Source of the DNA: Nanobdellota archaeon
GTDB lineage: Archaea > Nanobdellota > Nanobdellia > Pacearchaeales > GW2011-AR1
NCBI GenBank assembly: GCA_030648155.1
Contig: JAUSIK010000002.1
Location: forward strand, 17,205-81,204
Length of the DNA stretch: 64,000 bases
Direction of reading: 5' to 3'
The notes beneath the pieces are model-generated. The model saw only the letters and a program-made list of their open reading frames with translations. It did not search any database and was not told the DNA's origin. The position numbers were made by a program, and so were the translations under genes. This document shows positions 1 through 64,000 of this stretch, piece by piece (the stretch's first letter is position 1; each line of letters starts with the position of its first letter).

Positions 1-1
1 T

Positions 2-3000
2 CAAGGATCTGGTTTAGTTGGTCATGAATTAGGACATGCATTCGGATATCTTTCAGATGAATATGACTTCCCTAGTTGGTGTGATGCAGATGATAGGAAA
101 CAAAATACTAATCCTACTGGAACTATGAAATCACCTAATGTTTATCATGCTTCAGAAGCAACCAATAATCCAATTTCATGTGAACAAAATTCAGACTGGA
201 ATTATTTAGTTGGAACATGTTTTACTTCAAATAGAATTTATTTCAACAATTGTCCCAATCCATATACAAAGATATCATGTTACGAAGGAAATTTATTTTG
301 TTATGAAACAAGCACATTAAAGACCTATTTATGGAGACCAGCCGATAAAACAATTATGGCTAAGGCATTACTCGATGGAATGTCTATGGTCGACATTACT
401 GCAGTATGTAGAAATTTTGAAAGTTTATACTTTGGCCAGCGATTAGGGGTCTGCAATAACATCTGTGTAGATGGTTGTCCTTCGGGATATAAATGCGCAG
501 ATGGGGGAGGCCTTATAGGGGTGTGCAAAGATTCATTTGGTGTTGCATGTCCAGATGCCGATGCTGATAAAATCTGTGATGTTGAAGATAATTGCAAAAA
601 CATTGCAAATCAAAATCAATTTGACTTTGACAGAGATAATATCGGAGATCTTTGTGATAATGATCTTGATGGAGATACGTATAAAAAAGATTCCTCTCCA
701 GTTGATTGCAACGATAATGATCCGAGTATCTATCCAGGAAATGGGTGCAGTTCTTGTGTTCCACAACCGGAAGTATGTAATGGACTTGATGAAGATTGTG
801 ACAATATAGCAGATGATGGAGGAAATTTAAATTGTGCCGGCACAAATTCAATTTGTTCAGCTGGATCATGTGTTCAGTGCGTAACTAGTTCCCAATGCAA
901 TGATAATAATCCCTGCACAGAAGATCTATGTTCAGCTGGATCATGTGCATTTCCAAACAATAATGCAAATTCTTGTTCAGACGGTTTATTCTGTAATGGT
1001 GTAGAAAGTTGTTCAGCAGGCTCTTGTGTAAGAACCTCTTTAAATCTAGATGATGGAAAAACATGCACATCCGACACTTGTGATGATGTTAATGATATAA
1101 TAGTTCATACAATCAATAACGCATTATGTCAAAATGGATTGTTCTGCGATGGGGCAGAAATTTGTGAACCAAGTTCACCATCAAGCAATTCATTTTCAGG
1201 ATGCCGAGCTGGCACATCTATAATATGCAATGATGGAGTACAATGCACAGCAGATGAATGTTTCGAGGGTGCAGATGGAGGAACAGACAATAATGGCCAA
1301 TGCATTGCTTACACCAATACATGCACTGGCTGTACCCTAGATTCCCAATGTAATGATAATAATCCCTGTACAAACGATGCTTGCAATGCCGGATCTTGTG
1401 TCAATACAATTAATAATGCAAATACATGCAACGATAATAAATTTTGCACTATTAATGATAGATGTTCAGAAGGATCATGTACTGGAGATGCTAGAAATGC
1501 AGAAGATGGAATTGCTTGTACACAAGATTCCTGCGATGAAACTTTAGGCCTAGTCCACACCCCAATTAATTCAAGATGTGATAACGGCCTTTATTGCGAT
1601 GGGTCTGAAATATGCAATGATGTTCAGGGTTGTATTGTTGGAACTCCAGTAGTTTGTAACGATGGCCAATCATGTACTACAGATACATGCAATGAAATAT
1701 TTAACAGGTGTTTATCAAGGTCTACTGATCTTGATGGAGACACCTATGGCATTTGTTCTGGTTCATCATTTGACTGTAATGATCAAGACGTTAATACCCA
1801 TCCTAATGCAGTTGAGTTATGCAACGGCATAAATGATAATTGTGATGGATTTATTGATGAAGGGTGTCCTATATGCGGGAATACTATAAAAGAAGGAACA
1901 GAGCAATGCGACGATGGAAATAATTTAGATGGAGACGGATGTTCATCAATTTGCGAGACTGAACTATTTTGTGTTTTAACGGATGCATATTGGAGCAATT
2001 TAAATGTAATAGAAGGAGAGTTATTAAGCATTACAATTGAAGGATCAAATTGCAATGGAAAGGTTATCGATTTAAATATTTATGAAAAAGATATTCCACT
2101 AGATGAAGATGATAACGCTAATATTAACCCTACAAGCATTACATTCGTAAATGGAATCGCAAATGGATTTTGGACTGCTGAATGGCAATGTGATGGTGAT
2201 TTTGGCGGTAAATGTAACTGGGGGGTTCCAGAATATTATTTCACCGCAACAGTTAGAAATGAAGGAACAACTATTGTCAGTTCATTGTTAAATGTAAATG
2301 AATTAAGTCCAACCTGTGGCAATGGTATTCCTCAAGGAACAGAACAATGCGATGATGGGAATAGTATAATTACAGATTCTTGTACTAATGTATGTGCTGA
2401 TGCAAAATGCGGAGATAATATTGTCTATGAAGGAGTCGAAGCATGTGATGGAAATTTAGTAACCTGTATTACATCTCAAGGTTATCAGGGAATTCAATCT
2501 TGTAAAACTGATTGCAGTGCCTTTAATTCTTGCATTGCAGTAGAATCATGTGGCGATGGAAGAATTAATGGAAATGAATTTTGCGATGATGGTGCATTGA
2601 ATGGTCAACCTACATATTGCAACTCACAATGCAAAGGAATTACCTCACCATTATGCGGAAATATAATAACTGAAATTGGAGAGACATGCGATGATGGAAA
2701 TACAATTAATAGTGATGCATGTACAAACTCTTGCATTAATGCAGTTTGTGGGGATAGTATAACAAGAACAGGTGTAGAAGAATGTGATGTAGGTACTAAT
2801 GGAAATTCGCAATGTACTTCAAGTTGTAAATTAACATTCTGTGGAGATGGTATAGTACAAAGTCCAAATGGAATTGGTGTAAATGAAATATGCGAAGGCA
2901 GTTCAACAGCCTGCAGTGTAAATGGATACAATGGAATATCAAGTTGTAATGGATTATGTACGGCTTATTCTTCATGTGTCCCTACAGAAAGATGCGGTGA

Positions 3001-4348
3001 TAGAATAATTCAAGCTTCTGCGGGCGAGACATGCGATGATTCTAACAATATCGATGGAGATGGTTGCAATGCTTTGTGTAAATTAGAAATTCTAGGACAA
3101 AAACCAACATTAAATGTTATTTCACCAATAAGTGTAGAATATAAAAATGTTCCAGTAGTTGTTGAATTTCTAGCATCAAATTCAGATGAATGTTGGATTT
3201 TATTAGATGGTATTAGGCAGGATAAGTCGTGCAATATTAAAGAAATTTTAATAATAAAGCCATCAGGATTTAATATTGTTGAAAATCACGATCTTGAAGT
3301 TTTCGCTAAAAATGCATTTGGTGAAATAGAACAAACAGTATTTTTCAGCATAATTTCTACCAGGCTAACTTCATTAAAATATAACGAGTTTAAAGGCATA
3401 GGAGAAACAACAAATCTCGATAACTTTAATGATTTGGAATTAGAATTAATAGATTTAATTTTAGATGATGGAATAAACGCAAAAATAAGATTCAATGAAA
3501 AAGTGAATCTAGTTTTAGGAGCAGTTAATAACCAATTGGATTTAGATGCAATGGTTGATATATCAGATAAAAAAATTAGTGTTGCAACATTACCAAACGC
3601 AAACCTAAATAAAAAAGCAACTTTAACATTTAGGAATATTAATTATAATGATCCTAAAGTTTTGAAAGATGGTATCGAATGTCCTGCAAGTGATTGCATT
3701 AAAGAAAGTTATACTTCTAATACCTTAGTAGTAAACGTAAACGGATTCTCGATATATACAATTGTTGAAGGTCAGCCAAGCGGTGTAACAAATCCTCCTC
3801 CAAGTGATTCTGGAAATCCTGGAAGTGGGGATACAGGAGATGGTGGTGGATCAGGTGGAGACACAACCCAGGTTAAAAAAGTAGAACCTAAAGAAGAAAA
3901 TAAAAATCCAATAATAGAGGTTATTAATGCAGAAGGAGAAGAAATAAATGTAATTACAATTATCTCATCTGAATCATCTTCCTCTTTAGAAATAGAAGAC
4001 GGAAAAAGGATAATTTTAGAAATAGAAGAAACTTCACAGCAATATATAATTGACTTTACAATTAATGAAGGTAAAATCAATCTCAATATAGTAGGAGAAA
4101 ACAGAAATTATAACATTCTTCCTGAAGAAATAACCCCTGTTAGAATTGGGGATAAAGAATTATATGTGGGTATAAAAACTTCTGATGTGAACAATGCAGT
4201 CTTAGTGATAGGATCTAACAGCCAGCTGGTTGAGGAAAGTATTCAGACAATTAGGAGTAGTCTTATAAAATATTTATTGGTATTTATAATAATAGTTTTA
4301 ATACTCTCAATAATATTTTTAATCTTTAAGTATACCAAGAAAAGCTAA
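2..4348 (+). CDS. Giant cysteine-rich cell-surface protein (5' end cut by window edge): M64-like zincin motif, Ca-binding-type and DUF4215-type Cys repeats, C-terminal TM anchor
   Basis: The frame of ORF 125..4348 stays open back to nt 2 (QGSGLVGHELGHAFGYLSDEYDF...). This gives HELGH (23-37) plus DEY (56-64), as in the peptidase M64 pattern HExGHxxxxLxDEY. Also present: thrombospondin type-3-like DxDxDxxxDxxDNC acidic repeats; two DCNDxDxxxxPxxxExCNGxDxxCD (MopE-type) motifs; three ~150-aa Cys modules (QCNDNNPCTxDxCxAGSC...); about 8 CG(N/D)xxxxxxExCDDGN units (Myxococcus Cys-rich repeat/DUF4215 type). A Gly/Pro/Ser linker precedes the hydrophobic tail YLLVFIIIVLILSIIFLIF-KYTKKS. Confidence 0.8.
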   Translation, partial: QGSGLVGHELGHAFGYLSDEYDFPSWCDADDRKQNTNPTGTMKSPNVYHASEATNNPISCEQNSDWNYLVGTCFTSNRIYFNNCPNPYTKISCYEGNLFCYETSTLKTYLWRPADKTIMAKALLDGMSMVDITAVCRNFESLYFGQRLGVCNNICVDGCPSGYKCADGGGLIGVCKDSFGVACPDADADKICDVEDNCKNIANQNQFDFDRDNIGDLCDNDLDGDTYKKDSSPVDCNDNDPSIYPGNGCSSCVPQPEVCNGLDEDCDNIADDGGNLNCAGTNSICSAGSCVQCVTSSQCNDNNPCTEDLCSAGSCAFPNNNANSCSDGLFCNGVESCSAGSCVRTSLNLDDGKTCTSDTCDDVNDIIVHTINNALCQNGLFCDGAEICEPSSPSSNSFSGCRAGTSIICNDGVQCTADECFEGADGGTDNNGQCIAYTNTCTGCTLDSQCNDNNPCTNDACNAGSCVNTINNANTCNDNKFCTINDRCSEGSCTGDARNAEDGIACTQDSCDETLGLVHTPINSRCDNGLYCDGSEICNDVQGCIVGTPVVCNDGQSCTTDTCNEIFNRCLSRSTDLDGDTYGICSGSSFDCNDQDVNTHPNAVELCNGINDNCDGFIDEGCPICGNTIKEGTEQCDDGNNLDGDGCSSICETELFCVLTDAYWSNLNVIEGELLSITIEGSNCNGKVIDLNIYEKDIPLDEDDNANINPTSITFVNGIANGFWTAEWQCDGDFGGKCNWGVPEYYFTATVRNEGTTIVSSLLNVNELSPTCGNGIPQGTEQCDDGNSIITDSCTNVCADAKCGDNIVYEGVEACDGNLVTCITSQGYQGIQSCKTDCSAFNSCIAVESCGDGRINGNEFCDDGALNGQPTYCNSQCKGITSPLCGNIITEIGETCDDGNTINSDACTNSCINAVCGDSITRTGVEECDVGTNGNSQCTSSCKLTFCGDGIVQSPNGIGVNEICEGSSTACSVNGYNGISSCNGLCTAYSSCVPTERCGDRIIQASAGETCDDSNNIDGDGCNALCKLEILGQKPTLNVISPISVEYKNVPVVVEFLASNSDECWILLDGIRQDKSCNIKEILIIKPSGFNIVENHDLEVFAKNAFGEIEQTVFFSIISTRLTSLKYNEFKGIGETTNLDNFNDLELELIDLILDDGINAKIRFNEKVNLVLGAVNNQLDLDAMVDISDKKISVATLPNANLNKKATLTFRNINYNDPKVLKDGIECPASDCIKESYTSNTLVVNVNGFSIYTIVEGQPSGVTNPPPSDSGNPGSGDTGDGGGSGGDTTQVKKVEPKEENKNPIIEVINAEGEEINVITIISSESSSSLEIEDGKRIILEIEETSQQYIIDFTINEGKINLNIVGENRNYNILPEEITPVRIGDKELYVGIKTSDVNNAVLVIGSNSQLVEESIQTIRSSLIKYLLVFIIIVLILSIIFLIFKYTKKS

Positions 4349-4429
4349 TAAAAATACTATTTTTCCAAATTTTTAATTGTTAATTTATACATTTCTTTTT
4401 GTAAACCCAAAGTGTTAAGTCCAATTTAT

Positions 4430-4590
4430 AATTTAACCCCATCCTTAATCTGCAATCATATATCCATCAGCACAATATTATGGATAATTAGAGCTTATCG
4501 AATTTTAAATATCTAATTTTGAGTGCATTTGCATATATTTTTGATTTTAATCTTTGTGTAAAACATTAAGTTAAGAGGTTTACTTTACCC
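4430..4590 (+). repeat. Intergenic repeat family, copy A
   Basis: Shares ...ccatcagca..atat..ataatt.gag...catatttttgattttaat... with copy C. Its 3' end attaagttaagaggtttactttaccc matches copies B, D and E. The rpl35ae TATA box follows it. Confidence 0.7.
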
Positions 4591-4597
4591 AAAGGCA

Positions 4598-4611
4598 AGT
4601 TTTAAAAAGCC
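4598..4611 (+). promoter_or_regulatory. TATA/BRE-like box of rpl35ae-rpl10e operon
   Basis: agttttaaaaagcc is centred ~26 nt upstream of ATG 4630. The same (A/G)nTTTAAA(A/T)A-type box recurs at the same distance before most first-in-operon genes in the window, implying leaderless or near-leaderless mRNAs. Confidence 0.6.
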
Positions 4612-4629
4612 TTCTTTTCTAAAAGTAAT

Positions 4630-4926
4630 ATGAAAGGAATAGTAGTTCAATTTAGACGAGGAAGGCGTAATATACATGAAAGGCATTTTCTATTAGATTT
4701 AGGGTTTTCTAGTAGGGAAGAAGCTAAGAAAATGGGTGGAAAAGACGTAGTTTGGAGAAGCCCTGCAGGAAAAGAAATAAAGGGAAAAATATCGGATGCT
4801 CATGGAAATAAAGGATTAGTGAGGGCAATTTTTGAAAGAGGCCTTCCTGGACAGGCAGTAACAACTGATATTGAAGTTTCAGAATCTCCAGTCAAAGAAA
4901 CCAAAAAGTCAAAGGAGGCAAAGTAA
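4630..4926 (+). CDS. rpl35ae: 50S ribosomal protein L35Ae (eL33)
   Basis: 98 aa. GIVVQFRRG..., REEA, VVWRSPAGKEIKGKI, HGNKGLVRAIFERGLPGQA match the archaeal L35Ae pattern along the whole length. Confidence 0.9.
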   Translation: MKGIVVQFRRGRRNIHERHFLLDLGFSSREEAKKMGGKDVVWRSPAGKEIKGKISDAHGNKGLVRAIFERGLPGQAVTTDIEVSESPVKETKKSKEAK

Positions 4927-5493
4927 ATGGCACTAAGAAAAGCATCCGCATATTCAAAGAAAAGAGCACGCCCATTCACTAGAAGATCAAGATCTAAGAA
5001 AAAAGCATATATCAAAACAGTTCCTACAATAAAGATAGCGAAGTTCCACATGGGAAATCTTAAGGCATTCCAAGAAGGTAAGCACACTTATATGGTTAAA
5101 TTAATTGCAGACGAAAGAGTTCAAATTAGAGATAATTCTTTAGAAGCTTGTAGAATGTATGTTAATAAAATGCTTGATAAGAATGCTCTAGGGCAGTATT
5201 ATTTTGCAGTTAATGTTTATCCCCATCATATTCTTAGAGAAAATAAAACAGCTGCTGGAGCTGGTGCTGACCGTTTATCTAGCGGTATGAAACATTCTTA
5301 TGGAATTACAATTGGCCGAGCAGCTATCGTAAATGCAGGAAAAGATGTTTTCTTTATTTCATGTGAAAATGAAAAATCAGCTCGTGTTGCAAGAGATGCA
5401 TTGCAGGATATCAAGGCAAAACTTCCATGCAGATCTAGAATATTATTCCAAAAAGTTCAATCTAAGATTCCAGTTCCTGCAGTTCAGAAGTAA
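4927..5493 (+). CDS. rpl10e: 50S ribosomal protein L10e (uL16)
   Basis: The ATG directly abuts the rpl35ae stop. MALR...RPFTRR...KFHMGN...RMYVNK...GADRLSSGMKHSYG..GRAA is typical of archaeal L10e. Confidence 0.9.
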   Translation: MALRKASAYSKKRARPFTRRSRSKKKAYIKTVPTIKIAKFHMGNLKAFQEGKHTYMVKLIADERVQIRDNSLEACRMYVNKMLDKNALGQYYFAVNVYPHHILRENKTAAGAGADRLSSGMKHSYGITIGRAAIVNAGKDVFFISCENEKSARVARDALQDIKAKLPCRSRILFQKVQSKIPVPAVQK

Positions 5494-5563
5494 AAAATAT
5501 ACTTCCCTTTTTTAAAAACAATTTATTCTTCAAATCACTATGTCTCTAGAAATAAAAATATTA

Positions 5564-5692
5564 TTTCATTTCTGGGTTTAATACCCCGATGCTCTGCATC
5601 TGCCAGAAATGAAATTAGAAATTCTCGAATCAAAAATTTCCGAATACCGCAGGGCTCTGCCCTGGTTCGATAGGAAATTTTAGAGAATTTCT
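5564..5692. ncRNA. Candidate structured RNA: two adjacent long hairpins with GCTCTGC apices
   Basis: Hairpin 1: 12-bp perfect stem tttcatttctgg (5564-5575) / ccagaaatgaaa (5603-5614), inner stem gatgc-tct-gcatc (5588-5600). Hairpin 2: agaaattctc (5617-5626) / gagaatttct (5683-5692), aaatttcc (5634-5641) / ggaaattt (5673-5680), apex cagggc-tct-gccctg (5650-5664) flanked by an 8x8-nt internal loop. The region is locally GC-enriched relative to the surrounding AT-rich spacer. Strand and class are unknown. Confidence 0.3.
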
Positions 5693-5808
5693 TTATTCAA
5701 TTCCTTAAAAATAGATGAATTCATGCAGTTAAATATTCTAATAAATAATCATAATAAAGACCCCAGCAACATTATCAACGGCGGACATAATAGCCTTTAT
5801 ATTTCTAA

Positions 5809-5899
5809 AGAGAAATTTGAATAATTCGAAATTTAGAGAAGAATTTTCAAATTTCTTGTTAGAGAAGATTGTTATTATCTAATTTTGCAAACTTCTCTA
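5809..5899 (+). repeat. 91-bp intergenic element, copy 1 (TAGAGAAG iteron-like)
   Basis: Matches 48343-48433 with only ~4 mismatches. Contains agagaaat (5809), tagagaag (5834) and tagagaag (5860) at 25-26-bp spacing, plus inverted cttctcta (5892-5899). Confidence 0.85.
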
Positions 5900-6080
5900 A
5901 AGTAGGTAATTCATCATTAAATGATAATATGCAAGTTTACAACGATGTTGAATTAATTCTAAACAAAAGCAAACTCTCTAAAGAAAAATATCAAATATTA
6001 TGGTCCTCGATATATGAATTTGCCTAATTCTCGTTTAAGAATATTCCTTTATAACCATCTTTATTCATTTTCTAGCATTC

Positions 6081-6094
6081 AATAATATTTATTA
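6081..6094 (+). promoter_or_regulatory. TATA-like box of ppsA
   Basis: aataatatttatta lies ~29 nt upstream of ATG 6117. Confidence 0.45.
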
Positions 6095-6116
6095 ACTCAT
6101 TATTCCTTAACCTTAA

Positions 6117-8717
6117 ATGGTGAATAAAAAAGAGGGAGAAAGCAGTAATTCCAATCAATTTGTAAAATGGTTTTCTGAATTATCCAATAAAGATGTTCCA
6201 ATCGCAGGCGGTAAAGGGGCTAGTTTAGCTGAGATGTATAATAACAAATTTCCCGTCCCTCCAGGATTTATGATAACTGCACAAGCTTATCAATATTTCA
6301 TCGATAAATCTGGCCTTTTAGAAAAAATTAAACACACATTGCAGAATCTAAATATCGAAGACACAGATTCGTTGAATGAAGCAACAGAAAAAATTAGAGA
6401 ATCAATAAAAGGAGCATCAATGCCTAAAGAACTGGCAGACCAAATTTTAGAGGCTTATGATATTCTCGACGTAGATAAACAAAAAATTAATAATGCTGGG
6501 TATGGAGCACTTGGAATTCTTAAAACAGGCCACGAACCTCCTTTTGTAGCAGTTCGTTCTTCTGCAACAACAGAAGACCTGGCAGATGCAAGTTTTGCCG
6601 GCCAGCAAGATACCTTTCTTAATGTAAAAGGCGGGAGGGAATTGATTGACAAAGTAAAGGCATGTTTTGCTTCTTTATTCACTGCAAGAGCAACATATTA
6701 TCGTCAAAAAAAAGGATTTGCCCACGATAAAGCCTATTTAGCAGTCGTAGTTCAAAGAATGATTGATTCAGAAAAATCAGGAGTTATGTTCTCTCAAAAT
6801 CCTGTTAAGAATGACAACACCATTATAATAGAAGCAGTATGGGGTTTAGGAGAAGGAATAGTTTCTGGGCAGATAAAGCCCGATCATTATGCTGTTGGTG
6901 GTAACCTTGAAAATTTTGATATTAAAGAATCTCAAATTTCAGAGAAAAAAATAGCTATAGTACGAAACTCATCGGGGAATAACGAAACAGTTAAATTAAA
7001 TTCTGAAAGAAGCAAACAGCAGGTATTATCAAATTATGAAATTAAAAGATTGGCTCAATATGGCAAGGAGTTAGAGAACCATTATCAAAAGCCTCAAGAT
7101 ATTGAGTTTGCCATTGAAAGAAATGTAATTTATATAGTTCAATCTAGGCCAATCACAACAAAAGCTTCAGATAAAATACATGTCGATTTAAAAGGCGAAA
7201 TACTACTTTCAGGCTTAGGTGCCTCCCCAGGTGTAGCTTCAGGTGTAGTTAAAATAATTCACTCGATGGCTGACCTTCCTAAAATAAAACCAGGAGATGT
7301 TTTAGTTACAACTATGACAAACCCAGATATGGTTGTAGCAATGGAAAAAGCGTCAGCAATTGTTACTGATGAAGGTGGTCTAACTTCTCATGCATCTATA
7401 GTTTCTCGTGAAATGGGAATTCCAGCGGTAGTTGGTACGGGAGAAGCTACAATCAAACTAAAAGAAGGGCAAGTAATCACAATTGATGGTACCGCAGGAA
7501 AAGTATATAACGGCAAAGCAGAAACTCATCTAGCTGAAATTCTTCCAATAGTTCCAACAAAGACTAAAATAAAAGTCATTGTAGACCTTCCTGATTATGC
7601 AGAGAGAGCAGCAAAATCTCACGCCAAAGGAGTGGGCCTAGTAAGGTTAGAAGGAATAATTGCCTCATCAGGAAAACATCCTCTTAAATTCGTCAAAGAA
7701 AAAAACATGGAAGATTATGTAAATATACTAGTTAATGGCCTAAAAAAAATAGTCGCCCCATTTGAAGAAATTTGGGTAAGAAGTTCCGATATAAGATCTG
7801 ATGAATATAGAAATTTAGAGGGGGCTGTAAAAGAAGTTGAGGGCAACCCCATGCTTGGAGATCATGGAATTAGGTTCACCCTAAAATATCCAGAAATATT
7901 AAAAGCAGAATTAAAAGCAGTAAAATCAATTGCTCATTTAAATCCATCTAAAAAAATTGGATTTATGGTGCCTCAAGTAATTGAGCTTGAAGAATTACAA
8001 GCGACAAAATCTTTTGCCTCGCAAATTCAAATGCCCTCCAATATTAAAATAGGTATTATGGTGGAAACTCCTGCTGCGGTTCAAATTATAGAGTCTCTTT
8101 GCCAAGAAGGAATAGACTTTATTAGTTTTGGAACTAACGATTTAACTCAATATACATTAGCGTTAGATAGAAACAATAAAGATGTCCAGCATCTCTATAA
8201 TGAAATGAATCCAGCTGTGTTAAGTTCCATTGCCCATGTTATTAAAGTTTGCAAGAAATACAATGTAGAAACAAGTATATGCGGACAGGCAGCCAGCAGG
8301 GAAGAAATGGCACGCTTCCTTATCACACAAGGTATAAGCAGTTTATCTGTAAATGCAGATGCAGCATTTAAAATAAGTGAATTAGTTGCCAAATTGGAAT
8401 CCTCCCCTATTCAAGTGGAAAATATAGTTGAAAATCCAATAGAAAAAGAAGTTCTAAAAGAAGAAATGATTGAAGTTCCAATGCATGAACCTATTGCAGT
8501 AACTGCTTTTAAAACAGAAACTACTGATATTGAAGAGCTAGCTCTCCAAGAACTAGGGGATGAATATATGCCTGGCAATGTTGAATCTTCAAATGAAATA
8601 CCTGATTTAAATGATGCAATACCTATTGATTCAGAACTTCTTCAGCAGAAAGAAGAAAAAATAGAAGACCCTGGCCTTTCTCAAGATAAAGAGTGGCACG
8701 GCGAGGCCAACCCTTAA
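6117..8717 (+). CDS. ppsA: Phosphoenolpyruvate synthase (pyruvate, water dikinase) with acidic C-terminal extension
   Basis: 866 aa. N-terminal ATP-grasp-type region (VPIAGGKGASLAEM). Swivel domain with phospho-His motif GGLTSHASIVSREMGIPAVVG. C-terminal PEP-utiliser barrel (ISFGTNDLTQYTLALDRNN, CGQAAS). An extra ~100-aa Glu/Asp-rich tail follows. Confidence 0.85.
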   Translation: MVNKKEGESSNSNQFVKWFSELSNKDVPIAGGKGASLAEMYNNKFPVPPGFMITAQAYQYFIDKSGLLEKIKHTLQNLNIEDTDSLNEATEKIRESIKGASMPKELADQILEAYDILDVDKQKINNAGYGALGILKTGHEPPFVAVRSSATTEDLADASFAGQQDTFLNVKGGRELIDKVKACFASLFTARATYYRQKKGFAHDKAYLAVVVQRMIDSEKSGVMFSQNPVKNDNTIIIEAVWGLGEGIVSGQIKPDHYAVGGNLENFDIKESQISEKKIAIVRNSSGNNETVKLNSERSKQQVLSNYEIKRLAQYGKELENHYQKPQDIEFAIERNVIYIVQSRPITTKASDKIHVDLKGEILLSGLGASPGVASGVVKIIHSMADLPKIKPGDVLVTTMTNPDMVVAMEKASAIVTDEGGLTSHASIVSREMGIPAVVGTGEATIKLKEGQVITIDGTAGKVYNGKAETHLAEILPIVPTKTKIKVIVDLPDYAERAAKSHAKGVGLVRLEGIIASSGKHPLKFVKEKNMEDYVNILVNGLKKIVAPFEEIWVRSSDIRSDEYRNLEGAVKEVEGNPMLGDHGIRFTLKYPEILKAELKAVKSIAHLNPSKKIGFMVPQVIELEELQATKSFASQIQMPSNIKIGIMVETPAAVQIIESLCQEGIDFISFGTNDLTQYTLALDRNNKDVQHLYNEMNPAVLSSIAHVIKVCKKYNVETSICGQAASREEMARFLITQGISSLSVNADAAFKISELVAKLESSPIQVENIVENPIEKEVLKEEMIEVPMHEPIAVTAFKTETTDIEELALQELGDEYMPGNVESSNEIPDLNDAIPIDSELLQQKEEKIEDPGLSQDKEWHGEANP

Positions 8718-8757
8718 TAAGCTTATTTTGTTACTTCTCCATAGGCACAACAAACCG

Positions 8758-8771
8758 AAAAGTTTAAATAC
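8758..8771 (+). promoter_or_regulatory. TATA-like box of 8792 gene
   Basis: aaagtttaaatac is centred ~27 nt upstream of ATG 8792. Confidence 0.5.
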
Positions 8772-8791
8772 TGCATATCACTGCATAAAGT

Positions 8792-9589
8792 ATGACAAAT
8801 TTAGAGGACTTCATAAAGTTTACAAAGGAAGAGGAAGAAATCTCAAGACTAGTTGAAACTAAGCAAAAAGATTCAAGAGCAAGTGAAAAAGACAAGGCAG
8901 ACAAAGAATTAAGAAAAAGAGCATATGAAACATTGAAAGATATTGGCGAGCCAGGAATTGATTTTAGGACCGAAACAGCAGATACTATTAGTCCAAACTT
9001 TGTTCAAAAAGGAATACAAATTAGAACAACTCTAAATAGTGAAGATTCAGGACGAGTGTTTAAAGATAATACTGAAGACATTCTTAATACTATAAATCAA
9101 AACTCATTAGAAGAAATAGCTCTTGCAGAACCTATCTCTAAAAAAGGCGAAAAAGGGTATGATGAAGTATTATCGTTATATCAAGATTATCTTGGGAGAA
9201 AGAAATTAGTCGAAAGATATGAAAAAGGGCAAGTTAATGATCCAAGAGAATTACAGATAATTAGATCAGGTGGTGCCAAAAAGGCTGAAAATGAAATTAG
9301 AGAAAAACTAAAGAACAAAGGATATAGTAAAGATGCTCAGAATATGGCTGCAGATCTAGCAGAACTAGCAGCTAGAGAAGGATATATCAACGATAGATAT
9401 GTAAAAGAAGGAGCTGGGGAAATAGTTAAGGAAGCTGAAAAGAAATTAAGGGATTATGAAACCAGCAAAGATAAAAAAGTGATAGACTATGTTAAAGCCT
9501 CTGTAAAGAATCTAGCAAAAGGATCAACTGAAGAGTTTGAAACTGCAAGAGGATTAATCTATCAAGTAGAAACTAAAAAAGCCGCTTAA
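8792..9589 (+). CDS. Hypothetical protein, Lys/Glu-rich helical
   Basis: 265-aa ORF with its own TATA box at the canonical distance. No family recognised. Confidence 0.6.
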   Translation: MTNLEDFIKFTKEEEEISRLVETKQKDSRASEKDKADKELRKRAYETLKDIGEPGIDFRTETADTISPNFVQKGIQIRTTLNSEDSGRVFKDNTEDILNTINQNSLEEIALAEPISKKGEKGYDEVLSLYQDYLGRKKLVERYEKGQVNDPRELQIIRSGGAKKAENEIREKLKNKGYSKDAQNMAADLAELAAREGYINDRYVKEGAGEIVKEAEKKLRDYETSKDKKVIDYVKASVKNLAKGSTEEFETARGLIYQVETKKAA

Positions 9590-9593
9590 TTTT

Positions 9594-10460
9594 TTATTTT
9601 TTCATTTCCAAAATTTGATCAATAATCTTTGTCATTTCCATCAAAAACTTTTCAGCAATGTCCTGCCATTTGTCAATATCTTCACCCTTAATTTCATGTA
9701 TTTCTCTATGGGTAATTCCTTTATGCAGGACATAAATATCTCTAAGTAGCCTAACATTTTCAATCTTAGTCATTCCTTTATCAACAAATTCTATCTTTAA
9801 CATTTTAGGAACATGTTCAGGGCTTGGAGGCAATGCACCCGCAGTAATTAACGCAGCCTGTGCAGCCTCAATCATTGTCCAATAAACTCCCTCGATAGAG
9901 CTTAAAATAGCAAGTTTGCTTCTTCCTAAATGTATTGGCGCTCTTTGCAATGCATTATAAACTGCTTCAGGAGTAGACCTTATTCTTCCTTGTATCAATA
10001 AAGATTTTAATGGGTTGAAAAATCCTCCGTAATCAATCAGTACCTCTCCATATCTTAATATATTTAGTACAACAGGATCGCCCTGCATTAAGTCCTGCCA
10101 CCACGTTGTTAACTTGATTGTATTAATATGCAATTCCCTAGGGTATCTTTGTGATGACATTAATTTTCCTAATTCTTCTCGGTACCACGCGATTAATTCC
10201 AAATCCCAATTAACAGCAGCATCGTCAATAATAAAAATAACATCAACATCAGATCCAGGTTTAGAATCATTTGTCGCTTGTGATCCAAACAAAACAGAAG
10301 CTTTAATCAGCCTGTCAAATTTTTTCTGCGCCTTTTCAGCAAAATCCATGGCTATTTCTTTATTATCAATAAGTTTTCTCTCTTGGAGAGGAAGAACTTT
10401 TACATCTTGTTCTTTTTTCTCTTCTCTCTTTTCAACTTTCTTCACCTTCTTCTTTGCCAT
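9594..10460 (-). CDS. Fused minimal nucleotidyltransferase + HEPN-like protein
   Basis: The N-terminal half carries GSQATN-x6-SDVDVIFIIDD (MNT GS...DxD motif). The C-terminal helical half carries RDIYVLH (R-x5-H, compatible with HEPN Rx4-6H). TATA gatttaaatag lies upstream on the minus strand. Confidence 0.6.
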   Translation of the reverse strand: MAKKKVKKVEKREEKKEQDVKVLPLQERKLIDNKEIAMDFAEKAQKKFDRLIKASVLFGSQATNDSKPGSDVDVIFIIDDAAVNWDLELIAWYREELGKLMSSQRYPRELHINTIKLTTWWQDLMQGDPVVLNILRYGEVLIDYGGFFNPLKSLLIQGRIRSTPEAVYNALQRAPIHLGRSKLAILSSIEGVYWTMIEAAQAALITAGALPPSPEHVPKMLKIEFVDKGMTKIENVRLLRDIYVLHKGITHREIHEIKGEDIDKWQDIAEKFLMEMTKIIDQILEMKK

Positions 10461-10539
10461 AATATATATTAAAGTATATATGTCTATTTAAATCTTTTAA
10501 TGCCTTTCCCCAATATCTTTTTTGCTTTATTTAATAATT

Positions 10540-12402
10540 TTATTCAATAGGTGCCCCAGATGTCCTGCTTCTTCCAGCCATCTGTCCGCCTAATTCTAAT
10601 GGTAAATTGGAAAAACCAGCTCCGTAAAGGGAATGATGGAAGTCGGGATTAATATTACCATGCCCAGAGAAATAACCAGGGGTAATTGCACTCGCTTGAT
10701 TCCAATATGGGCCACCAGCGCCATAGGCCGAAGCTCCAAAACTTGATAACGTCTCACGAACAGGAGTTTTCTGATTCAGTCCACTCTGACTTAGCCAATC
10801 TCCAGTTTCAGCAATTTTTTTAACTTTTTTATTATATTGATGAATTAAATCAAGCATTTGTTTAGTTGGTACGTTTCCCATTCCCATAGGAAGTTCAGTA
10901 TGGCTAAGTCCAAAATTATCAGACAAGTGAACGTGCTTAACTAAAGGGGCTATTGTTTTAGTCTGTTCGATTATTTGCTTTTCACTATAACCTTTTCCTC
11001 TAAGCATGTTAATATGCCCCACATCCCAAGTAACTCCTATAAGTTTATTGGCCTGTTCTTCAGCACTATGTTTAGACATGCCCATTTCTTTCATCGCTTT
11101 ATCTGTAAACATTTTTCTAGATTGTTCTACAATATCCCTTAAATCTTCAGCAGTATGCAATCCATCTCCAGCTGGAGGATTTTCAATACTAATAATCGGG
11201 GCATTATTTTTATATTCCTTAAATGCTGAAAATGCAGTATTCGAAAAACTGGTTGACGCTTTTTCTATTGCCCATTCTCTTAATGGTCTAATTGTCTTGG
11301 GTGTCTCTATACCACGTAAAACATTAATTCCTCTAACTACCTCATCAGAAAGAATCTCTACTTTAGAAGGATCTTTTTCTATTTGACTTATTTTGGGAGC
11401 AATTTCATCTCTAAATTTTTCCAATTTTTTGATATCCTCTTTATTTTCGTTTTTTAAAGCAGTTTTATAGGCATTATTAAACAAGTTTTGAAATCCTAAA
11501 TAAGCATCTCTTAAATAAATATCTCCTTGAGTAATATTACTTAATTCTCTATTAAGCCATTTCTTAGTTTCAGGTTCAAGTTCTTTAATAACTGGATGCT
11601 CTTCCCCTTTTGCAAATTTTTTATATATTTCAAGTAATTCACTTTTTTTATTGTCCTCTTTATCTTTAAATGTTTCTTCGATTATCCTTTCCCCTTGCCT
11701 TGCCTGAAATGTGATTTGCTGTAATTGTCTAAGCCACTGTTCTGTATTCTGCTTTTCAATTACATCTTTAGGATTAATATCTTTTTTTTCTTCTTTTTTT
11801 AAATAGTTGGTTTCTTGAGAAATAGGTTGAAATTGCCCGCTTTCTTCGTTGATTGCCCAAAAACTTTTAACTTCCCTTTTTCCCTTATCATCGATCGTAT
11901 ATGTTTCAGGCTCCATTAAACCGTTGCTTGCATGAAAAGTAACGACTAAATTCCCTTTAGGATCTAATGCATGAGCTCTTCTTACAGTGCTTATCATTTC
12001 CCGTTCAACTCTTTCCCTATCCTGTTCACTCCATCCTTGTTTACCTTGGAATCCTGTAACTTCAACTAAAGGAGCATGAAAAGTCAGATCAATTCCAGTT
12101 AACTTTTTTAACCTTTCAACCTCTTTAAATTGCTGTTTAGGAATCATATCCATTCCATGTATTCCTATTCCTCCCTGCCCTATATTAAACCCAGATACCT
12201 CAATTGTCTTAATACCCGTAGAAATTCTGTCTGAAACATTTTTCAGCATGTTAGATCCTATTGGATTAGAAGGAACGCCAAATTCGTTTGCTGAAGATCT
12301 ATAATCAAATCCCAAAAAACTCTCCCCATAGTTTTCTTTTATTCCATAAACTGGGTCAAAATCAAATCCCTTTTTATATGGGTTTTCACTTGCGTCTGCC
12401 AT
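10540..12402 (-). CDS. Xylose-isomerase-like/AP-endonuclease-2-type TIM-barrel protein with ~200-aa charged insertion (tentative)
   Basis: 620 aa. Blocks TFHAPL, VTFHAS, WDVGHINM and HVHLSDN resemble metal-ligand strands of this barrel family. They are split by a Lys/Glu-rich insert. A Gly/aromatic-rich C-terminal tail follows. Confidence 0.5.
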   Translation of the reverse strand: MADASENPYKKGFDFDPVYGIKENYGESFLGFDYRSSANEFGVPSNPIGSNMLKNVSDRISTGIKTIEVSGFNIGQGGIGIHGMDMIPKQQFKEVERLKKLTGIDLTFHAPLVEVTGFQGKQGWSEQDRERVEREMISTVRRAHALDPKGNLVVTFHASNGLMEPETYTIDDKGKREVKSFWAINEESGQFQPISQETNYLKKEEKKDINPKDVIEKQNTEQWLRQLQQITFQARQGERIIEETFKDKEDNKKSELLEIYKKFAKGEEHPVIKELEPETKKWLNRELSNITQGDIYLRDAYLGFQNLFNNAYKTALKNENKEDIKKLEKFRDEIAPKISQIEKDPSKVEILSDEVVRGINVLRGIETPKTIRPLREWAIEKASTSFSNTAFSAFKEYKNNAPIISIENPPAGDGLHTAEDLRDIVEQSRKMFTDKAMKEMGMSKHSAEEQANKLIGVTWDVGHINMLRGKGYSEKQIIEQTKTIAPLVKHVHLSDNFGLSHTELPMGMGNVPTKQMLDLIHQYNKKVKKIAETGDWLSQSGLNQKTPVRETLSSFGASAYGAGGPYWNQASAITPGYFSGHGNINPDFHHSLYGAGFSNLPLELGGQMAGRSRTSGAPIE

Positions 12403-12433
12403 TATAACCTGAAAGAAACCGATTTATATAAAT

Positions 12434-12667
12434 CTATCCTCTTAAAGAGTATTTGCATTCCTTGCTTTGGTGATTTAATGCTCTAATAGCAGATTCCACT
12501 TGTGCCTTTGATTCAAACCCAGCCCTAACCTCAAAATAACCCTCTCTTTCTTCAATCTTCACATTTCCTAATGCATTTTCAATTTCTGATCTAATTTCAA
12601 GGTTTATTTCAGGATTGTCCAAAATTGAATTCTTAGGAGTTGCCCTAACTGTATAAAATATATTCAT
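12434..12667 (-). CDS. Hypothetical small protein (77 aa)
   Basis: ORF only; 31 nt downstream of the 10540..12402 gene start region. No family recognised. Confidence 0.45.
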   Translation of the reverse strand: MNIFYTVRATPKNSILDNPEINLEIRSEIENALGNVKIEEREGYFEVRAGFESKAQVESAIRALNHQSKECKYSLRG

Positions 12668-12727
12668 ATATTTCTTATAAAAACATTCTTTTTAAATATT
12701 CCCCCATTATTATACTCCGTTTGTAAT

Positions 12728-12848
12728 TCAATCCCTGCTAAGATTCCTCATCATATTTTTATAATCTATATTAATAATTAGATTTTAAGTATTTTTACAT
12801 ATATTTTCACATTTTTAAAAAAATTAAGTTAAGAGTTTTCCTTTACAC
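12728..12848 (+). repeat. Intergenic repeat family, copy B
   Basis: tcaatccctgcta...ttaataatt...tttttacatatatttt.cacatttttaaaaaaattaagttaagagttttcctttacac aligns with copy D. The MYG1-like gene's TATA box follows it. Confidence 0.7.
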
Positions 12849-12858
12849 AAATAAAGAT

Positions 12859-12871
12859 AAGGTTAAAAACC
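12859..12871 (+). promoter_or_regulatory. TATA-like box of MYG1-like gene
   Basis: aaggttaaaaacc is centred ~26 nt upstream of ATG 12891. Confidence 0.5.
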
Positions 12872-12890
12872 ATCTTAATTAAATAAAACT

Positions 12891-13772
12891 ATGAAGACTA
12901 TTGAAAAAATTGCCGTCCATGAGGGGATATTTCATGCAGATGATGTTTTTGCGGTTGCAATATTAAAATTAATTTATCCATCTGCAAAAATTATTAGAAC
13001 AAGAAATGAAAAGATTCTAAAAAAATCAGACATTCGAGTAGATGTAGGGCGAAATTACGATCATGAAAATGGAAATTTTGACCATCATCAACAAGGAGGT
13101 GCAGGCGAAAGAGAAAATAAAATTCCCTATGCATCAGCAGGATTAATCTGGAAGCATTATGGAATGAAATTAGTAAGTTCAGAAGAAGTCTGGAACAACA
13201 TAGACAAAAAAATTATTCAATTTATAGACGCACACGATGTAGGCCTTAAAACTTTCACTTCAGAAAAAACAGAACCCTACACAATTTCACATTTAATTAG
13301 CGGGTTTAATCCTCCATGGCCAAACATTAGTCCTAAACTTTTTAACACTAGTTTTAAAGAAGCAGTTTCTTTTATTCAAAAACTTTTAAAAAAAGAAATT
13401 GAAAGGGAGGAAGGTGTTTTAGATGCCGTTAAAATTATTAGAGAAAAAATAAAAGAAACAAAAGAAGAATATTTGGTGCTAGACACATATATTCCGTGGA
13501 AAGAAATTATTGTTAACGAATCAAATTTAAAATTCATAATTTATCAAGATAGTCTTGATAAAAATTGGCTTGGTTTAGCAGTTCCTATAGAAATAGGAAA
13601 GTTTGAAAATAGAAAAGACTTTCCAAAAGAATGGGCTGGGTTAGCTGATGAAGAACTAGAAAAAGTTTCAGGTGTAATCGGGGCAAAATTTTGCCATAAT
13701 AAACTATTTATTGTTGTAGCAAAAACCAAACAAGGGGCAATTAACCTTGTAGAATTAGCATTAAAAAGTTAA
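12891..13772 (+). CDS. MYG1/UPF0160 family metal-dependent hydrolase (DHH-type)
   Basis: HEGIFHADDVFAVAIL near the N-terminus and NFDHHQ are the two hallmark MYG1 motifs. Length of 293 aa is typical. Confidence 0.8.
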   Translation: MKTIEKIAVHEGIFHADDVFAVAILKLIYPSAKIIRTRNEKILKKSDIRVDVGRNYDHENGNFDHHQQGGAGERENKIPYASAGLIWKHYGMKLVSSEEVWNNIDKKIIQFIDAHDVGLKTFTSEKTEPYTISHLISGFNPPWPNISPKLFNTSFKEAVSFIQKLLKKEIEREEGVLDAVKIIREKIKETKEEYLVLDTYIPWKEIIVNESNLKFIIYQDSLDKNWLGLAVPIEIGKFENRKDFPKEWAGLADEELEKVSGVIGAKFCHNKLFIVVAKTKQGAINLVELALKS

Positions 13773-14344
13773 ACTTCCCAAGGATATCTTCTTTTCTTTT
13801 GCTGACCATGTTGGGATTCATACCTATTATCTCTTACTCCAGCTTCAACAGACCTGCTCTGTTCAATGGATTCACCTCTGGCAATATCTCTTCTTTCAAC
13901 AATTGGCCTTCTATCGGCAAAAACATCCTGATTTGGAGCATTTGTAATTGTAGAAGTTCCACCACCTGCAGAATAATAGGCAGATTCATAGCTTCTCGCT
14001 GTTGTTTCTTGTGCCCTTGTCCTATATCCTCTTTCTCTCACTGCTTGTTCTCTTTCGAATTCTTGCCTTTCTCTATTAGCTTCAATTAATTCCCCTCTTC
14101 TCTCTTCAACTGTATTAATTTCAAGAGCAGGGGAAGGGCCTTTAAATCCTTCAACAACGGCCATATTACTAGTCTCCCCTATAACTTCTCCAGCTTTTCC
14201 CCTTCCAACTTCTTTAGCATCTTTTTCTAAGTCAGATTCATCCCTATCCTTTTCAGTAATAATTTTCATTTTAGGCTTTACTTCTTTCAGTACCTTTATC
14301 TCGCTTCTTTCTTCTTCTTTGATTTTTTTCCTTTCTTTCTTCAT
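13769..14344 (-). CDS. Hypothetical protein, highly charged/low-complexity (Arg/Glu-rich)
   Basis: 191-aa ORF whose 3' end overlaps the 3' end of the MYG1-like gene by 4 nt (convergent). Likely disordered; no family recognised. Confidence 0.5.
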   Translation of the reverse strand: MKKERKKIKEEERSEIKVLKEVKPKMKIITEKDRDESDLEKDAKEVGRGKAGEVIGETSNMAVVEGFKGPSPALEINTVEERRGELIEANRERQEFEREQAVRERGYRTRAQETTARSYESAYYSAGGGTSTITNAPNQDVFADRRPIVERRDIARGESIEQSRSVEAGVRDNRYESQHGQQKKRRYPWEV

Positions 14345-14399
14345 AATATATTTAAGATTATTTACTATATATAGTCAACTATCCTGTTAAATTCAGTTC

Positions 14400-14532
14400 A
14401 TAACTTAACACCTCTATGGCCTAATTATATACCATCAGCAATATATTATAAATAATTTGAGTTCAAATAACAATTTTGATTGTTTTTACATACATATTTT
14501 TGATTTTAATAAATATAAAAAAGTTAACAGTC
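14400..14532 (+). repeat. Intergenic repeat family, copy C
   Basis: acttaacacc...ataccatcagcaatatattataaataatttgag...tttttacatacatatttttgattttaat... has the same orientation as the other copies, although both flanking genes are on the minus strand. Confidence 0.65.
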
Positions 14533-14559
14533 TTTTTTCAAATCTTCCTATCAATTACC

Positions 14560-16059
14560 CTAATAAAAGCTAGGCATATCAATAGTATCTTTATAAGAAT
14601 TGTATAGTTTTCTACAGCCAGCCCTAGCATACAATATTGTCTGATTTCTAATTATTTTTTCCATTTGAGTGTCCTTAGGAATTTCTTCTTTGTCTTTCTT
14701 TTCGGGTTTGAAAATTGAAAACAATGCAGTAAATGGGTTTACATCATCGGAACTTTTTTTGTCTTTCTTTTCATCTTTTTTATCATCCATAAATTCGTCT
14801 AAGTCCACCTGTATTTTAGCTAAACTGTCATCAGTAGTACCCTCAATCATTTTCATTAAATCTCCAAGGTCATCTTTTTCTAATTCTTTTTTCATGACTT
14901 TTACTTCATCATCTGTTAACGCATAGCTTGTAAAATCAATATCAACTCTTCCTCGGAACCCATATCCCCCTCCTTGAGAAAGTCTTTCAGGAACTGATCT
15001 ATATTTAAGCTCTACAAGTGCAATTGTATTGAAAACTTTTTTGAACTTGTTTCTATAATAGGGGGGCAATGCACCAGCAGCAATATCATCATCCATCTTA
15101 TATGCCCTCTTCCCCATCAATGTAAGTTCCATTAAAGTAGTGTTAAATGTATTCACTAAAGCAGATGTTGGGCTGGCCCTTTGTTCTAATGCCTGCGCCG
15201 CTTTCAAATAGGGTTTTATCCATCGGGCATATAATCTTACAGAATTAACTTGGTTTTTTAAGTATAATTTTTCTATTTCAAATCTTTTTCTTAGTTCTCT
15301 TTCAGACTCTTCAATCCACTTAAAAAATTCAGCTAATCTTTGTTCTAAAATTCTTTTTACCCTATCGTTTAAATCCAAATCTTTTACTCTATCTAATGAA
15401 TCAGCAACCATGAATGCATCAATCAGAGTAACATAATCAAACTGCTGTGCTAGTCCTTTAATGCTAGTTGTTCCTCTCTTAATTGCATCAACCTGGTCCA
15501 GCCATATTTGTTTTAAAGATAGTACCGCCGCGTTTTTTCTTGATTTATCATTTGATTTTAAATCATCATATAAGGATAATCTAATTTTAAATTCTTTTAA
15601 ATCGTAAACTATATTCAATATAGACTTAATAATAGTCCCAGAAGTCTGCATCATCTTCATTGCCTCTTCCTGCATTCTTGTTGCCCTCCCCCCCATTTCA
15701 GAAAACTGCGATGATCCGGGCGAAGTTACAAAGTTATCAAGTAATTTTTCAGAATTTTTATATTCCTTATTTATATAATCAACAAGCCAAAAATATATCG
15801 GTTCTAATGCCTGTGAAAAATTGTCGTAAGCCAAGCTATGTTTTTCTATTGGGTTTTTAATTCCCAGCATATGATATGGATTGTTAACATAAGCGACTTG
15901 ACTTAAATCAATAAAAGTAGTTTTTCTCGGTTTAGCTTTTTCAGCAGCAGCTAAATATCCTTTTTCTTTAGCTATTTTTTTAACTTCTTCTTTTAATTCA
16001 AGATCGCAGTATAAGTCAGGATTTATAGCTGCAATTAAGTTATGTATGTTTACTGCCAT
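14560..16059 (-). CDS. Hypothetical 499-aa protein (helical/coiled-coil-rich, acidic Lys/Asp tail)
   Basis: Track ORF 14560..16116 trimmed to ATG 16059 (MAVNIHN...), which lies behind AT-rich TATA-like boxes (rc of 16075-16105). No family recognised. Confidence 0.6.
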   Translation of the reverse strand: MAVNIHNLIAAINPDLYCDLELKEEVKKIAKEKGYLAAAEKAKPRKTTFIDLSQVAYVNNPYHMLGIKNPIEKHSLAYDNFSQALEPIYFWLVDYINKEYKNSEKLLDNFVTSPGSSQFSEMGGRATRMQEEAMKMMQTSGTIIKSILNIVYDLKEFKIRLSLYDDLKSNDKSRKNAAVLSLKQIWLDQVDAIKRGTTSIKGLAQQFDYVTLIDAFMVADSLDRVKDLDLNDRVKRILEQRLAEFFKWIEESERELRKRFEIEKLYLKNQVNSVRLYARWIKPYLKAAQALEQRASPTSALVNTFNTTLMELTLMGKRAYKMDDDIAAGALPPYYRNKFKKVFNTIALVELKYRSVPERLSQGGGYGFRGRVDIDFTSYALTDDEVKVMKKELEKDDLGDLMKMIEGTTDDSLAKIQVDLDEFMDDKKDEKKDKKSSDDVNPFTALFSIFKPEKKDKEEIPKDTQMEKIIRNQTILYARAGCRKLYNSYKDTIDMPSFY

Positions 16060-16130
16060 CTTCTCTTTTATGTATAATATTATATTAAAACCTTTATTTA
16101 AACTTTGACAAATCAATTATCAAATAGTAA

Positions 16131-16949
16131 TTAAGCAACCCGTTTAATATTATCAGCTTCTGCTTGTAATTTTTGAGATTTTTTATCTAGTAATTTTGAG
16201 ATCCTTCTATTTTCGTACTTTTCAGCTCTATCTCCTAATATCCAGCTATATGGTTTTCCAACAAAAATTTTAGCAGTAAATTTTCCAAGCCCATACAATT
16301 CTCTAGTCATATCTTTAACAAAGCTAGTCATGCCTTTTGCTAATTCAGATTTTGCCATATAATTAATCCCTTTGATTCCAGCCAGCGCAGTTAGTCCAGC
16401 AATGCCGGTATTAACTGCATTCTCAGCGTCTGTTCCATTTCCAGTATTCGCAATATTATATAATGTATCAGTAGCAGTCGCCAAAGTATTTTGAGCATTT
16501 GCTATTAATCCTTCTAAGCTGCCTAGACTTTTTACTCCATCCATACCCTTTGAAACTACGTTAGCAATATTTGCCCCAATAAAGTATCCAGCAGTCTTTA
16601 GAGTATTTCTTAATCCAGCACTTTTTGGGAAAATACTTTCTGCAAGTCTATCAATACCATATCCTCCAAGTGATGCTCCAGCAAGCCCAATACCCTTAGC
16701 ACTATAATCATTAAACTCATTTAGTCTGCTTATATCTCCTCCATAAAATATATTTGCTATTAATTTTTGAGAAAATCCTAATTTATCTATTTCTCCTAGT
16801 TTATCAGAACTAAGAACATAACCTGCAATTGGCAAAGCAGTATAAGCTCCTCTTGCCCCTGCCCTAACATAATCCTCAAGTTCTTCGCTAAATGAAGCCC
16901 CAACTGGCTCTTTTCTCTTCATTTCCTTTCTTTTTATTGTGAATGTCAT
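16131..16949 (-). CDS. Hypothetical Gly/Ala-rich (GxxxG-type) protein
   Basis: Track ORF 16131..16997 trimmed to ATG 16949, 1 nt after the stop (16951-16953) of the upstream 69-aa ORF. The central part is AGxxxGxxxG-rich and the C-terminus is a basic helix. Confidence 0.55.
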   Translation of the reverse strand: MTFTIKRKEMKRKEPVGASFSEELEDYVRAGARGAYTALPIAGYVLSSDKLGEIDKLGFSQKLIANIFYGGDISRLNEFNDYSAKGIGLAGASLGGYGIDRLAESIFPKSAGLRNTLKTAGYFIGANIANVVSKGMDGVKSLGSLEGLIANAQNTLATATDTLYNIANTGNGTDAENAVNTGIAGLTALAGIKGINYMAKSELAKGMTSFVKDMTRELYGLGKFTAKIFVGKPYSWILGDRAEKYENRRISKLLDKKSQKLQAEADNIKRVA

Positions 16950-16950
16950 T

Positions 16951-17160
16951 TTAATTATGAGATTGCCTCCTTCTATTCTTTTCTCCATTGCTTCCAAAAG
17001 CCCCAGACATCATACTACCCTCGAATCGACTTTGCCGATATGAATCGCTAGATCTTCTTTCTCCCCAAATATCGTACCCCTCTCTCTTTAATATTTCATT
17101 TGCTTCTTCGAATAAGGGAAATGTTCCTTTACCGTCATAATCTTCGTTTCTTCTTACCAT
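16951..17160 (-). CDS. Hypothetical small protein (69 aa)
   Basis: First ORF of the minus-strand 17160-14560 cluster. Shares a GKGTF motif with the 18023..18229 product. Confidence 0.4.
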   Translation of the reverse strand: MVRRNEDYDGKGTFPLFEEANEILKREGYDIWGERRSSDSYRQSRFEGSMMSGAFGSNGEKNRRRQSHN

Positions 17161-17226
17161 TTTGTTGTTTGTATTATTTTTACTTACTATTCAGTGACAA
17201 ATAGGGTATTTAAATCTTTCGTTATG

Positions 17227-17246
17227 TAGTTACTATATAGTTACTA
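17227..17246. promoter_or_regulatory. Direct repeat tagttacta x2 in divergent promoter region
   Basis: tagttacta occurs at 17227-17235 and 17238-17246 (11-nt period), between divergent genes starting at 17160 (-) and 17286 (+). The TATA-like aatatttatatac (17252-17264) of the plus gene follows. Confidence 0.3.
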
Positions 17247-17285
17247 AAAGGGAATATTTATATACTTCCCCCTCCATAATAAAAT

Positions 17286-17672
17286 ATGGTAGATCAATCA
17301 AATACAGGTGAAGCGTACAGCTTTTCAAATACAGGTGAAGCGTACAGCTTTTTTTATTGCAATGCTTCAAAAAGTGAAATATTAGAGGAGTTTCCAAGAG
17401 CCAGAAGATTAGCTCTAACGCCTGAAAATCTAGAATTAATACTAATAGAGGGGATTAATCCAGATATATTTGAAGATGAAAAATTAAAAAGAATAGCCTA
17501 TGAAAATTTAAAAATGGGAAGAAATTATACAATGGTGGCCGTTTTGCCAGGTGCACCAAATGAAAAAGCTTATACAGAATTAGGAGATATCTATAATTGC
17601 TTATATGCATCACCAATAGGGGATAAATTCTATAAAAACGGGGATTGGTTTCCCGCAGAAATAGTCTATTGA
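17286..17672 (+). CDS. Hypothetical small protein, paralog of 17680..17994; N-terminus contains a perfect 27-nt tandem duplication
   Basis: AYSFFYCNASKSEILEE...LELILIEGIN aligns with AYYIFDFPASKTEINER...LELTLMEGKN of the next ORF. SNTGEAYSF is encoded twice. Confidence 0.5.
   Translation: MVDQSNTGEAYSFSNTGEAYSFFYCNASKSEILEEFPRARRLALTPENLELILIEGINPDIFEDEKLKRIAYENLKMGRNYTMVAVLPGAPNEKAYTELGDIYNCLYASPIGDKFYKNGDWFPAEIVY
17299..17352 (+). repeat. Perfect tandem duplication, 2 x 27 nt
   Basis: caaatacaggtgaagcgtacagctttt occurs at 17299-17325 and again at 17326-17352. It is in frame (9 aa). Confidence 0.9.
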
Positions 17673-17679
17673 GGTAAAA

Positions 17680-17994
17680 ATGGAATCAAAAGATAAATTT
17701 GAAGTTGCATTATATGACTTATTCAAAAAATTCCAAAGAGAAATAGAAGAAATTGCATCTATAGAAAAAGTTGGAAAGGCATATTATATTTTTGATTTTC
17801 CAGCCTCTAAAACTGAAATTAACGAGAGAATTTCAATAGTTAGGAATCACCCATTACTAGGCGATAAGTTAGAGTTAACTCTTATGGAGGGTAAAAATTT
17901 AAAATACAATCCAAATATCACAAAACCCTTCGGGTTTCATGGTTTTGTGAGAACCGGGAGAAATCGACATAACAAATTCCTGCATAAAAATTAG
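17680..17994 (+). CDS. Hypothetical small protein; last ~25 codons run into a conserved non-coding-type element
   Basis: Paralogous to 17286..17672 over ~40 aa. The C-terminal TKPFGFHGFVRTGRNRHNKFLHKN is encoded by the element also found in the intergenic spacer at 52577-52667. Confidence 0.45.
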   Translation: MESKDKFEVALYDLFKKFQREIEEIASIEKVGKAYYIFDFPASKTEINERISIVRNHPLLGDKLELTLMEGKNLKYNPNITKPFGFHGFVRTGRNRHNKFLHKN

Positions 17995-18013
17995 AGATTT
18001 CTCACGAGTATTA
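17921..18013 (+). repeat. Conserved hairpin + inverted-repeat cassette, copy 1
   Basis: Hairpin aaaccc-ttc-gggttt followed by a T-run. A 36-nt block ggttttgtgagaaccgggagaaatcgacataacaaa (17941-17976) is identical to 52597-52632. A 20-nt variable AT-rich core follows, then atttctcacgagtatta (17997-18013), identical to 52651-52667. Confidence 0.8.
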
Positions 18014-18022
18014 AAAAATTTC

Positions 18023-18229
18023 ATGGCTGAAAAAGGCCTAACCGAAAGAAGATACGTTCTAGAAGCCTCTCACCCAAATGTAGATAGCAGGGAAGTAGCT
18101 GAAGAAATAAAGCTTATAGCATTTTCACTTCCATCTGAAGATAATTTTGGAAAAGGCACTTTCAATGGAGAAATATACTATGAAGAAACAGGAAAATATG
18201 TTCCTTTTAGGGAATTTAAGAGTTTTTAA
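18023..18229 (+). CDS. Hypothetical small protein (68 aa)
   Basis: ORF immediately downstream of the conserved cassette. No family recognised. Confidence 0.4.
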   Translation: MAEKGLTERRYVLEASHPNVDSREVAEEIKLIAFSLPSEDNFGKGTFNGEIYYEETGKYVPFREFKSF

Positions 18230-18232
18230 AAA

Positions 18233-18670
18233 CTAATTCAATAATCTCTCGATACTAGCAAAATCCCTATTAAATTCAGAACTTTTTTTCACTGTTCCAG
18301 TAATATTTTCATTTAACAATCTCTCAAATTCATTAATATTAGCCCCAGTGTAAAGTATCACTTTAATATCTTTATTATGTGTCTGTAGATGAACTATTTT
18401 CAAGTTTTTTATTCTGGAAAATGCAGGATGATAATCTCTTCCATCATCGGTCGTAATAGCAAATAAATGAGTAACCATAAAATCATAATCAAATGTAGTA
18501 ATGCTAGTTTTAACCGCAGACATATTCAGGCCTTTAATATGATCTATTTCAAATCCTTTTCTTTCAAAATAAGCCCTGAAGTTTTTACCCCTTTCCTCTT
18601 CCTTTTTTTGATCCCCGCTTTCATATTGATAAGGATTCTCAACATAAAGCACTTTGCCTCTGTCACTCAT
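18233..18670 (-). CDS. Hypothetical protein (145 aa)
   Basis: ORF only; alternating beta/alpha-looking pattern. No family recognised. Confidence 0.5.
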   Translation of the reverse strand: MSDRGKVLYVENPYQYESGDQKKEEERGKNFRAYFERKGFEIDHIKGLNMSAVKTSITTFDYDFMVTHLFAITTDDGRDYHPAFSRIKNLKIVHLQTHNKDIKVILYTGANINEFERLLNENITGTVKKSSEFNRDFASIERLLN

Positions 18671-18893
18671 ATCCCTTATACATCTATCAAATATTTAAGC
18701 ATTTTCTTTCTTAAATATAATATTAATTTTCTATTAAGTCCAGTTTATAACCTAGTACAATCTATAATCTATGATCATCATACTCCTCCTTTATATTGAA
18801 ATATGTTTTTAATTTTTCCTTTAGAAAATAATGAGCTAATAAGTTAAGTTTACTTATTCGTTAAATTTATTAATCACTTATCCATGTAATTAA

Positions 18894-19085
18894 ATGGGAA
18901 AAGCATTCATAATCTTTGGAATTTTATTCCTTCTTTTAGGCATTACAATTATATTCAATACATTTCAAGGCCTAACTGGTTTTGCTATTTATGAAGATGT
19001 AGATATTAACAAAGGCTTTTTGTTTGGAGCTTGGTTTGTCTTAACAGGTATATTGCTGGCAGTATATAGAAAGAATAAAAAATGA
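18894..19085 (+). CDS. Small membrane protein (2 TM)
   Basis: 63 aa with two hydrophobic helices. TATA-like gttaaatttatta (18860-18872) lies ~28 nt upstream. An AAGTTAAGTTTACTT motif sits just upstream of the TATA. Confidence 0.5.
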   Translation: MGKAFIIFGILFLLLGITIIFNTFQGLTGFAIYEDVDINKGFLFGAWFVLTGILLAVYRKNKK

Positions 19086-19879
19086 AAAAAAAGAGTATAT
19101 TAAGAATAATAGGGGTATTTTACATTATTCTAGGTTTTCTTATTTTATTGAATTCTTTTGGAACAATAACAGGTCTTGTAATTGTCGATAATATTGAACC
19201 TCAAATTATTTCAGTTCTTGGAATAATAGTAATATCTTTAGGATTTTTAATTACCATAGCAATAAGAGAAAAAGAAGGTAATCTGGAAAAAAATATAAGT
19301 TTAAACTTATATAAAGCCAACAAAGGAGATGAAAATGAATCTTATATGATGACCGATCCAGAATTTTATTTCGAGAGCACTGGAGCAATAAGTTTGGGTA
19401 GATTCAAAAGGGAAATTCATCATTTAAAAGAAAGTTCTACAGGGGATGAATTAATTAAAATTGTAAGAGAATCATATGAACCCTCATTAATAAAATTAGC
19501 CGAATCACCTGATAGGGAAAAATCAGAGATTGCAATAAAATTTCTTAAAGTTTTGGATCCTTCCTATAAATCAATTGACAAAAAATTAGAATCTGGCTAC
19601 ACAATAAAACGCGATGAAAGGGAGGAAATAAAAAGTGCCTTCAGATCATATGACGGAAGACTTACACAAGAGCAAAGATTAGTGCTTAAAAAATTTAATT
19701 TGGAGATTGAAAATGGAGCGAAGCATTTCCGTATATTTTATTCTGGAACAAATTATAACTCAACCTTACAACATGGTAAGCCAAGTGATTTCAGAACTGG
19801 ATTAAATTTCACGACACAATTAGTTAACTTAATAGAAAAAGGCAGAAAACACGATCTTGAGAAGTCTAAAAAGAATTAG
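19082..19879 (+). CDS. Membrane-anchored hypothetical protein
   Basis: ATGA overlap with the previous gene. The N-terminal 2-TM segment resembles the 63-aa protein. The soluble C-terminal part is unassigned (weak HicA-like resemblance, see rejected list). Confidence 0.55.
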   Translation: MKKKSILRIIGVFYIILGFLILLNSFGTITGLVIVDNIEPQIISVLGIIVISLGFLITIAIREKEGNLEKNISLNLYKANKGDENESYMMTDPEFYFESTGAISLGRFKREIHHLKESSTGDELIKIVRESYEPSLIKLAESPDREKSEIAIKFLKVLDPSYKSIDKKLESGYTIKRDEREEIKSAFRSYDGRLTQEQRLVLKKFNLEIENGAKHFRIFYSGTNYNSTLQHGKPSDFRTGLNFTTQLVNLIEKGRKHDLEKSKKN

Positions 19880-20237
19880 GAATTCTAAACTCACTGTAAA
19901 ATCCCCAATCAGCCAAAGTCTCAATTGTACCAGAAAGACTTTCTTGTGATTCCGACCTAGTTAAATAAACAAATCTTCTAGGAGGTTCCCCATAGTATCG
20001 GGTTAGTTCTTCAATTAAATTAAAATTCTCTGCTACACTATTCAAGGTTATATCTTTTTCATTGCAAAATTTTTCAACTAATGAGAATTTTTCATCTTCT
20101 TTAATAACTATATTATTTATTCTTCTAGAATTATTTATTTCCCCAACCATTCTAAGCGCCGTTATATCGTGTAAACTATCCCGTTCATTTCTAGGTATAA
20201 TTATATACAATTCTCCTGAATATCTACTTTCCCCCAT
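19866..20237 (-). CDS. Hypothetical protein (123 aa)
   Basis: ORF only; its 3' end overlaps the convergent 19082..19879 gene by 14 nt. Confidence 0.45.
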   Translation of the reverse strand: MGESRYSGELYIIIPRNERDSLHDITALRMVGEINNSRRINNIVIKEDEKFSLVEKFCNEKDITLNSVAENFNLIEELTRYYGEPPRRFVYLTRSESQESLSGTIETLADWGFYSEFRIPNSF

Positions 20238-20329
20238 AAAAAAGGATATTATTAGCCTATTTAAAGCTTTTATTCGATATTCTTAGCCACTGGGCAAACC
20301 TTTAAATAAAAATTATTCTTAGTTACCTT

Positions 20330-20779
20330 ATGCCAATATTCAAAAAGAGGTCTCCAGAACTTATAGATCTTTCAGCATTACAAAAAAAAGGCACTCTTCA
20401 GAGATCCCAAAAAATAGCAAAATCCCATTCTAAATCTCCATTAAATCAAGATGATGTAATTGATCTTACTATGTTTAATAAATCATCACAAGATTCAATT
20501 TCAATGCCACAATTAGAACCAACAGGTTCTTCACCTTCAGACTCCCCATTTTCATCGCCTTCCTCCCCATTAGGAGATTTTCTTTCAAATTTGGCTTCAG
20601 TGAATGCCGTATCAGAAACTTCCATCCCCCAGTCATCTTCATTATCCTCTAGCCAAGTTCAATCTAAAGAATCCATCCATGAGGTTCAAGCATTAAAGAA
20701 TAAACTTGAAGATATAGAATTTAAGTTAGATACTTTCATCACCAGGCTCCAAAAACTTGAAGAAAAGTTAGGAAAGTAA
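20330..20779 (+). CDS. Hypothetical Ser/Pro-rich protein with C-terminal coiled coil
   Basis: 149 aa with a low-complexity S/P middle. The C-terminal EVQALKNKLEDIEFKLDTFITRLQKLEEKLGK has a heptad-like pattern. Confidence 0.45.
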   Translation: MPIFKKRSPELIDLSALQKKGTLQRSQKIAKSHSKSPLNQDDVIDLTMFNKSSQDSISMPQLEPTGSSPSDSPFSSPSSPLGDFLSNLASVNAVSETSIPQSSSLSSSQVQSKESIHEVQALKNKLEDIEFKLDTFITRLQKLEEKLGK

Positions 20780-20810
20780 TAAGTTTTATTTTCTTTTCAC
20801 TCTTCTTAAT

Positions 20811-21449
20811 TCATACATTATTTCCCCCTTCACTATACTTTCTTAAAACATTTTCCAGTCCAGTTTTCAATTCTTCATTTTTAGATCTATAACCAATTAT
20901 TTCCTTAACATTACATATCCCACCATAATTCTTACTAATTGCCAAGCTTAAACTGTTTTTTCCCATTTCTTTCAATTTTCGAGAAGTGGGAAATTCCCCC
21001 CCATTTTCTCTTATCGCACCCAACATTTCTCTTTTAAAATTCTCAAAATTATTCCAATAATTTTTTTTCCTAAATTTTTTTGGAAAAGGAAATTTCTTCA
21101 ACCACTTTTCTTTTCCCACACCGTCTCCTCTATATTCCATGTTACTTCCCCGGTAATACCAACTCCTTTCATCCTTATCTTCACTTTTAATTAAACTTGT
21201 AACGTTTCTTTCATTATATCCATTTTCAATTCCATATTCATACCATTCCCTAAATGTTAAGCAGAAGCCTACATTTCTAATGGTTTTAATTTGACTTAAT
21301 AAACAAATTTCTGCCATTTTATGATATAAACCAGGGTCTTTTTTTTGTAATTCTCCTCTTGTTATATCCTTGCCATAAAGTTTATTTTTATATTTCAATA
21401 TTTCATCAGGGCTCATGGAAGTTAAAAATCCTCGTGGTCTTTTCATCAT
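20811..21449 (-). CDS. Hypothetical protein carrying one copy of the YHGG-type repeat
   Basis: The C-terminal NYWNNFENFKREMLGAIRENGGEFPTSRKLKEMGKNSLSLAISKNYGGICNVKEIIGY (about 20889-21062) is one unit of the repeat that builds genes 24911-32192. The gene is divergent from the SNF2 gene. Confidence 0.65.
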   Translation of the reverse strand: MMKRPRGFLTSMSPDEILKYKNKLYGKDITRGELQKKDPGLYHKMAEICLLSQIKTIRNVGFCLTFREWYEYGIENGYNERNVTSLIKSEDKDERSWYYRGSNMEYRGDGVGKEKWLKKFPFPKKFRKKNYWNNFENFKREMLGAIRENGGEFPTSRKLKEMGKNSLSLAISKNYGGICNVKEIIGYRSKNEELKTGLENVLRKYSEGGNNV

Positions 21450-21575
21450 TTTTTCAATTTAATAATGCTTTTAAACATTACTATTTGTAACTAAATAATA
21501 GCAACATAGCAAAGATTTATATATTATTTTACAGCTCAATTTAAATGAAATATACTAGAATTCATACATTTTTAA

Positions 21576-21588
21576 GTATTATAAAGTG
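21576..21588 (+). promoter_or_regulatory. TATA-like box of SNF2-led operon
   Basis: gtattataaagtg is centred ~30 nt upstream of ATG 21612. Confidence 0.4.
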
Positions 21589-21611
21589 ATAGAATTTTAG
21601 AGTCAAGAAAC

Positions 21612-24600
21612 ATGAGAACCACATTCGATGATTTACTTTCCGAAGAAATTAGGAACGGTCAACAGGATTTACGCAAGTATTTGAAAAAAGGTCAATCTTC
21701 CCTTTATCTTACCTTAGAAGATGCAAGAAAAAACGGAGTAGATGAAAAGGTTATTCAAAATGCAGAAGAAAAAGGAATGATCACTGGAGATCTTTATCTT
21801 ACTTATGAAGGAGCTAAGAGAATTTATGACAAACTCAAAGCAGACCTTACACAGAATGAATCGGAAATTATAGATCACTTTGATCATATTAGAGATGCTG
21901 ATCTAATTGCCAATTATATTTTCTGTGTTCATCCAGAAGTTAGAGAAAGAGTAGGAAACACGGATGGACTTTACAAAGTAGTTCTAAATGTTGGGACAAA
22001 GAAAAAGAGAATACAACCAGTTAGAGAAAAATCAGAGAAAGAAGATAGTGGGGGTTTATCTTCTCATTTAGAAGAATTAATCGGAAATATACCTCGTGAA
22101 GAATATAAAGGAGATAAGGAATATCAAAGAAGATTAAGGATTCTTTTAGTAAAGAAAGCAGAAAGAGATATCTTTCCACAATTTAAGGAAAATAGAGAAA
22201 AAGCGTTTGATTTTGTAAGGAAGAAAATAAAAGAGGAAAAAAACAAAAATATAAAAGATATCTATCAAGAAATTCAAAAGACCTATAAAGCCTATGATAA
22301 TATAAGGGTTTTGGGGGTAAATGAGGAATTTCGTGATCCAGAAACAGGGGAAAAAGGAGTTTTGCCATCACTCCACCAGAATATAGCTATCTATCATCTT
22401 TTAAAAGAGAAAAAATTCGGTGTCTTTGATGGTTGCGGTACAGGAAAAACCGCAATAGCCACGCTAGCACAACCCCTCATTCAAGAAGCAATGGAAGAAG
22501 ATGGGAGAGAGTTCAAAAGAACAGTAATAGTATGTCCAAATAATGGAAAAAAAGCTTGGAAAAAAGGATTTCTAGGAAATATTGATCAGCGGTATTTAGA
22601 TTTGGATAGAGTTAAAGAAGAGGATGTTATTGTAATCAATGGTGGAAGAAAAGATGAGTCTTTTCTAAAAGAATTAGAAGATAAAAAGTGGATTGTAGTT
22701 AATTATGAACAGTTAATAACAAGAACGGATGATGGTAGACTATTCGTTGATGCACTAATCGATTTGGGAGTTGATTATTCTATATTTGATGAAGCACATC
22801 ATATCAAAAGTCAAAGAACCTTAACAAAGTCAGGAAAACCTACGTGCAGTGCAGCTGCACAAAAACTTGCGCATTCTTCTGAATATCTATGTCTCTTAAC
22901 TGGTTCACCTATTTCTAATAATATGGATGATTTTGCAGTTTTATATCACGTCCTAAATCCAAATCACTGCCCCGAACCCAAAAAATTTATAGAACTCTAT
23001 GAAGAAAATCCCCGTATTTTGTATACCTTCTTCAATGAAAAAAGTATTAGAAGAACATCACAAGATATTAACAAAAATCTAAAAATTGACGAAAAAAATG
23101 TAGATCTTTCTATTGACCCTATTCAAAGGCAGATTTATGAGCATATTGTTGAATTTAGAGCGAAAGATTGGTTGATGCAAGCAAGAAAAGCACTTTTAGA
23201 TCCTCGTCTAGTAGACCCATCTATACTCCAGAGTCTGGGCGTGCTTGGAAAGTTAAATTTTGATAATTCAGTTAAATATAAAAAACTTGAAGAACTTTTA
23301 GGTGAGGAAAAAGGCCCAATATCTAAAAAAGAAAATTTTATCATATATTCCAGTATCTTTAGAGAAGGCGTTACTCAAAAAGGGCATGAAAAAATAAGAG
23401 AAAAATATGCGCGAATGGGCTTGACAAAAGAATATCAACGCTTACAGCTAGATCATCCACTTAATGAAGTCCTCGAAGAAAGACTTTCCAAAAAATTCAA
23501 AAGACATGTAAAAATTGGGGTAATTGATGGTACAATTATAGATATTGAAGAAAGAGAAAAGATAGTTGATCGTCTTGGAAAAGATTTAGATGGAATAATC
23601 TGTACGACTGAAACAGGAGGAGAAAGTCTTGATTTTACCCAAGCTAACTGGGCATATTTTGTAGATAAAGATTACAACCCTAAAACTGAAGAACAAGCTG
23701 TGGCACGTATTGCTCGTAAGGGTCAACATAAGAAGGTAAATATTTCCCATTTAATGATTCTTGGTACTCTTGAAGAACAGCTTGAAAATTATGTAGAGAA
23801 AAAGATTATAATTAATAGAACAGCAATGGATGGACATCCTTTAACCCAACCAGAAATTGAAATTCTTGAAGATACTGAAGGAAAAAAATTTGTAGAGCTA
23901 ATCAGAAAGGGCCTTGGAGGGAAATCTATAAACACGTTTGAAGTTGAAGCTAAAGATTTAGGTGATTTCGAGTTAAATAAACGCAGATATATATCAAGAA
24001 AAAGTTCTGCTTTTTATGTTCCTGGAGATGAAACTACAGATGCCCAAGTATTGATGCAATGGATTGGAAGAGATCCGATTGGATGTTGGAAGGATCCTAC
24101 TTTTGTTGATCTATATATGAAAACCTTGCCAAACTTATCAGTGCCTGTAGTTCACCGTGCAAAAATATTAGATCTAGCATCAAGAGCATTAAATGGAAGC
24201 ATTCAGTTTCCAAAAACCATTATTTCTGAAGGATCAGGTCCGTCTTTGCTTTATAGTAATTATCAAAATTTAGGGCCACTATTGGAATCGTTTGGTTTGA
24301 ATATACCAACAATTTTTGATAGAGATACTTCTGCCTTAATGCTGAAACAAGGAAAAAACAATAATAAAATATTGGGAGATATGACAGGGAAAAATAGTAA
24401 GGTTCCGACTAGTTCTTTCCAAATGGTAGACAATGCTTCAATATCTTTATTAAAAAATACCTCGGAAGTTAAAGAATCTCTTTTAGAAGCTCATCGTATC
24501 TTAAAACCTAATGGATTAATTGGATTGACAGTTGAAGGTAAAAAGTTCTTTGATGGTTCTCTTAAAGGAAAAGACTTTTATACTGGTTTAGAAGGGCTAG

Positions 24601-24905
24601 GTTTTGAATTGATCACAGACAAAAATGTAGGTTTTAATATTGGAAGAGGACTTTTCCAAAGGATCAAACAAGAGAAAGGAGAACATTATGCAGAATCATA
24701 TGCAAGAAAACTTTCCCAAACCTATTACATTTTAGCGAGAAAAAAAGATGATTTTGCTGAAGTAAATGCGGAAAATTTTTGGTTTGAAACTCTTGCTCCA
24801 GAAGAAAATGGCGATCAAGTTCGAGATCCTTCTGAAACCAGAAGTATTATCAAAGTAAGATCAAGAGCAAGAAGAAAAGGAGGAAGAGCTAAAAAGGTAG
24901 TTTAA
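21612..24905 (+). CDS. SNF2-family ATPase fused to C-terminal class-I SAM-methyltransferase-like domain
   Basis: 1097 aa. Motif I DGCGTGKT (22428-22451), motif II DEAHHIKS (22788-22811), motif III LLTGSPISNN, motifs V/VI ETGGESLDF...DKDYNPKTEEQAVARIARKGQ. The C-terminal region (~24200-24620) carries IISEGSGPS, DRD and EAHRILKPNGLIGL, typical of Methyltransf_11/25-like folds. No NPPY/DPPY motif was seen. Confidence 0.85.
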   Translation: MRTTFDDLLSEEIRNGQQDLRKYLKKGQSSLYLTLEDARKNGVDEKVIQNAEEKGMITGDLYLTYEGAKRIYDKLKADLTQNESEIIDHFDHIRDADLIANYIFCVHPEVRERVGNTDGLYKVVLNVGTKKKRIQPVREKSEKEDSGGLSSHLEELIGNIPREEYKGDKEYQRRLRILLVKKAERDIFPQFKENREKAFDFVRKKIKEEKNKNIKDIYQEIQKTYKAYDNIRVLGVNEEFRDPETGEKGVLPSLHQNIAIYHLLKEKKFGVFDGCGTGKTAIATLAQPLIQEAMEEDGREFKRTVIVCPNNGKKAWKKGFLGNIDQRYLDLDRVKEEDVIVINGGRKDESFLKELEDKKWIVVNYEQLITRTDDGRLFVDALIDLGVDYSIFDEAHHIKSQRTLTKSGKPTCSAAAQKLAHSSEYLCLLTGSPISNNMDDFAVLYHVLNPNHCPEPKKFIELYEENPRILYTFFNEKSIRRTSQDINKNLKIDEKNVDLSIDPIQRQIYEHIVEFRAKDWLMQARKALLDPRLVDPSILQSLGVLGKLNFDNSVKYKKLEELLGEEKGPISKKENFIIYSSIFREGVTQKGHEKIREKYARMGLTKEYQRLQLDHPLNEVLEERLSKKFKRHVKIGVIDGTIIDIEEREKIVDRLGKDLDGIICTTETGGESLDFTQANWAYFVDKDYNPKTEEQAVARIARKGQHKKVNISHLMILGTLEEQLENYVEKKIIINRTAMDGHPLTQPEIEILEDTEGKKFVELIRKGLGGKSINTFEVEAKDLGDFELNKRRYISRKSSAFYVPGDETTDAQVLMQWIGRDPIGCWKDPTFVDLYMKTLPNLSVPVVHRAKILDLASRALNGSIQFPKTIISEGSGPSLLYSNYQNLGPLLESFGLNIPTIFDRDTSALMLKQGKNNNKILGDMTGKNSKVPTSSFQMVDNASISLLKNTSEVKESLLEAHRILKPNGLIGLTVEGKKFFDGSLKGKDFYTGLEGLGFELITDKNVGFNIGRGLFQRIKQEKGEHYAESYARKLSQTYYILARKKDDFAEVNAENFWFETLAPEENGDQVRDPSETRSIIKVRSRARRKGGRAKKVV

Positions 24906-24910
24906 ACAAA

Positions 24911-25582
24911 ATGAAAAACAAACCAAGAGGATATTGGCAAGATATTAATAATGTATTTTCAGAGACACAAAAATTTTTAGAAAAACATCCGGAATATGAA
25001 ACAATTCCAGGCCATGATGCCCTTATTAAATTAGGATATAGCAATTTGAGTCATGCAATTAATAGATATCACGGAGGTTTCTACAAGTTCAGAGTCAGAA
25101 TAGGAGGTAAAGCAAGATATAATTATGGTAGTTGGAAAAATTTAGAATTCACATTAAATGAAGCGAAAAGATGTATTCAAGAATTGGAAGTTTCCACGCT
25201 TCCAAATAGTTTAGAATTATTAAAACTTGGATACTCTCACTTAGCACACAGTATTCAAAGATATCACGGCGGTATTAGAAATATAAGGGAAAAATTAGGA
25301 GAAAGTCAAAAAATAAGAAAACATGGATTATGGAAAGACATTGAATATACTATTCAAGAAACAATATCTTTCTTTAGCAAACACCCAGAGTTTACTACTC
25401 TTCCATCTGCCGATAAGCTAAAAAGTCTTGGACATGGATACTTGGCCTCGGCAATTTGTCGTAATCATGGAGGTATGGACAAATTTAGGAATATACTCTC
25501 ACAACATCAAGGTGTTCTAACTCAAAAAGAAAGATTAGAAAATTTATTACAAAATTATGTTGGGAAAGAAAATGAAGAATAA
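24911..25582 (+). CDS. YHGG-repeat protein P1 (3 repeat units)
   Basis: Starts 5 nt after the SNF2 stop. Three ~65-aa units, e.g. RGYWQDINNVFSETQKFLEKHPEYETIPGHDALIKLGYSNLSHAINRYHGGFYKFRVRIG. Tail is ERLENLLQNYVGKENEE. Confidence 0.8.
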   Translation: MKNKPRGYWQDINNVFSETQKFLEKHPEYETIPGHDALIKLGYSNLSHAINRYHGGFYKFRVRIGGKARYNYGSWKNLEFTLNEAKRCIQELEVSTLPNSLELLKLGYSHLAHSIQRYHGGIRNIREKLGESQKIRKHGLWKDIEYTIQETISFFSKHPEFTTLPSADKLKSLGHGYLASAICRNHGGMDKFRNILSQHQGVLTQKERLENLLQNYVGKENEE

Positions 25583-27269
25583 AACTCAATCCATAAATCT
25601 CGAAAAAATTTTACAGGCATATGCTAATGGCACTACTCCAGATGGTCTTGAAATAGATAATACCATAAGAAAACCCATGGGCTATTGGAGAGATTTTCAA
25701 CATGTAAAAACTACCTTAGAAGAGCTAGAAAAAATATTAGGGCATTTCCCAAATCAGCGAGAGATGTCTGAAAAAGGGTATACAAGTTTACCTAGTGCAT
25801 TAAATAAGTATCATGGGGGACTTAATAAGGTAGCAGAAAGCTTGGGAAAATTAACACAACAACGAGCGAGAGGGTATTGGAAACCGAGTTTAGTAAAAAG
25901 TCTCTGTCAAAATTTCGCTGAAGAATATGGTCATTTTCCTTCCAATAAAGAGCTTCATAATAGAGATGATAAATATAAGGGACTGATGTCCGGAATCAAT
26001 AAATATGGAGGAATAGGGAGGATAAAGCGACTTCTTAAAATAGAGCCTGGTAAAAAACCAAATGATTATTGGAGTGAAGCCAGAGTTTTAACTGAAGCAA
26101 GGAAAATTGTTAGGAAGCTTGGAACTTTACCAACGCAAAAACAGCTCATAAATTTAGGATATAGTAATTTCGTAGGCGCTGTTGCAAATTACTCCAGTTT
26201 TATAGAAATTCGGAGGACATTGGGACTAGAACTTAATAAAGTTGAAGATGGATATTGGACAGAGAAAAAAATACTTTCAGAGTGCAAAAAACTTGTCGAA
26301 AGATTAGGTGATTTACCTACAAAAGACGGTCTCCAGGATTTAAAACTCGGTGCACTTGCAGGTCAAATTGAGAAGCAGGGAGGATATCCTTATTTTCGAG
26401 AAAAATTAGGATTAACATTAAGGAAGAGACAAAATCGTTATTGGAGTAAAGATAACACCTATGCAAAGGCCCGTGAACTTTATGAAAAGTTTGGAACATT
26501 ACCTTCGTGGAATAAATTAGAAGAAATGCAATTAGGGACTTTACCGAATGCTGCAAGGGAACATTTTGGAGGGTTAGTTAAATTAAGAAATCTTCTTCAA
26601 GAAGAATTTGGAGATGTTCAAGAAGATCCATTAAAAGATATGAAATATTTGCAGGAGGAAATAAAAAAAGTTCAAGAGAAACATAAACTCAAAAAATTTC
26701 CAGGATATCAAACTCTCAATAGACTTGGATATAGTCAAATTATTTCTGCAATCAAACGCTATCACGGTGGTTCTAACAATGTTCGAGAAGGAGCAGGAGA
26801 AAAAGCAGTATCTCCTAACGGAACCTGGCAAGATCCAAAATTCGTTTTGAGCGAGGCTAAAAAATTAATGAAGAAACATGGTTGGAAATCTTGGCCTGCT
26901 GAGGGAATTCTTAGAAAATATAAGTATACTATGATACCAAATGCTATTCGAGCATGTTATGGAAGTATCGCTCAGTTTAGAGTGGAATTAGGAGAAGAAC
27001 CTCTGAGAACAGTTCCAGGAAAATGGAAAGACTTGGAATACACTTTAACAGAAGCAAGAAAAGCAATGGAAGAGATAGGATACACAGAACTTCCTCCACA
27101 AAAAGTTCTTGCAAATCATGGGTATCAAGGATTATCTGCAGCGATTTCCATTTATTATGGCGGGTTTCCAGCTTTCCGTGATATACTCAATCAACATTTA
27201 GGTAATGCAACAAAGAAAGTACAGCTTGAAGGTTTGTTAAGGGACTATGTAAGGAGGAAAAATGCTTAA
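25572..27269 (+). CDS. YHGG-repeat protein P2 (8 repeat units)
   Basis: ATG 25572 (MKNKTQS) is preferred over track start 25557 because the same GAAAATGAAGAATAA junction starts P4. Head is INLEKILQAYANGT; eight units follow, some degenerate. Tail is QLEGLLRDYVRRKNA. Confidence 0.75.
   Translation: MKNKTQSINLEKILQAYANGTTPDGLEIDNTIRKPMGYWRDFQHVKTTLEELEKILGHFPNQREMSEKGYTSLPSALNKYHGGLNKVAESLGKLTQQRARGYWKPSLVKSLCQNFAEEYGHFPSNKELHNRDDKYKGLMSGINKYGGIGRIKRLLKIEPGKKPNDYWSEARVLTEARKIVRKLGTLPTQKQLINLGYSNFVGAVANYSSFIEIRRTLGLELNKVEDGYWTEKKILSECKKLVERLGDLPTKDGLQDLKLGALAGQIEKQGGYPYFREKLGLTLRKRQNRYWSKDNTYAKARELYEKFGTLPSWNKLEEMQLGTLPNAAREHFGGLVKLRNLLQEEFGDVQEDPLKDMKYLQEEIKKVQEKHKLKKFPGYQTLNRLGYSQIISAIKRYHGGSNNVREGAGEKAVSPNGTWQDPKFVLSEAKKLMKKHGWKSWPAEGILRKYKYTMIPNAIRACYGSIAQFRVELGEEPLRTVPGKWKDLEYTLTEARKAMEEIGYTELPPQKVLANHGYQGLSAAISIYYGGFPAFRDILNQHLGNATKKVQLEGLLRDYVRRKNA
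27177..27240 (+). repeat. 64-nt tract identical to 29369-29432
   Basis: cgtgatatactcaatcaacatttaggtaatgcaacaaagaaagtacagcttgaaggtttgttaa is present at the 3' ends of both P2 and P4. Confidence 0.9.
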
Positions 27270-28407
27270 ACAAAAACTAAGGCTTGAAAAACTTTTAACT
27301 TCCTATGTAGATGGAACTTCTTTTGATACTGAAGAATTTTGGAGAAGACCTAGGGGATATTGGCAAAACGAAAAAAATGTAATTCAAGAAGCTAAGAGAA
27401 TTATGAAAGATCTAAAAGTGAAAAATCTTCCTTCTTTTATAGAGCTTTCTCGTTTAGGTTTTAGAGGCCTTGCTAATGCAATTCAAAGATATTACGGCTT
27501 TACCAATTTTAGAATGAGATTAGGTGAAAAAAGTCAAAGATGTGAATGGGGGCTTTGGAAAGATGAAAATTATGCCGTACAGCAGGCACTCGATTTTATG
27601 AAAAAAAATAAATTTAATATTCTACCCAGTGGCCAGGTGCTTTGTAGATATGGTAGGTCTGACCTTTCTAGTGTCATATCAAAATATCACGGAGGCTTTT
27701 ATAAGTTTAGAGCAAAATTAGGTGAACCTAAAAAAATAAGAGAGATGGGTGTATGGAAGAGTTTAAAATATACTAAAGATCAAGCTCGCGAGATTCTTCA
27801 GAAACATCAACTGAAAAAATTACCAGGAGGATCCCAACTTAACGAAATGGGATATTCAAGTTTCGTTGTTTCAGTAAATAAATATCACGGAGGTCTTCCA
27901 AGAATAAGGAGATTGTTAGGAGAGAAACCAGAACATAGTTATGGGATAATGAAGAATATTGAATATTGTCTAAAGCAAGCAAGGCGATTGATACAAAAAG
28001 AAGGTTTGAAGAGGTTACCTAGTCGAAAAGGGCTTGCCAAGCTAGGATATTCTTCTCTATCCTCGGCGATTTCTCTCTACCATGGTGGTTTCTTTAATTT
28101 CAGGAAACTTTTAGGAGAAGATCCAATAGTGGAAGCTCGCGATTCATGGAAGAGTTTGGAGTTTACTTTAGAAAAAGCAAAGGAGTTTTTAGAGGAAAAT
28201 CTAGAATATGAAACGCTTCCAGGGGATTGGACTCTACGCAGCCTTGGATATAATTCATTAAGGCAGTCCATACATAAATATCATGGTGGATTTAATGTTT
28301 TCAGAAAAAGATTTAATAGATATGTAAGATTACAACCTCTATCAAAGAAAGGAGAACATCTCACTTCATTATTGGAAGATTATGTAGAAGGAGAAAATGA
28401 AGAATAA
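27262..28407 (+). CDS. YHGG-repeat protein P3 (5 repeat units)
   Basis: 8-nt overlap with P2 (AAAAATGCTTAA), with AGGAGG 4 nt upstream of the ATG. Colinear paralog of P5. Tail is HLTSLLEDYVEGENEE. Confidence 0.8.
   Translation: MLKQKLRLEKLLTSYVDGTSFDTEEFWRRPRGYWQNEKNVIQEAKRIMKDLKVKNLPSFIELSRLGFRGLANAIQRYYGFTNFRMRLGEKSQRCEWGLWKDENYAVQQALDFMKKNKFNILPSGQVLCRYGRSDLSSVISKYHGGFYKFRAKLGEPKKIREMGVWKSLKYTKDQAREILQKHQLKKLPGGSQLNEMGYSSFVVSVNKYHGGLPRIRRLLGEKPEHSYGIMKNIEYCLKQARRLIQKEGLKRLPSRKGLAKLGYSSLSSAISLYHGGFFNFRKLLGEDPIVEARDSWKSLEFTLEKAKEFLEENLEYETLPGDWTLRSLGYNSLRQSIHKYHGGFNVFRKRFNRYVRLQPLSKKGEHLTSLLEDYVEGENEE
27748..27930 (+). repeat. ~180-nt tract ~93% identical to 29877-30059
   Basis: Encodes GVWKSLKYTKDQAREILQKHQLKKLPGGSQL(N/S)EMGYSSFVVSVNKYHGGLPRIRRLLGEK in both P3 and P5. 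Confidence 0.85.
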
Positions 28408-29461
28408 AAGACCTTTTGGATATTGGAAAAATCGAGAAAATATAATTAAGGAGCTGAAAAGAGTTATAAGAAAGATTAATCATTTTCCAAGTGGCCATAA
28501 TTTAAGAAAATTAGGAGAATACGCCCTTGTCCAAGGTCTTAGGAAATATCATAATGAAAGTCTAAACTATTTCAGGGTAGAAATGGGGTATGAAACTGTC
28601 GAGATGAAACCATCTGGCTATTGGAAAAGTCTAGACAATGCTTTATACGAAACTAGAAAGTTCATGAGAAGATACAATTATAAAACTCTGCCCAATCAAG
28701 AAGAACTTAAAAATTTAGGATTTTCAAGCCTTGTAAATTCAATTCATCAATATCACGGAGGGTTCAGAAAGTTTAGAAAAGAGATGGGCCAACCTTCTGA
28801 TATAAAACCTAAAGGATATTGGAATAATTGGAAAAATGCAGAGAAAGTCTTAAAAAGATTAATTAGAGAAACAGGAAATTTTCCAACACAAAAAGTGTTA
28901 CAAAATCTCAAATATAGCTCCTTAGCAAATGCCATTACTAACGTTCATGGTGGCACTAATAATGTTAGAAAAAGACTTGGTTATGAAGTTGTTAAAAGAA
29001 ATAATGGGGTACTAAAGAATATTGATGTTGTAAAAAAAGAAATATATAGGATAATAAAAGAACATCCCGAGCTTAGAGGAAATTTTCCAACTACAAATTG
29101 GATGAAGGACAATGGTCAAGGATCATTATACATTGCTATCCAAAAATATCACGGAGGCTATAAGAATTTTCTTGAATTAATGGGCTTCGAACAGAAACAA
29201 GTTGAGAGCGGGAAATGGAAAGATTTGGAATTTACTATTAAAAGATATATTAAGATTATGAATGAACATAAGTTTACCGATTTTCCAGGAGCTTTTACGC
29301 TCAATAAAATAGGAGAATCTTCCCTTGGAGCGGCGATTTGTAAATATCACGGAGGTTTTCCAGTATTTCGTGATATACTCAATCAACATTTAGGTAATGC
29401 AACAAAGAAAGTACAGCTTGAAGGTTTGTTAAATAGTTATGTAGGGGGAAAAAATGATTAA
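28397..29461 (+). CDS. YHGG-repeat protein P4 (5 repeat units)
   Basis: 11-nt overlap with P3 (GAAAATGAAGAATAA). Tail is QLEGLLNSYVGGKND. Confidence 0.8.
   Translation: MKNKRPFGYWKNRENIIKELKRVIRKINHFPSGHNLRKLGEYALVQGLRKYHNESLNYFRVEMGYETVEMKPSGYWKSLDNALYETRKFMRRYNYKTLPNQEELKNLGFSSLVNSIHQYHGGFRKFRKEMGQPSDIKPKGYWNNWKNAEKVLKRLIRETGNFPTQKVLQNLKYSSLANAITNVHGGTNNVRKRLGYEVVKRNNGVLKNIDVVKKEIYRIIKEHPELRGNFPTTNWMKDNGQGSLYIAIQKYHGGYKNFLELMGFEQKQVESGKWKDLEFTIKRYIKIMNEHKFTDFPGAFTLNKIGESSLGAAICKYHGGFPVFRDILNQHLGNATKKVQLEGLLNSYVGGKND
29369..29432 (+). repeat. 64-nt tract identical to 27177-27240
   Basis: See 27177-27240. Confidence 0.9.
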
Positions 29462-30731
29462 ATATAAAAAGAGGCCAAATGGTTACTGGAAAAAAGAAAA
29501 AAATGCAATCCAAGAAGCCAAGAAAATTATGAGAAAATTAAAAGTAAGAAGGCTTCCTTCCCAAACAGAACTTAATAACTTAGGTTTTTCATATTTTGTC
29601 GCTGCTGTTTCTCAGCATCACGGAGGTTTTACTGATTTTAGGATAAAATTAGGCCAAAAACCAAAGAGAAATAAATATGGGCTTTGGAAAGATGAGAACT
29701 ATACCTTAACACAAGCACGATCTTTTCTAGAAGATCATGAACTTAATAGCTTACCTAGCCAACAGGAGTTAGGTAGGTATGGAAGATCAGATCTCTCTAC
29801 AGCAATTGCTCTCTATCACGGAGGCTTTAGAAGATTTAGGGCAAAGCTCGGCCAATCTCAAAGACAAAAAGAACATGGTGTATGGAAGAGTTTGAAATAT
29901 ACTAAAGATCAGGCTCGCGAGATTCTTCAGAAACATCAACTGAAAAAATTACCAGGAGGATCTCAACTTAGCGAAATGGGATACTCTAGTTTCGTTGTTT
30001 CAGTAAATAAATACCATGGAGGTCTTCCAAGAATAAGGCGTCTCTTAGGCGAAAAATCAGGACGTAATGCCCCTGGAACATGGAGAAACATAAAATATTG
30101 TTTACAACAAGCTAGAAGGTTAACAAGAAAACATAATTTAGAAAAACTACCATGTCATGAGGATCTTACGATGTTAGGATATCCCAGTCTTGCAGGAGCA
30201 ATTGAAAAATATCACGGAGGATATCATGTTTTTAGGAGTCTTTTAGGGGAAGAAGAAAATAGAAGGAAAACTGGACTTTTAGAAGATAGAGATTATGTTA
30301 TACAACAACTTAAAAAATTAATGAAAGAACATGGGATAGGCACTATACCTAGTGCATATCAACTCCGAAAATGGGGCCATACCAGTCTAGCAGCAGCAGT
30401 ACATAATCACCATGGAGGTTTTAATGCTTTAAGAGAGTCTCTAGGAGAAAGACCAAGAAAAGAAGCTGATGGTGCTTGGAAAAGTTTAGACTTTACTTTG
30501 GAAAAAGCAAAAGAATTTTTACAAGAACATTCAGTATATGGGACACTTCCAGGTGGCTGGACCCTACATCGACTTGGTTATAATAGTTTAATTAGAGCTA
30601 TCCAAAAATATCACGGAGGATTCAATTATTTTAGAGAAAAATTTAATGAATATATGGGAATTAAATCTCAATCAAGAAGAGAACACCTCACTTCATTATT
30701 GGAAGATTATATTGGTGAAGAAAATAATTAA
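29454..30731 (+). CDS. YHGG-repeat protein P5 (6 repeat units)
   Basis: 8-nt overlap with P4 (AAAAATGATTAA). Equals the P3 architecture plus one extra unit. Tail is HLTSLLEDYIGEENN. Confidence 0.8.
   Translation: MIKYKKRPNGYWKKEKNAIQEAKKIMRKLKVRRLPSQTELNNLGFSYFVAAVSQHHGGFTDFRIKLGQKPKRNKYGLWKDENYTLTQARSFLEDHELNSLPSQQELGRYGRSDLSTAIALYHGGFRRFRAKLGQSQRQKEHGVWKSLKYTKDQAREILQKHQLKKLPGGSQLSEMGYSSFVVSVNKYHGGLPRIRRLLGEKSGRNAPGTWRNIKYCLQQARRLTRKHNLEKLPCHEDLTMLGYPSLAGAIEKYHGGYHVFRSLLGEEENRRKTGLLEDRDYVIQQLKKLMKEHGIGTIPSAYQLRKWGHTSLAAAVHNHHGGFNALRESLGERPRKEADGAWKSLDFTLEKAKEFLQEHSVYGTLPGGWTLHRLGYNSLIRAIQKYHGGFNYFREKFNEYMGIKSQSRREHLTSLLEDYIGEENN
29877..30059 (+). repeat. ~180-nt tract ~93% identical to 27748-27930
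   Basis: See 27748-27930. Confidence 0.85.
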
Positions 30732-30776
30732 AACACGGGTAAGTAACCATATTAAAAAATATTATTCAAATACAGA

Positions 30777-32192
30777 ATGAAAGTTAAATCAAGACCTCGT
30801 AATTATTGGCATAATTGGGATAATTTTAGTAGAGAACTTTGCGAAGTAATTGATAATATAGGGCATTTTCCAAGTTCTACAGAATTATATAAATCAGGAA
30901 AAGCCGTGCTATGGGCTATAATGAGGGATCATCATGGTGGAGTAAATACTGTCAGAGAAAAATTTGGATACAGTAGAATTGAAAAACCGAAACAATACTC
31001 CCAATTAATGTTTGAAACTGAACAACAATTGAAGGAAAATCTAAAGGATTATATTGAAAGAGAATATGAAAAGGGTTCAGTGCATACGGTTACAGAAAAA
31101 TTAAATCAAAAACTTCAAGGCTTTTCGCTTAAGAGTCCGACAGTTTGGACATGGTTTAAAGTTCTAGGAATTAAAGCAAGAAAAGGATATGAAACCAATT
31201 CTCTTCAGACATGGGAAGAAAAGCCCTCAAAAGAACAACTAACACAATGGCATCTTAAAGAGGGAAAATCTGCTTATGAATTAAGTAAAAAATTTGGAGT
31301 CAGCCGTAATGCTGTTTTGAACCTTCTTCATACATCAGGTATAACTGTCCGTAATAAGAGAAATATTTATGATAATAAAGAAGCACGAAAGCACGCAATG
31401 GATGAACTTTTAAATGCTTGTAACAAGAGGCCTGAAGAAATAACTAGCCCAGATTTTGTTAAAGCACAAAAACAAGATGGAACATGTTATAGTGGAGTTC
31501 TTGCATGGTATCAACGAAAAAACTTAGGAAGTACAAAAAAATCCATAGATTTCCTTCTTGAAGATCTTTATGGAATTCCTTTAGAAGAAAGAAATCCAAA
31601 GTTAAAAAGAGGCTTGTACGAAAATAAGCAATACCGTAAAAAATTTGTTGATGAATTCCTGTCAAAAATTGACAAGCCTATTTATGAATTGAAACCTAAT
31701 GATTTTGCCAAAATAAAACAAGTCAATGGTCATTCTTATATTGGAATTATTACTTGGTACGCGGACGCGCACGAATGCAGTCATATACAAGCACTTGAAA
31801 TCCTCGCTCAAGATTTATTTGATAAAAATTTATCCCTATTAAGCAAAAGGATAACAATTGATAGATATAATAAAAAATCTTTCAGAAAAAAGGTTGTACA
31901 CCAACTTCTTGAATACCTTGGTAAAAACCCGGAAGAACTTTCTACAGATGATTTCGAAAAAAACAAACAAGAAGACGGCTCATCCTTTTTAAGGATCCTA
32001 CTATGGTACAAAAGAAAATACCAGTGTAAAATAGGAGAAGCAAGAGATAAGCTTGTAGAAGATATATTTAGCATAAATATGCCAGAAAAGAGAAAACTAA
32101 AAAAATTAAATCAGAAACCACAAAATCAAGTTAATAATTTTTTGAAAGATGACCTTGAAAATATATTAATTAAATATATTAAAGATAAGTAA
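30777..32192 (+). CDS. Composite protein P6: one YHGG unit + HTH-like segment + 3 copies of a second ~83-aa repeat
   Basis: N-terminal RNYWHNWDNFSRELCEVIDNIGHFPSSTELYKSGKAVLWAIMRDHHGGVNTVREKFGY. HTH-like KSAYELSKKFGVSRNAVLNLLHTSGI (~31227-31352). Three units of Y(D/E/N)NKxxRKxxxxxxL...PEE(I/L)(T/S)xxDFxKxKQxDGxxYxG(V/I)(L/I)xWY... (~31368-32075). Tail is DLENILIKYIKDK. A possible own TATA (ttaaaaaatatta) lies upstream. Confidence 0.75.
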   Translation: MKVKSRPRNYWHNWDNFSRELCEVIDNIGHFPSSTELYKSGKAVLWAIMRDHHGGVNTVREKFGYSRIEKPKQYSQLMFETEQQLKENLKDYIEREYEKGSVHTVTEKLNQKLQGFSLKSPTVWTWFKVLGIKARKGYETNSLQTWEEKPSKEQLTQWHLKEGKSAYELSKKFGVSRNAVLNLLHTSGITVRNKRNIYDNKEARKHAMDELLNACNKRPEEITSPDFVKAQKQDGTCYSGVLAWYQRKNLGSTKKSIDFLLEDLYGIPLEERNPKLKRGLYENKQYRKKFVDEFLSKIDKPIYELKPNDFAKIKQVNGHSYIGIITWYADAHECSHIQALEILAQDLFDKNLSLLSKRITIDRYNKKSFRKKVVHQLLEYLGKNPEELSTDDFEKNKQEDGSSFLRILLWYKRKYQCKIGEARDKLVEDIFSINMPEKRKLKKLNQKPQNQVNNFLKDDLENILIKYIKDK

Positions 32193-32218
32193 AACCCTTA
32201 ACAAATTAGCCGTATCAG

Positions 32219-32232
32219 AAAGATTTAAAAGT
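32219..32232 (+). promoter_or_regulatory. TATA-like box of glycosylase gene
   Basis: aaagatttaaaagt is centred ~27 nt upstream of ATG 32253. Confidence 0.5.
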
Positions 32233-32252
32233 ACTAGTAAAATACGAATAAA

Positions 32253-32795
32253 ATGGGAAAAAAGCCAAAAATAGATTTAGATGCACGAGTAGAATCGTAT
32301 CGTAGCTCTGCAAATGATATTCTTAATAAAGAGTTTTTTGCTAGAAGAGCAGAAGTAGTAGCCAGAGAAATTTTAGGCATGACTATGGTTCGTGTTCTTC
32401 CTAATAAAAGTATTATTAGAGCAAGAATCCATGAAATTGCTGCTTACGAGGGCACTACAAATAAGACTGCAGATACAATTAGTTATCCTCCTGGAGTTTT
32501 AGGGATAAGTATGCACTATGGGAATAATCTTATAGACATTGGAACACACAAAAGTGATTCCCCTTCCTGTATAACTCTAATCAGCGGGCTTTTTTACACA
32601 GGAAAAGAGCCAAAATTAGTACAAGGGCCTGGAAGACTTTCTAAGGAATTAGGGATTACACAAGAGCATGATAAGATTCCTATTTATGATAATCAACAAT
32701 TTTGGATTGAGCGTAATACTCAATATGGAGAAGAAGTCAAGAAGAGAGAAAAATCTGGGCTTCCTGAAAATTGTTTAGGGTTTTTCTACATATAA
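32253..32795 (+). CDS. DNA-3-methyladenine glycosylase, AAG/MPG family (divergent)
   Basis: FFARRAEVVAREILGMTMVR, ARIHEIAAYEG and GPGRLSKELGI follow the FF.R..vA..LLGk.L / grIvEtEAY / GPG+L..alGI order of the Pur_DNA_glyco family. Confidence 0.6.
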   Translation: MGKKPKIDLDARVESYRSSANDILNKEFFARRAEVVAREILGMTMVRVLPNKSIIRARIHEIAAYEGTTNKTADTISYPPGVLGISMHYGNNLIDIGTHKSDSPSCITLISGLFYTGKEPKLVQGPGRLSKELGITQEHDKIPIYDNQQFWIERNTQYGEEVKKREKSGLPENCLGFFYI

Positions 32796-32810
32796 TCCCA
32801 CATATCAACA

Positions 32811-32823
32811 CCCTTAAATATAC
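32811..32823 (+). promoter_or_regulatory. TATA-like box of gltX
   Basis: cccttaaatatac is centred ~25 nt upstream of ATG 32842. Confidence 0.5.
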
Positions 32824-32841
32824 AATTAAATTATCTACCCC

Positions 32842-34497
32842 ATGCTGGAAAAAGAAATTAAGGCTTATGCTTTGCGAAACGCAATTGAATACGGAAAAGC
32901 ATCTCCAGACAGAATTCTCCCAAAATTATTTCAGCATGGATTGCAGAAAGAAAATATAAAGGAAATTATGCCTGAAATTAAAAAAATAACTGATGAGGTA
33001 AATGCCCTTTCAAAAGAGGATCAACAAACTATTTTTGCAAATTACAAAGACATGATTAAAGAAAGAGTGGAAAAAGAAAAAACACTTCCAGAACTCCCTA
33101 ATGCTATACAAGGAAAAGTCCTCACAAGAATTGCACCTGAACCCTCCAAATACCTTCATATCGGGCACGCAATTTCATTTTTATTAAACTCTTTTTATGC
33201 AGAAAAATATAAAGGAAAATGCCTAATAAGATTTGACGACGCAAATCCAGAAAAAGTTAGCCAAGATTATGTTGATTCAATCCTAGACGACATAAAAAAT
33301 TATCTGGCAATTAAACCAAATAAAATTAAATTTATTTCAGATGATATGAAAATTTTCTATCAATATGCTGAAAAACTAATCAAGGATAATCATGCATTTA
33401 TGTGTTTCTGTGATAGAGAAAAAATGCAAAAATTGAGGCACGATGGAATAGAATGCAGTTGCCGTCAAAAAGACACTAAAACTCAAATGAAGGAGTGGAA
33501 AGATTTCCTTAAGGGTAAATATAAAGTGGGAAAAGCAGTATTAAGAATAAAAGGAAATATGCAGGATTCTAATCATGTTATGCGGGATCCAGTTATTTTT
33601 AGGTCTGTAAAAGAAGCACATTTTAGGACAAAAACAAAATACAAAGTCTGGCCTATGTATGATTTCTATAGCCCAGTGGAAGATAGCATCATGGGAGTAA
33701 CTCATATTTTAAGAAGCAATGAATTCGACCAAAGAGTCCCATTGCATAATCTTATTTCTCATCTATTGAAATTAAAACAGCAGGAAATAATTCAATATGG
33801 GAGGTTCAATGTTATGGATGCAACAACTAAAGGAAGAGAGATAAGAGATTTAATAAAATCAGGCGAATTTATTGGATGGGATGACCCTCGGCTTGTAACT
33901 TTAAAAGCTCTAAAAAGAAGAGGAATAACAAAAGAAGCCTTTCTTGAATTGTTAAATCATATAGGGCTTGTAAAGCACGATGTAAATCTAGATTTCAATA
34001 TGATTGCCTCTATAAATAGAAAAATAATTGACCCTATAGCAAAAAGATATTACTTTGTAGATAACCCACTCGAATTAGATATAAAAAATGCTCCATCTAC
34101 ATTGCAGATTGAAATTCCAATACATCCTAATAATCCAAAAGTATTAAGAGAAGTTAGAGTAACTCCAGGGAAAGTTTACATCTCAAAAAAGGATTTTAAT
34201 GAGTTTAAAGGAAAGGAAGTTAGGTTACTGCACCTATACAACATTAAACTTCCTTCTAAAGGTTCAAAAGCAGAATTCACTTCAATCGAAAATAAAGATA
34301 TTCCAAAAATTACTTGGGTTTCATTCCCTCAAAAAGCTAAAGTCTTAATGCCAGATGGCTCATGGGTTGAAGGTCTAGCTGATGAAAATATTAGAGAGTT
34401 AAAAGTTGATTCAATCATTCAGTTTGAGCGTTTTGGTTTTGTAAGACTTGATAAAATTTCCAAACAAGCCTATGAATTTTGGTTTGCACATAGATAA
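32842..34497 (+). CDS. gltX: Glutamyl-tRNA synthetase, archaeal type
   Basis: 551 aa. HIGH motif (EPSKYLHIGHAISF), LIRFDDANPEK, and GlxRS-type core and C-terminal barrel regions. The N-terminal YALRNAIEYGKA segment is as in archaeal GluRS. Confidence 0.85.
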   Translation: MLEKEIKAYALRNAIEYGKASPDRILPKLFQHGLQKENIKEIMPEIKKITDEVNALSKEDQQTIFANYKDMIKERVEKEKTLPELPNAIQGKVLTRIAPEPSKYLHIGHAISFLLNSFYAEKYKGKCLIRFDDANPEKVSQDYVDSILDDIKNYLAIKPNKIKFISDDMKIFYQYAEKLIKDNHAFMCFCDREKMQKLRHDGIECSCRQKDTKTQMKEWKDFLKGKYKVGKAVLRIKGNMQDSNHVMRDPVIFRSVKEAHFRTKTKYKVWPMYDFYSPVEDSIMGVTHILRSNEFDQRVPLHNLISHLLKLKQQEIIQYGRFNVMDATTKGREIRDLIKSGEFIGWDDPRLVTLKALKRRGITKEAFLELLNHIGLVKHDVNLDFNMIASINRKIIDPIAKRYYFVDNPLELDIKNAPSTLQIEIPIHPNNPKVLREVRVTPGKVYISKKDFNEFKGKEVRLLHLYNIKLPSKGSKAEFTSIENKDIPKITWVSFPQKAKVLMPDGSWVEGLADENIRELKVDSIIQFERFGFVRLDKISKQAYEFWFAHR

Positions 34498-34543
34498 TCT
34501 TCTATCTAGAAACATTTATATATCAATTAATATTTATGTCATC

Positions 34544-34975
34544 ATGTTTATGTCAAAAAGAGGTTTGAGTGACGTTGTAACAGTTTCGCTTATCATTTTG
34601 TTAGCGATAGCCGCTGTTGTAATTGTCTGGACTTTCGTGCGGCCAACGCTAGAAAGTACAGGTAAAGAAATAGCAAGTGGTAATTGTTTGGCAGTAGAAT
34701 TAAAGCCAATTAGTTGTTCTTTATCAGATGGTACAGTTAGACTAATAAATCAAGGAGGTCAAATTACGGTAAATTCTGTTAAATTAATTTATTATGATAA
34801 TGCAGGTGTAAGTGTCGGAACTGATGATGGAGATTGTAATAATATTGCACCAGCACAAACCCAATCTTGTCTTCCTGACAACGGAATTCCAGCTGGTGCA
34901 GTTAAAGCTTCAGTCGCTGCAGTTTTAGGCGACAAAGTTTGTCCTATTTCAACAACTACTGTTCCTTGTATTTAA
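34544..34975 (+). CDS. Archaeal type IV pilin-like protein (class III signal peptide)
   Basis: Track ORF trimmed to ATG 34544, ~27 nt downstream of TATA acatttatatatc. The N-terminus is MFMSKRGLS-DVVTVSLIILLAIAAVVIVW (basic residues, then G/S cleavage-type site, then a hydrophobic helix). The C-terminus has Cys pairs. Confidence 0.75.
   Translation: MFMSKRGLSDVVTVSLIILLAIAAVVIVWTFVRPTLESTGKEIASGNCLAVELKPISCSLSDGTVRLINQGGQITVNSVKLIYYDNAGVSVGTDDGDCNNIAPAQTQSCLPDNGIPAGAVKASVAAVLGDKVCPISTTTVPCI
34555..34674 (+). repeat. 120-nt tract identical to 35052-35171 (5' ends of two pilin genes)
   Basis: Exact nucleotide identity from aaaaagaggtttgagtgac... to ...gtaaagaaatagc. Identity stops abruptly at the end of the signal peptide/N-terminal helix region. 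Confidence 0.9.
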
Positions 34976-35040
34976 ATTTCTTAATAAAAATTCTATGTCC
35001 ACCTCGAAAGCTTTATAAATAAGAATTCCCACAATAAAGT

Positions 35041-35529
35041 ATGATAAACCAAAAAAGAGGTTTGAGTGACGTTGTAACAGTTTCGCTTATCATTTTGTTA
35101 GCGATAGCCGCTGTTGTAATTGTCTGGACTTTCGTGCGGCCAACGCTAGAAAGTACAGGTAAAGAAATAGCCGGTGGAAACTGTTTAGCAGTTGAAGTAA
35201 AGGTAGTAAGTTGCACAATTCCGAGAGATGCAGCAAGATTGCCAAATGGCCCAGCTACCGTAGTTGTAGAAAATGGCCCTGGCCAAACAACAGTTGACAA
35301 AGTAAAACTTGTCTACTACCAAACTGCAGCAGCAAACTCGAATTCAGAGATAGTTGATGGAAGCGTATCTTGCGACGATATAGGTCCTCTTGCTAGGAAG
35401 ACTTGTACAACAGCACTTGCAGGCATACCATATAACACCGTTGCCAATGCACCAGCTAAAGTTGGCGTTGCAGCAGTTTTAGGTGAAAGGACTTGTCCAG
35501 TTTCAACAGAAACTGTAACTTGCAGTTAA
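35041..35529 (+). CDS. Archaeal type IV pilin-like protein (class III signal peptide), paralog
   Basis: MINQKRGLS-DVVTVSLIILLAIAAVVIVW. The first ~43 mature-region residues are identical to the 34544 gene, and the globular part is divergent. The conserved C-terminal AAVLG(D/E)(K/R)xCP(I/V)ST(T/E)TVxC is shared. Confidence 0.75.
   Translation: MINQKRGLSDVVTVSLIILLAIAAVVIVWTFVRPTLESTGKEIAGGNCLAVEVKVVSCTIPRDAARLPNGPATVVVENGPGQTTVDKVKLVYYQTAAANSNSEIVDGSVSCDDIGPLARKTCTTALAGIPYNTVANAPAKVGVAAVLGERTCPVSTETVTCS
35052..35171 (+). repeat. 120-nt tract identical to 34555-34674
   Basis: See 34555-34674. Confidence 0.9.
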
Positions 35530-35542
35530 AACTTTATTTAAC

Positions 35543-35570
35543 TTTTTTTTCTAATTTATTTCTTTTTTTT
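35543..35570 (+). terminator. Oligo-T termination signals after pilin gene
   Basis: Two T8 runs (35543-35550 and 35563-35570) lie 14-40 nt after the stop at 35529. Archaeal RNAP terminates at oligo-T tracts. Confidence 0.45.
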
Positions 35571-35585
35571 CTTCACTAGGAAAAA

Positions 35586-36974
35586 TCATTTAATTTTATA
35601 AACCAAATCCAATTTAACATCATCTCTTAATTTATATTCTCTATATCTATATCCATCAGGGAGAATGCTGTTGCTGAATATATCTCCTTTTACTATATAA
35701 TAATCATATTCATTTCCAAATTCAGCCCTCTCCACCTTATCTAAATACTCCACATTTTTATTATCCAAATAAAATGGCAGTGGCCAATAACTATCAGACA
35801 CTATCAATATTCTCTCTCCTGATTTATACTGCCCTTCTAAATCTTTTATTAAATTTAAGATGTCTCCATCAGTATGAACATATGCAAAATAATTATCGCT
35901 TTGCCACGTATGAACGTAGTTGACATAAATAGAAAAGAATACTAAGTAAATTACTGCTACTCCTGTAATTGCTATGGATATTTTTCTATTAGGGATATGC
36001 CTAATCCCAATAACTGCCATCATAATCATTGGAAGTGTTATATTTACCACAAGCCAGGGAGTTTTGTATCCAATAAAACTGTATATTAGAAATATAAATA
36101 CGAACCAAATAGCCATGTTTCTCATGAATATATTTCTTCTATCTTTAATACATGCCCACAATCCAACTAAAGAAAGTAATAATAATGGAAATTCGTATTG
36201 AGCAATAAGTTCGATATAATAATAAAATGGCTTTTGATGTCCAGGTTCATTTAATCCTCTTTCTGTCCATGACAAATATCCATTAAATGAATTCTTTAAT
36301 CCAGAAAAATTACTGAAAAAACTTGTAAATAGAACAATGTAAATAAGCAAAAATAATACTATCGATGCCCAAATTTTCTTTCTATCGTTAAAATCTATAT
36401 CACTAATTTCTTTGTAATTTACAGCAACAATTACAGCCATAATAAATCCCATAATTATAGTCGTCTCCTTAGTAACTAATAAAAGTGCCAATGAAAGAGC
36501 AAACAAAGGTAATTGCTCTAAATTTTTACTCTCAATTATAGTAGTTAATGAATAAACACCCAAAAATCCAGCTAAAATGAATAAACTCTCATGTATGGAG
36601 TATCTCGAATAATATAATAAAGATGGTGATATAAGTAATAAAGAAGAAAAAAGATATTTATTATAGCTTCTTCTATTTTTTAAAAATAAAGGAATAATAA
36701 CTAGGGCAATTCCAAATATGGCTGATGGGAATCTCAATGCAAATTCATTTACCCCAAGCAGGAAAAAAGATAAAAACAATATAAAAAAATAAGATGGCCC
36801 GTGATAGTTTAAAGGGTCGTATGCAAAACCCCTCCCTTCAAGTATATTATCAGCAAAGAAGTAATTAACACCCTCATCATGATGCAGTGGCCTTATATCT
36901 AAAAATATCAATCTAGAAATAATTGCCAAAATAATAATCCCAATTATAATGTGATTTCTATTCAACTTCCGCAT
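35586..36974 (-). CDS. Polytopic membrane glycosyltransferase, GT-C (ArnT/PMT_2-like)
   Basis: 462 aa with ~12 hydrophobic helices. The first loop DIRPLHHDEGVNYFFA resembles the acidic DE-containing loop of GT39/GT83-type enzymes. Confidence 0.55.
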   Translation of the reverse strand: MRKLNRNHIIIGIIILAIISRLIFLDIRPLHHDEGVNYFFADNILEGRGFAYDPLNYHGPSYFFILFLSFFLLGVNEFALRFPSAIFGIALVIIPLFLKNRRSYNKYLFSSLLLISPSLLYYSRYSIHESLFILAGFLGVYSLTTIIESKNLEQLPLFALSLALLLVTKETTIIMGFIMAVIVAVNYKEISDIDFNDRKKIWASIVLFLLIYIVLFTSFFSNFSGLKNSFNGYLSWTERGLNEPGHQKPFYYYIELIAQYEFPLLLLSLVGLWACIKDRRNIFMRNMAIWFVFIFLIYSFIGYKTPWLVVNITLPMIMMAVIGIRHIPNRKISIAITGVAVIYLVFFSIYVNYVHTWQSDNYFAYVHTDGDILNLIKDLEGQYKSGERILIVSDSYWPLPFYLDNKNVEYLDKVERAEFGNEYDYYIVKGDIFSNSILPDGYRYREYKLRDDVKLDLVYKIK

Positions 36975-37170
36975 GCTTTCTTACCGATATAATAGGATTT
37001 AAATATTACTTTCTTAATGCGTATTAAGAATATAGAAAGGCTTTTTTCATTACTCCTGCGAATATTTCTTCTTCTCTTGATATATTTTCTGTTATATCCT
37101 ATACAGAAATAGCTAATTTACATTTTTGTAGAGCAAGATTTATATACTTCTTACATATCTTACTATTAAG

Positions 37171-37428
37171 ATGAAACAAGAAATCAAAGAAATAAGGACT
37201 ATTAAAATCACTGAAAAAGGACAGGTTTGCATCCCTAAGGAAGCAAGGGAAATAGCTGGATTTAAGGAAGGTTCTAAAGTAAATCTTATTGTGTATAATG
37301 ATAAAGTTGAACTTAGGCCTATGAAGAAAGGCATAAACGAGGCTATGTTTGCGATGCTTGCAAGTGAAGAAGTTTTGGCACAGGCTTGGAATACAAAAGA
37401 GGAAGATGAAGCATGGAAGGACTTATAA
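37171..37428 (+). CDS. mazE: AbrB/SpoVT-fold antitoxin (MazE-like)
   Basis: IKITEKGQVCIPKEAREIAGFKEGSKVNLIVYNDKVELRP is a SpoVT/AbrB swapped-hairpin motif. It overlaps the toxin gene by 16 nt. Confidence 0.7.
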   Translation: MKQEIKEIRTIKITEKGQVCIPKEAREIAGFKEGSKVNLIVYNDKVELRPMKKGINEAMFAMLASEEVLAQAWNTKEEDEAWKDL

Positions 37429-37754
37429 ATTACGAGAGAGGTGAAGTTGTAATATTTCGGTTTCCATTTTCAGATACAGGCGAAGTCAAAAAAAGGCCCT
37501 CTTTGGTTGTTGCGAAACTTAGGGGAGACCATGTAATTTTATCACAAATTACAAGTCAACCAAGACCTGATCCTGATCTAGTAGAACTGAAGCTTAAAGA
37601 CTTCCAATCTGGAAGTATTAGCAGGGATAGTTTTATTAGGTCTTCTATTTTATTTACAATTCATAAATCTAAAATTGACTATAAAGCAGGGAAATTAAAA
37701 CCTGAAAAAATCAAAGAAGTTGAAAAGAAACTTGTTGAGATTTTTACCCGCTAA
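37413..37754 (+). CDS. mazF: PemK/MazF-family endoribonuclease toxin
   Basis: RGEVVIFRFPFSDTGEVKKRPSLVVA...VILSQITSQ matches the MazF/PemK N-terminal pattern. Confidence 0.75.
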   Translation: MEGLINYERGEVVIFRFPFSDTGEVKKRPSLVVAKLRGDHVILSQITSQPRPDPDLVELKLKDFQSGSISRDSFIRSSILFTIHKSKIDYKAGKLKPEKIKEVEKKLVEIFTR

Positions 37755-37918
37755 TAATACGGCATACCATCGATATTCTGAAAAACTGATGATGTACCTC
37801 CTGTTTTGGGAAGATATAAAGCATTGGACTTATTTAATATAGAATTTAAAAAAGGTTCAGAAATTATTTTTAATAAACAAAACAATTAATTTAAATATTG
37901 CTTTTATCTATTAATAAA

Positions 37919-38458
37919 ATGATAGAGGTTGAAGGCAAAGTCAAAATATCTGATCCTGCATTTTTTAGGGAAAAAATAAAAAAATTAGCAAAATTCAAGA
38001 AAAAAGAAATTAAGATCGATGACTATTACACTCTAGAAAATTTAAATCATTATCCTAAAAAAAGCCTAAGAATAAGAAAAAAAGGAAGCATATATGAAAT
38101 CAACTTCAAACAGAGTTTATCCTTCAAGAATGGAATTCATGCAAAAGACGAGCATGAATTCACTCTAAAATCCATCAATCCATTCTTAAATCTAATAAAA
38201 GAATTTGGCTTCAAGCATTGGCTTAAGAAAGAAAAAATAACAGAGTTGTTTGAAATTTCGAAAAATTTCCACATAGAGCTTAACCATGTTAAAGAGTTAG
38301 GTTGGTTTTTAGAAATAGAGTACCTTTCTTCAAAAGATCAAATAAATTCAGCAAGAATGCAAGTTTCAAATATAATCAAGAAACTTGGCATAAAACAAAA
38401 CGATCTAGTGAAAGAAGGATATACCAAAATTCTCTGGAATAAAAAACTATATAAATAG
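37919..38458 (+). CDS. CYTH-domain protein (CyaB-like class IV adenylyl cyclase / triphosphatase)
   Basis: ATG 37919 is preferred over TTG 37898 (TATA aatttaaatatt ~28 nt upstream). MIEVEGKVKI at the start, SLRIRKKG, and WFLEIEY near the end are the CYTH ExExK ... R.R ... E.E hallmarks. Confidence 0.7.
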   Translation: MIEVEGKVKISDPAFFREKIKKLAKFKKKEIKIDDYYTLENLNHYPKKSLRIRKKGSIYEINFKQSLSFKNGIHAKDEHEFTLKSINPFLNLIKEFGFKHWLKKEKITELFEISKNFHIELNHVKELGWFLEIEYLSSKDQINSARMQVSNIIKKLGIKQNDLVKEGYTKILWNKKLYK

Positions 38459-38478
38459 TCATTTTCTAATAGTAACGT

Positions 38479-48439: not shown

Positions 48440-48568
48440 TCAATGCCTGCTATAATTTACAACCAATCCATTCACCATCCCCAAATAATTAATAATTTTT
48501 AAATGTTTTACATATATATTTAATTTTTACATTTGTAAAAAATTAAATCAACCAGTTTACTTTACACC
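48440..48568 (+). repeat. Intergenic repeat family, copy D
   Basis: tcaatgcctgcta...ttttacatatatatttaatttttacatttgtaaaaaattaaatcaaccagtttactttacacc ends exactly at the thrS stop codon (48569). No plus-strand gene follows. Confidence 0.7.
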
Positions 48569-50308
48569 TTATTTCCTTTTTTCAATTCTTTCTTTAATTT
48601 CTTCAATTAGCTTATCAAATTTAACCCCAAACTTTGGCTTGCTCCCTCGCTCTCTCACAGCCAATGTTTTATTTTCTTCTTCCTTATCTCCAATTACAAT
48701 TATTATTGGTATCTTTTGCATTTCCGCATCTCGCACTTTATCAGAAACAGTAGTAGATCTAAAATCAGAATCAATTCTCAAATTAGGCAATTCTTTTTCA
48801 AAGTCTTTTACAATTTTTTCAGCAGATTTAATATTTCTATCAGTAAAGTTAATTACTCTAACTTGTAAAGGTGAAAGCCACAACGGTAAAGCACCATTTG
48901 TATGTTCTAATAGTATTCCTATGAATCTTTCAATTGATCCATAAATAACTCTATGAAGCATTATAGGCCTTTTTTTCGTGTTGTCTTTATCAGTATATTC
49001 TAAGTCAAATCTTTCCGGCATAGCAAAATCTAATTGTATAGTTGATAATTGCCAAGTTCTTTCTAGAGAGTCTTTAACATGAAAATCAATTTTTGGGCCA
49101 TAAAACGCTCCATCGCCTTTATTTACCTTATATTTTATTTTGATAGTCTTTAAGGCTTTTTCGAGCATTTTTTCTGCTCTATCCCATGTTTCATCTGAAC
49201 CAATTCTTTTTTCAGGCCTTGTTGATAGTTCAACGTGATCAAATTTCAGATCAAATTTTTTATAAAACTCTTGTATTAATTTAGCAATGTTGATTATTTC
49301 CTCTTCTGTTTGTTCTTCATGACTGCAAAATATATGTGCATCATCTTGTGTAAATTGTATTAATCTGAATAAGCCATTAAGTACTCCAGAAAGTTCTGTT
49401 CTATGAACTACACCTATTTCACCAACTCTTAATGGCATTTCTTTATATGATCTTGAATTAGCCTTAAATACAAGCATTCCACCTGGACAATTCATAGGCT
49501 TAACTAAAAATGGCCTATTTTCATATAAGGTAGTAAAATTATTTTCCCTGTATTTATCCCAGTGGCCGGAAATTTTCCATATTTTACTATCCATAATTTG
49601 AGGAGTCTTAATTTCCTGATATCCTGCTTTTTGATGTTCCTCTCTCCAAAAAGTTACTAGCTGATTGTAAATTCTAAGCCCATTATTGTGCCAGAATACC
49701 ATTCCTGGAGCCACATCATGAAAACTAAACAAATCTAATCTCTGCCCTAGTATTCTATGGTCGTTATCTTTTAATTTAGAAGTATCAAGTTTCGACCTTG
49801 AAATTTCTCTAAGTAATTGTTTTGGATCATAGTCTTCAACTTTCTCTACAGCTAATTTCCCTATTTTATTCTTTTCATCATGCACATGCGATATTTCTGT
49901 CCTGAATTCCTTGCTTAATTCAGCTAATGGATGCCCTTTGCATTTTAATTCAAATTGTTTATAGTGTCCAAAAGGAGCCCTTGTTACACTATAGCCTTCA
50001 CTTCTCAAGGTATTTTCCGCTTCAGTCATATATTCCAGTGCTGTGTCAGGATTGGACAAGTTAGAGGATAAATGTGCATAAGGGTATAATACAATATTTT
50101 TAGTTTTTACATCATTCGCTGTTTTCTTAACAGCTTCGATTAACTGCTTTACAGTCTTATCATTATCTCCTTTTTCTACAGCCGTCAAAACAACTAAAAC
50201 CTCCTCAACTTTTTGCTCCTCTTTATTTTTCAGCTCTTCAGCATTTTTAATTGCTTTTTTGACTGCCTTAAATTTAATATAATCGCAGTGCAATGTTATT
50301 ATTCTCAT
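48569..50308 (-). CDS. thrS: Threonyl-tRNA synthetase, archaeal type with N-terminal archaeal editing domain
   Basis: 579 aa. MRIITLHCDYIKFKAVKKAIKN... is of the archaeal ThrRS editing-domain type. Class II core blocks are FRLIQFTQDDAHIF, GAFYGPKIDF and HRVIYGSIERFIG. A C-terminal anticodon-binding domain is present. Confidence 0.9.
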   Translation of the reverse strand: MRIITLHCDYIKFKAVKKAIKNAEELKNKEEQKVEEVLVVLTAVEKGDNDKTVKQLIEAVKKTANDVKTKNIVLYPYAHLSSNLSNPDTALEYMTEAENTLRSEGYSVTRAPFGHYKQFELKCKGHPLAELSKEFRTEISHVHDEKNKIGKLAVEKVEDYDPKQLLREISRSKLDTSKLKDNDHRILGQRLDLFSFHDVAPGMVFWHNNGLRIYNQLVTFWREEHQKAGYQEIKTPQIMDSKIWKISGHWDKYRENNFTTLYENRPFLVKPMNCPGGMLVFKANSRSYKEMPLRVGEIGVVHRTELSGVLNGLFRLIQFTQDDAHIFCSHEEQTEEEIINIAKLIQEFYKKFDLKFDHVELSTRPEKRIGSDETWDRAEKMLEKALKTIKIKYKVNKGDGAFYGPKIDFHVKDSLERTWQLSTIQLDFAMPERFDLEYTDKDNTKKRPIMLHRVIYGSIERFIGILLEHTNGALPLWLSPLQVRVINFTDRNIKSAEKIVKDFEKELPNLRIDSDFRSTTVSDKVRDAEMQKIPIIIVIGDKEEENKTLAVRERGSKPKFGVKFDKLIEEIKERIEKRK

Positions 50309-50326
50309 GCTCTCATTTATTTACAG

Positions 50327-50340
50327 ATATTTATAAACAT
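50327..50340 (-). promoter_or_regulatory. TATA-like box of thrS
   Basis: The minus-strand reading atgtttataaatatc is centred ~26 nt upstream of the ATG at 50308. Confidence 0.5.
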
Positions 50341-50415
50341 TCTCTTATAGTCTTTTACCTCTATAAATAACCAGCATAAAAGAACAACTTATATAAACAA
50401 TTACCAATACTATAA

Positions 50416-51018
50416 TTGGTGGAACTGCTTTCCCCAAATATTAAAGATGGAATTAAAGCTCTGGATAGTAATTTTAATGAAGTATTCCTAAATAAAACCG
50501 AAGAATTTCTTGATAAAGGATTTTATATGCAAGAGAAAGATTTTCCCAAAGTTGAATTATTAATCAATAATTTGAGAAACTATGTAAAGGCAAGAGTAGA
50601 GGAAATATCTGTCGAATTAAATAATAAAGAATGGTATTTTCTAAAAAAAGTAGAAATATCTAAATTCAATTCTAAATTTAGTATAATTAGAAACAATACA
50701 CCTATAATTCCACCATCTTTCAGAGAAAAGGTAATCATGCTTGAAAAACGAGGCAAAGACCTTTTTTATATGACGGATAGGTCAGGGGAGGATATTGCAG
50801 GATTTGTAGATTATGATCAATATCACAGAGGAATAAATCAGATTTATTCACAGGGAGGAAAAAAAGAAATTGAGGGCCTTGGGAAAGTTGTTTTAGAAGG
50901 TACTAGCAATAAGAATAAAATAAATTTATCTTTAATTGACAGCGAAAACCCTAATTTATTTTATTCAGGAGTATTTAATTATAAATCACTTGCTTCCCCT
51001 CTATTTTTTAAAATATAG
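50416..51018 (+). CDS. Hypothetical protein (200 aa), non-ATG start
   Basis: A TTG (50416) or GTG (50419) start lies ~25 nt downstream of TATA cttatataaac. No family recognised. Confidence 0.45.
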   Translation: MVELLSPNIKDGIKALDSNFNEVFLNKTEEFLDKGFYMQEKDFPKVELLINNLRNYVKARVEEISVELNNKEWYFLKKVEISKFNSKFSIIRNNTPIIPPSFREKVIMLEKRGKDLFYMTDRSGEDIAGFVDYDQYHRGINQIYSQGGKKEIEGLGKVVLEGTSNKNKINLSLIDSENPNLFYSGVFNYKSLASPLFFKI

Positions 51019-51155
51019 TCAAGGACACTGAATTTTTAACATTTGTGCCTTAACTATTTAGGGGAAGACATATATTCTTATTCAATTATTTATGTCTTTC
51101 ACTATAGATAAAAAATACAGCTAAAGTTTTTAAACCATATTTCCTTAACTTGACA

Positions 51156-51425
51156 ATGGACAATAAAGAGGAAATATCTTCAGAATTTAGGGAGTTAACT
51201 GATAAAGTCATAGAGTTTACAGGCAATAAAGGCCTTGTTTCTAGGTCGCATATCTTAGAAAAATTCTCGATAAGTGGAGAAGAGAGAGTGCATAATGCGG
51301 TAAAATATTGTGTCGAAAATCATTTACTTAATCCTTATTATTCTCATTGCTCTGTCACAACACAGATAAAAGATGATAATGTATATTACGGTGCCTCATT
51401 TCAGAATAGAGATTCTCATTTATAA
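51156..51425 (+). CDS. Hypothetical small protein (possible winged-helix)
   Basis: ATG 51156 is preferred over TTG 51150. TATA aagtttttaaacc lies at 51124-51136. An inverted repeat aagacata/tatgtctt lies upstream (about 51077-51110). Confidence 0.4.
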   Translation: MDNKEEISSEFRELTDKVIEFTGNKGLVSRSHILEKFSISGEERVHNAVKYCVENHLLNPYYSHCSVTTQIKDDNVYYGASFQNRDSHL

Positions 51426-51790
51426 CATTTTGACAAGACTTTTAAATCATTAAGGCTTTTAGTCCCATAGTGCATGGTATAATTAATTTCCCAAGCAGGC
51501 ACACTTTTAATGTTAGAGCATTCAATTGGCTCTTTCGAACAATCAATATAATCTAATAATTTAAAGGCAACAGCTCCAAAAATTTCTTTTTGTTCATTGC
51601 AGTCAGGACAGGTTTTAGAGCCATAAAACTTTGCCCCCCCATCTGTAAGGCATCTTGCAAGGTCATTAGTAGGGTCATCATTAATTAAATATCCCGTAGT
51701 TTTTGAAAACCAATCTGAAAAATTATACAATACAACTATCAATAATACGGCCAAAGTAAAAGTAGTAATCACCTTGAATCTTTTCTCCAT
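51416..51790 (-). CDS. Membrane-anchored thioredoxin-like thiol-disulfide oxidoreductase
   Basis: An N-terminal TM helix is followed by FYGSKTCPDCNEQKEIFG. This matches the (Y/F)GAxWCPxCxxQKxxFG thioredoxin-like module known from VKOR-associated domains. Further Cys residues lie downstream. Confidence 0.6.
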   Translation of the reverse strand: MEKRFKVITTFTLAVLLIVVLYNFSDWFSKTTGYLINDDPTNDLARCLTDGGAKFYGSKTCPDCNEQKEIFGAVAFKLLDYIDCSKEPIECSNIKSVPAWEINYTMHYGTKSLNDLKVLSKCYK

Positions 51791-51868
51791 TGCTATTGAA
51801 CATCCATCCTGTTTTTATTCCTTTCTATGATAAATCTTATCATTACATATATAAAATAACTCTGTTTA

Positions 51869-51969
51869 TGACCTGCAACCATTATATCTCCCCCAGGTTA
51901 TTTTACTTTTTTACATATATTGTTAATATTTACATTTGTAAAAAATGAGGTAATATAGTTTATTTTACC
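51869..51969 (+). repeat. Intergenic repeat family, copy E
   Basis: tgacctgcaacc...ttttttacatatattgttaatatttacatttgtaaaaaatgaggtaatatagtttattttacc is followed by the lemA TATA box. Confidence 0.7.
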
Positions 51970-51978
51970 ATTACAGAA

Positions 51979-51990
51979 ACATTTATAAGT
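51979..51990 (+). promoter_or_regulatory. TATA-like box of lemA
   Basis: acatttataagt is centred ~26 nt upstream of ATG 52011. Confidence 0.5.
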
Positions 51991-52010
51991 TCTTTATCAT
52001 AATTTTACCT

Positions 52011-52571
52011 ATGGCATTAAGCATTTTATTATGGATTATAATAGCTTTTCTTGCAATAATTGTTATTATGTTTGTTTTCTATTATAATAGATTCGTAGTT
52101 TTAGGAAATAGAATAGATAATTCTCTAGCTCAAATTGATGTTCAATTAAAGAAAAGGGCAGATCTAGTTCCAAATTTGATAAGTTCCATAAAAGGTTACG
52201 TAAAGCATGAAAAGGGAGTTATAACTGAAGTTACAAATGCAAGGAAAGCAATGCTTTCAGGTAAAACACTTCCAGAAAGGGCAAAAGCAGGTTCAGAATT
52301 ACAAACAGCACTTAAATCAATATTCGCATTGGCAGAAAATTATCCTCAATTAAGAGCCAACGAAAACTTCCTTCAATTACAGCAGGAATTATCGGCTATC
52401 GAAGATAAAATAGCCTATACGAGGCAATTCTATAACGACTCAATTTTATCATACAACAATTCAGTTGAATCATTCCCCGGGGTTATGTTTGCAAAGATCT
52501 ATGGAAAAACAGAAAAGCCTTCATTGGAAATAGCCCCAGAAGAGCGCGCAGTTCCAAAAGTAGATTTCTAA
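52011..52571 (+). CDS. lemA: LemA family protein
   Basis: N-terminal TM helix. YYNRFVVLGNRIDNSLAQIDVQLKKRADLVPNL...AENYPQLRANENFLQLQQEL...YNNSVESFPG matches LemA throughout. Confidence 0.85.
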   Translation: MALSILLWIIIAFLAIIVIMFVFYYNRFVVLGNRIDNSLAQIDVQLKKRADLVPNLISSIKGYVKHEKGVITEVTNARKAMLSGKTLPERAKAGSELQTALKSIFALAENYPQLRANENFLQLQQELSAIEDKIAYTRQFYNDSILSYNNSVESFPGVMFAKIYGKTEKPSLEIAPEERAVPKVDF

Positions 52572-52576
52572 AATCG

Positions 52577-52667
52577 CAAAACTCTTCAGGTTTAGTGGTT
52601 TTGTGAGAACCGGGAGAAATCGACATAACAAACTCCAGCTTTAAAGCTGGATTTCTCACGAGTATTA
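52577..52667 (+). repeat. Conserved hairpin + inverted-repeat cassette, copy 2
   Basis: See 17921-18013. Here it lies entirely in the lemA-to-52710 spacer. Its variable core is the perfect palindrome ccagctttaaagctgg (52635-52650). Confidence 0.8.
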
Positions 52668-52677
52668 ATAAACCAAT

Positions 52678-52690
52678 AGGTTTAAAAGTA
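52678..52690 (+). promoter_or_regulatory. TATA-like box of 52710 lipoprotein gene
   Basis: aggtttaaaagta is centred ~26 nt upstream of ATG 52710. Confidence 0.5.
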
Positions 52691-52709
52691 AAAAACAAGC
52701 TCTATTTTA

Positions 52710-54194
52710 ATGAGAGAATCATTAAAATTAGGACTTGCAGCAATACTTGCCTTTTCTAGCTCTTGCTCTCGTCAAGAGTTGCCCCAGCCAGTACATCCTA
52801 ATCCTTTCTATGCCTCTATAGAAAGAGAAATAAGAAAGAATGACAATTGGGTGGAGGGCTTCATTACAGAAGATGCTTCTGAAACAAATAATGATGGCTT
52901 TATTTCATTAATGATTTACGGTGAGGAAGAATTAAAAAGTTTAGCTGAAATGGGAATTTCACCCCCCATTGCAAGTTATAACCCAAAATCAAAAGTACTT
53001 TTACTTCCTAATTATCCTAATGAATCAGAAAATGCAGAAGTATTAAATGCTATAGACCACGAGTTGTGGCACACACTTTACAATTCTAAAGACATCAATG
53101 GATTAACCAGTTCAAATTTTTATAAAGGCCCATCTCAAGAGGAAATTTCAAATTATGTCCAAGTAAAAACAAATAATAATGAATTCGACAAATTAAAATC
53201 CTCGATTGCTAAAGTTGAATATATTGAAGATTTTAAGGTTTTATCTGCAGAATTTGCAGATTACTATGGGCAATACGCTGAATTATTAGAAAGTTATAAT
53301 TCTCAAGTTAGTAAGAACGATAATAATTCATTGAAAGAATACCTCTCTGAAGAAGAAAAAAGGAGAATAGATGAAGAAAGAAAAACAATTCACAATAAAA
53401 TTAATCAATTTAAACCAATACTAGAAAAAATATACGATTGGAGAGAAGAAATTGTTAAGGGTAATAATAGGTCAAATTTGTCCTTATTAGAATCTACCTT
53501 AGATGATCTATCTGCACTAAAAAACAAATTTGAATCCTATACTAAAGAGTTATCCCAATTTAAAGATTTGCCCAAAATCAATAAAAATTTTAACTCCAAA
53601 GAAAATACCATTTATGAGCAAGCTGAAGAAAGACATTTTCAAGCAGAAATAAAATCATTAGAGGACAAACTTTCTAAATCCCATTCAGAAACAGAAAGGG
53701 AAATTTTAATTTCAAGAATTAGTTGGGATAAACAACATCATCAAGAAATGTCTAAAATAAAATCATTTGAAAACCAAATACCTTCTTTTCTTGACTCCAT
53801 TATTTTTAGTCATAAATACAAAGCCCAAATTGTGGCAGATGCCAATAAAAATTCTGCAAAAGATATATTATCTACAGATGAAGTAATGGCAAGAATTGTG
53901 GATTCTTTATATAGCCTTTATTTTGATGAAGTTACCCAACATAATTTTCCATTAAATAAGGAAGATTTAAATTTTCTTTCCGGATTTGAATATAAAGGCA
54001 AAAAAATATTCAAAAAAGGTATAGAGAAGTATACACTAGGTTTAGAAATGATTGGAGATGGAGTTTCTAAAGACGAGATAAAAAAACAATTAGAATATTC
54101 TACCTCATTCACTTATAAGGGTAGAACATATAACTGGCCAGAATCAAAGTTTTCAATTAAAGGAAATTTACCAATGTGGAATTTAATCAAATAA
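52710..54194 (+). CDS. Putative lipoprotein, Lys/Glu/Asn-rich, unknown function
   Basis: MRESLKLGLAAILAFSSSCS is a signal peptide with a lipobox-like Cys. A possible HELWH motif (IDHELWHTLY) is the only metalloprotease-like hint, and it is weak. Confidence 0.55.
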   Translation: MRESLKLGLAAILAFSSSCSRQELPQPVHPNPFYASIEREIRKNDNWVEGFITEDASETNNDGFISLMIYGEEELKSLAEMGISPPIASYNPKSKVLLLPNYPNESENAEVLNAIDHELWHTLYNSKDINGLTSSNFYKGPSQEEISNYVQVKTNNNEFDKLKSSIAKVEYIEDFKVLSAEFADYYGQYAELLESYNSQVSKNDNNSLKEYLSEEEKRRIDEERKTIHNKINQFKPILEKIYDWREEIVKGNNRSNLSLLESTLDDLSALKNKFESYTKELSQFKDLPKINKNFNSKENTIYEQAEERHFQAEIKSLEDKLSKSHSETEREILISRISWDKQHHQEMSKIKSFENQIPSFLDSIIFSHKYKAQIVADANKNSAKDILSTDEVMARIVDSLYSLYFDEVTQHNFPLNKEDLNFLSGFEYKGKKIFKKGIEKYTLGLEMIGDGVSKDEIKKQLEYSTSFTYKGRTYNWPESKFSIKGNLPMWNLIK

Positions 54195-54197
54195 ATT

Positions 54198-54210
54198 AAT
54201 TTTAAATACC
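54198..54210 (+). promoter_or_regulatory. TATA-like box of htpX
   Basis: aattttaaatacc is centred ~26 nt upstream of ATG 54230. Confidence 0.5.
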
Positions 54211-54229
54211 TATCCCCCTTATAATATTC

Positions 54230-55132
54230 ATGACAGAAAGGCTTTCATTTCACGAAGAAATTCAAAAAAACAAATTAAAATCTATTTTCTTAATTGTAAT
54301 AATTTTCATATTCTTCATTGGCCTAGGATATATCATTGCCAAGGTTATGGATACATCATATTTTTTCTTAATAATGATAATAGCAATAATATTCTCTCTA
54401 GGTTATGTTCTATTAAGTTATTATAACTCGGATAAAATAGCCTTACTATCAGTCAATGCAAAACCAGCATCGCAAACAGAGCACAGGGCACTATTTCACG
54501 CAGTTGAATCAATGTCTCTGGCATCAGGATTGCCTATGCCAAAAGTTTACATTATGAATTCAGAGCAAATTAATGCTTTTGCATCAGGGAGAGATCCACA
54601 GCATGCGGTAATTTGTGTAACAACTGGAATGTTAAATAAATTAAATAAGCAGGAGCTAGAGGGAGTAATCGCCCATGAAATGTCCCATATAGCAAATTAT
54701 GATATTCGTTTTATGACTTTAACAGCGGTACTAGTAGGAATGGTCTCAATTATAGCTCAATTATTCCTAAGAAATATTTGGATTGCTAAATCAGATGGGG
54801 ATAATAAAAAAGGAAATGCTATTCTTCTAATAATTGCTCTAGTAGCCGCAATTTTAGCCCCTCTAGCAGTAAAATTGATATCATTAGCTATATCAAGAAA
54901 AAGAGAATTTACTGCGGATGCGACAGGAGTTAAATTTGTTCGCTCTCCAACAGGCCTTAAAAGTGCCCTGCAAAAAATTAGAGACGAACATGTCTCTCGT
55001 CAAGACCTGCAAAGGTATCCAAAAGCAGTCGCCCCATTATTTATAGGCGACCCTTATAAGAAGAAGTTCCAGGATGTTTTTTCAACACATCCAGATGTGA
55101 ATGAAAGAATAAGAAGATTATCGCAAATGTAG
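54230..55132 (+). CDS. htpX: M48-family zinc metalloprotease HtpX
   Basis: Two N-terminal TM helices, NAFASG, the HEMSHIANYD zinc motif, two more TM helices, and the C-terminal REFTADATG...STHPDVNERIRRL. Confidence 0.85.
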   Translation: MTERLSFHEEIQKNKLKSIFLIVIIFIFFIGLGYIIAKVMDTSYFFLIMIIAIIFSLGYVLLSYYNSDKIALLSVNAKPASQTEHRALFHAVESMSLASGLPMPKVYIMNSEQINAFASGRDPQHAVICVTTGMLNKLNKQELEGVIAHEMSHIANYDIRFMTLTAVLVGMVSIIAQLFLRNIWIAKSDGDNKKGNAILLIIALVAAILAPLAVKLISLAISRKREFTADATGVKFVRSPTGLKSALQKIRDEHVSRQDLQRYPKAVAPLFIGDPYKKKFQDVFSTHPDVNERIRRLSQM

Positions 55133-56353
55133 TTAAGCTGTTTTAACCCAATTAGGTCTCCACGAAGTATATTCATTATCGGTAAATATATATTTATTAG
55201 GATTTTTAATATATTCCTCCATAAATTTATCTAAACTTTTTCCATTTTCCTGCTTAACAATATAATGTGCAAAATCAATAATATTCATTATATTATCTTG
55301 CATTTTTATAGCTATATCCTCTCCTCTATAAACTTTTTCAGCGCCAGCATTTCGCATATTTTGTATAGTCCTGTTCGCCATTATTAATGGCACTGCACAA
55401 AATGCCCTATACCCGCTTAATGATTGAGGTATAGATTTGATATATTCTACTGAACTATCAAAATTATTTTCAGCAAGCAGTAAAACATCATTTAATACTT
55501 TTTGTCTAGCTGATTCAGCATCTACACCCTTGCCGTCCATCATATATTCATAACTGACTTCTTTAGGTATAAATTCTCTAGGGAAAAATCTTCTGTTTTC
55601 TTTAAAATCAGTTCTTATATTTTTTGAAATATTTGTAAGCTGTAAATACTCCCCAAATTTCTGGGCCAAATTGTCGTTTAATCTAATAATTTTCCCCTTC
55701 ACAGGATCCTTATACTCGATCAATCTATTTAAAAAACCACTTCCAATCCTTCCAGCTACATGAAAACAATAGTCATGAAGTTGTTCTTTTGTTTGGATAG
55801 GGCCCCTTTCTAAGAATCTAGTCATCCCATCAGCCATGCTTTTTACACAATAATCTATGGATTCTCTAATTTCCCTGCCTTTAGGTTCTTTTCCAATTTC
55901 ATATAAATCTCTTAATACTATCCCCTTGCCAAAATGCTCTACAAATACTCGGGCTTTATCATCAATAGCATTATCGACTAATTTTTTAGTAACGCTCTGA
56001 AGATCTTCGCCATTTATTAAATCCTCAATTCCCCCAGAATGAGCAGGATCTCTTCTTACTACCTCTCCGATAAGGTAAGACAATCTATTAATAACCCAAA
56101 CTTTATCATTATTGCTTAATGTATCAGGAGCATCCTCGCTTTCATCTAATTCTCTTAATAAATTATAAGTCGTTCTAACATGAATCTCTTTATCAGATTC
56201 ATTCTTTCCTCTTGATATTCCAAGCAATTTTATAGGGGAGTAAAAACTAACAGATTTCACAGCAAGTAAATCATCTGAAGTCAAAGTTTCCCCTCGTTGA
56301 CTCTTTTGAATTATCTCATACGGCCTTGGCCAGGGGAATAATGAATTTACCAT
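55133..56353 (-). CDS. Squalene/phytoene-synthase-family (head-to-head trans-IPPS) homolog, divergent
   Basis: DYCFHVAGRIGSGF and LQLTNISKNIRTDFKENRRFFPRE resemble the YCyyVAGxVG and LQxTNIxRDxxED..gRxFxP blocks. The Asp-rich motifs look degenerate by eye. Confidence 0.5.
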   Translation of the reverse strand: MVNSLFPWPRPYEIIQKSQRGETLTSDDLLAVKSVSFYSPIKLLGISRGKNESDKEIHVRTTYNLLRELDESEDAPDTLSNNDKVWVINRLSYLIGEVVRRDPAHSGGIEDLINGEDLQSVTKKLVDNAIDDKARVFVEHFGKGIVLRDLYEIGKEPKGREIRESIDYCVKSMADGMTRFLERGPIQTKEQLHDYCFHVAGRIGSGFLNRLIEYKDPVKGKIIRLNDNLAQKFGEYLQLTNISKNIRTDFKENRRFFPREFIPKEVSYEYMMDGKGVDAESARQKVLNDVLLLAENNFDSSVEYIKSIPQSLSGYRAFCAVPLIMANRTIQNMRNAGAEKVYRGEDIAIKMQDNIMNIIDFAHYIVKQENGKSLDKFMEEYIKNPNKYIFTDNEYTSWRPNWVKTA

Positions 56354-56487
56354 ATTAAAGTAGCACTTTCTTTATTTATTAATTTATCGTCGTGAATGTT
56401 TGTTCCCAGTTGATAGTAAAAAATCTCTGAATGAACAAAAAGAAACCCTAATAAACCCCTTTTACCCAAATAAGTATGAGGTGAATC

Positions 56488-57642
56488 ATGTTAACTATAT
56501 TCGAATTAATAATATTCTGGCTTATATTTGACGGCCCTTATATGCTTTACAGATCACTGCTATTTTTTGCCTATAATAGAAAAATAACTGCACTCTCAAA
56601 ACCAAGAGCAACAATCCTGATACCAGCATACAACGAGGAGTTAAGTATTGAAAAAACTCTAAGATCATGTATTCATCAGTCATATCCTAATTTAGAAATA
56701 ATTGTAATAAACGATGGAAGCAAAGATTCAACCGCTGAAATTGTTAAAAATTTTATTCTTCACCATAGGCATAAAAACATAAGATTAATTAATCAGGAAA
56801 ATCAAGGAAAAGCCAGAGCATTAAACAATGGTTTAAAAAAAGCTAATTCCGAGTTTTTAATAACAATAGATGCGGATTCTTATCTCCATCATAAATCTGT
56901 AGAACTTTTAATGGCTAAATTTAAATCTAAAAAAGTTGGTGCTGTAGCTGGAAACATTGTGGCACTATCACGTCATAAGCTTCTAGGTTATATACAAAAA
57001 ATGGAGTACGAGATAAGCACTCATTTTTTGAGGGAATCTCAAAGCGCATTAGGGGCGGTTACAGTTACACCTGGAGCTTTTTCAGGATACAGAAGATCCG
57101 CATTGATAAAATTTGAAGAAGGAACATTAACAGAAGATTTTGATAGTTCGGCAAAAGTTCTAGATAGAGGTTATGAAATTATTATTGCTGTTGACGCTTT
57201 ATGTTATACGCAAGTTCCATTAAATATTATAGACATAATTAAACAAAGAATAAGGTGGCAGCAAGGAGGAATAGAAGTTTTTTCCAAGCATTTATTTGAG
57301 AACAAACGATTTTTAGTTTCTTTAGAAATGTTTCTTATATTTTTTTATGGATTCTATGGGCTTTTCCCTAAGATTTTAACTTTTCTAATTCTTCCATTGA
57401 ACTTATATTCATTTAACATCTCCACCTTTTTATTTGGATTATTAATATTTTTAATTTACTTCACATTGATTTGGAGCATTAAACTAGCTGTAATCGGTAT
57501 GAAAGACATAGGATATTATCTTATAGTCCCATTATTCTTAATATATTGGTATACTATAATATTATATTCAATTTTGGCAGCGCAAATAATGGTTTTCAAA
57601 AAAAATAAGAGGTGGGGAACATTGCAAAGATACCGTATGTAA
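56488..57642 (+). CDS. Family 2 glycosyltransferase, processive (QxxRW) membrane type
   Basis: ILIPAYNEE, INDGSKDST, TIDADS and QRIRWQQG are followed by 4-5 TM helices. Confidence 0.8.
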   Translation: MLTIFELIIFWLIFDGPYMLYRSLLFFAYNRKITALSKPRATILIPAYNEELSIEKTLRSCIHQSYPNLEIIVINDGSKDSTAEIVKNFILHHRHKNIRLINQENQGKARALNNGLKKANSEFLITIDADSYLHHKSVELLMAKFKSKKVGAVAGNIVALSRHKLLGYIQKMEYEISTHFLRESQSALGAVTVTPGAFSGYRRSALIKFEEGTLTEDFDSSAKVLDRGYEIIIAVDALCYTQVPLNIIDIIKQRIRWQQGGIEVFSKHLFENKRFLVSLEMFLIFFYGFYGLFPKILTFLILPLNLYSFNISTFLFGLLIFLIYFTLIWSIKLAVIGMKDIGYYLIVPLFLIYWYTIILYSILAAQIMVFKKNKRWGTLQRYRM

Positions 57643-57935
57643 AGGAAGTTATTATTTACTTTATTAAATTTATTGCAATATTCTTATTATTACGAGAAGT
57701 GTTTGCTTATTTAGGCCTTCTAAATATTCAGCTATTGGAAATACTGGCATTATTTGCAGCTTTTCCAATGAAATTTATCTTTCAATTAATGTTTATAGCA
57801 GTTTATTTTGTCTTTTTCTTTATAACCAAGGATACTTCTTCAGAGTTCGCTTTGTTATTTATTTATCTTCTTAATACATTATTAAATACATTTTTAATAA
57901 TGATTCATGTTAAATATTTGACACTGAAAAAGTAA
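57612..57935 (+). CDS. Small hydrophobic membrane protein (uncertain)
   Basis: A GTG start overlaps the GT2 gene by 31 nt. Three hydrophobic helices; ORF only. Confidence 0.35.
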   Translation: MGNIAKIPYVKEVIIYFIKFIAIFLLLREVFAYLGLLNIQLLEILALFAAFPMKFIFQLMFIAVYFVFFFITKDTSSEFALLFIYLLNTLLNTFLIMIHVKYLTLKK

Positions 57936-57983
57936 TTATACCTATATAGATAATATTATTAATAACCTATTATTGCCTATTAT

Positions 57984-58226
57984 ATGGAAATGAAATATCA
58001 TGCAGATATAGTTATAAATAAAGAAAAATTAAGTACAGGAAAGTCTTTTTTTGTAGCTCATTGTGTAAATTTAGGTATAGCTTCTCAAGGATCAAGCACA
58101 GACGAGGCTTTAGAAAATATAAAAGAGGCTATTGAATTGTATTTAGAAGAACAAGAAGAGGATTATGAAAAGCTATCATTATCTAAAGATCCATCTATTT
58201 TTTCAATTATCAAGATAAAAAAATGA
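57984..58226 (+). CDS. HicB/UPF0150-like antitoxin-fold protein (orphan)
   Basis: FFVAHCVNLGIASQGSSTDEALENIKEAIELYLEE is typical of the HicB N-terminal fold. No adjacent HicA gene. Confidence 0.6.
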   Translation: MEMKYHADIVINKEKLSTGKSFFVAHCVNLGIASQGSSTDEALENIKEAIELYLEEQEEDYEKLSLSKDPSIFSIIKIKK

Positions 58227-58531
58227 ACTTTAAAGAAAAATGTTATACACTATTGAAAAAAGTACCAAAAGGAAAAGTTACTACATACAAAGAAATTGCA
58301 GAGGCACTAAACTCTAAGGCCTATCGGGCAGTAGGCATGGCAATGAAATCTAATCCCCATGCTCCGCTAGTTCCATGCCATAGAGTCATATCCTCAAATG
58401 GCAAAATAGGAGGATATACTTCAAATAATAGAATTAATATCCAAAAGAAAATTAAACTTTTAGTTTCAGAGGGGATCGAAATAAAAGATAATAAGATAAA
58501 TCTCGAAAAATTTCATTATAAATTCAATTAA
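58223..58531 (+). CDS. ogt: O6-alkylguanine-DNA alkyltransferase, C-terminal (DNA-binding/active-site) domain only
   Basis: VPKGKVTTYKEIAEAL, RAVGMAMKSNP, and LVPCHRVI with the PCHR active-site Cys. 102 aa. ATGA overlap with the HicB-like gene. Confidence 0.75.
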   Translation: MNFKEKCYTLLKKVPKGKVTTYKEIAEALNSKAYRAVGMAMKSNPHAPLVPCHRVISSNGKIGGYTSNNRINIQKKIKLLVSEGIEIKDNKINLEKFHYKFN

Positions 58532-58582
58532 ATCCCTAAAAAATCATATATCTTTATAAATAAATTAATTCTAAAAATCAAG

Positions 58583-58993
58583 ATGAATAAAGACTATAAT
58601 AATTATTCTAGCAAAGAGGATGAGGAAGAAGAATTTTATCAAAGTTTAGAAGATAAATTAGAATATCATGAAAAAAATAAAATTAATTTTGGAAATATAC
58701 TTGGTTTTAAGTCTTCATATGCGGAAAGTTTAGATAAAATCTATATTGATGAAGATGAAAGAAAAAAAATTGAGGCAGAAGAGAATAGGACTACTCGGGG
58801 AAAAAATATTGCTTATTATATAGGGGGAGCGGTAGTATCCTTAACAGCCGCGACAATTTTTAATGAAATTTATAAACAAAATAAAGATCTCAACCCAAGA
58901 ATTTCAAATATGACTTTTGATGCTTCAATTTTATCTTTCATGTTAACAGTGTGTCTATTTTTTAGAGGATTTTACCAAGCATTTAGGAAATAA
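58583..58993 (+). CDS. Hypothetical protein with two C-terminal TM helices
   Basis: 136-aa ORF with an acidic N-terminus. No family recognised. Confidence 0.45.
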   Translation: MNKDYNNYSSKEDEEEEFYQSLEDKLEYHEKNKINFGNILGFKSSYAESLDKIYIDEDERKKIEAEENRTTRGKNIAYYIGGAVVSLTAATIFNEIYKQNKDLNPRISNMTFDASILSFMLTVCLFFRGFYQAFRK

Positions 58994-58994
58994 T

Positions 58995-59807
58995 TTACCA
59001 CTCAAAATCAACATATTCGGAATAAGCATAACCTCCTCTATAAAAAACAGCTACATTTAATTTAGCTTTATCTCCTTCTTTCAATGGAATATTTTTTAAT
59101 GCCCCGTTCTCTGTATTCCAGTCAAACTGAAGGCTGATTACATTTCCTTCTTTTGGAAATACAATAATTTTATACCACATTCCTTCTTTTACTCCTTCAG
59201 GCGCATCCCATTCAACATACAAATCCTCTCCGTTTCTTTTCCAGGAAACATTTCTAGGATAATCTATAAAATCAGGTTGATAATTAACTTTCTGTTCCAA
59301 AACTAAATTTCCATCTTTGTAATAATTGAACTTATATTCTCCTTCAATAGGTAATCCTCCTTGTGAAGGGCCATATAAAACCCATCTCCTAGTTATTTCT
59401 CCAGAATAATTATTTATATTAAAATCTTTATTCAAGTTAAATTCATCCATCAATGGGCTAAATACGACTACCTTGTCTACGTCCCACAAAAAGCATTCTT
59501 CTAGTTCATCATAGTTGCTACCGCAATTAGACTTATACTCATAAGTCTTTCCATCAGGTCCATTACTGCTCCATACTTCAGGGTAAACATCAATTCCATT
59601 TCCTCTCCCAATTCCATAATTATTCCCTCCCCCAGCAATATTATCTACCCCCCTTAATATTTCGCCGCCAATTTCCCCGATACCATTGCCTCTGCCGTTT
59701 TTCCCCTCATTTTCATCACTTGAAAAATAATACCCCAAACCTAAAATCAAAACCAAAACAACTATTCCAAAAAGCCAATATCTAAAATAATCTCTTCCTT
59801 TATTCAT
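58995..59807 (-). CDS. Anchored/secreted hypothetical protein with Gly-rich linker
   Basis: N-terminal helix YWLFGIVVLVLILGLGYYF, then GNGIG-type Gly repeats, then a beta-rich C-terminal domain. Confidence 0.5.
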   Translation of the reverse strand: MNKGRDYFRYWLFGIVVLVLILGLGYYFSSDENEGKNGRGNGIGEIGGEILRGVDNIAGGGNNYGIGRGNGIDVYPEVWSSNGPDGKTYEYKSNCGSNYDELEECFLWDVDKVVVFSPLMDEFNLNKDFNINNYSGEITRRWVLYGPSQGGLPIEGEYKFNYYKDGNLVLEQKVNYQPDFIDYPRNVSWKRNGEDLYVEWDAPEGVKEGMWYKIIVFPKEGNVISLQFDWNTENGALKNIPLKEGDKAKLNVAVFYRGGYAYSEYVDFEW

Positions 59808-59831
59808 ATAAGGAATTGCCGTCGAGAATAT

Positions 59832-60068
59832 TTAAAGGTAACTCTTTAAAGATCTATGTGCTATTTGTCTTCCCGCATAACCAAAATAATAATTGAATGC
59901 ACCAGAGATAGTATTTCTTTTCTCTCTTAACTTATTTTCATATTCCCTTGCTTCTTCTTTTTTTCCAATAAATCTAGACATGGAATCAGGAATACCAATG
60001 AAATTAACACCAACATAAATACTTCCTAATAATCCAATACTTCCCCCAATTAATGCTTCTTCTAACAT
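59832..60068 (-). CDS. Hypothetical small membrane protein
   Basis: 78-aa ORF with one hydrophobic helix. Confidence 0.4.
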   Translation of the reverse strand: MLEEALIGGSIGLLGSIYVGVNFIGIPDSMSRFIGKKEEAREYENKLREKRNTISGAFNYYFGYAGRQIAHRSLKSYL

Positions 60069-60134
60069 ACTGGTTTGTGCCTTAACAAGTATATAAATTT
60101 ATTTTCAATTTTCTATGGTTTCTTTTCTGTTATT

Positions 60135-60596
60135 TTATATAGGCTTGCGCAAAATTAAGTTGATATTTTTGTAAAATTTTTCAGCATTTTCTAAGCTTTC
60201 TTTAGCTGGCTCGAGATTTGCTTGAGGTAATGTTCTATAAGTAAACTTTCCTCGTTTTGATTTCTCTTTTGCAAAGATTCCTAAAAGTTCTTCGGCTTTT
60301 ACAACAATATCTTTGTATATTATAACAAGTTCTTTGTCAATTTGACCAGAATCAGCCAATTTCTCAAATTCTTTTAAGGTCTTTTTATGTTCTTCCGGAG
60401 GAGATGTAATTATTCTCTTTGCGTAAAGAAGTGCTTTTGCAGAATAGAATATGCAATAATAAGAATTACTTATAACGTTACTGAAAAAAGTAGAGTCTTC
60501 TTTCAACTCTAATTCTGCTTTAAATTTTGTTTCAGTTGAGATTTTAAAAACAGCATTAGCTAAATCTAATTCATTTTTTGATCTATTCAAATACAA
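60135..60596 (-). CDS. HEPN-domain-like protein (partner of adjacent nucleotidyltransferase)
   Basis: All-helical 153 aa (LDLANAVFK...YYCIFYSAKALLYAK...). It lies 7 nt downstream of the MNT gene, the canonical HEPN/MNT pair arrangement. No clear Rx4-6H motif was seen. Confidence 0.5.
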   Translation of the reverse strand: MYLNRSKNELDLANAVFKISTETKFKAELELKEDSTFFSNVISNSYYCIFYSAKALLYAKRIITSPPEEHKKTLKEFEKLADSGQIDKELVIIYKDIVVKAEELLGIFAKEKSKRGKFTYRTLPQANLEPAKESLENAEKFYKNINLILRKPI

Positions 60597-60603
60597 TATT
60601 TCC

Positions 60604-61221
60604 TTATGGTCTGAATCCGTGTTTATGCGCCTCTTTTAATAATTGGTAATATATCTCGGAATTGTAAAATAGCCTATGCTTTATAAAAATTTGTTTTGCT
60701 AAATTCTCCTCTTCACGTAAAAGCATTTTTACAAAATCCTCAAAAGTTATATAATGCTCATCAATCTTCACAGCATGATTTAACTTTATTTCATTAACAT
60801 ATGGTTTAATCTTCTTTTCGACTTCTTTGTTTTCTATAAGAATGCAAATATCTAAATCAGAATTCTTGGTCTGCTTATTTTCTACGTAGCTTCCAAATAC
60901 AATGATAGAACAGTTCTTGACTGGCATCTTTTCAATTATTTCTGAAACAATTTTTATTTGCGAGAATGTTAAATTATTCTGGACTTCTAAGTATTGTAAA
61001 AACTGCAGGGCCAGAGGGTTCTCAAGATTTAACCTATAAATATCCAGATTCGCTTTTCTCGTTGAATTTAAAATATTATTAGTTAATAATAGTTTTAGAG
61101 CATTGAACACCCATGTTTTAGTTTTCTTATTTGTCTCCTTCATAATCTCTGCTATGCTTAATTCTTTAAATGGATTCTCCCTCCATACTTCTAATAACTT
61201 TATTTTCTCATTCGATATCAT
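60604..61221 (-). CDS. Minimal nucleotidyltransferase (MNT) with N-terminal wHTH-like domain
   Basis: VFGSYVENKQTKNSDLDICILIE is a GS-x10-DxD NTase motif. The N-terminal ~90 aa are helical and DNA-binding-like. Confidence 0.7.
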   Translation of the reverse strand: MISNEKIKLLEVWRENPFKELSIAEIMKETNKKTKTWVFNALKLLLTNNILNSTRKANLDIYRLNLENPLALQFLQYLEVQNNLTFSQIKIVSEIIEKMPVKNCSIIVFGSYVENKQTKNSDLDICILIENKEVEKKIKPYVNEIKLNHAVKIDEHYITFEDFVKMLLREEENLAKQIFIKHRLFYNSEIYYQLLKEAHKHGFRP

Positions 61222-61234
61222 ATTCTTTATTAAT

Positions 61235-61266
61235 GTTACTTATTTAAATAACTTTCGTTACTTATT
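61235..61266 (-). promoter_or_regulatory. TATA box flanked by 10-nt direct repeats (candidate operator of MNT-HEPN operon)
   Basis: gttacttatt at 61235-61244 and 61257-61266 brackets tatttaaata (61241-61250), which is centred ~25 nt upstream of the ATG at 61221. Confidence 0.45.
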
Positions 61267-61400
61267 AAAGTAATAGAAATTGCTTCTTTTCTAACAGGAT
61301 ACTCGTCCCATCACAAGAACAAATACAATCCTTCCATTCACAGTATCTAAATAATTTCTCTTTCCAATAAATCTAATTATACAGTAATTTCATAAATTAT

Positions 61401-61898
61401 CTAATTTTTATCTTTAATAGTTTCAAATCTTTCAAGTTTTTTATTCTTCATTACATTATCCCAATCAAAAATTTTACCATTCATTGCAATATAAACGCCT
61501 TTAGATAGAGTTTGCACGGCAGAAATTCCTGAACCAAGATTAAACAATGCGTCAGAATTTTTTTGATTATATGGAACCATTGCACCCAACAAGACTATTG
61601 TTTTATCCTTTATTTCATTACCAAGTGTTTTAGCAGTTTCTACCATTGTATCGGTGCCATGAGTTATGATTATTCTATCTTCTTTGGATTTTTTACATTC
61701 TTCTAAAACTCTTTGCCTATCTTTTTCATCCATTAATAAAGAATCTTTTGCCATAAGAAATTTAATCTCAATATCCGCATTACATCTACTTTGTTTTAAC
61801 ATTTTTGGGATATAGGACTCTTTGAAAGAATAAACATTATTTTCATCTATATTCTCACAATCAATAGTTCCACCACAAGTAATTAACTTTATTTTCAT
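61401..61898 (-). CDS. Asparaginase/glutaminase N-terminal-domain protein (single domain)
   Basis: TCGGTID and ITHGTDTM motifs. Only 165 aa, so the C-terminal domain of full-length asparaginases is absent. Confidence 0.65.
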   Translation of the reverse strand: MKIKLITCGGTIDCENIDENNVYSFKESYIPKMLKQSRCNADIEIKFLMAKDSLLMDEKDRQRVLEECKKSKEDRIIITHGTDTMVETAKTLGNEIKDKTIVLLGAMVPYNQKNSDALFNLGSGISAVQTLSKGVYIAMNGKIFDWDNVMKNKKLERFETIKDKN

Positions 61899-62093
61899 AG
61901 TGTTAATAGGATTAAGCCATTTTTAATCTTTATTATGTAAAAGTCCCGACACTTAACACCTTAATCCAAGTCCTGATTAATTAACAACACACTGAATCTC
62001 TAATATCTTCCCTTTTAAGCCCAAATATATCAATTATATTGCATATTAGGAATCTTTAAATACCCATATAAATTGAAATTTATATTCGGTAAA

Positions 62094-62876
62094 ATGAAAA
62101 GAAACACTATTTATAAAAACCGAAGCAATACACTAATTATAGGGTTGCTGGCATCGTTTATAATTATCTTAATTGTATCTAACTTATTTGCTTTTTATAT
62201 AATTAAAGAGAATATTGGCAAAATTACAAGTGATATAAGCTACATTACGGGCTCTATTTCAGGTTTAGTTTCTGCTGATAATTCTAATGGGGGGGTAAAT
62301 ACTCTAGAATCGTTTAAAAGAGAAATTTCAATTCCGATAGTTGCCGTTTCTGTGGAAGGTAAGGGGATATTGGGTAAATTAAACATTAAATTAGTACAAG
62401 GAGAAAATAATATACTAATAAACACAAATCCATTTCTAGAACTTGAAATTCAAAAATCAATAGCAAAAGGAGTTAGAGTCGCAAAACTGAAAACAGAGAA
62501 TTATAACTTGGATAAAGATCTAGTTTTTGATTTTCAAATCAGTAATTCGTCAGTTATGGGTGGAGAAAGTGCTGGAGCTGCCATTACAGTTGCATCAATA
62601 GCATTATTAAATGGAATAGAGATTAAAAATGATACAGCCATAACAGGAAGCATCAATTCTGACGGCAGTATAGGAAATATAGGCGGTGTAAAAGAAAAAG
62701 CAAAATCAGTTGCATCAGCAGGTTATAAATATTTTATAATACCACAAGGCCAATCTTCAATCCCTACTCCAGATGAAGGGGTTATCAATCTCAAAGAGTA
62801 TGCAAAACAAGAATGGAACTTAGAAATTATAGAGGTTTCAACTATTGAAGAAGCCCTTCCTTATTTTGTTAAATAA
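62094..62876 (+). CDS. Membrane-anchored Lon-like (S16) serine protease domain protein
   Basis: ATG 62094 chosen (the track starts at TTG 62073). One N-terminal TM helix. GGESAGAAITVA (catalytic Ser) and GGVKEKAKS (Lys) form the Lon proteolytic dyad context. Confidence 0.7.
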   Translation: MKRNTIYKNRSNTLIIGLLASFIIILIVSNLFAFYIIKENIGKITSDISYITGSISGLVSADNSNGGVNTLESFKREISIPIVAVSVEGKGILGKLNIKLVQGENNILINTNPFLELEIQKSIAKGVRVAKLKTENYNLDKDLVFDFQISNSSVMGGESAGAAITVASIALLNGIEIKNDTAITGSINSDGSIGNIGGVKEKAKSVASAGYKYFIIPQGQSSIPTPDEGVINLKEYAKQEWNLEIIEVSTIEEALPYFVK

Positions 62877-62913
62877 AGAGTAAATTTTTATATAATGCAT
62901 AATCTAATAAATA

Positions 62914-63384
62914 ATGCCAAAAATTAGTTCAGGCTTACTAATGTATAAATTTGCTAATTCAGAATTAAAAGTATTTCTTGTTCACCCAGGGGGGCCTTTC
63001 TGGAAAAATAAAGATGAAGGTGCCTGGAGTGTTCCAAAAGGAGAAGTAGAAGAAAATGAAGACTTTCTAGATACAGCTAAAAGGGAATTTAGTGAAGAAG
63101 TAGGATTTATTCCAGAATCGGATAATTTTATCCCTCTAGGAGAAGTAGTGCAAAAATCAGGAAAAATCGTACATTGCTGGGCATTTCAAGGTGACTGGTC
63201 GGGATTATTAATGACTTCATCTTTTGTTACGATTGAATATCCAGTTAAATCAGGAAAATTTATTAAAATACCTGAAATAGACAAAGCTCAATTTTTTCCA
63301 ATTCAAGAAGCTAGGAAGAAAATAAATCCTTCTCAAAAAAACTTTCTGGATAGATTAGAAGCAATTCTTCAATCTTCCATTTAG
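62914..63384 (+). CDS. NUDIX hydrolase
   Basis: Nudix box GEVEENEDFLDTAKREFSEEVGF (Gx5Ex7REUxEExGU). Confidence 0.8.
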   Translation: MPKISSGLLMYKFANSELKVFLVHPGGPFWKNKDEGAWSVPKGEVEENEDFLDTAKREFSEEVGFIPESDNFIPLGEVVQKSGKIVHCWAFQGDWSGLLMTSSFVTIEYPVKSGKFIKIPEIDKAQFFPIQEARKKINPSQKNFLDRLEAILQSSI

Positions 63385-63398
63385 ATACTCACCTAATA

Positions 63399-63869
63399 TT
63401 ATCCACACCCTTTAATTAAACTTGGAGATCTTTTAAAATATTCAATTCCAAACCCATTGTATTTTTCAGGTAGATTTAATTTTTCCCTTAAACCTAAATC
63501 TTCATTTAATTCAACTCTTAAAAAAGGTTGAATAGAACCAAATCTCCATGATGTTTTTCTAACTTTTACAGCAGTACTAACTCTTCCAATAAATGGATTT
63601 TCTGGCCTTCTATTATAATAATTATTTTGAGTTCCATCGTAAAACGTTGCCTCACCACTTATACAATCCGATGAAGATCTCCCTTTAAGTAGCCTATCTA
63701 AAAAATCTTTGGTGGTTTTAATCCCATGTTCTGAACGCAATGCCTCAACATAATCGCTTCTTTTTCTCCTACTATTGTCCATGTATTGATGCACAAAACC
63801 CTGGTAAGCATTTCTAAGCCCGTCATCTAAAAGAGCCATTCTTATATTATCTACAGTTAGGAAATTCAT
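63399..63869 (-). CDS. Hypothetical protein (156 aa)
   Basis: ORF only. No family recognised. Confidence 0.45.
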   Translation of the reverse strand: MNFLTVDNIRMALLDDGLRNAYQGFVHQYMDNSRRKRSDYVEALRSEHGIKTTKDFLDRLLKGRSSSDCISGEATFYDGTQNNYYNRRPENPFIGRVSTAVKVRKTSWRFGSIQPFLRVELNEDLGLREKLNLPEKYNGFGIEYFKRSPSLIKGCG

Positions 63870-63968
63870 ATTTTTAAATGAATTATAAAATATATAAATT
63901 TTATTGCTTATTAAGCCAAAATTTACAATTAAAAAAGATTTTTAAACCAAGCTATTCTAATATAAACA

Positions 63969-64000
63969 ATGAAAAGAGGCAAGTATATTTCCGTTTTAGT
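63969..64000 (+). CDS. 5' end of an unidentified gene running off the window
   Basis: ATG 63969 (MKRGKYISVL...) lies ~26 nt downstream of TATA-like gatttttaaacc (63938-63949). Only 10 codons are visible. Confidence 0.3.
   Translation, partial: MKRGKYISVL

Follow-up and report, generated by a model that had tools for sequence, protein, structure and literature searches.

The genomes of DPANN archaea rank among the smallest of any cells, and the usual account of them is one of streamlining and little mobile DNA. Hairpin repeats of reduced genomes are reportedly exemplified by the Rickettsia palindromic elements (RPEs) of Ogata et al. in 2000. Translation typically continues in frame through an RPE, which then adds a peptide segment to the protein, and we know of no description in which replication-linked polarity is among the features of RPEs. 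Repetitive hairpin-forming elements also occur in sponge mitochondria (PMC2800124). The IS200/IS605 family inserts into the lagging-strand template and shows the same kind of orientation bias as is reported below (PMC5027513). Within the Nanobdellota, K07491 (Y1/RAYT) is the only transposase KO reported for 256 proteomes (preprint 10.64898/2026.05.13.725050), and a MITE-Tracker census based on terminal inverted repeats (TIRs) counted 105 MITEs per Mb in a Woesearchaea genome (PMC11602168).

The element considered here came to light in a 64,000-nucleotide stretch (the window, analysed as a whole) of contig JAUSIK010000002.1 from a Nanobdellota archaeon, whose assembly (GCA_030648155.1) measures 1.25 Mb, has 32% G+C and is 88.8% complete. 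Among the genes of the window is one for a threonyl-tRNA synthetase that has the archaea-specific editing domain. Two copies of the element, scored below with a covariance model (R1) built from the 10 genomic copies, lie in the window:

17917..18013, plus strand: copy 1, 97 nt, ATCAC...GAGTATTA, of the decayed-P3 subfamily, inside a protein-coding gene; 121.8 bits with R1.
52573..52667, plus strand: copy 2, 95 nt, with P3 intact; 113.9 bits with R1.

We estimate at about 0.7 the probability that this cassette belongs to a family of small mobile DNA elements, non-coding and non-autonomous, of Woese-/Pacearchaeota-type DPANN archaea, probably moved as folded single-stranded DNA.

Direct reading and pattern search place both copies where the preliminary description had put them, with identical 36-nt and 17-nt blocks. 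The 36-nt block, GGTTTTGTGAGAACCGGGAGAAATCGACATAACAAA, has exact matches in the window only at 17941-17976 and 52597-52632, against 0 expected by chance (100 shuffles, even with 3 mismatches allowed); the 17-nt block, ATTTCTCACGAGTATTA, is exact at 17997-18013 and 52651-52667. The 5' hairpin AAACCC-TTC-GGGTTT of copy 1 becomes AAACTC-TTC-AGGTTT in copy 2, and is indeed weakened there by two substitutions. The right ends assigned earlier are retained, whereas the left ends move 4 nt further left, to ATCAC at 17917 and 52573, because similarity among all copies begins there; copy 2 starts 1 nt past the stop codon (52569-52571) of lemA, whose product is LemA by Pfam. The core between the two blocks, a palindrome (CCAGCTTTAAAGCTGG) in copy 2 and an AT-rich segment (TGCATAAAAATTAG) in copy 1, does differ between the copies, but not completely as had been claimed: the version in copy 1 is a decayed form of the same hairpin, with 8 of 14 positions in common. 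Similarly, a count of two copies is right for the window but not overall, since the genome holds 10.

The preliminary description had proposed to look for the cassette genome-wide and across genomes, and both searches returned further copies. The 10 copies of the host genome are spread over four contigs among unrelated flanking genes, which rules out a paralogous flanking gene as cassette or transposase. A tRNA gene lies 200 nt or less from three of these 10 copies. An exact-pattern search of 40 relatives gave nothing because the sequence diverges, so that the covariance model was needed. With R1, the family is found in 17 of the 201 genomes sampled from the order, all of them within one taxonomic family, with a patchy distribution over 9 genera; copies per positive genome range from 1 to 20 or more, and most genomes of the host's own genus lack the element. 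Full copies in GTDB genomes are confined to MAGs labelled Woese-, Pace- or Nanoarchaeota, and the public records with the element are named Candidatus Woesearchaeota, Pacearchaeota or Nanoarchaeota archaeon; together with the synthetase, these names place the host among the DPANN archaea. Chance matches to a 19-mer, one kind in coding sequence of Methanoculleus and the other in another repeat of a Bacteroidetes MAG, were set aside as not belonging to the family, and the IMG/VR viral contigs held no copy.

A 25-mer core of the element is exact in thirty metagenome contigs, where more than 20 distinct loci carry near-identical 125-nt copies among genes only 65-80% identical to those of the host genome. 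A full-model scan of seven metagenome loci added no further copies. The near-identical copies indicate a recent burst in a related population, combined with either horizontal spread or strong constraint. The family is apparently undescribed; the literature yielded no description of this hairpin-element family.

The consensus of the 10 genomic copies, ATCACAAAACC-(13-nt loop)-GGTTTTGTG-AGAAC-CGGGAGAAATC-(11-nt spacer)-CTCCAGCT-TAAA-AGCTGGAG-ATTTCTCACG-AGTATTA(A), can be folded into three helices, which take the following positions in the window:

17919..17949, plus strand: helix P1 of copy 1, CACAAAACC (17919-17927) paired with GGTTTTGTG (17941-17949).
52575..52605, plus strand: helix P1 of copy 2, CGCAAAACT (52575-52583) paired with GGTTTTGTG (52597-52605), with two G-U pairs.
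17955..18006, plus strand: helix P2 of copy 1, CGGGAGAAATC (17955-17965) paired with GATTTCTCACG (17996-18006), enclosing the spacer and P3.
52611..52660, plus strand: helix P2 of copy 2, CGGGAGAAATC (52611-52621) paired with GATTTCTCACG (52650-52660).
17977..17996, plus strand: decayed P3 of copy 1, TTCCTGCATAAAAATTAGAG, previously read as a "TATA-like core".
52633..52650, plus strand: helix P3 of copy 2, CTCCAGCT-TTAA-AGCTGG, previously read as a palindrome.

In 22 diverse copies, 83% of cells are paired over all helices, versus 28-55% when the partners are slid. P1 and P3 are each paired in 89% of cells and have changed on both sides at four of nine and seven of eight pairs, respectively; cells with changes on both sides number 58, as compared with 22.9 in shuffles, and none of 500 shuffles reaches 58. 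P2, a helix of 10-12 bp, was misaligned by MAFFT, and at least six complementary versions of it were counted by inspection, the helix being made in other subfamilies by other complementary pairs: CGGAAAAATC/GATTTTTACG, CCAAAGAAATC/GATTTCTTTGG, ACAGAAAACAAA/TTTGTTTTCTGT and AAAAAATC/GATTTTTT. Three helices, P1, P2 and P3, are on this comparative evidence maintained by compensatory changes. The 13-nt loop of P1 can alternatively fold as AAACCC-TTC-GGGTTT in copy 1. Two mutually exclusive pairings had been suggested earlier; comparison upholds only GAGAAATC/GATTTCTC, whereas GTGAGAA/TTCTCAC pairs no better than shuffled columns and is a by-product of the direct repeat GAGAA.

Of the P3 loops, 27 read TAAA and 2 read TTTA. 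Seven of the 10 genomic copies, including copy 2, have the hairpin CTCCAGCT-TAAA-AGCTGGAG, and the other three, including copy 1, have by alignment a decayed P3 with common changes. Genome G179, in which many copies are near-identical, has a precise deletion of P3 common to three loci, and other copies there share an extra 26-nt hairpin in the P1 loop, flanked by a GTTTGT repeat; the P1 loop is inverted in one copy of the host genome and deleted in another, and further hairpin modules lie between P1 and P2 in other lineages. The family reads as a mosaic of hairpin modules, and its P3-less or P3-decayed subfamilies have still multiplied.

Covariation raises the question of whether the element acts as RNA, either as a multi-copy structured small-RNA gene or as an RNA element within transcripts, with dispersal by transposition secondary. 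Such an origin would account for the compensatory changes in three helices, for a loop conserved over quite different stems, and for the identity of the unpaired linker AGAACCGG and the 25-mer core where genes are only about 70% identical; the orientation bias described below would also fit transcription from the G-rich strand, co-directional with replication. We nevertheless consider it improbable. The Rfam check put forward in the preliminary description gave 0 matches at the gathering score in the window, and under relaxed settings (five loci, E up to 1) only chance-level matches of 23 bits or less. There is no G-U excess on either strand and no conserved upstream promoter, similarity starting abruptly at ATCAC; copies show no apparent preference in orientation to neighbouring genes, one of them lies within coding sequence, and loss or decay of P3 has not kept subfamilies from multiplying. 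The more specific proposal of a cis-regulatory RNA with alternative structures is not supported as stated, as neither the position nor the orientation of the element is fixed relative to genes and the alternative helix is without covariation, although a conserved fold does exist. The two strands fold about equally well (mean -33.9 vs -33.0 kcal/mol; 125 vs 136 G-U pairs), and therefore the active strand cannot be read from the sequence. A hammerhead-like CTGATGA in some P1 loops was rejected by eye, since it is not conserved across the family, and ARAGORN detects no tRNA or tmRNA in the window.

Elements of the family are non-coding, about 95-130 nt long, and have sharp ends, 5'-ATCAC and ...GAGTATTA(A)-3'. 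Terminal inverted repeats are absent, the 5' end (ATCACAAAACC) being unlike the reverse complement of the 3' end (TTAATACTCGTG): the 5' end pairs instead with an internal segment to form P1, which starts 2 nt from the 5' end, and P2 stops 7 nt before the 3' end. Nor do the flanks reveal a target-site duplication. The longest match between flank and end averages 2.1 nt, versus 1.9 ± 0.18 nt for random flank pairing, and reaches 5 nt or more in only 3 of 67 copies. TTAA at one end is about 90% conserved and could belong to the target or to the element; the other flank is only A/T-rich.

Distances from element to gene range from -90 to 676 nt in 64 copies, and landing sites often adjoin stop codons. 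The neighbouring genes of these 64 copies are convergent in 21 cases, divergent in 16, tandem antisense in 15 and tandem sense in 12, which is close to random intergenic proportions; this random-looking orientation speaks against a role as promoter cassette, 5' leader or 3'-UTR element.

The first of the three options offered in the preliminary description, a terminator joined to a regulated promoter, finds no support in these counts. On that reading, transcription of the upstream gene would end at the hairpin and T-run, and the downstream gene would be controlled through an operator made of the inverted repeats that flank a TATA box. A co-oriented gene follows the element in 28 of 64 copies and precedes it in 33 of 64, as by chance, so that the downstream gene points away as often as along. 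In favour of this option, the AT-rich ATAAAAAT of copy 1 lies about 35 nt upstream of ATG 18023, and that ATG is only 9 nt past the element, which would place any promoter of the ORF inside the element; several other copies lie 39-63 nt upstream of a co-oriented gene. A cluster at 39-63 nt, however, is expected if elements land just outside existing promoters, and the spacer of 40 nt after copy 2 contains a TTTAAAA box belonging to the downstream gene. Moreover, the supposed TATA-like core reads C-TAAA-G in most of the family, within a covarying stem rather than a TATA box, that is, a hairpin with compensatory changes, and it is decayed or precisely deleted in whole subfamilies. A promoter cassette is thus highly improbable.

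Copy 1 bears directly on the preferred reading, that of a mobile element, through the gene in which it lies:

17680..17916, plus strand: native 5' part of the interrupted gene, codons 1-79; its frame runs on into the element to TAG 17992-17994.
18014..18229, plus strand: 3' part of the interrupted gene, a separate 68-aa ORF with its ATG at 18023.
17286..17672, plus strand: intact upstream paralogue, 128 aa.

Translation bears out the earlier statement that the last 25 codons of ORF 17680..17994 come from copy 1, together with the stop codon; the 68-aa ORF starts 9 nt past the end of the element. Removal of 97 nt (17917-18013 or 17918-18014) joins ORF 17680 and ORF 18023 in frame; this restoration is not specific to 97 nt, since every length of the form 3n+1 has the same effect. 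In four genomes (G220, G122, G167 and G132), the fused protein of 150 aa has matches in single open frames of 145-163 aa; the match in G220 spans residues 27-146 (E = 2e-13), and the paralogue at 17286..17672 matches query residues 24-134 in one frame. On the 5' side, residues 19-73 align with the same paralogue and with full-length homologues; on the 3' side, the remainder is collinear with the C-terminal halves of the homologues in the same four genomes; and the junction falls without an alignment gap in the uninterrupted homologues and the local paralogue. Taken together, the alignments show that copy 1 is an insertion into coding sequence that split one gene in two. A protein scan of the metagenome contigs with the fused protein found no match.

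Filled and empty versions of orthologous sites tell a similar story. Between the convergent pheT and a gene of 157 aa, the gap does not exceed 8 nt in five of the 10 genomes from this genus, and it is 241 nt in the host genome, where the element starts 1 nt past the pheT stop. On metagenome contig L245, an element directly follows the stop codon of a gene, and the orthologous site of the host (C4, at about 147,988) is empty, with both flanks aligning. In these comparisons the flanking proteins are 61-83% identical and the DNA beside the L245 site about 72-75%, and at such divergence the ends are known only to within about 3 nt. In the relative G005, the lemA stop is followed by 35 nt and then by an htpX-like gene, with no element between; the lemA locus was rejected as a clean empty site, as other members of the genus have different genes there. 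In a search for strain-level empty sites, an exact-protein look-up matched the source sample only, whose Logan contigs end inside both window copies, as is expected because repeats break short-read assembly. A protein scan of genome contigs with the 494-aa gene downstream of copy 2 found no match.

Among the options first considered, a small mobile cassette is therefore the one that has held up: the element is multi-copy and patchy, it has split a gene, its orthologous sites are found filled and empty, and in a related population near-identical copies have accumulated in a burst. It is very probably a selfish repeat, whether mobile or inserted.

The enzyme that would mobilise it was sought in the host and among relatives. 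Pfam Y1_Tnp (PF01797) has no match in the host assembly, which is 88.8% complete, and no multi-copy transposase is found in that genome, whose multi-copy proteins are PIN-domain-like (by eye), wHTH-like and surface proteins. Across the order, Y1_Tnp is present in 4 of 17 element-positive versus 41 of 184 element-negative genomes (45 of 201 altogether); a Y1 transposase was rejected as partner on this want of co-occurrence and because the flanks of Y1 genes are unlike the element. Contigs of the burst population do carry genuine Y1 TnpA and TnpB genes 0.3-5 kb from copies at four loci, and one block, in which the element is joined to the 5' half of tnpB, is repeated with 98.6% identity. These neighbouring IS200/IS605 elements were discarded as a source, since the ends of L254, the one IS examined with its flanks, differ from those of the element. 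An HUH route for the element would be plausible.

Orientation relative to replication offers a further clue. Four large contigs have a strong GC skew of constant sign along 165-340 kb, which persists with genes separated by strand and in non-ORF DNA, and the strand that reads from ATCAC to TTAA is the C-rich strand in all 10 host copies. The same polarity is seen in 52 of 69 copies from 15 genomes (p = 3e-5), as scored across genomes from 3-kb flanks only, and in 43 of 60 (p = 0.001) when the host genome is left out. Gene-independent skew around the copies is offset by -0.081 (95% CI -0.104 to -0.058), and the non-coding skew is -0.080. The immediate neighbours have no orientation bias, and gene direction therefore does not explain the polarity. 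Assignment to leading and lagging strands rests on the usual meaning of GC skew rather than on a mapped origin, and the strand bias could stem from selection after insertion, not from mechanism.

Selection is central to another explanation, in which the element is a DNA-architecture site kept by the host, like REP/BIME, for a topoisomerase, a nucleoid protein or a replication factor, and its polarity is selected for function. The replication-linked polarity in 15 genomes would follow naturally, as would a mosaic build in which some lineages have additional hairpin modules, the very high conservation of the core and the lack of an associated transposase. A site of this kind could not be essential, given that the element is present in just 17 of 201 genomes and missing from close relatives; its copy number varies widely, from 1 to 20 or more, and both the disruption of a gene and the bursts of identical copies are selfish traits. 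We regard a host-kept site as quite improbable.

For the mobile element, movement as a single strand at the replication fork is suggested because inverted ends and target duplication are absent, hairpins are conserved, and nearly all copies lie in the same orientation on the C-rich (lagging-type) side. The element would be excised and pasted as folded single-stranded DNA at the fork by a structure-specific enzyme supplied in trans, in the manner of IS200/IS605 and REP/REPIN. Insertion has taken place into intergenic DNA in either orientation to genes, and at least once into a coding sequence, and multiplication comes in bursts. Single-strand transposition at the fork remains a tentative mechanism, to which we give slightly less than even odds. 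It is doubtful, though worth stating, that the family represents a new class of modular hairpin elements inserted as single-stranded DNA at the fork by an enzyme not of the IS200-type Y1 kind, with modules that are inserted, inverted and deleted. The enzyme of such a class would perhaps be a host replication or repair nuclease or an unrecognised HUH-like protein, and the class would stand in archaea where REP/REPIN sequences stand in bacteria, with machinery of its own.

Against the usual picture of DPANN genomes, the family, as a mobile element, implies that a sequence without genes can enter them, interrupt their genes and pass between species that have only about 70% identity in their genes. 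Because it has no terminal inverted repeats, TIR-based finders would not report it; it is thus invisible to TIR-based MITE finders and also to Rfam, and it breaks short-read assemblies. Annotation is affected as well, since the element creates false small ORFs (104-aa and 68-aa in the window). Its replication-linked polarity supplies a computable marker of replication direction in fragmentary MAGs and points to a single-strand insertion mechanism in archaea.

Comparison with known systems sets the element apart from several kinds of small cassette. An archaeal promoter/operator cassette would have a fixed position and orientation upstream of the genes it regulates, which the element has not. 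In integron attC sites, the R''/R' ends pair and the sites close cassettes in an array; by contrast, the ends of the element do not pair together, and its copies are dispersed singly among unrelated flanking genes in any orientation. Classical MITEs (Correia/NEMIS) are likewise small, non-autonomous, intergenic and multi-copy and break short-read assemblies, yet the element has neither of their two defining traits, terminal inverted repeats and target-site duplication. RPEs come nearer: these too are hairpin repeats of about 100-150 nt in small, host-dependent genomes, with no known transposase and the ability to land in genes, with the difference that copy 1 brings a stop codon and splits its gene.

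REP/BIME/REPIN sequences, whose transposase is RAYT (TnpA-REP; PMC3333891, PMC6006769), resemble the element in being short extragenic palindromic units present in many copies, in forming mosaics with variable linkers, in keeping structure more than sequence and in being lineage-specific. They differ in that a REP is a palindrome of 20-40 nt and the RAYT gene is flanked by REPs, whereas the element has three helices, measures 95-130 nt (a REP's length three to four times over), has no GTAG/GGAG head and is not arranged in inverted pairs; its host is an archaeon, with no RAYT-like gene in the genome.

IS200/IS605 elements and their gene-less PATEs (models IS608 and ISDra2) differ from the family in two respects and perhaps in a third. 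No full-length IS with a cognate Y1 TnpA and matching ends was found for the element; IS608-type ends resemble each other, whereas the end hairpins of the element, P1 and P2/P3, are unlike each other; and the ATCAC end may differ in having no strictly conserved target tetranucleotide beside it, its 5' flank being only A/T-rich. Y1 transposases are nonetheless common in the same order (45 of 201 genomes), and there are several likenesses: in both, terminal inverted repeats and target duplication are absent, hairpins are subterminal with a 3' end about 10 nt beyond the hairpin foot, and orientation is biased in a manner tied to replication (PMC5027513), the leading strand being deduced for the present element from skew only.

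The stretch that separates lemA from the htpX-like gene varies among genomes, as seen when window positions 52572-54229 are compared with the corresponding loci of other genomes (L047-L054). It measures 35 nt in one relative (G005), holds a secreted protein of ~200 aa and a small membrane protein in three others (G003, G004 and G006), and in the window contains the element together with a gene for a lipoprotein-like product of 494 aa. In the gap between the convergent pheT and 157-aa genes, the part of the host genome sequence (G000) outside the element copy amounts to 145 nt (C4:182708-182852), and the gap of the relative G009 (L102) spans 299 nt; on its minus strand, each may hold the coding sequence of a small hydrophobic peptide.

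The large contigs of the host genome (C1, C4, C9 and C10, the last of which contains the window as C10:17205-81204) display an unusually strong replication-type GC skew, |0.1-0.3| per 20-kb bin, which keeps the same sign over each entire contig and is seen in genes of both strands as well as in non-ORF DNA. Such a skew could serve to set the orientation of contigs in the MAG and to find its origin. The largest multi-copy protein family of the genome has four members of ~130 aa each, with a PIN-domain-like N-terminus (FFDTYAF.EI), and the 793-aa GyrB whose gene lies upstream of an element copy seems, judging by a reading of its sequence, to carry an intein-like insert (...CFSGDTEI ... VHNSAKQ...).

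C1:95847-96242, ~130-aa family member
C4:26088-26492, ~130-aa family member
C4:88801-89178, ~130-aa family member
C4:308592-308996, ~130-aa family member
C4 ~9,200-11,600, GyrB with the intein-like insert, outside the window

Two further repeats were found among the retrieved loci. A separate multi-copy repeat, present at L165, L168, L174 and L196 in a MAG labelled Bacteroidetes bacterium Zod_Metabat.377, opens with TCATACGGCTAT(TT/CC)A, after which comes the 19-mer hairpin TCACAAAACCCTTCGGGTT, the same as in the archaeal element; its remainder has no relation to that element. The other, a palindromic repeat of 92 nt, is 100% identical between the metagenome loci L235 (1637-1728) and L240 (1-92); the L235 copy follows a tnpB gene at a distance of ~125 nt, and the repeat may be an IS end or belong to another repeat family.

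For three of the ten element copies in the host genome, a tRNA gene (Leu, Ser or the intron-bearing Asn) is found 45-193 nt away, a higher number than random intergenic sites would be expected to give.

C1:106199-106289, tRNA-near element copy
C4:146362-146460, tRNA-near element copy
C4:297633-297731, tRNA-near element copy

Elsewhere, copies occur in pairs, 30-240 nt apart and in the same orientation, at L121 (~3011-3246), where the two members come from different subfamilies, and at L236 (3231 and 3469). In their arrangement, these paired copies resemble BIME-like clusters.

What the first reader, a model, noticed from the sequence alone, without database searches (positions are those of the whole stretch)
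20811..32192. SNF2 ATPase-methyltransferase fusion leading a coupled array of six paralogous genes built from ~29 copies of an unassigned ~65-aa YHGG repeat
Seen in sequence:
- Seven ORFs contain, by my count, ~29 copies of one 62-70 aa unit. Six are codirectional at 24911-32192; the seventh is the divergent gene 20811-21449.
- Approximate consensus: (K/R)xxGYW+xxENxxxEA+xxhxxxxxxxLP(S/T)xxxLxxLGYssLxxAIx+YHGGFxxFRxxLGE.
- Copy numbers are 3, 8, 5, 5, 6, 1 and 1.
- The six genes follow an SNF2-family ATPase directly (5-nt gap). That ATPase carries a class-I SAM-methyltransferase-like C-terminal domain. P1 to P5 overlap one another by 8 or 11 nt, so the block of ~10.6 kb reads as one operon.

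Established knowledge: the SNF2 helicase motifs are unambiguous. The spacing W..E / G.hP(S/T) / aromatic-GG / basic..LG recalls short three-helix HTH-type repeats such as the Pfam homing-endonuclease-associated repeat (HNH_repeat, PF18780). I cannot place the YHGG signature in any characterised family.

Inference: a modular nucleic-acid-binding repeat array may work with a translocase/remodeller and a methyltransferase. Possible roles are anti-mobile-element defence, nucleoid organisation, or a selfish element. The combination is not one I recognise as a described system.
Basis: partly seen in the sequence, partly recalled or inferred. Interest (0 to 1): 0.88.

Follow-up and report, generated by a model that had tools for sequence, protein, structure and literature searches.

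The report
Archaeal SNF2-methyltransferase with DNA-binding repeat arrays
A tiny symbiotic archaeon (DPANN group) carries a conserved, undescribed gene cluster: a DNA-motor/methyltransferase fusion, a run of paralogous proteins built from 29 copies of a helix-turn-helix-like repeat, and a DNA-glycosylase look-alike that has lost its catalytic residue. Together they look like a targeted DNA-marking machine whose function is unknown.

Summary
Seven ORFs hold exactly 29 copies (3, 8, 5, 5, 6, 1, 1) of a ~65-aa unit, and no copy lies elsewhere in the window. Six of the ORFs follow a 1097-aa SNF2 ATPase whose C-terminus is a class-I SAM methyltransferase fold.

The unit is not an orphan. It is a divergent, DPANN-specific branch of Pfam HNH_repeat (PF18780), itself an uncharacterised, presumed DNA-binding repeat.

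- **Unit:** four helices with an HTH-like core. The proteins are basic (pI 9.4-10).
- **Linkage:** in 38 distinct loci from Woese-/Pace-/Nanoarchaeota, 26 of 28 with enough downstream sequence have 1-12 repeat genes directly after the SNF2-MTase gene.
- **Fusions:** three distant proteins fuse 7-13 units, an SNF2 domain and (in two) a Methyltransf_8 domain in one chain.
a P6-type multi-HTH protein; a C-terminal tail helix (LxxLLxxY) shared by all seven proteins; and an adjacent MPG/AAG-like gene, found in 15 of 15 well-flanked loci, with Ala or Ser in place of the catalytic Glu in 23 of 23.

My best reading is that the repeat arrays target the SNF2-MTase to DNA and the dead glycosylase acts as a base reader. 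The biological role (defence, silencing or nucleoid remodelling) is unresolved. I found no description in the searchable literature and no match to known defence systems.

The parts
20811..21449 (-). P0: divergent 212-aa basic protein with one clear YHGG unit (nt 20877-21068) and the C-terminal tail LENVLRKYSEGG
   Evidence: YHGG genes upstream of the SNF2 gene are also seen in L005, L010, L019, L022, L035 and L040.
21450..21611 (.). AT-rich divergent intergenic region between P0 and SNF2, containing TATA-like TTTATATA; putative archaeal promoter region
   Evidence: Read directly from the sequence. Promoter function is inferred, not tested.
21612..24905 (+). SNF2-family ATPase (1097 aa): conserved N-terminal domain of unknown function (res 1-250), SNF2 core (res ~255-745; GTGKT, DEAH) and C-terminal class-I MTase domain
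24024..24761 (+). Methyltransferase domain of the SNF2 protein (res 805-1050): conserved motif I SEGSGPS, then DRD, MVDNxSISLL and LLEAxRILKPxG
24911..25582 (+). P1: 3 YHGG units plus tail
25572..27269 (+). P2: 8 units (unit 2 degenerate), an N-terminal copy of the tail helix and a C-terminal tail. The longest ORF starts at 25557; the conserved start is 25572.
27262..28407 (+). P3: 5 units, an N-terminal tail-like helix and a C-terminal tail. In the AF2 model each unit forms 4 helices.
28397..29461 (+). P4: 5 units plus tail
29454..30731 (+). P5: 6 units plus tail. It is a collinear paralogue of P3; unit 3 is 92% identical between the two, other units 51-65%.
30777..32192 (+). P6: one YHGG unit (nt 30795-30983), a weak classical-HTH-like segment around res 151-204, three copies of a second ~80-aa repeat (res ~196-440) and the tail LENILIKYIKDK
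32253..32795 (+). MPG/AAG-fold protein (180 aa) with Ala at the position of the catalytic Glu; a conserved flank of the cluster

Best explanation
This is a chromosomal, lineage-specific (Woese-/Pace-/Nanoarchaeota) multi-protein DNA-targeting module. The basic P0-P6 proteins are arrays of tetrahelical, HTH-like units of the HNH_repeat superfamily, and I infer that they bind DNA. The most variable positions lie on the two HTH helices, so different units and paralogues would recognise different DNA features. I further infer that the shared C-terminal amphipathic helix (LxxLLxxY) docks every paralogue onto a common partner, most likely the SNF2-MTase, whose conserved N-terminal domain has no assigned function. 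The SNF2 motor would then translocate on or remodel the bound DNA, and its class-I (Methyltransf_8/11-like) methyltransferase domain would methylate a local substrate, either a base or a protein. The always-adjacent MPG/AAG-fold protein has lost the canonical general-base Glu, so it more likely binds a flipped or modified purine than excises it; that would make it a reader or a neo-functionalised enzyme. Shown here: the repeat anatomy, the domain identities, the gene linkage, the fusions and the loss of the catalytic residue. Inferred: DNA binding, docking through the tail, the methyl acceptor and the biological role. The role could be marking or silencing of particular DNA, either as defence against mobile elements or as chromosomal regulation.
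For: - **Repeat:** 29 units, strongly significant.
- **Family size:** 2772 clusters at 50% identity, 787 of them with E<=1e-30.
- **Fold and HTH pattern:** AF2 gives four helices per unit, with pLDDT mostly 80-95 within units. The sequence LPSxxELxxxGYSSLxxAIxKY has the helix-turn(G)-helix pattern.
- **Charge:** pI 9.4-10.0.
- **Superfamily:** the units belong with the HNH_repeat module seen in homing endonucleases. One distant homologue carries HNH_3, and others carry several classical HTH domains.
- **Variable positions:** across 1311 units the scaffold positions are near-invariant. The highest entropies are at positions 29, 30, 33 (helix 2) and 41, 42, 45 (helix 3).
- **Linkage:** repeat genes lie directly downstream of the SNF2-MTase in 26 of 28 loci. 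All three reverse look-ups that started from a repeat protein landed next to an SNF2/helicase gene, with an MPG-like gene nearby in two of them.
- **Rosetta-stone fusions:** P0187, P0228 and P0274 fuse 13, 13 and 7 units to an SNF2 domain; P0228 and P0274 also carry Methyltransf_8 (37.9 and 39.3 bits against a cut-off of 27). L020 has unit-like inserts inside the ATPase.
- **Tail:** the motif is in the last 30 aa of 132 of 216 family proteins, against 70 of 3120 other 30-aa windows, and it is absent from the fused forms.
- **Translational coupling:** 8/11-nt overlaps with SD-like GGAG/GGGGG runs encoded in the tail codons.
- **MTase fold:**
- **MPG-like gene:** present in 15 of 15 loci with adequate flanks, in two different arrangements. 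The E125-equivalent residue is Ala in 22 of 23 and Ser in 1.
Against: - There is no experimental datum for any component.
- The five-unit model has a low pTM (0.46) and no significant PDB neighbour, so DNA binding rests on sequence pattern, charge and family context.
- The MTase resembles small-molecule and rRNA methyltransferases and lacks DNA-MTase motifs ((D/N/S)PP(Y/F), PCQ), so DNA may not be the substrate.
- MPG adjacency was sampled within a single phylum and could partly reflect inherited synteny.
- The conserved Glu two residues upstream of the lost one (E123-equivalent) could conceivably rescue catalysis.
- One lineage (L002/L014/L041) lacks detectable YHGG genes right after the SNF2 gene.
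- The fused variant (L047) has no MPG-like neighbour.
Confidence: 0.45

Rival explanations
1. It is an anti-virus or anti-plasmid defence system of the DISARM/BREX logic. The SNF2 motor and methyltransferase would discriminate self from foreign DNA, the fast-evolving repeat arrays would act as a repertoire of sensors for foreign DNA, and the MPG-like protein would be an effector or reader. This is a specific biological role for the same machine as in the best explanation.
For: - SNF2 together with an MTase is a recurrent defence pairing.
- The number of array genes and units per locus varies widely (1-12 genes, 1-65 units), and the paralogues are mosaic.
- Some loci neighbour AbiEii, an integrase, VapBC or a transposase.
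Against: - PADLOC and NCBIfam give only partial generic helicase-C matches, for example DrmD at 27.5 bits against a cut-off of 610.
- No nuclease or other effector domain was detected.
- Several loci sit among housekeeping genes (GluRS, SerRS, ribosomal proteins, thymidylate synthase).
- G+C composition matches the flanking sequence.
- No relative was found on viral contigs.
Confidence: 0.25
2. It is a housekeeping nucleoid or chromatin system. The abundant basic repeat proteins would coat or organise the chromosome, the SNF2 ATPase would remodel or strip them (as Mot1 and ISWI do to their targets), and the link to the MPG-like gene would reflect coupling to DNA repair or transcription.
For: - The cluster is chromosomal, and its SNF2 protein is ~42-57% identical among most full-length homologues found across Woese-/Pace-/Nanoarchaeota.
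- It has housekeeping neighbours.
- The closest solved relatives of the ATPase are Rad26/CSB, Mot1, Rad54 and INO80.
- The proteins are basic.
Against: - Architectural proteins are usually small and few, not 3-15 long paralogues with unit-specific variation on the HTH face.
- This reading does not explain the fused methyltransferase or the loss of the glycosylase catalytic residue.
Confidence: 0.18
3. It is an RNA-directed system. The RRP8-like methyltransferase would modify rRNA or another RNA, the ATPase would remodel an RNP, and the helical repeat arrays would bind RNA in the manner of PPR or PUF proteins.
For: The nearest named MTase family is Methyltransf_8/RRP8, an rRNA m1A methyltransferase family (the function of RRP8 is from my own knowledge).
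Against: - Snf2-family motors are dsDNA translocases (established knowledge).
- The repeat's relatives occur in homing endonucleases and alongside classical DNA-binding HTH domains.
- The linked gene has a DNA-glycosylase fold.
Confidence: 0.07
4. It is a selfish or homing element, or the decayed remains of one giant repeat gene broken by frameshifts.
For: The repeat family is named after its association with homing endonucleases, and the array genes overlap one another.
Against: - No nuclease, integrase or transposase lies in the block.
- The gene boundaries are conserved. Five-unit homologues from other genomes end at the same position with the same tail, and each junction carries its own ATG and an SD-like motif.
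- The cluster keeps a conserved chromosomal context.
Confidence: 0.03

Closest known systems
Pfam PF18780 HNH_repeat (homing-endonuclease-associated repeat); newer Pfam PF26683 Tyr_recomb_halo_N also hits faintly
   Same: Both are tandem helical units with a similar pattern: a long first helix, then (G)x(L/F)P(S/T), then an aromatic-G-G/S turn, then a basic residue and LG. Whole-protein scores pass the PF18780 cut-off for P2 and for 10 of 10 tested homologues.
   Different: The unit here is 62-67 aa, against 54 positions in the model. It carries its own YHGG/GYW signature. Single units do not reach significance against PF18780. No endonuclease domain is attached. The proteins form multi-gene arrays tied to an SNF2-MTase and carry a family-specific C-terminal tail.
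DISARM (DrmD SNF2 helicase + DrmMI/MII methyltransferase) and other SNF2-containing defence systems (Zorya ZorD, Dpd DpdE, BREX BrxH)
   Same: All combine an SNF2-family ATPase with a methyltransferase activity in one gene cluster.
   Different: The matches to the defence HMMs are only partial and generic. There is no DrmA/B/C or PLD nuclease. The MTase is not of a DNA-MTase type. No known defence system has repeat arrays or an MPG-like gene.
Eukaryotic remodeller/methylation circuits (e.g. KRAB zinc-finger arrays recruiting NuRD/CHD4 and DNMTs; DDM1/LSH with DNMTs; MBD readers). This is an analogy from my own knowledge, not homology.
   Same: The logic is similar: clustered, diversifying tandem-repeat DNA binders, an SNF2 motor, a methyl 'writer' and a base 'reader'.
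   Different: Apart from the SNF2 core, the components are unrelated. Nothing about the substrate or the outcome is known here.
Human AAG/MPG alkyladenine DNA glycosylase (PF02245; PDB 1EWN, 3QI5)
   Same: The fold family matches clearly: 54.6 bits against Pfam and E=2e-15 for the profile against PDB.
   Different: The general-base residue E125 is Ala in 22 of 23 cluster-linked homologues and Ser in 1. The segment holding H136 is deleted, and Y162 is not conserved. Invariant SC and near-invariant NC motifs have appeared instead.
RRP8/nucleomethylin (Methyltransf_8, PF05148; PDB 2ZFU)
   Same: It is the best PDB sequence-profile hit (E=2.7e-6). Fused relatives pass the PF05148 cut-off, and 9 of 17 orthologous domains hit it. 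Foldseek gives TM 0.58 normalised to the target.
   Different: The window protein itself is below the Pfam cut-offs. Foldseek ranks many generic class-I MTases higher. Here the domain is fused to an SNF2 motor, and its substrate is unknown.

Membership tests
HNH_repeat (PF18780) | Match to the family HMM at or above the gathering score (26 bits) | tested here: inconclusive
   P2 scores 34.8 bits and P4 16.9 bits; P1, P3, P5, P6 and P0 give no hit. Single units: 2 of 29 match, best E=0.022. Ten of 10 homologues of P5 score 26-55.7 bits, but no single stretch is significant on its own.
HNH_repeat (PF18780) | Tandem helical repeat units | tested here: met
   29 units, each with 4 helices in the AF2 model.
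HNH_repeat (PF18780) | Association with an HNH or other homing-endonuclease domain | tested here: not met
   No nuclease domain is found in any cluster protein. Only one distant homologue (P0107) carries HNH_3.
Snf2-family ATPase | SNF2-related N-lobe and Helicase_C lobe above the Pfam cut-offs; Walker A GTGKT and DEAH box | tested here: met
   SNF2-rel_dom scores 49.9 bits (cut-off 24.9) and Helicase_C 40.7 bits (cut-off 23.5). The motifs are conserved in 71 homologues. The closest PDB relatives are Rad26, Mot1, Rad54 and INO80.
Class-I SAM-dependent methyltransferase (Methyltransf_8/11-like) | Rossmann-like MTase fold with a glycine-rich motif I and an acidic residue after strand 2 | tested here: met
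   The AF2 model has pLDDT 88 and pTM 0.82. Foldseek finds 1043 PDB hits at E<=1e-3, all of those listed being MTases or MTase-fold proteins. SEGSGPS and DRD are conserved.
Class-I SAM-dependent methyltransferase (Methyltransf_8/11-like) | Pfam family score above the cut-off for the window protein itself | tested here: not met
   PF08241 scores 15.2 bits against a cut-off of 21.2, and PF05148 gives no hit. Fourteen of 17 orthologous domains hit PF08241 and 9 of 17 hit PF05148 at E<=0.1.
DNA methyltransferase (N6A/N4C or C5) | Catalytic motif IV, (D/N/S)PP(Y/F/W) or PCQ | tested here: not met
   Neither motif is present in the conserved C-terminal domain, by direct reading of the alignment.
DISARM | Full-length DrmD plus DrmA, DrmB and a DNA MTase or PLD partner | tested here: not met
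   NCBIfam DrmD scores 27.5 bits against a cut-off of 610. PADLOC gives only partial helicase-C matches, and no other cluster protein hits any defence model convincingly.
MPG/AAG 3-methyladenine DNA glycosylase | PF02245 fold-family match | tested here: met
   54.6 bits against a cut-off of 27. The profile scores E=2e-15 against human AAG.
MPG/AAG 3-methyladenine DNA glycosylase | Catalytic general-base Glu (human E125 in the ETEAY motif) | tested here: not met
   The aligned residue is Ala in 22 of 23 distinct cluster-linked homologues and Ser in 1. That E125 is essential is from my own knowledge of the AAG literature.
Single polycistronic operon | One transcript spanning SNF2 to P6 | not testable with these tools
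   The only indirect support is the 5-nt gap, the 8/11-nt overlaps and the SD-like motifs. TATA-like elements lie before P6, the MPG-like gene and GluRS, so internal promoters are possible.

The most novel reading that the evidence does not exclude
The cluster is a prokaryotic 'programmable' epigenetic or immune machine. A genomically clustered, diversifying repertoire of modular HTH-repeat arrays would read DNA sequence through a per-unit code on helices 2 and 3. The arrays would recruit a single SNF2-methyltransferase 'writer/remodeller' through a common tail peptide. A catalytically dead AAG-fold protein would serve as 'reader' of the resulting modified purine. This would be a non-homologous analogue of the KZFP-NuRD-DNMT-MBD silencing circuits of animals, in genome-reduced DPANN archaea.
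Probability: 0.15. Interest if true: 0.92.

Novelty: new variant of a known kind. Interest (0 to 1): 0.76.

Why it matters
Woese-, Pace- and Nanoarchaeota have very small genomes, yet they devote 10-25 kb to this block. Whatever it does is probably important to them. If the arrays are sequence-selective DNA binders with a unit-wise code, they would be a new modular DNA-recognition scaffold beside zinc fingers and TALEs. An SNF2 motor fused to a methyltransferase that is not of a DNA-MTase type, always next to an inactivated alkylpurine glycosylase, points to an unexplored nucleic-acid modification pathway in archaea. That pathway can be tested directly with recombinant proteins. The work also gives a function-linked context to an uncharacterised Pfam repeat (PF18780) that has more than 2700 sequence clusters in metagenomes.

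Tried and rejected
- **Unit profile against PDB sequences:** only chance-level hits, to an SOD helix at E>=0.44.
- **Foldseek of the five-unit P3 model against PDB:** nothing better than E=1, and the hits were TPR-like noise. Against BFVD, one uncharacterised siphovirus protein scored E=5.6e-5, and giant-virus 'helicase-associated domain' proteins gave weak hits. This is suggestive only, because the inter-unit geometry of the model is unreliable (pTM 0.46).
- **N-terminal 250 aa of the SNF2 protein against PDB:** nothing.
- **Single-sequence C-terminal domain against PDB:** only E=0.62. The profile was needed.
- **Metagenome scan with the five-unit alignment A2:** it failed for lack of a conserved stretch, so I used the MTase-domain alignment instead.
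- **Homologue search with the MPG-like protein:** only 3 near-identical hits. I took MPG-like sequences from the fetched loci instead.
- **Viral contig scan:** no relatives.
- **PADLOC:** no system-level match.
- **tRNA, Rfam and tandem-repeat scans of the window:** nothing relevant.
- **BLAST self-comparison of P6:** it did not detect the second repeat, which is visible only by eye.
- **Literature searches:** the terms PF26683; PF18780/HNH_repeat; SNF2 + methyltransferase + Woese/Pacearchaeota; DPANN + SNF2; and Methyltransf_8/Tyr_recomb_halo_N returned no description of this cluster.
- **Ideas considered and dropped:**
  - A PIP-box reading of the tail. The ExxLxxY(V/A) spacing resembles QxxLxxFF, but the Gln and the double aromatic are missing and I had no way to test it.
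  - A reading of the array as pseudogene fragments. See the rival explanations.

Full report
**1. What is in the sequence**

The ORF map matches the finding. A divergent gene, P0, lies at 20811-21449 on the minus strand. On the plus strand there is a 1097-aa ORF at 21612-24905, followed after 5 nt by six co-directional genes:

| Gene | Coordinates |
|---|---|
| P1 | 24911-25582 |
| P2 | 25557/25572-27269 |
| P3 | 27262-28407 |
| P4 | 28397-29461 |
| P5 | 29454-30731 |
| P6 | 30777-32192 |

The P1/P2, P2/P3, P3/P4 and P4/P5 junctions overlap by 11, 8, 11 and 8 nt. They share a repeated junction sequence in which the last codons of the upstream gene encode a GGAG- or GGGGG-type Shine-Dalgarno-like run and the next ATG.

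I built an HMM from nine obvious units and ran it on the six-frame translation of the whole 64-kb window. It finds 29 units distributed 3, 8, 5, 5, 6, 1, 1 in P1-P6 and P0. Twenty-eight have per-unit E-values from 1e-31 to 2e-4. One, P2 unit 2, is degenerate (E=2.4). Nothing else in the window scores better than E=0.36.

**2. The repeat**

Each unit is 61-67 aa. The consensus over 1311 units from 216 family proteins is xGYWKDxENVxxELxxIIxEHxLGxLPSxxELxxxGYSSLxxAIxKYHGGFxxFRxxLG. An AlphaFold2 model of P3, built with 24 five-unit homologues as its alignment, gives four helices per unit of about 14, 6, 10 and 7 residues. Confidence is high within units (pLDDT mostly 80-95). The arrangement of units relative to one another is uncertain (pTM 0.46).

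Helices 2 and 3, with the conserved Gly between them (ELxxxG-YSSLxxAIxKY), have the classic helix-turn-helix pattern. The proteins are strongly basic, with pI 9.4-10.0.

The scaffold positions are nearly invariant: G2, W4, P27, L32, G36, L40, A43, I44, Y47, H48, G49, G50, R55, L58 and G59. The most variable positions are 29, 30, 33 on helix 2 and 41, 42, 45 on helix 3. A domain whose HTH face is diversified would show this pattern.

Units within one protein are only 30-45% identical. P3 and P5 are collinear paralogues with 51-65% identity per unit, except unit 3 at 92%. The arrays are therefore old and position-specific, with some mosaic exchange between paralogues.

**3. Family assignment of the repeat**

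In the local Pfam copy only P2 passes a family threshold, PF18780 HNH_repeat at 34.8 bits against a cut-off of 26. It does so by summing weak per-unit matches. Single units do not reach significance. However, all ten homologues of P5 that I tested pass the PF18780 cut-off, at 26-55.7 bits.

Precomputed annotations also list PF26683, named Tyr_recomb_halo_N. That model is absent from the local copy, and all its hits are flagged 'faint'.

There is no solved structure by sequence or by fold. The only paper I found that mentions PF18780 lists it among repeat families without a structure.

I conclude that the YHGG unit is a divergent, lineage-specific branch of the HNH_repeat superfamily. That superfamily is presumed to bind DNA but has not been characterised experimentally.

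The branch is large. The unit profile hits 2772 clusters at 50% identity in 1.84 billion representatives, 787 of them at E<=1e-30. Nearly all of the listed hits are multi-unit proteins of 280-1900 aa.

**4. The ATPase-methyltransferase**

The central part of the 1097-aa protein is a bona fide Snf2-family ATPase (Pfam). Its closest solved relatives are Rad26/CSB, Mot1, Rad54 and INO80, all at modest scores, so it forms its own subfamily.

Seventy homologues, most of them ~42-57% identical over nearly the full length, come from Woese-, Pace- and Nanoarchaeota MAGs. A few carry odd bin labels. These homologues conserve the whole protein, including an unassigned N-terminal ~250 aa and the C-terminal domain.

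Evidence for the C-terminal domain (res ~805-1050):

- It conserves SEGSGPS (motif I), DRD, MVDNxSISLL and LLEAxRILKPxG.
- Its profile hits the nucleomethylin/RRP8 methyltransferase 2zfu at E=2.7e-6.
- Its AF2 model (pLDDT 88, pTM 0.82) matches more than 1000 class-I MTases.
- Fourteen of 17 orthologous domains hit Methyltransf_11 and 9 of 17 hit Methyltransf_8.
- It lacks the catalytic motifs of DNA N6A/N4C/C5 methyltransferases, so the methyl acceptor is unknown.

**5. Linkage outside this genome**

The contig is from a Nanoarchaeota MAG. Sixteen contig lengths are shared between the hit lists for P5 and for the SNF2 protein.

I fetched loci in three ways: by the SNF2 protein, by the MTase-domain alignment in GTDB genomes and in metagenomes, and by repeat proteins. 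I then scored all of them with my own HMMs.

- There are 38 distinct SNF2-MTase loci. Of the 28 with at least 1 kb of downstream sequence, 26 have YHGG genes directly downstream, ranging from 1 to 12 genes and 1 to 65 units.
- One MAG has about 15 consecutive array genes over 18 kb (L023).
- The two exceptions belong to one lineage, in which a 279-aa P6-like HTH protein follows the SNF2 gene. In the fully sequenced example, L002, a 1512-aa HNH_repeat protein lies 5 kb away.
- All three look-ups that started from a repeat protein landed next to an SNF2/helicase gene.

Rosetta-stone fusions add independent support. P0187 (1576 aa), P0228 (1874 aa) and P0274 (1388 aa) carry 13, 13 and 7 N-terminal units followed by an SNF2 domain. 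P0228 and P0274 also have a C-terminal Methyltransf_8 domain above the Pfam cut-off. In L020 two unit-like segments are inserted inside the ATPase.

**6.

(a) P6 is a conserved family, found in at least 10 loci. It combines one YHGG unit with HTH-like segments and, in the window, three copies of a second ~80-aa repeat. In the window copy the HTH signal is weak; relatives carry clear classical HTH domains.

(b) All seven window proteins end in an amphipathic LxxLLxxY helix. P2 and P3 also carry a copy at the N-terminus.

- In the five-unit alignment, L367 and Y374 of the tail are invariant.
- Across the family the motif is in the last 30 residues of 132 of 216 proteins, against 70 of 3120 other 30-residue windows.
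- It is missing from the covalently fused forms.
- This pattern would be expected if the tail mediates non-covalent attachment to the SNF2-MTase. That is an inference.

(c) The gene at 32253-32795 belongs to the MPG/AAG glycosylase fold family (54.6 bits).

- A homologue flanks the cluster in 24 of 38 loci, and in 15 of 15 loci with at least 3 kb upstream and 6 kb downstream sequence.
- It appears in different arrangements: divergent 9-123 bp upstream of the SNF2 gene, beyond one or two upstream YHGG genes, or co-directional after the array. This argues for selected linkage rather than frozen synteny alone.
- In both profile and multiple alignments to human AAG, the general-base Glu (E125 of ETEAY) corresponds to Ala in 22 of 23 distinct sequences and to Ser in 1.
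- The H136 segment is deleted and Y162 is not conserved. New invariant SC and near-invariant NC motifs appear.
- That E125 is essential for catalysis is from my own knowledge of the AAG literature.

**7. Interpretation**

The following are shown: a conserved four-part cluster of SNF2-MTase, HNH_repeat-type arrays, a P6-type HTH protein and a degenerate MPG-like protein; translational coupling signals; and domain fusions.

The following are inferred. The arrays bind DNA and supply targeting or multivalent anchoring. The tail docks them to the SNF2-MTase. The motor remodels or translocates on DNA while the MTase marks a substrate. The MPG-like protein binds rather than excises a purine.

The biological role is open.

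- **Defence:** the copy-number variability and some island-like neighbours fit. Against it, there is no match to known systems, no nuclease, no viral copies and many housekeeping neighbours.
- **Nucleoid remodelling:** this fits the chromosomal conservation. It does not explain the MTase or the dead glycosylase.
- **RNA role:** suggested only by the RRP8 resemblance.
- **Selfish element or pseudogene:** rejected on the conserved gene boundaries and the absence of any nuclease.

**8. Novelty**

Each domain belongs to a known superfamily, so this is not a new fold or a new enzyme class. The combination and its architecture are new to me: a multi-gene array of tailed HTH-repeat paralogues, an SNF2 motor fused to an MTase that is not of a DNA-MTase type, and a catalytically altered AAG-fold protein. 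The cluster matches none of the systems I tested and appears in none of the papers I could search.

I rate it a new variant of the known kind 'SNF2 ATPase plus methyltransferase DNA-targeting modules'. I give a 15% chance that it is a categorically new programmable writer/reader/remodeller system.

Noticed in passing
window 32253-32795; L001, L002, L005, L006, L013, L015, L017-L019, L021, L022, L024-L046 (MPG-like ORFs): The MPG/AAG-fold gene that always flanks the cluster has Ala (22 of 23) or Ser (1 of 23) at the position of the catalytic Glu125 of human AAG. It also lacks the H136 segment and has gained invariant SC and near-invariant NC motifs. It is probably not a canonical glycosylase.
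   Followed up: yes
window 30777-32192 (P6), residues ~196-440: P6 contains three copies of a second repeat of about 80 aa, with the pattern (I/L/R)YxNKxxRKKxVxELLxxxxxxPxELxxxDFxKxKQxxGxSYxGIxxWY. They lie downstream of a weak HTH-like segment. The repeat is visible by eye but not detected by BLAST self-comparison. Homologues of this region occur in at least 10 loci.
   Followed up: partly
window 25544-25584, 27245-27280, 28369-28409, 29426-29466: The conserved C-terminal tail codons (…YV-G/E-G-E/K-N…) also encode an SD-like GGAG/GGGGG run and the ATG of the next gene. The protein tail and the translational-coupling signal are therefore superimposed on the same DNA.
   Followed up: partly
window 27742-27936 vs 29871-30065; 27138-27283 vs 29330-29475: Unit 3 of P3 and unit 3 of P5 are 92% identical at the protein level (91% over a 58-nt DNA repeat), while the other collinear units are 51-65% identical. 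The P2 and P4 C-terminal regions share 146 nt at 82% identity. This suggests gene conversion or unusually strong constraint on particular units.
   Followed up: partly
L023 1-18000 and L021 (same MAG, GCA_964358765.1): One Woesearchaeota MAG has about 15 consecutive array genes (at least 65 units, about 18 kb). They start right after the 3' end of the SNF2-MTase gene at a contig edge. Another contig of the same MAG ends inside the SNF2 gene, so the assembly probably broke within the cluster.
   Followed up: partly
L020 6980-11047: This SNF2-MTase orthologue (1356 aa) has two degenerate YHGG-like segments inserted in ATPase lobe 1, after motif I and after the DEVH box.
   Followed up: partly
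L047 4196-8362 (P0274); also P0187 and P0228: In these distant single-chain versions (units, SNF2 and, in P0274 and P0228, Methyltransf_8), the array carries no C-terminal tail. The L047 locus has no MPG-like gene and no other YHGG genes nearby, and its neighbours are all unannotated.
   Followed up: partly
window 32842-34497; L002 1-591: An archaeal-type GluRS gene lies next to the cluster both in the window and in a distant Woesearchaeota locus. This may be residual synteny.
   Followed up: no
BFVD hits to model mb875100a7d02: The P3 model weakly resembles giant-virus proteins annotated 'Helicase-associated domain' or 'Superfamily II helicase' (ranks 3, 4 and 12; E 0.07-1.6). This hints that the HA domain (PF03457-type) and HNH_repeat units may be related helicase-linked helical repeats.
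   Followed up: no
window 20330-20779: A 149-aa ORF just upstream of P0 is rich in Ser and Pro and of low complexity, with a C-terminal coiled-coil-like end. It has no Pfam hit and its function is unknown.
   Followed up: no
window 17298-17352: A perfect 27-nt tandem duplication (2 copies) lies at the 5' end of ORF 17286-17672.
   Followed up: no
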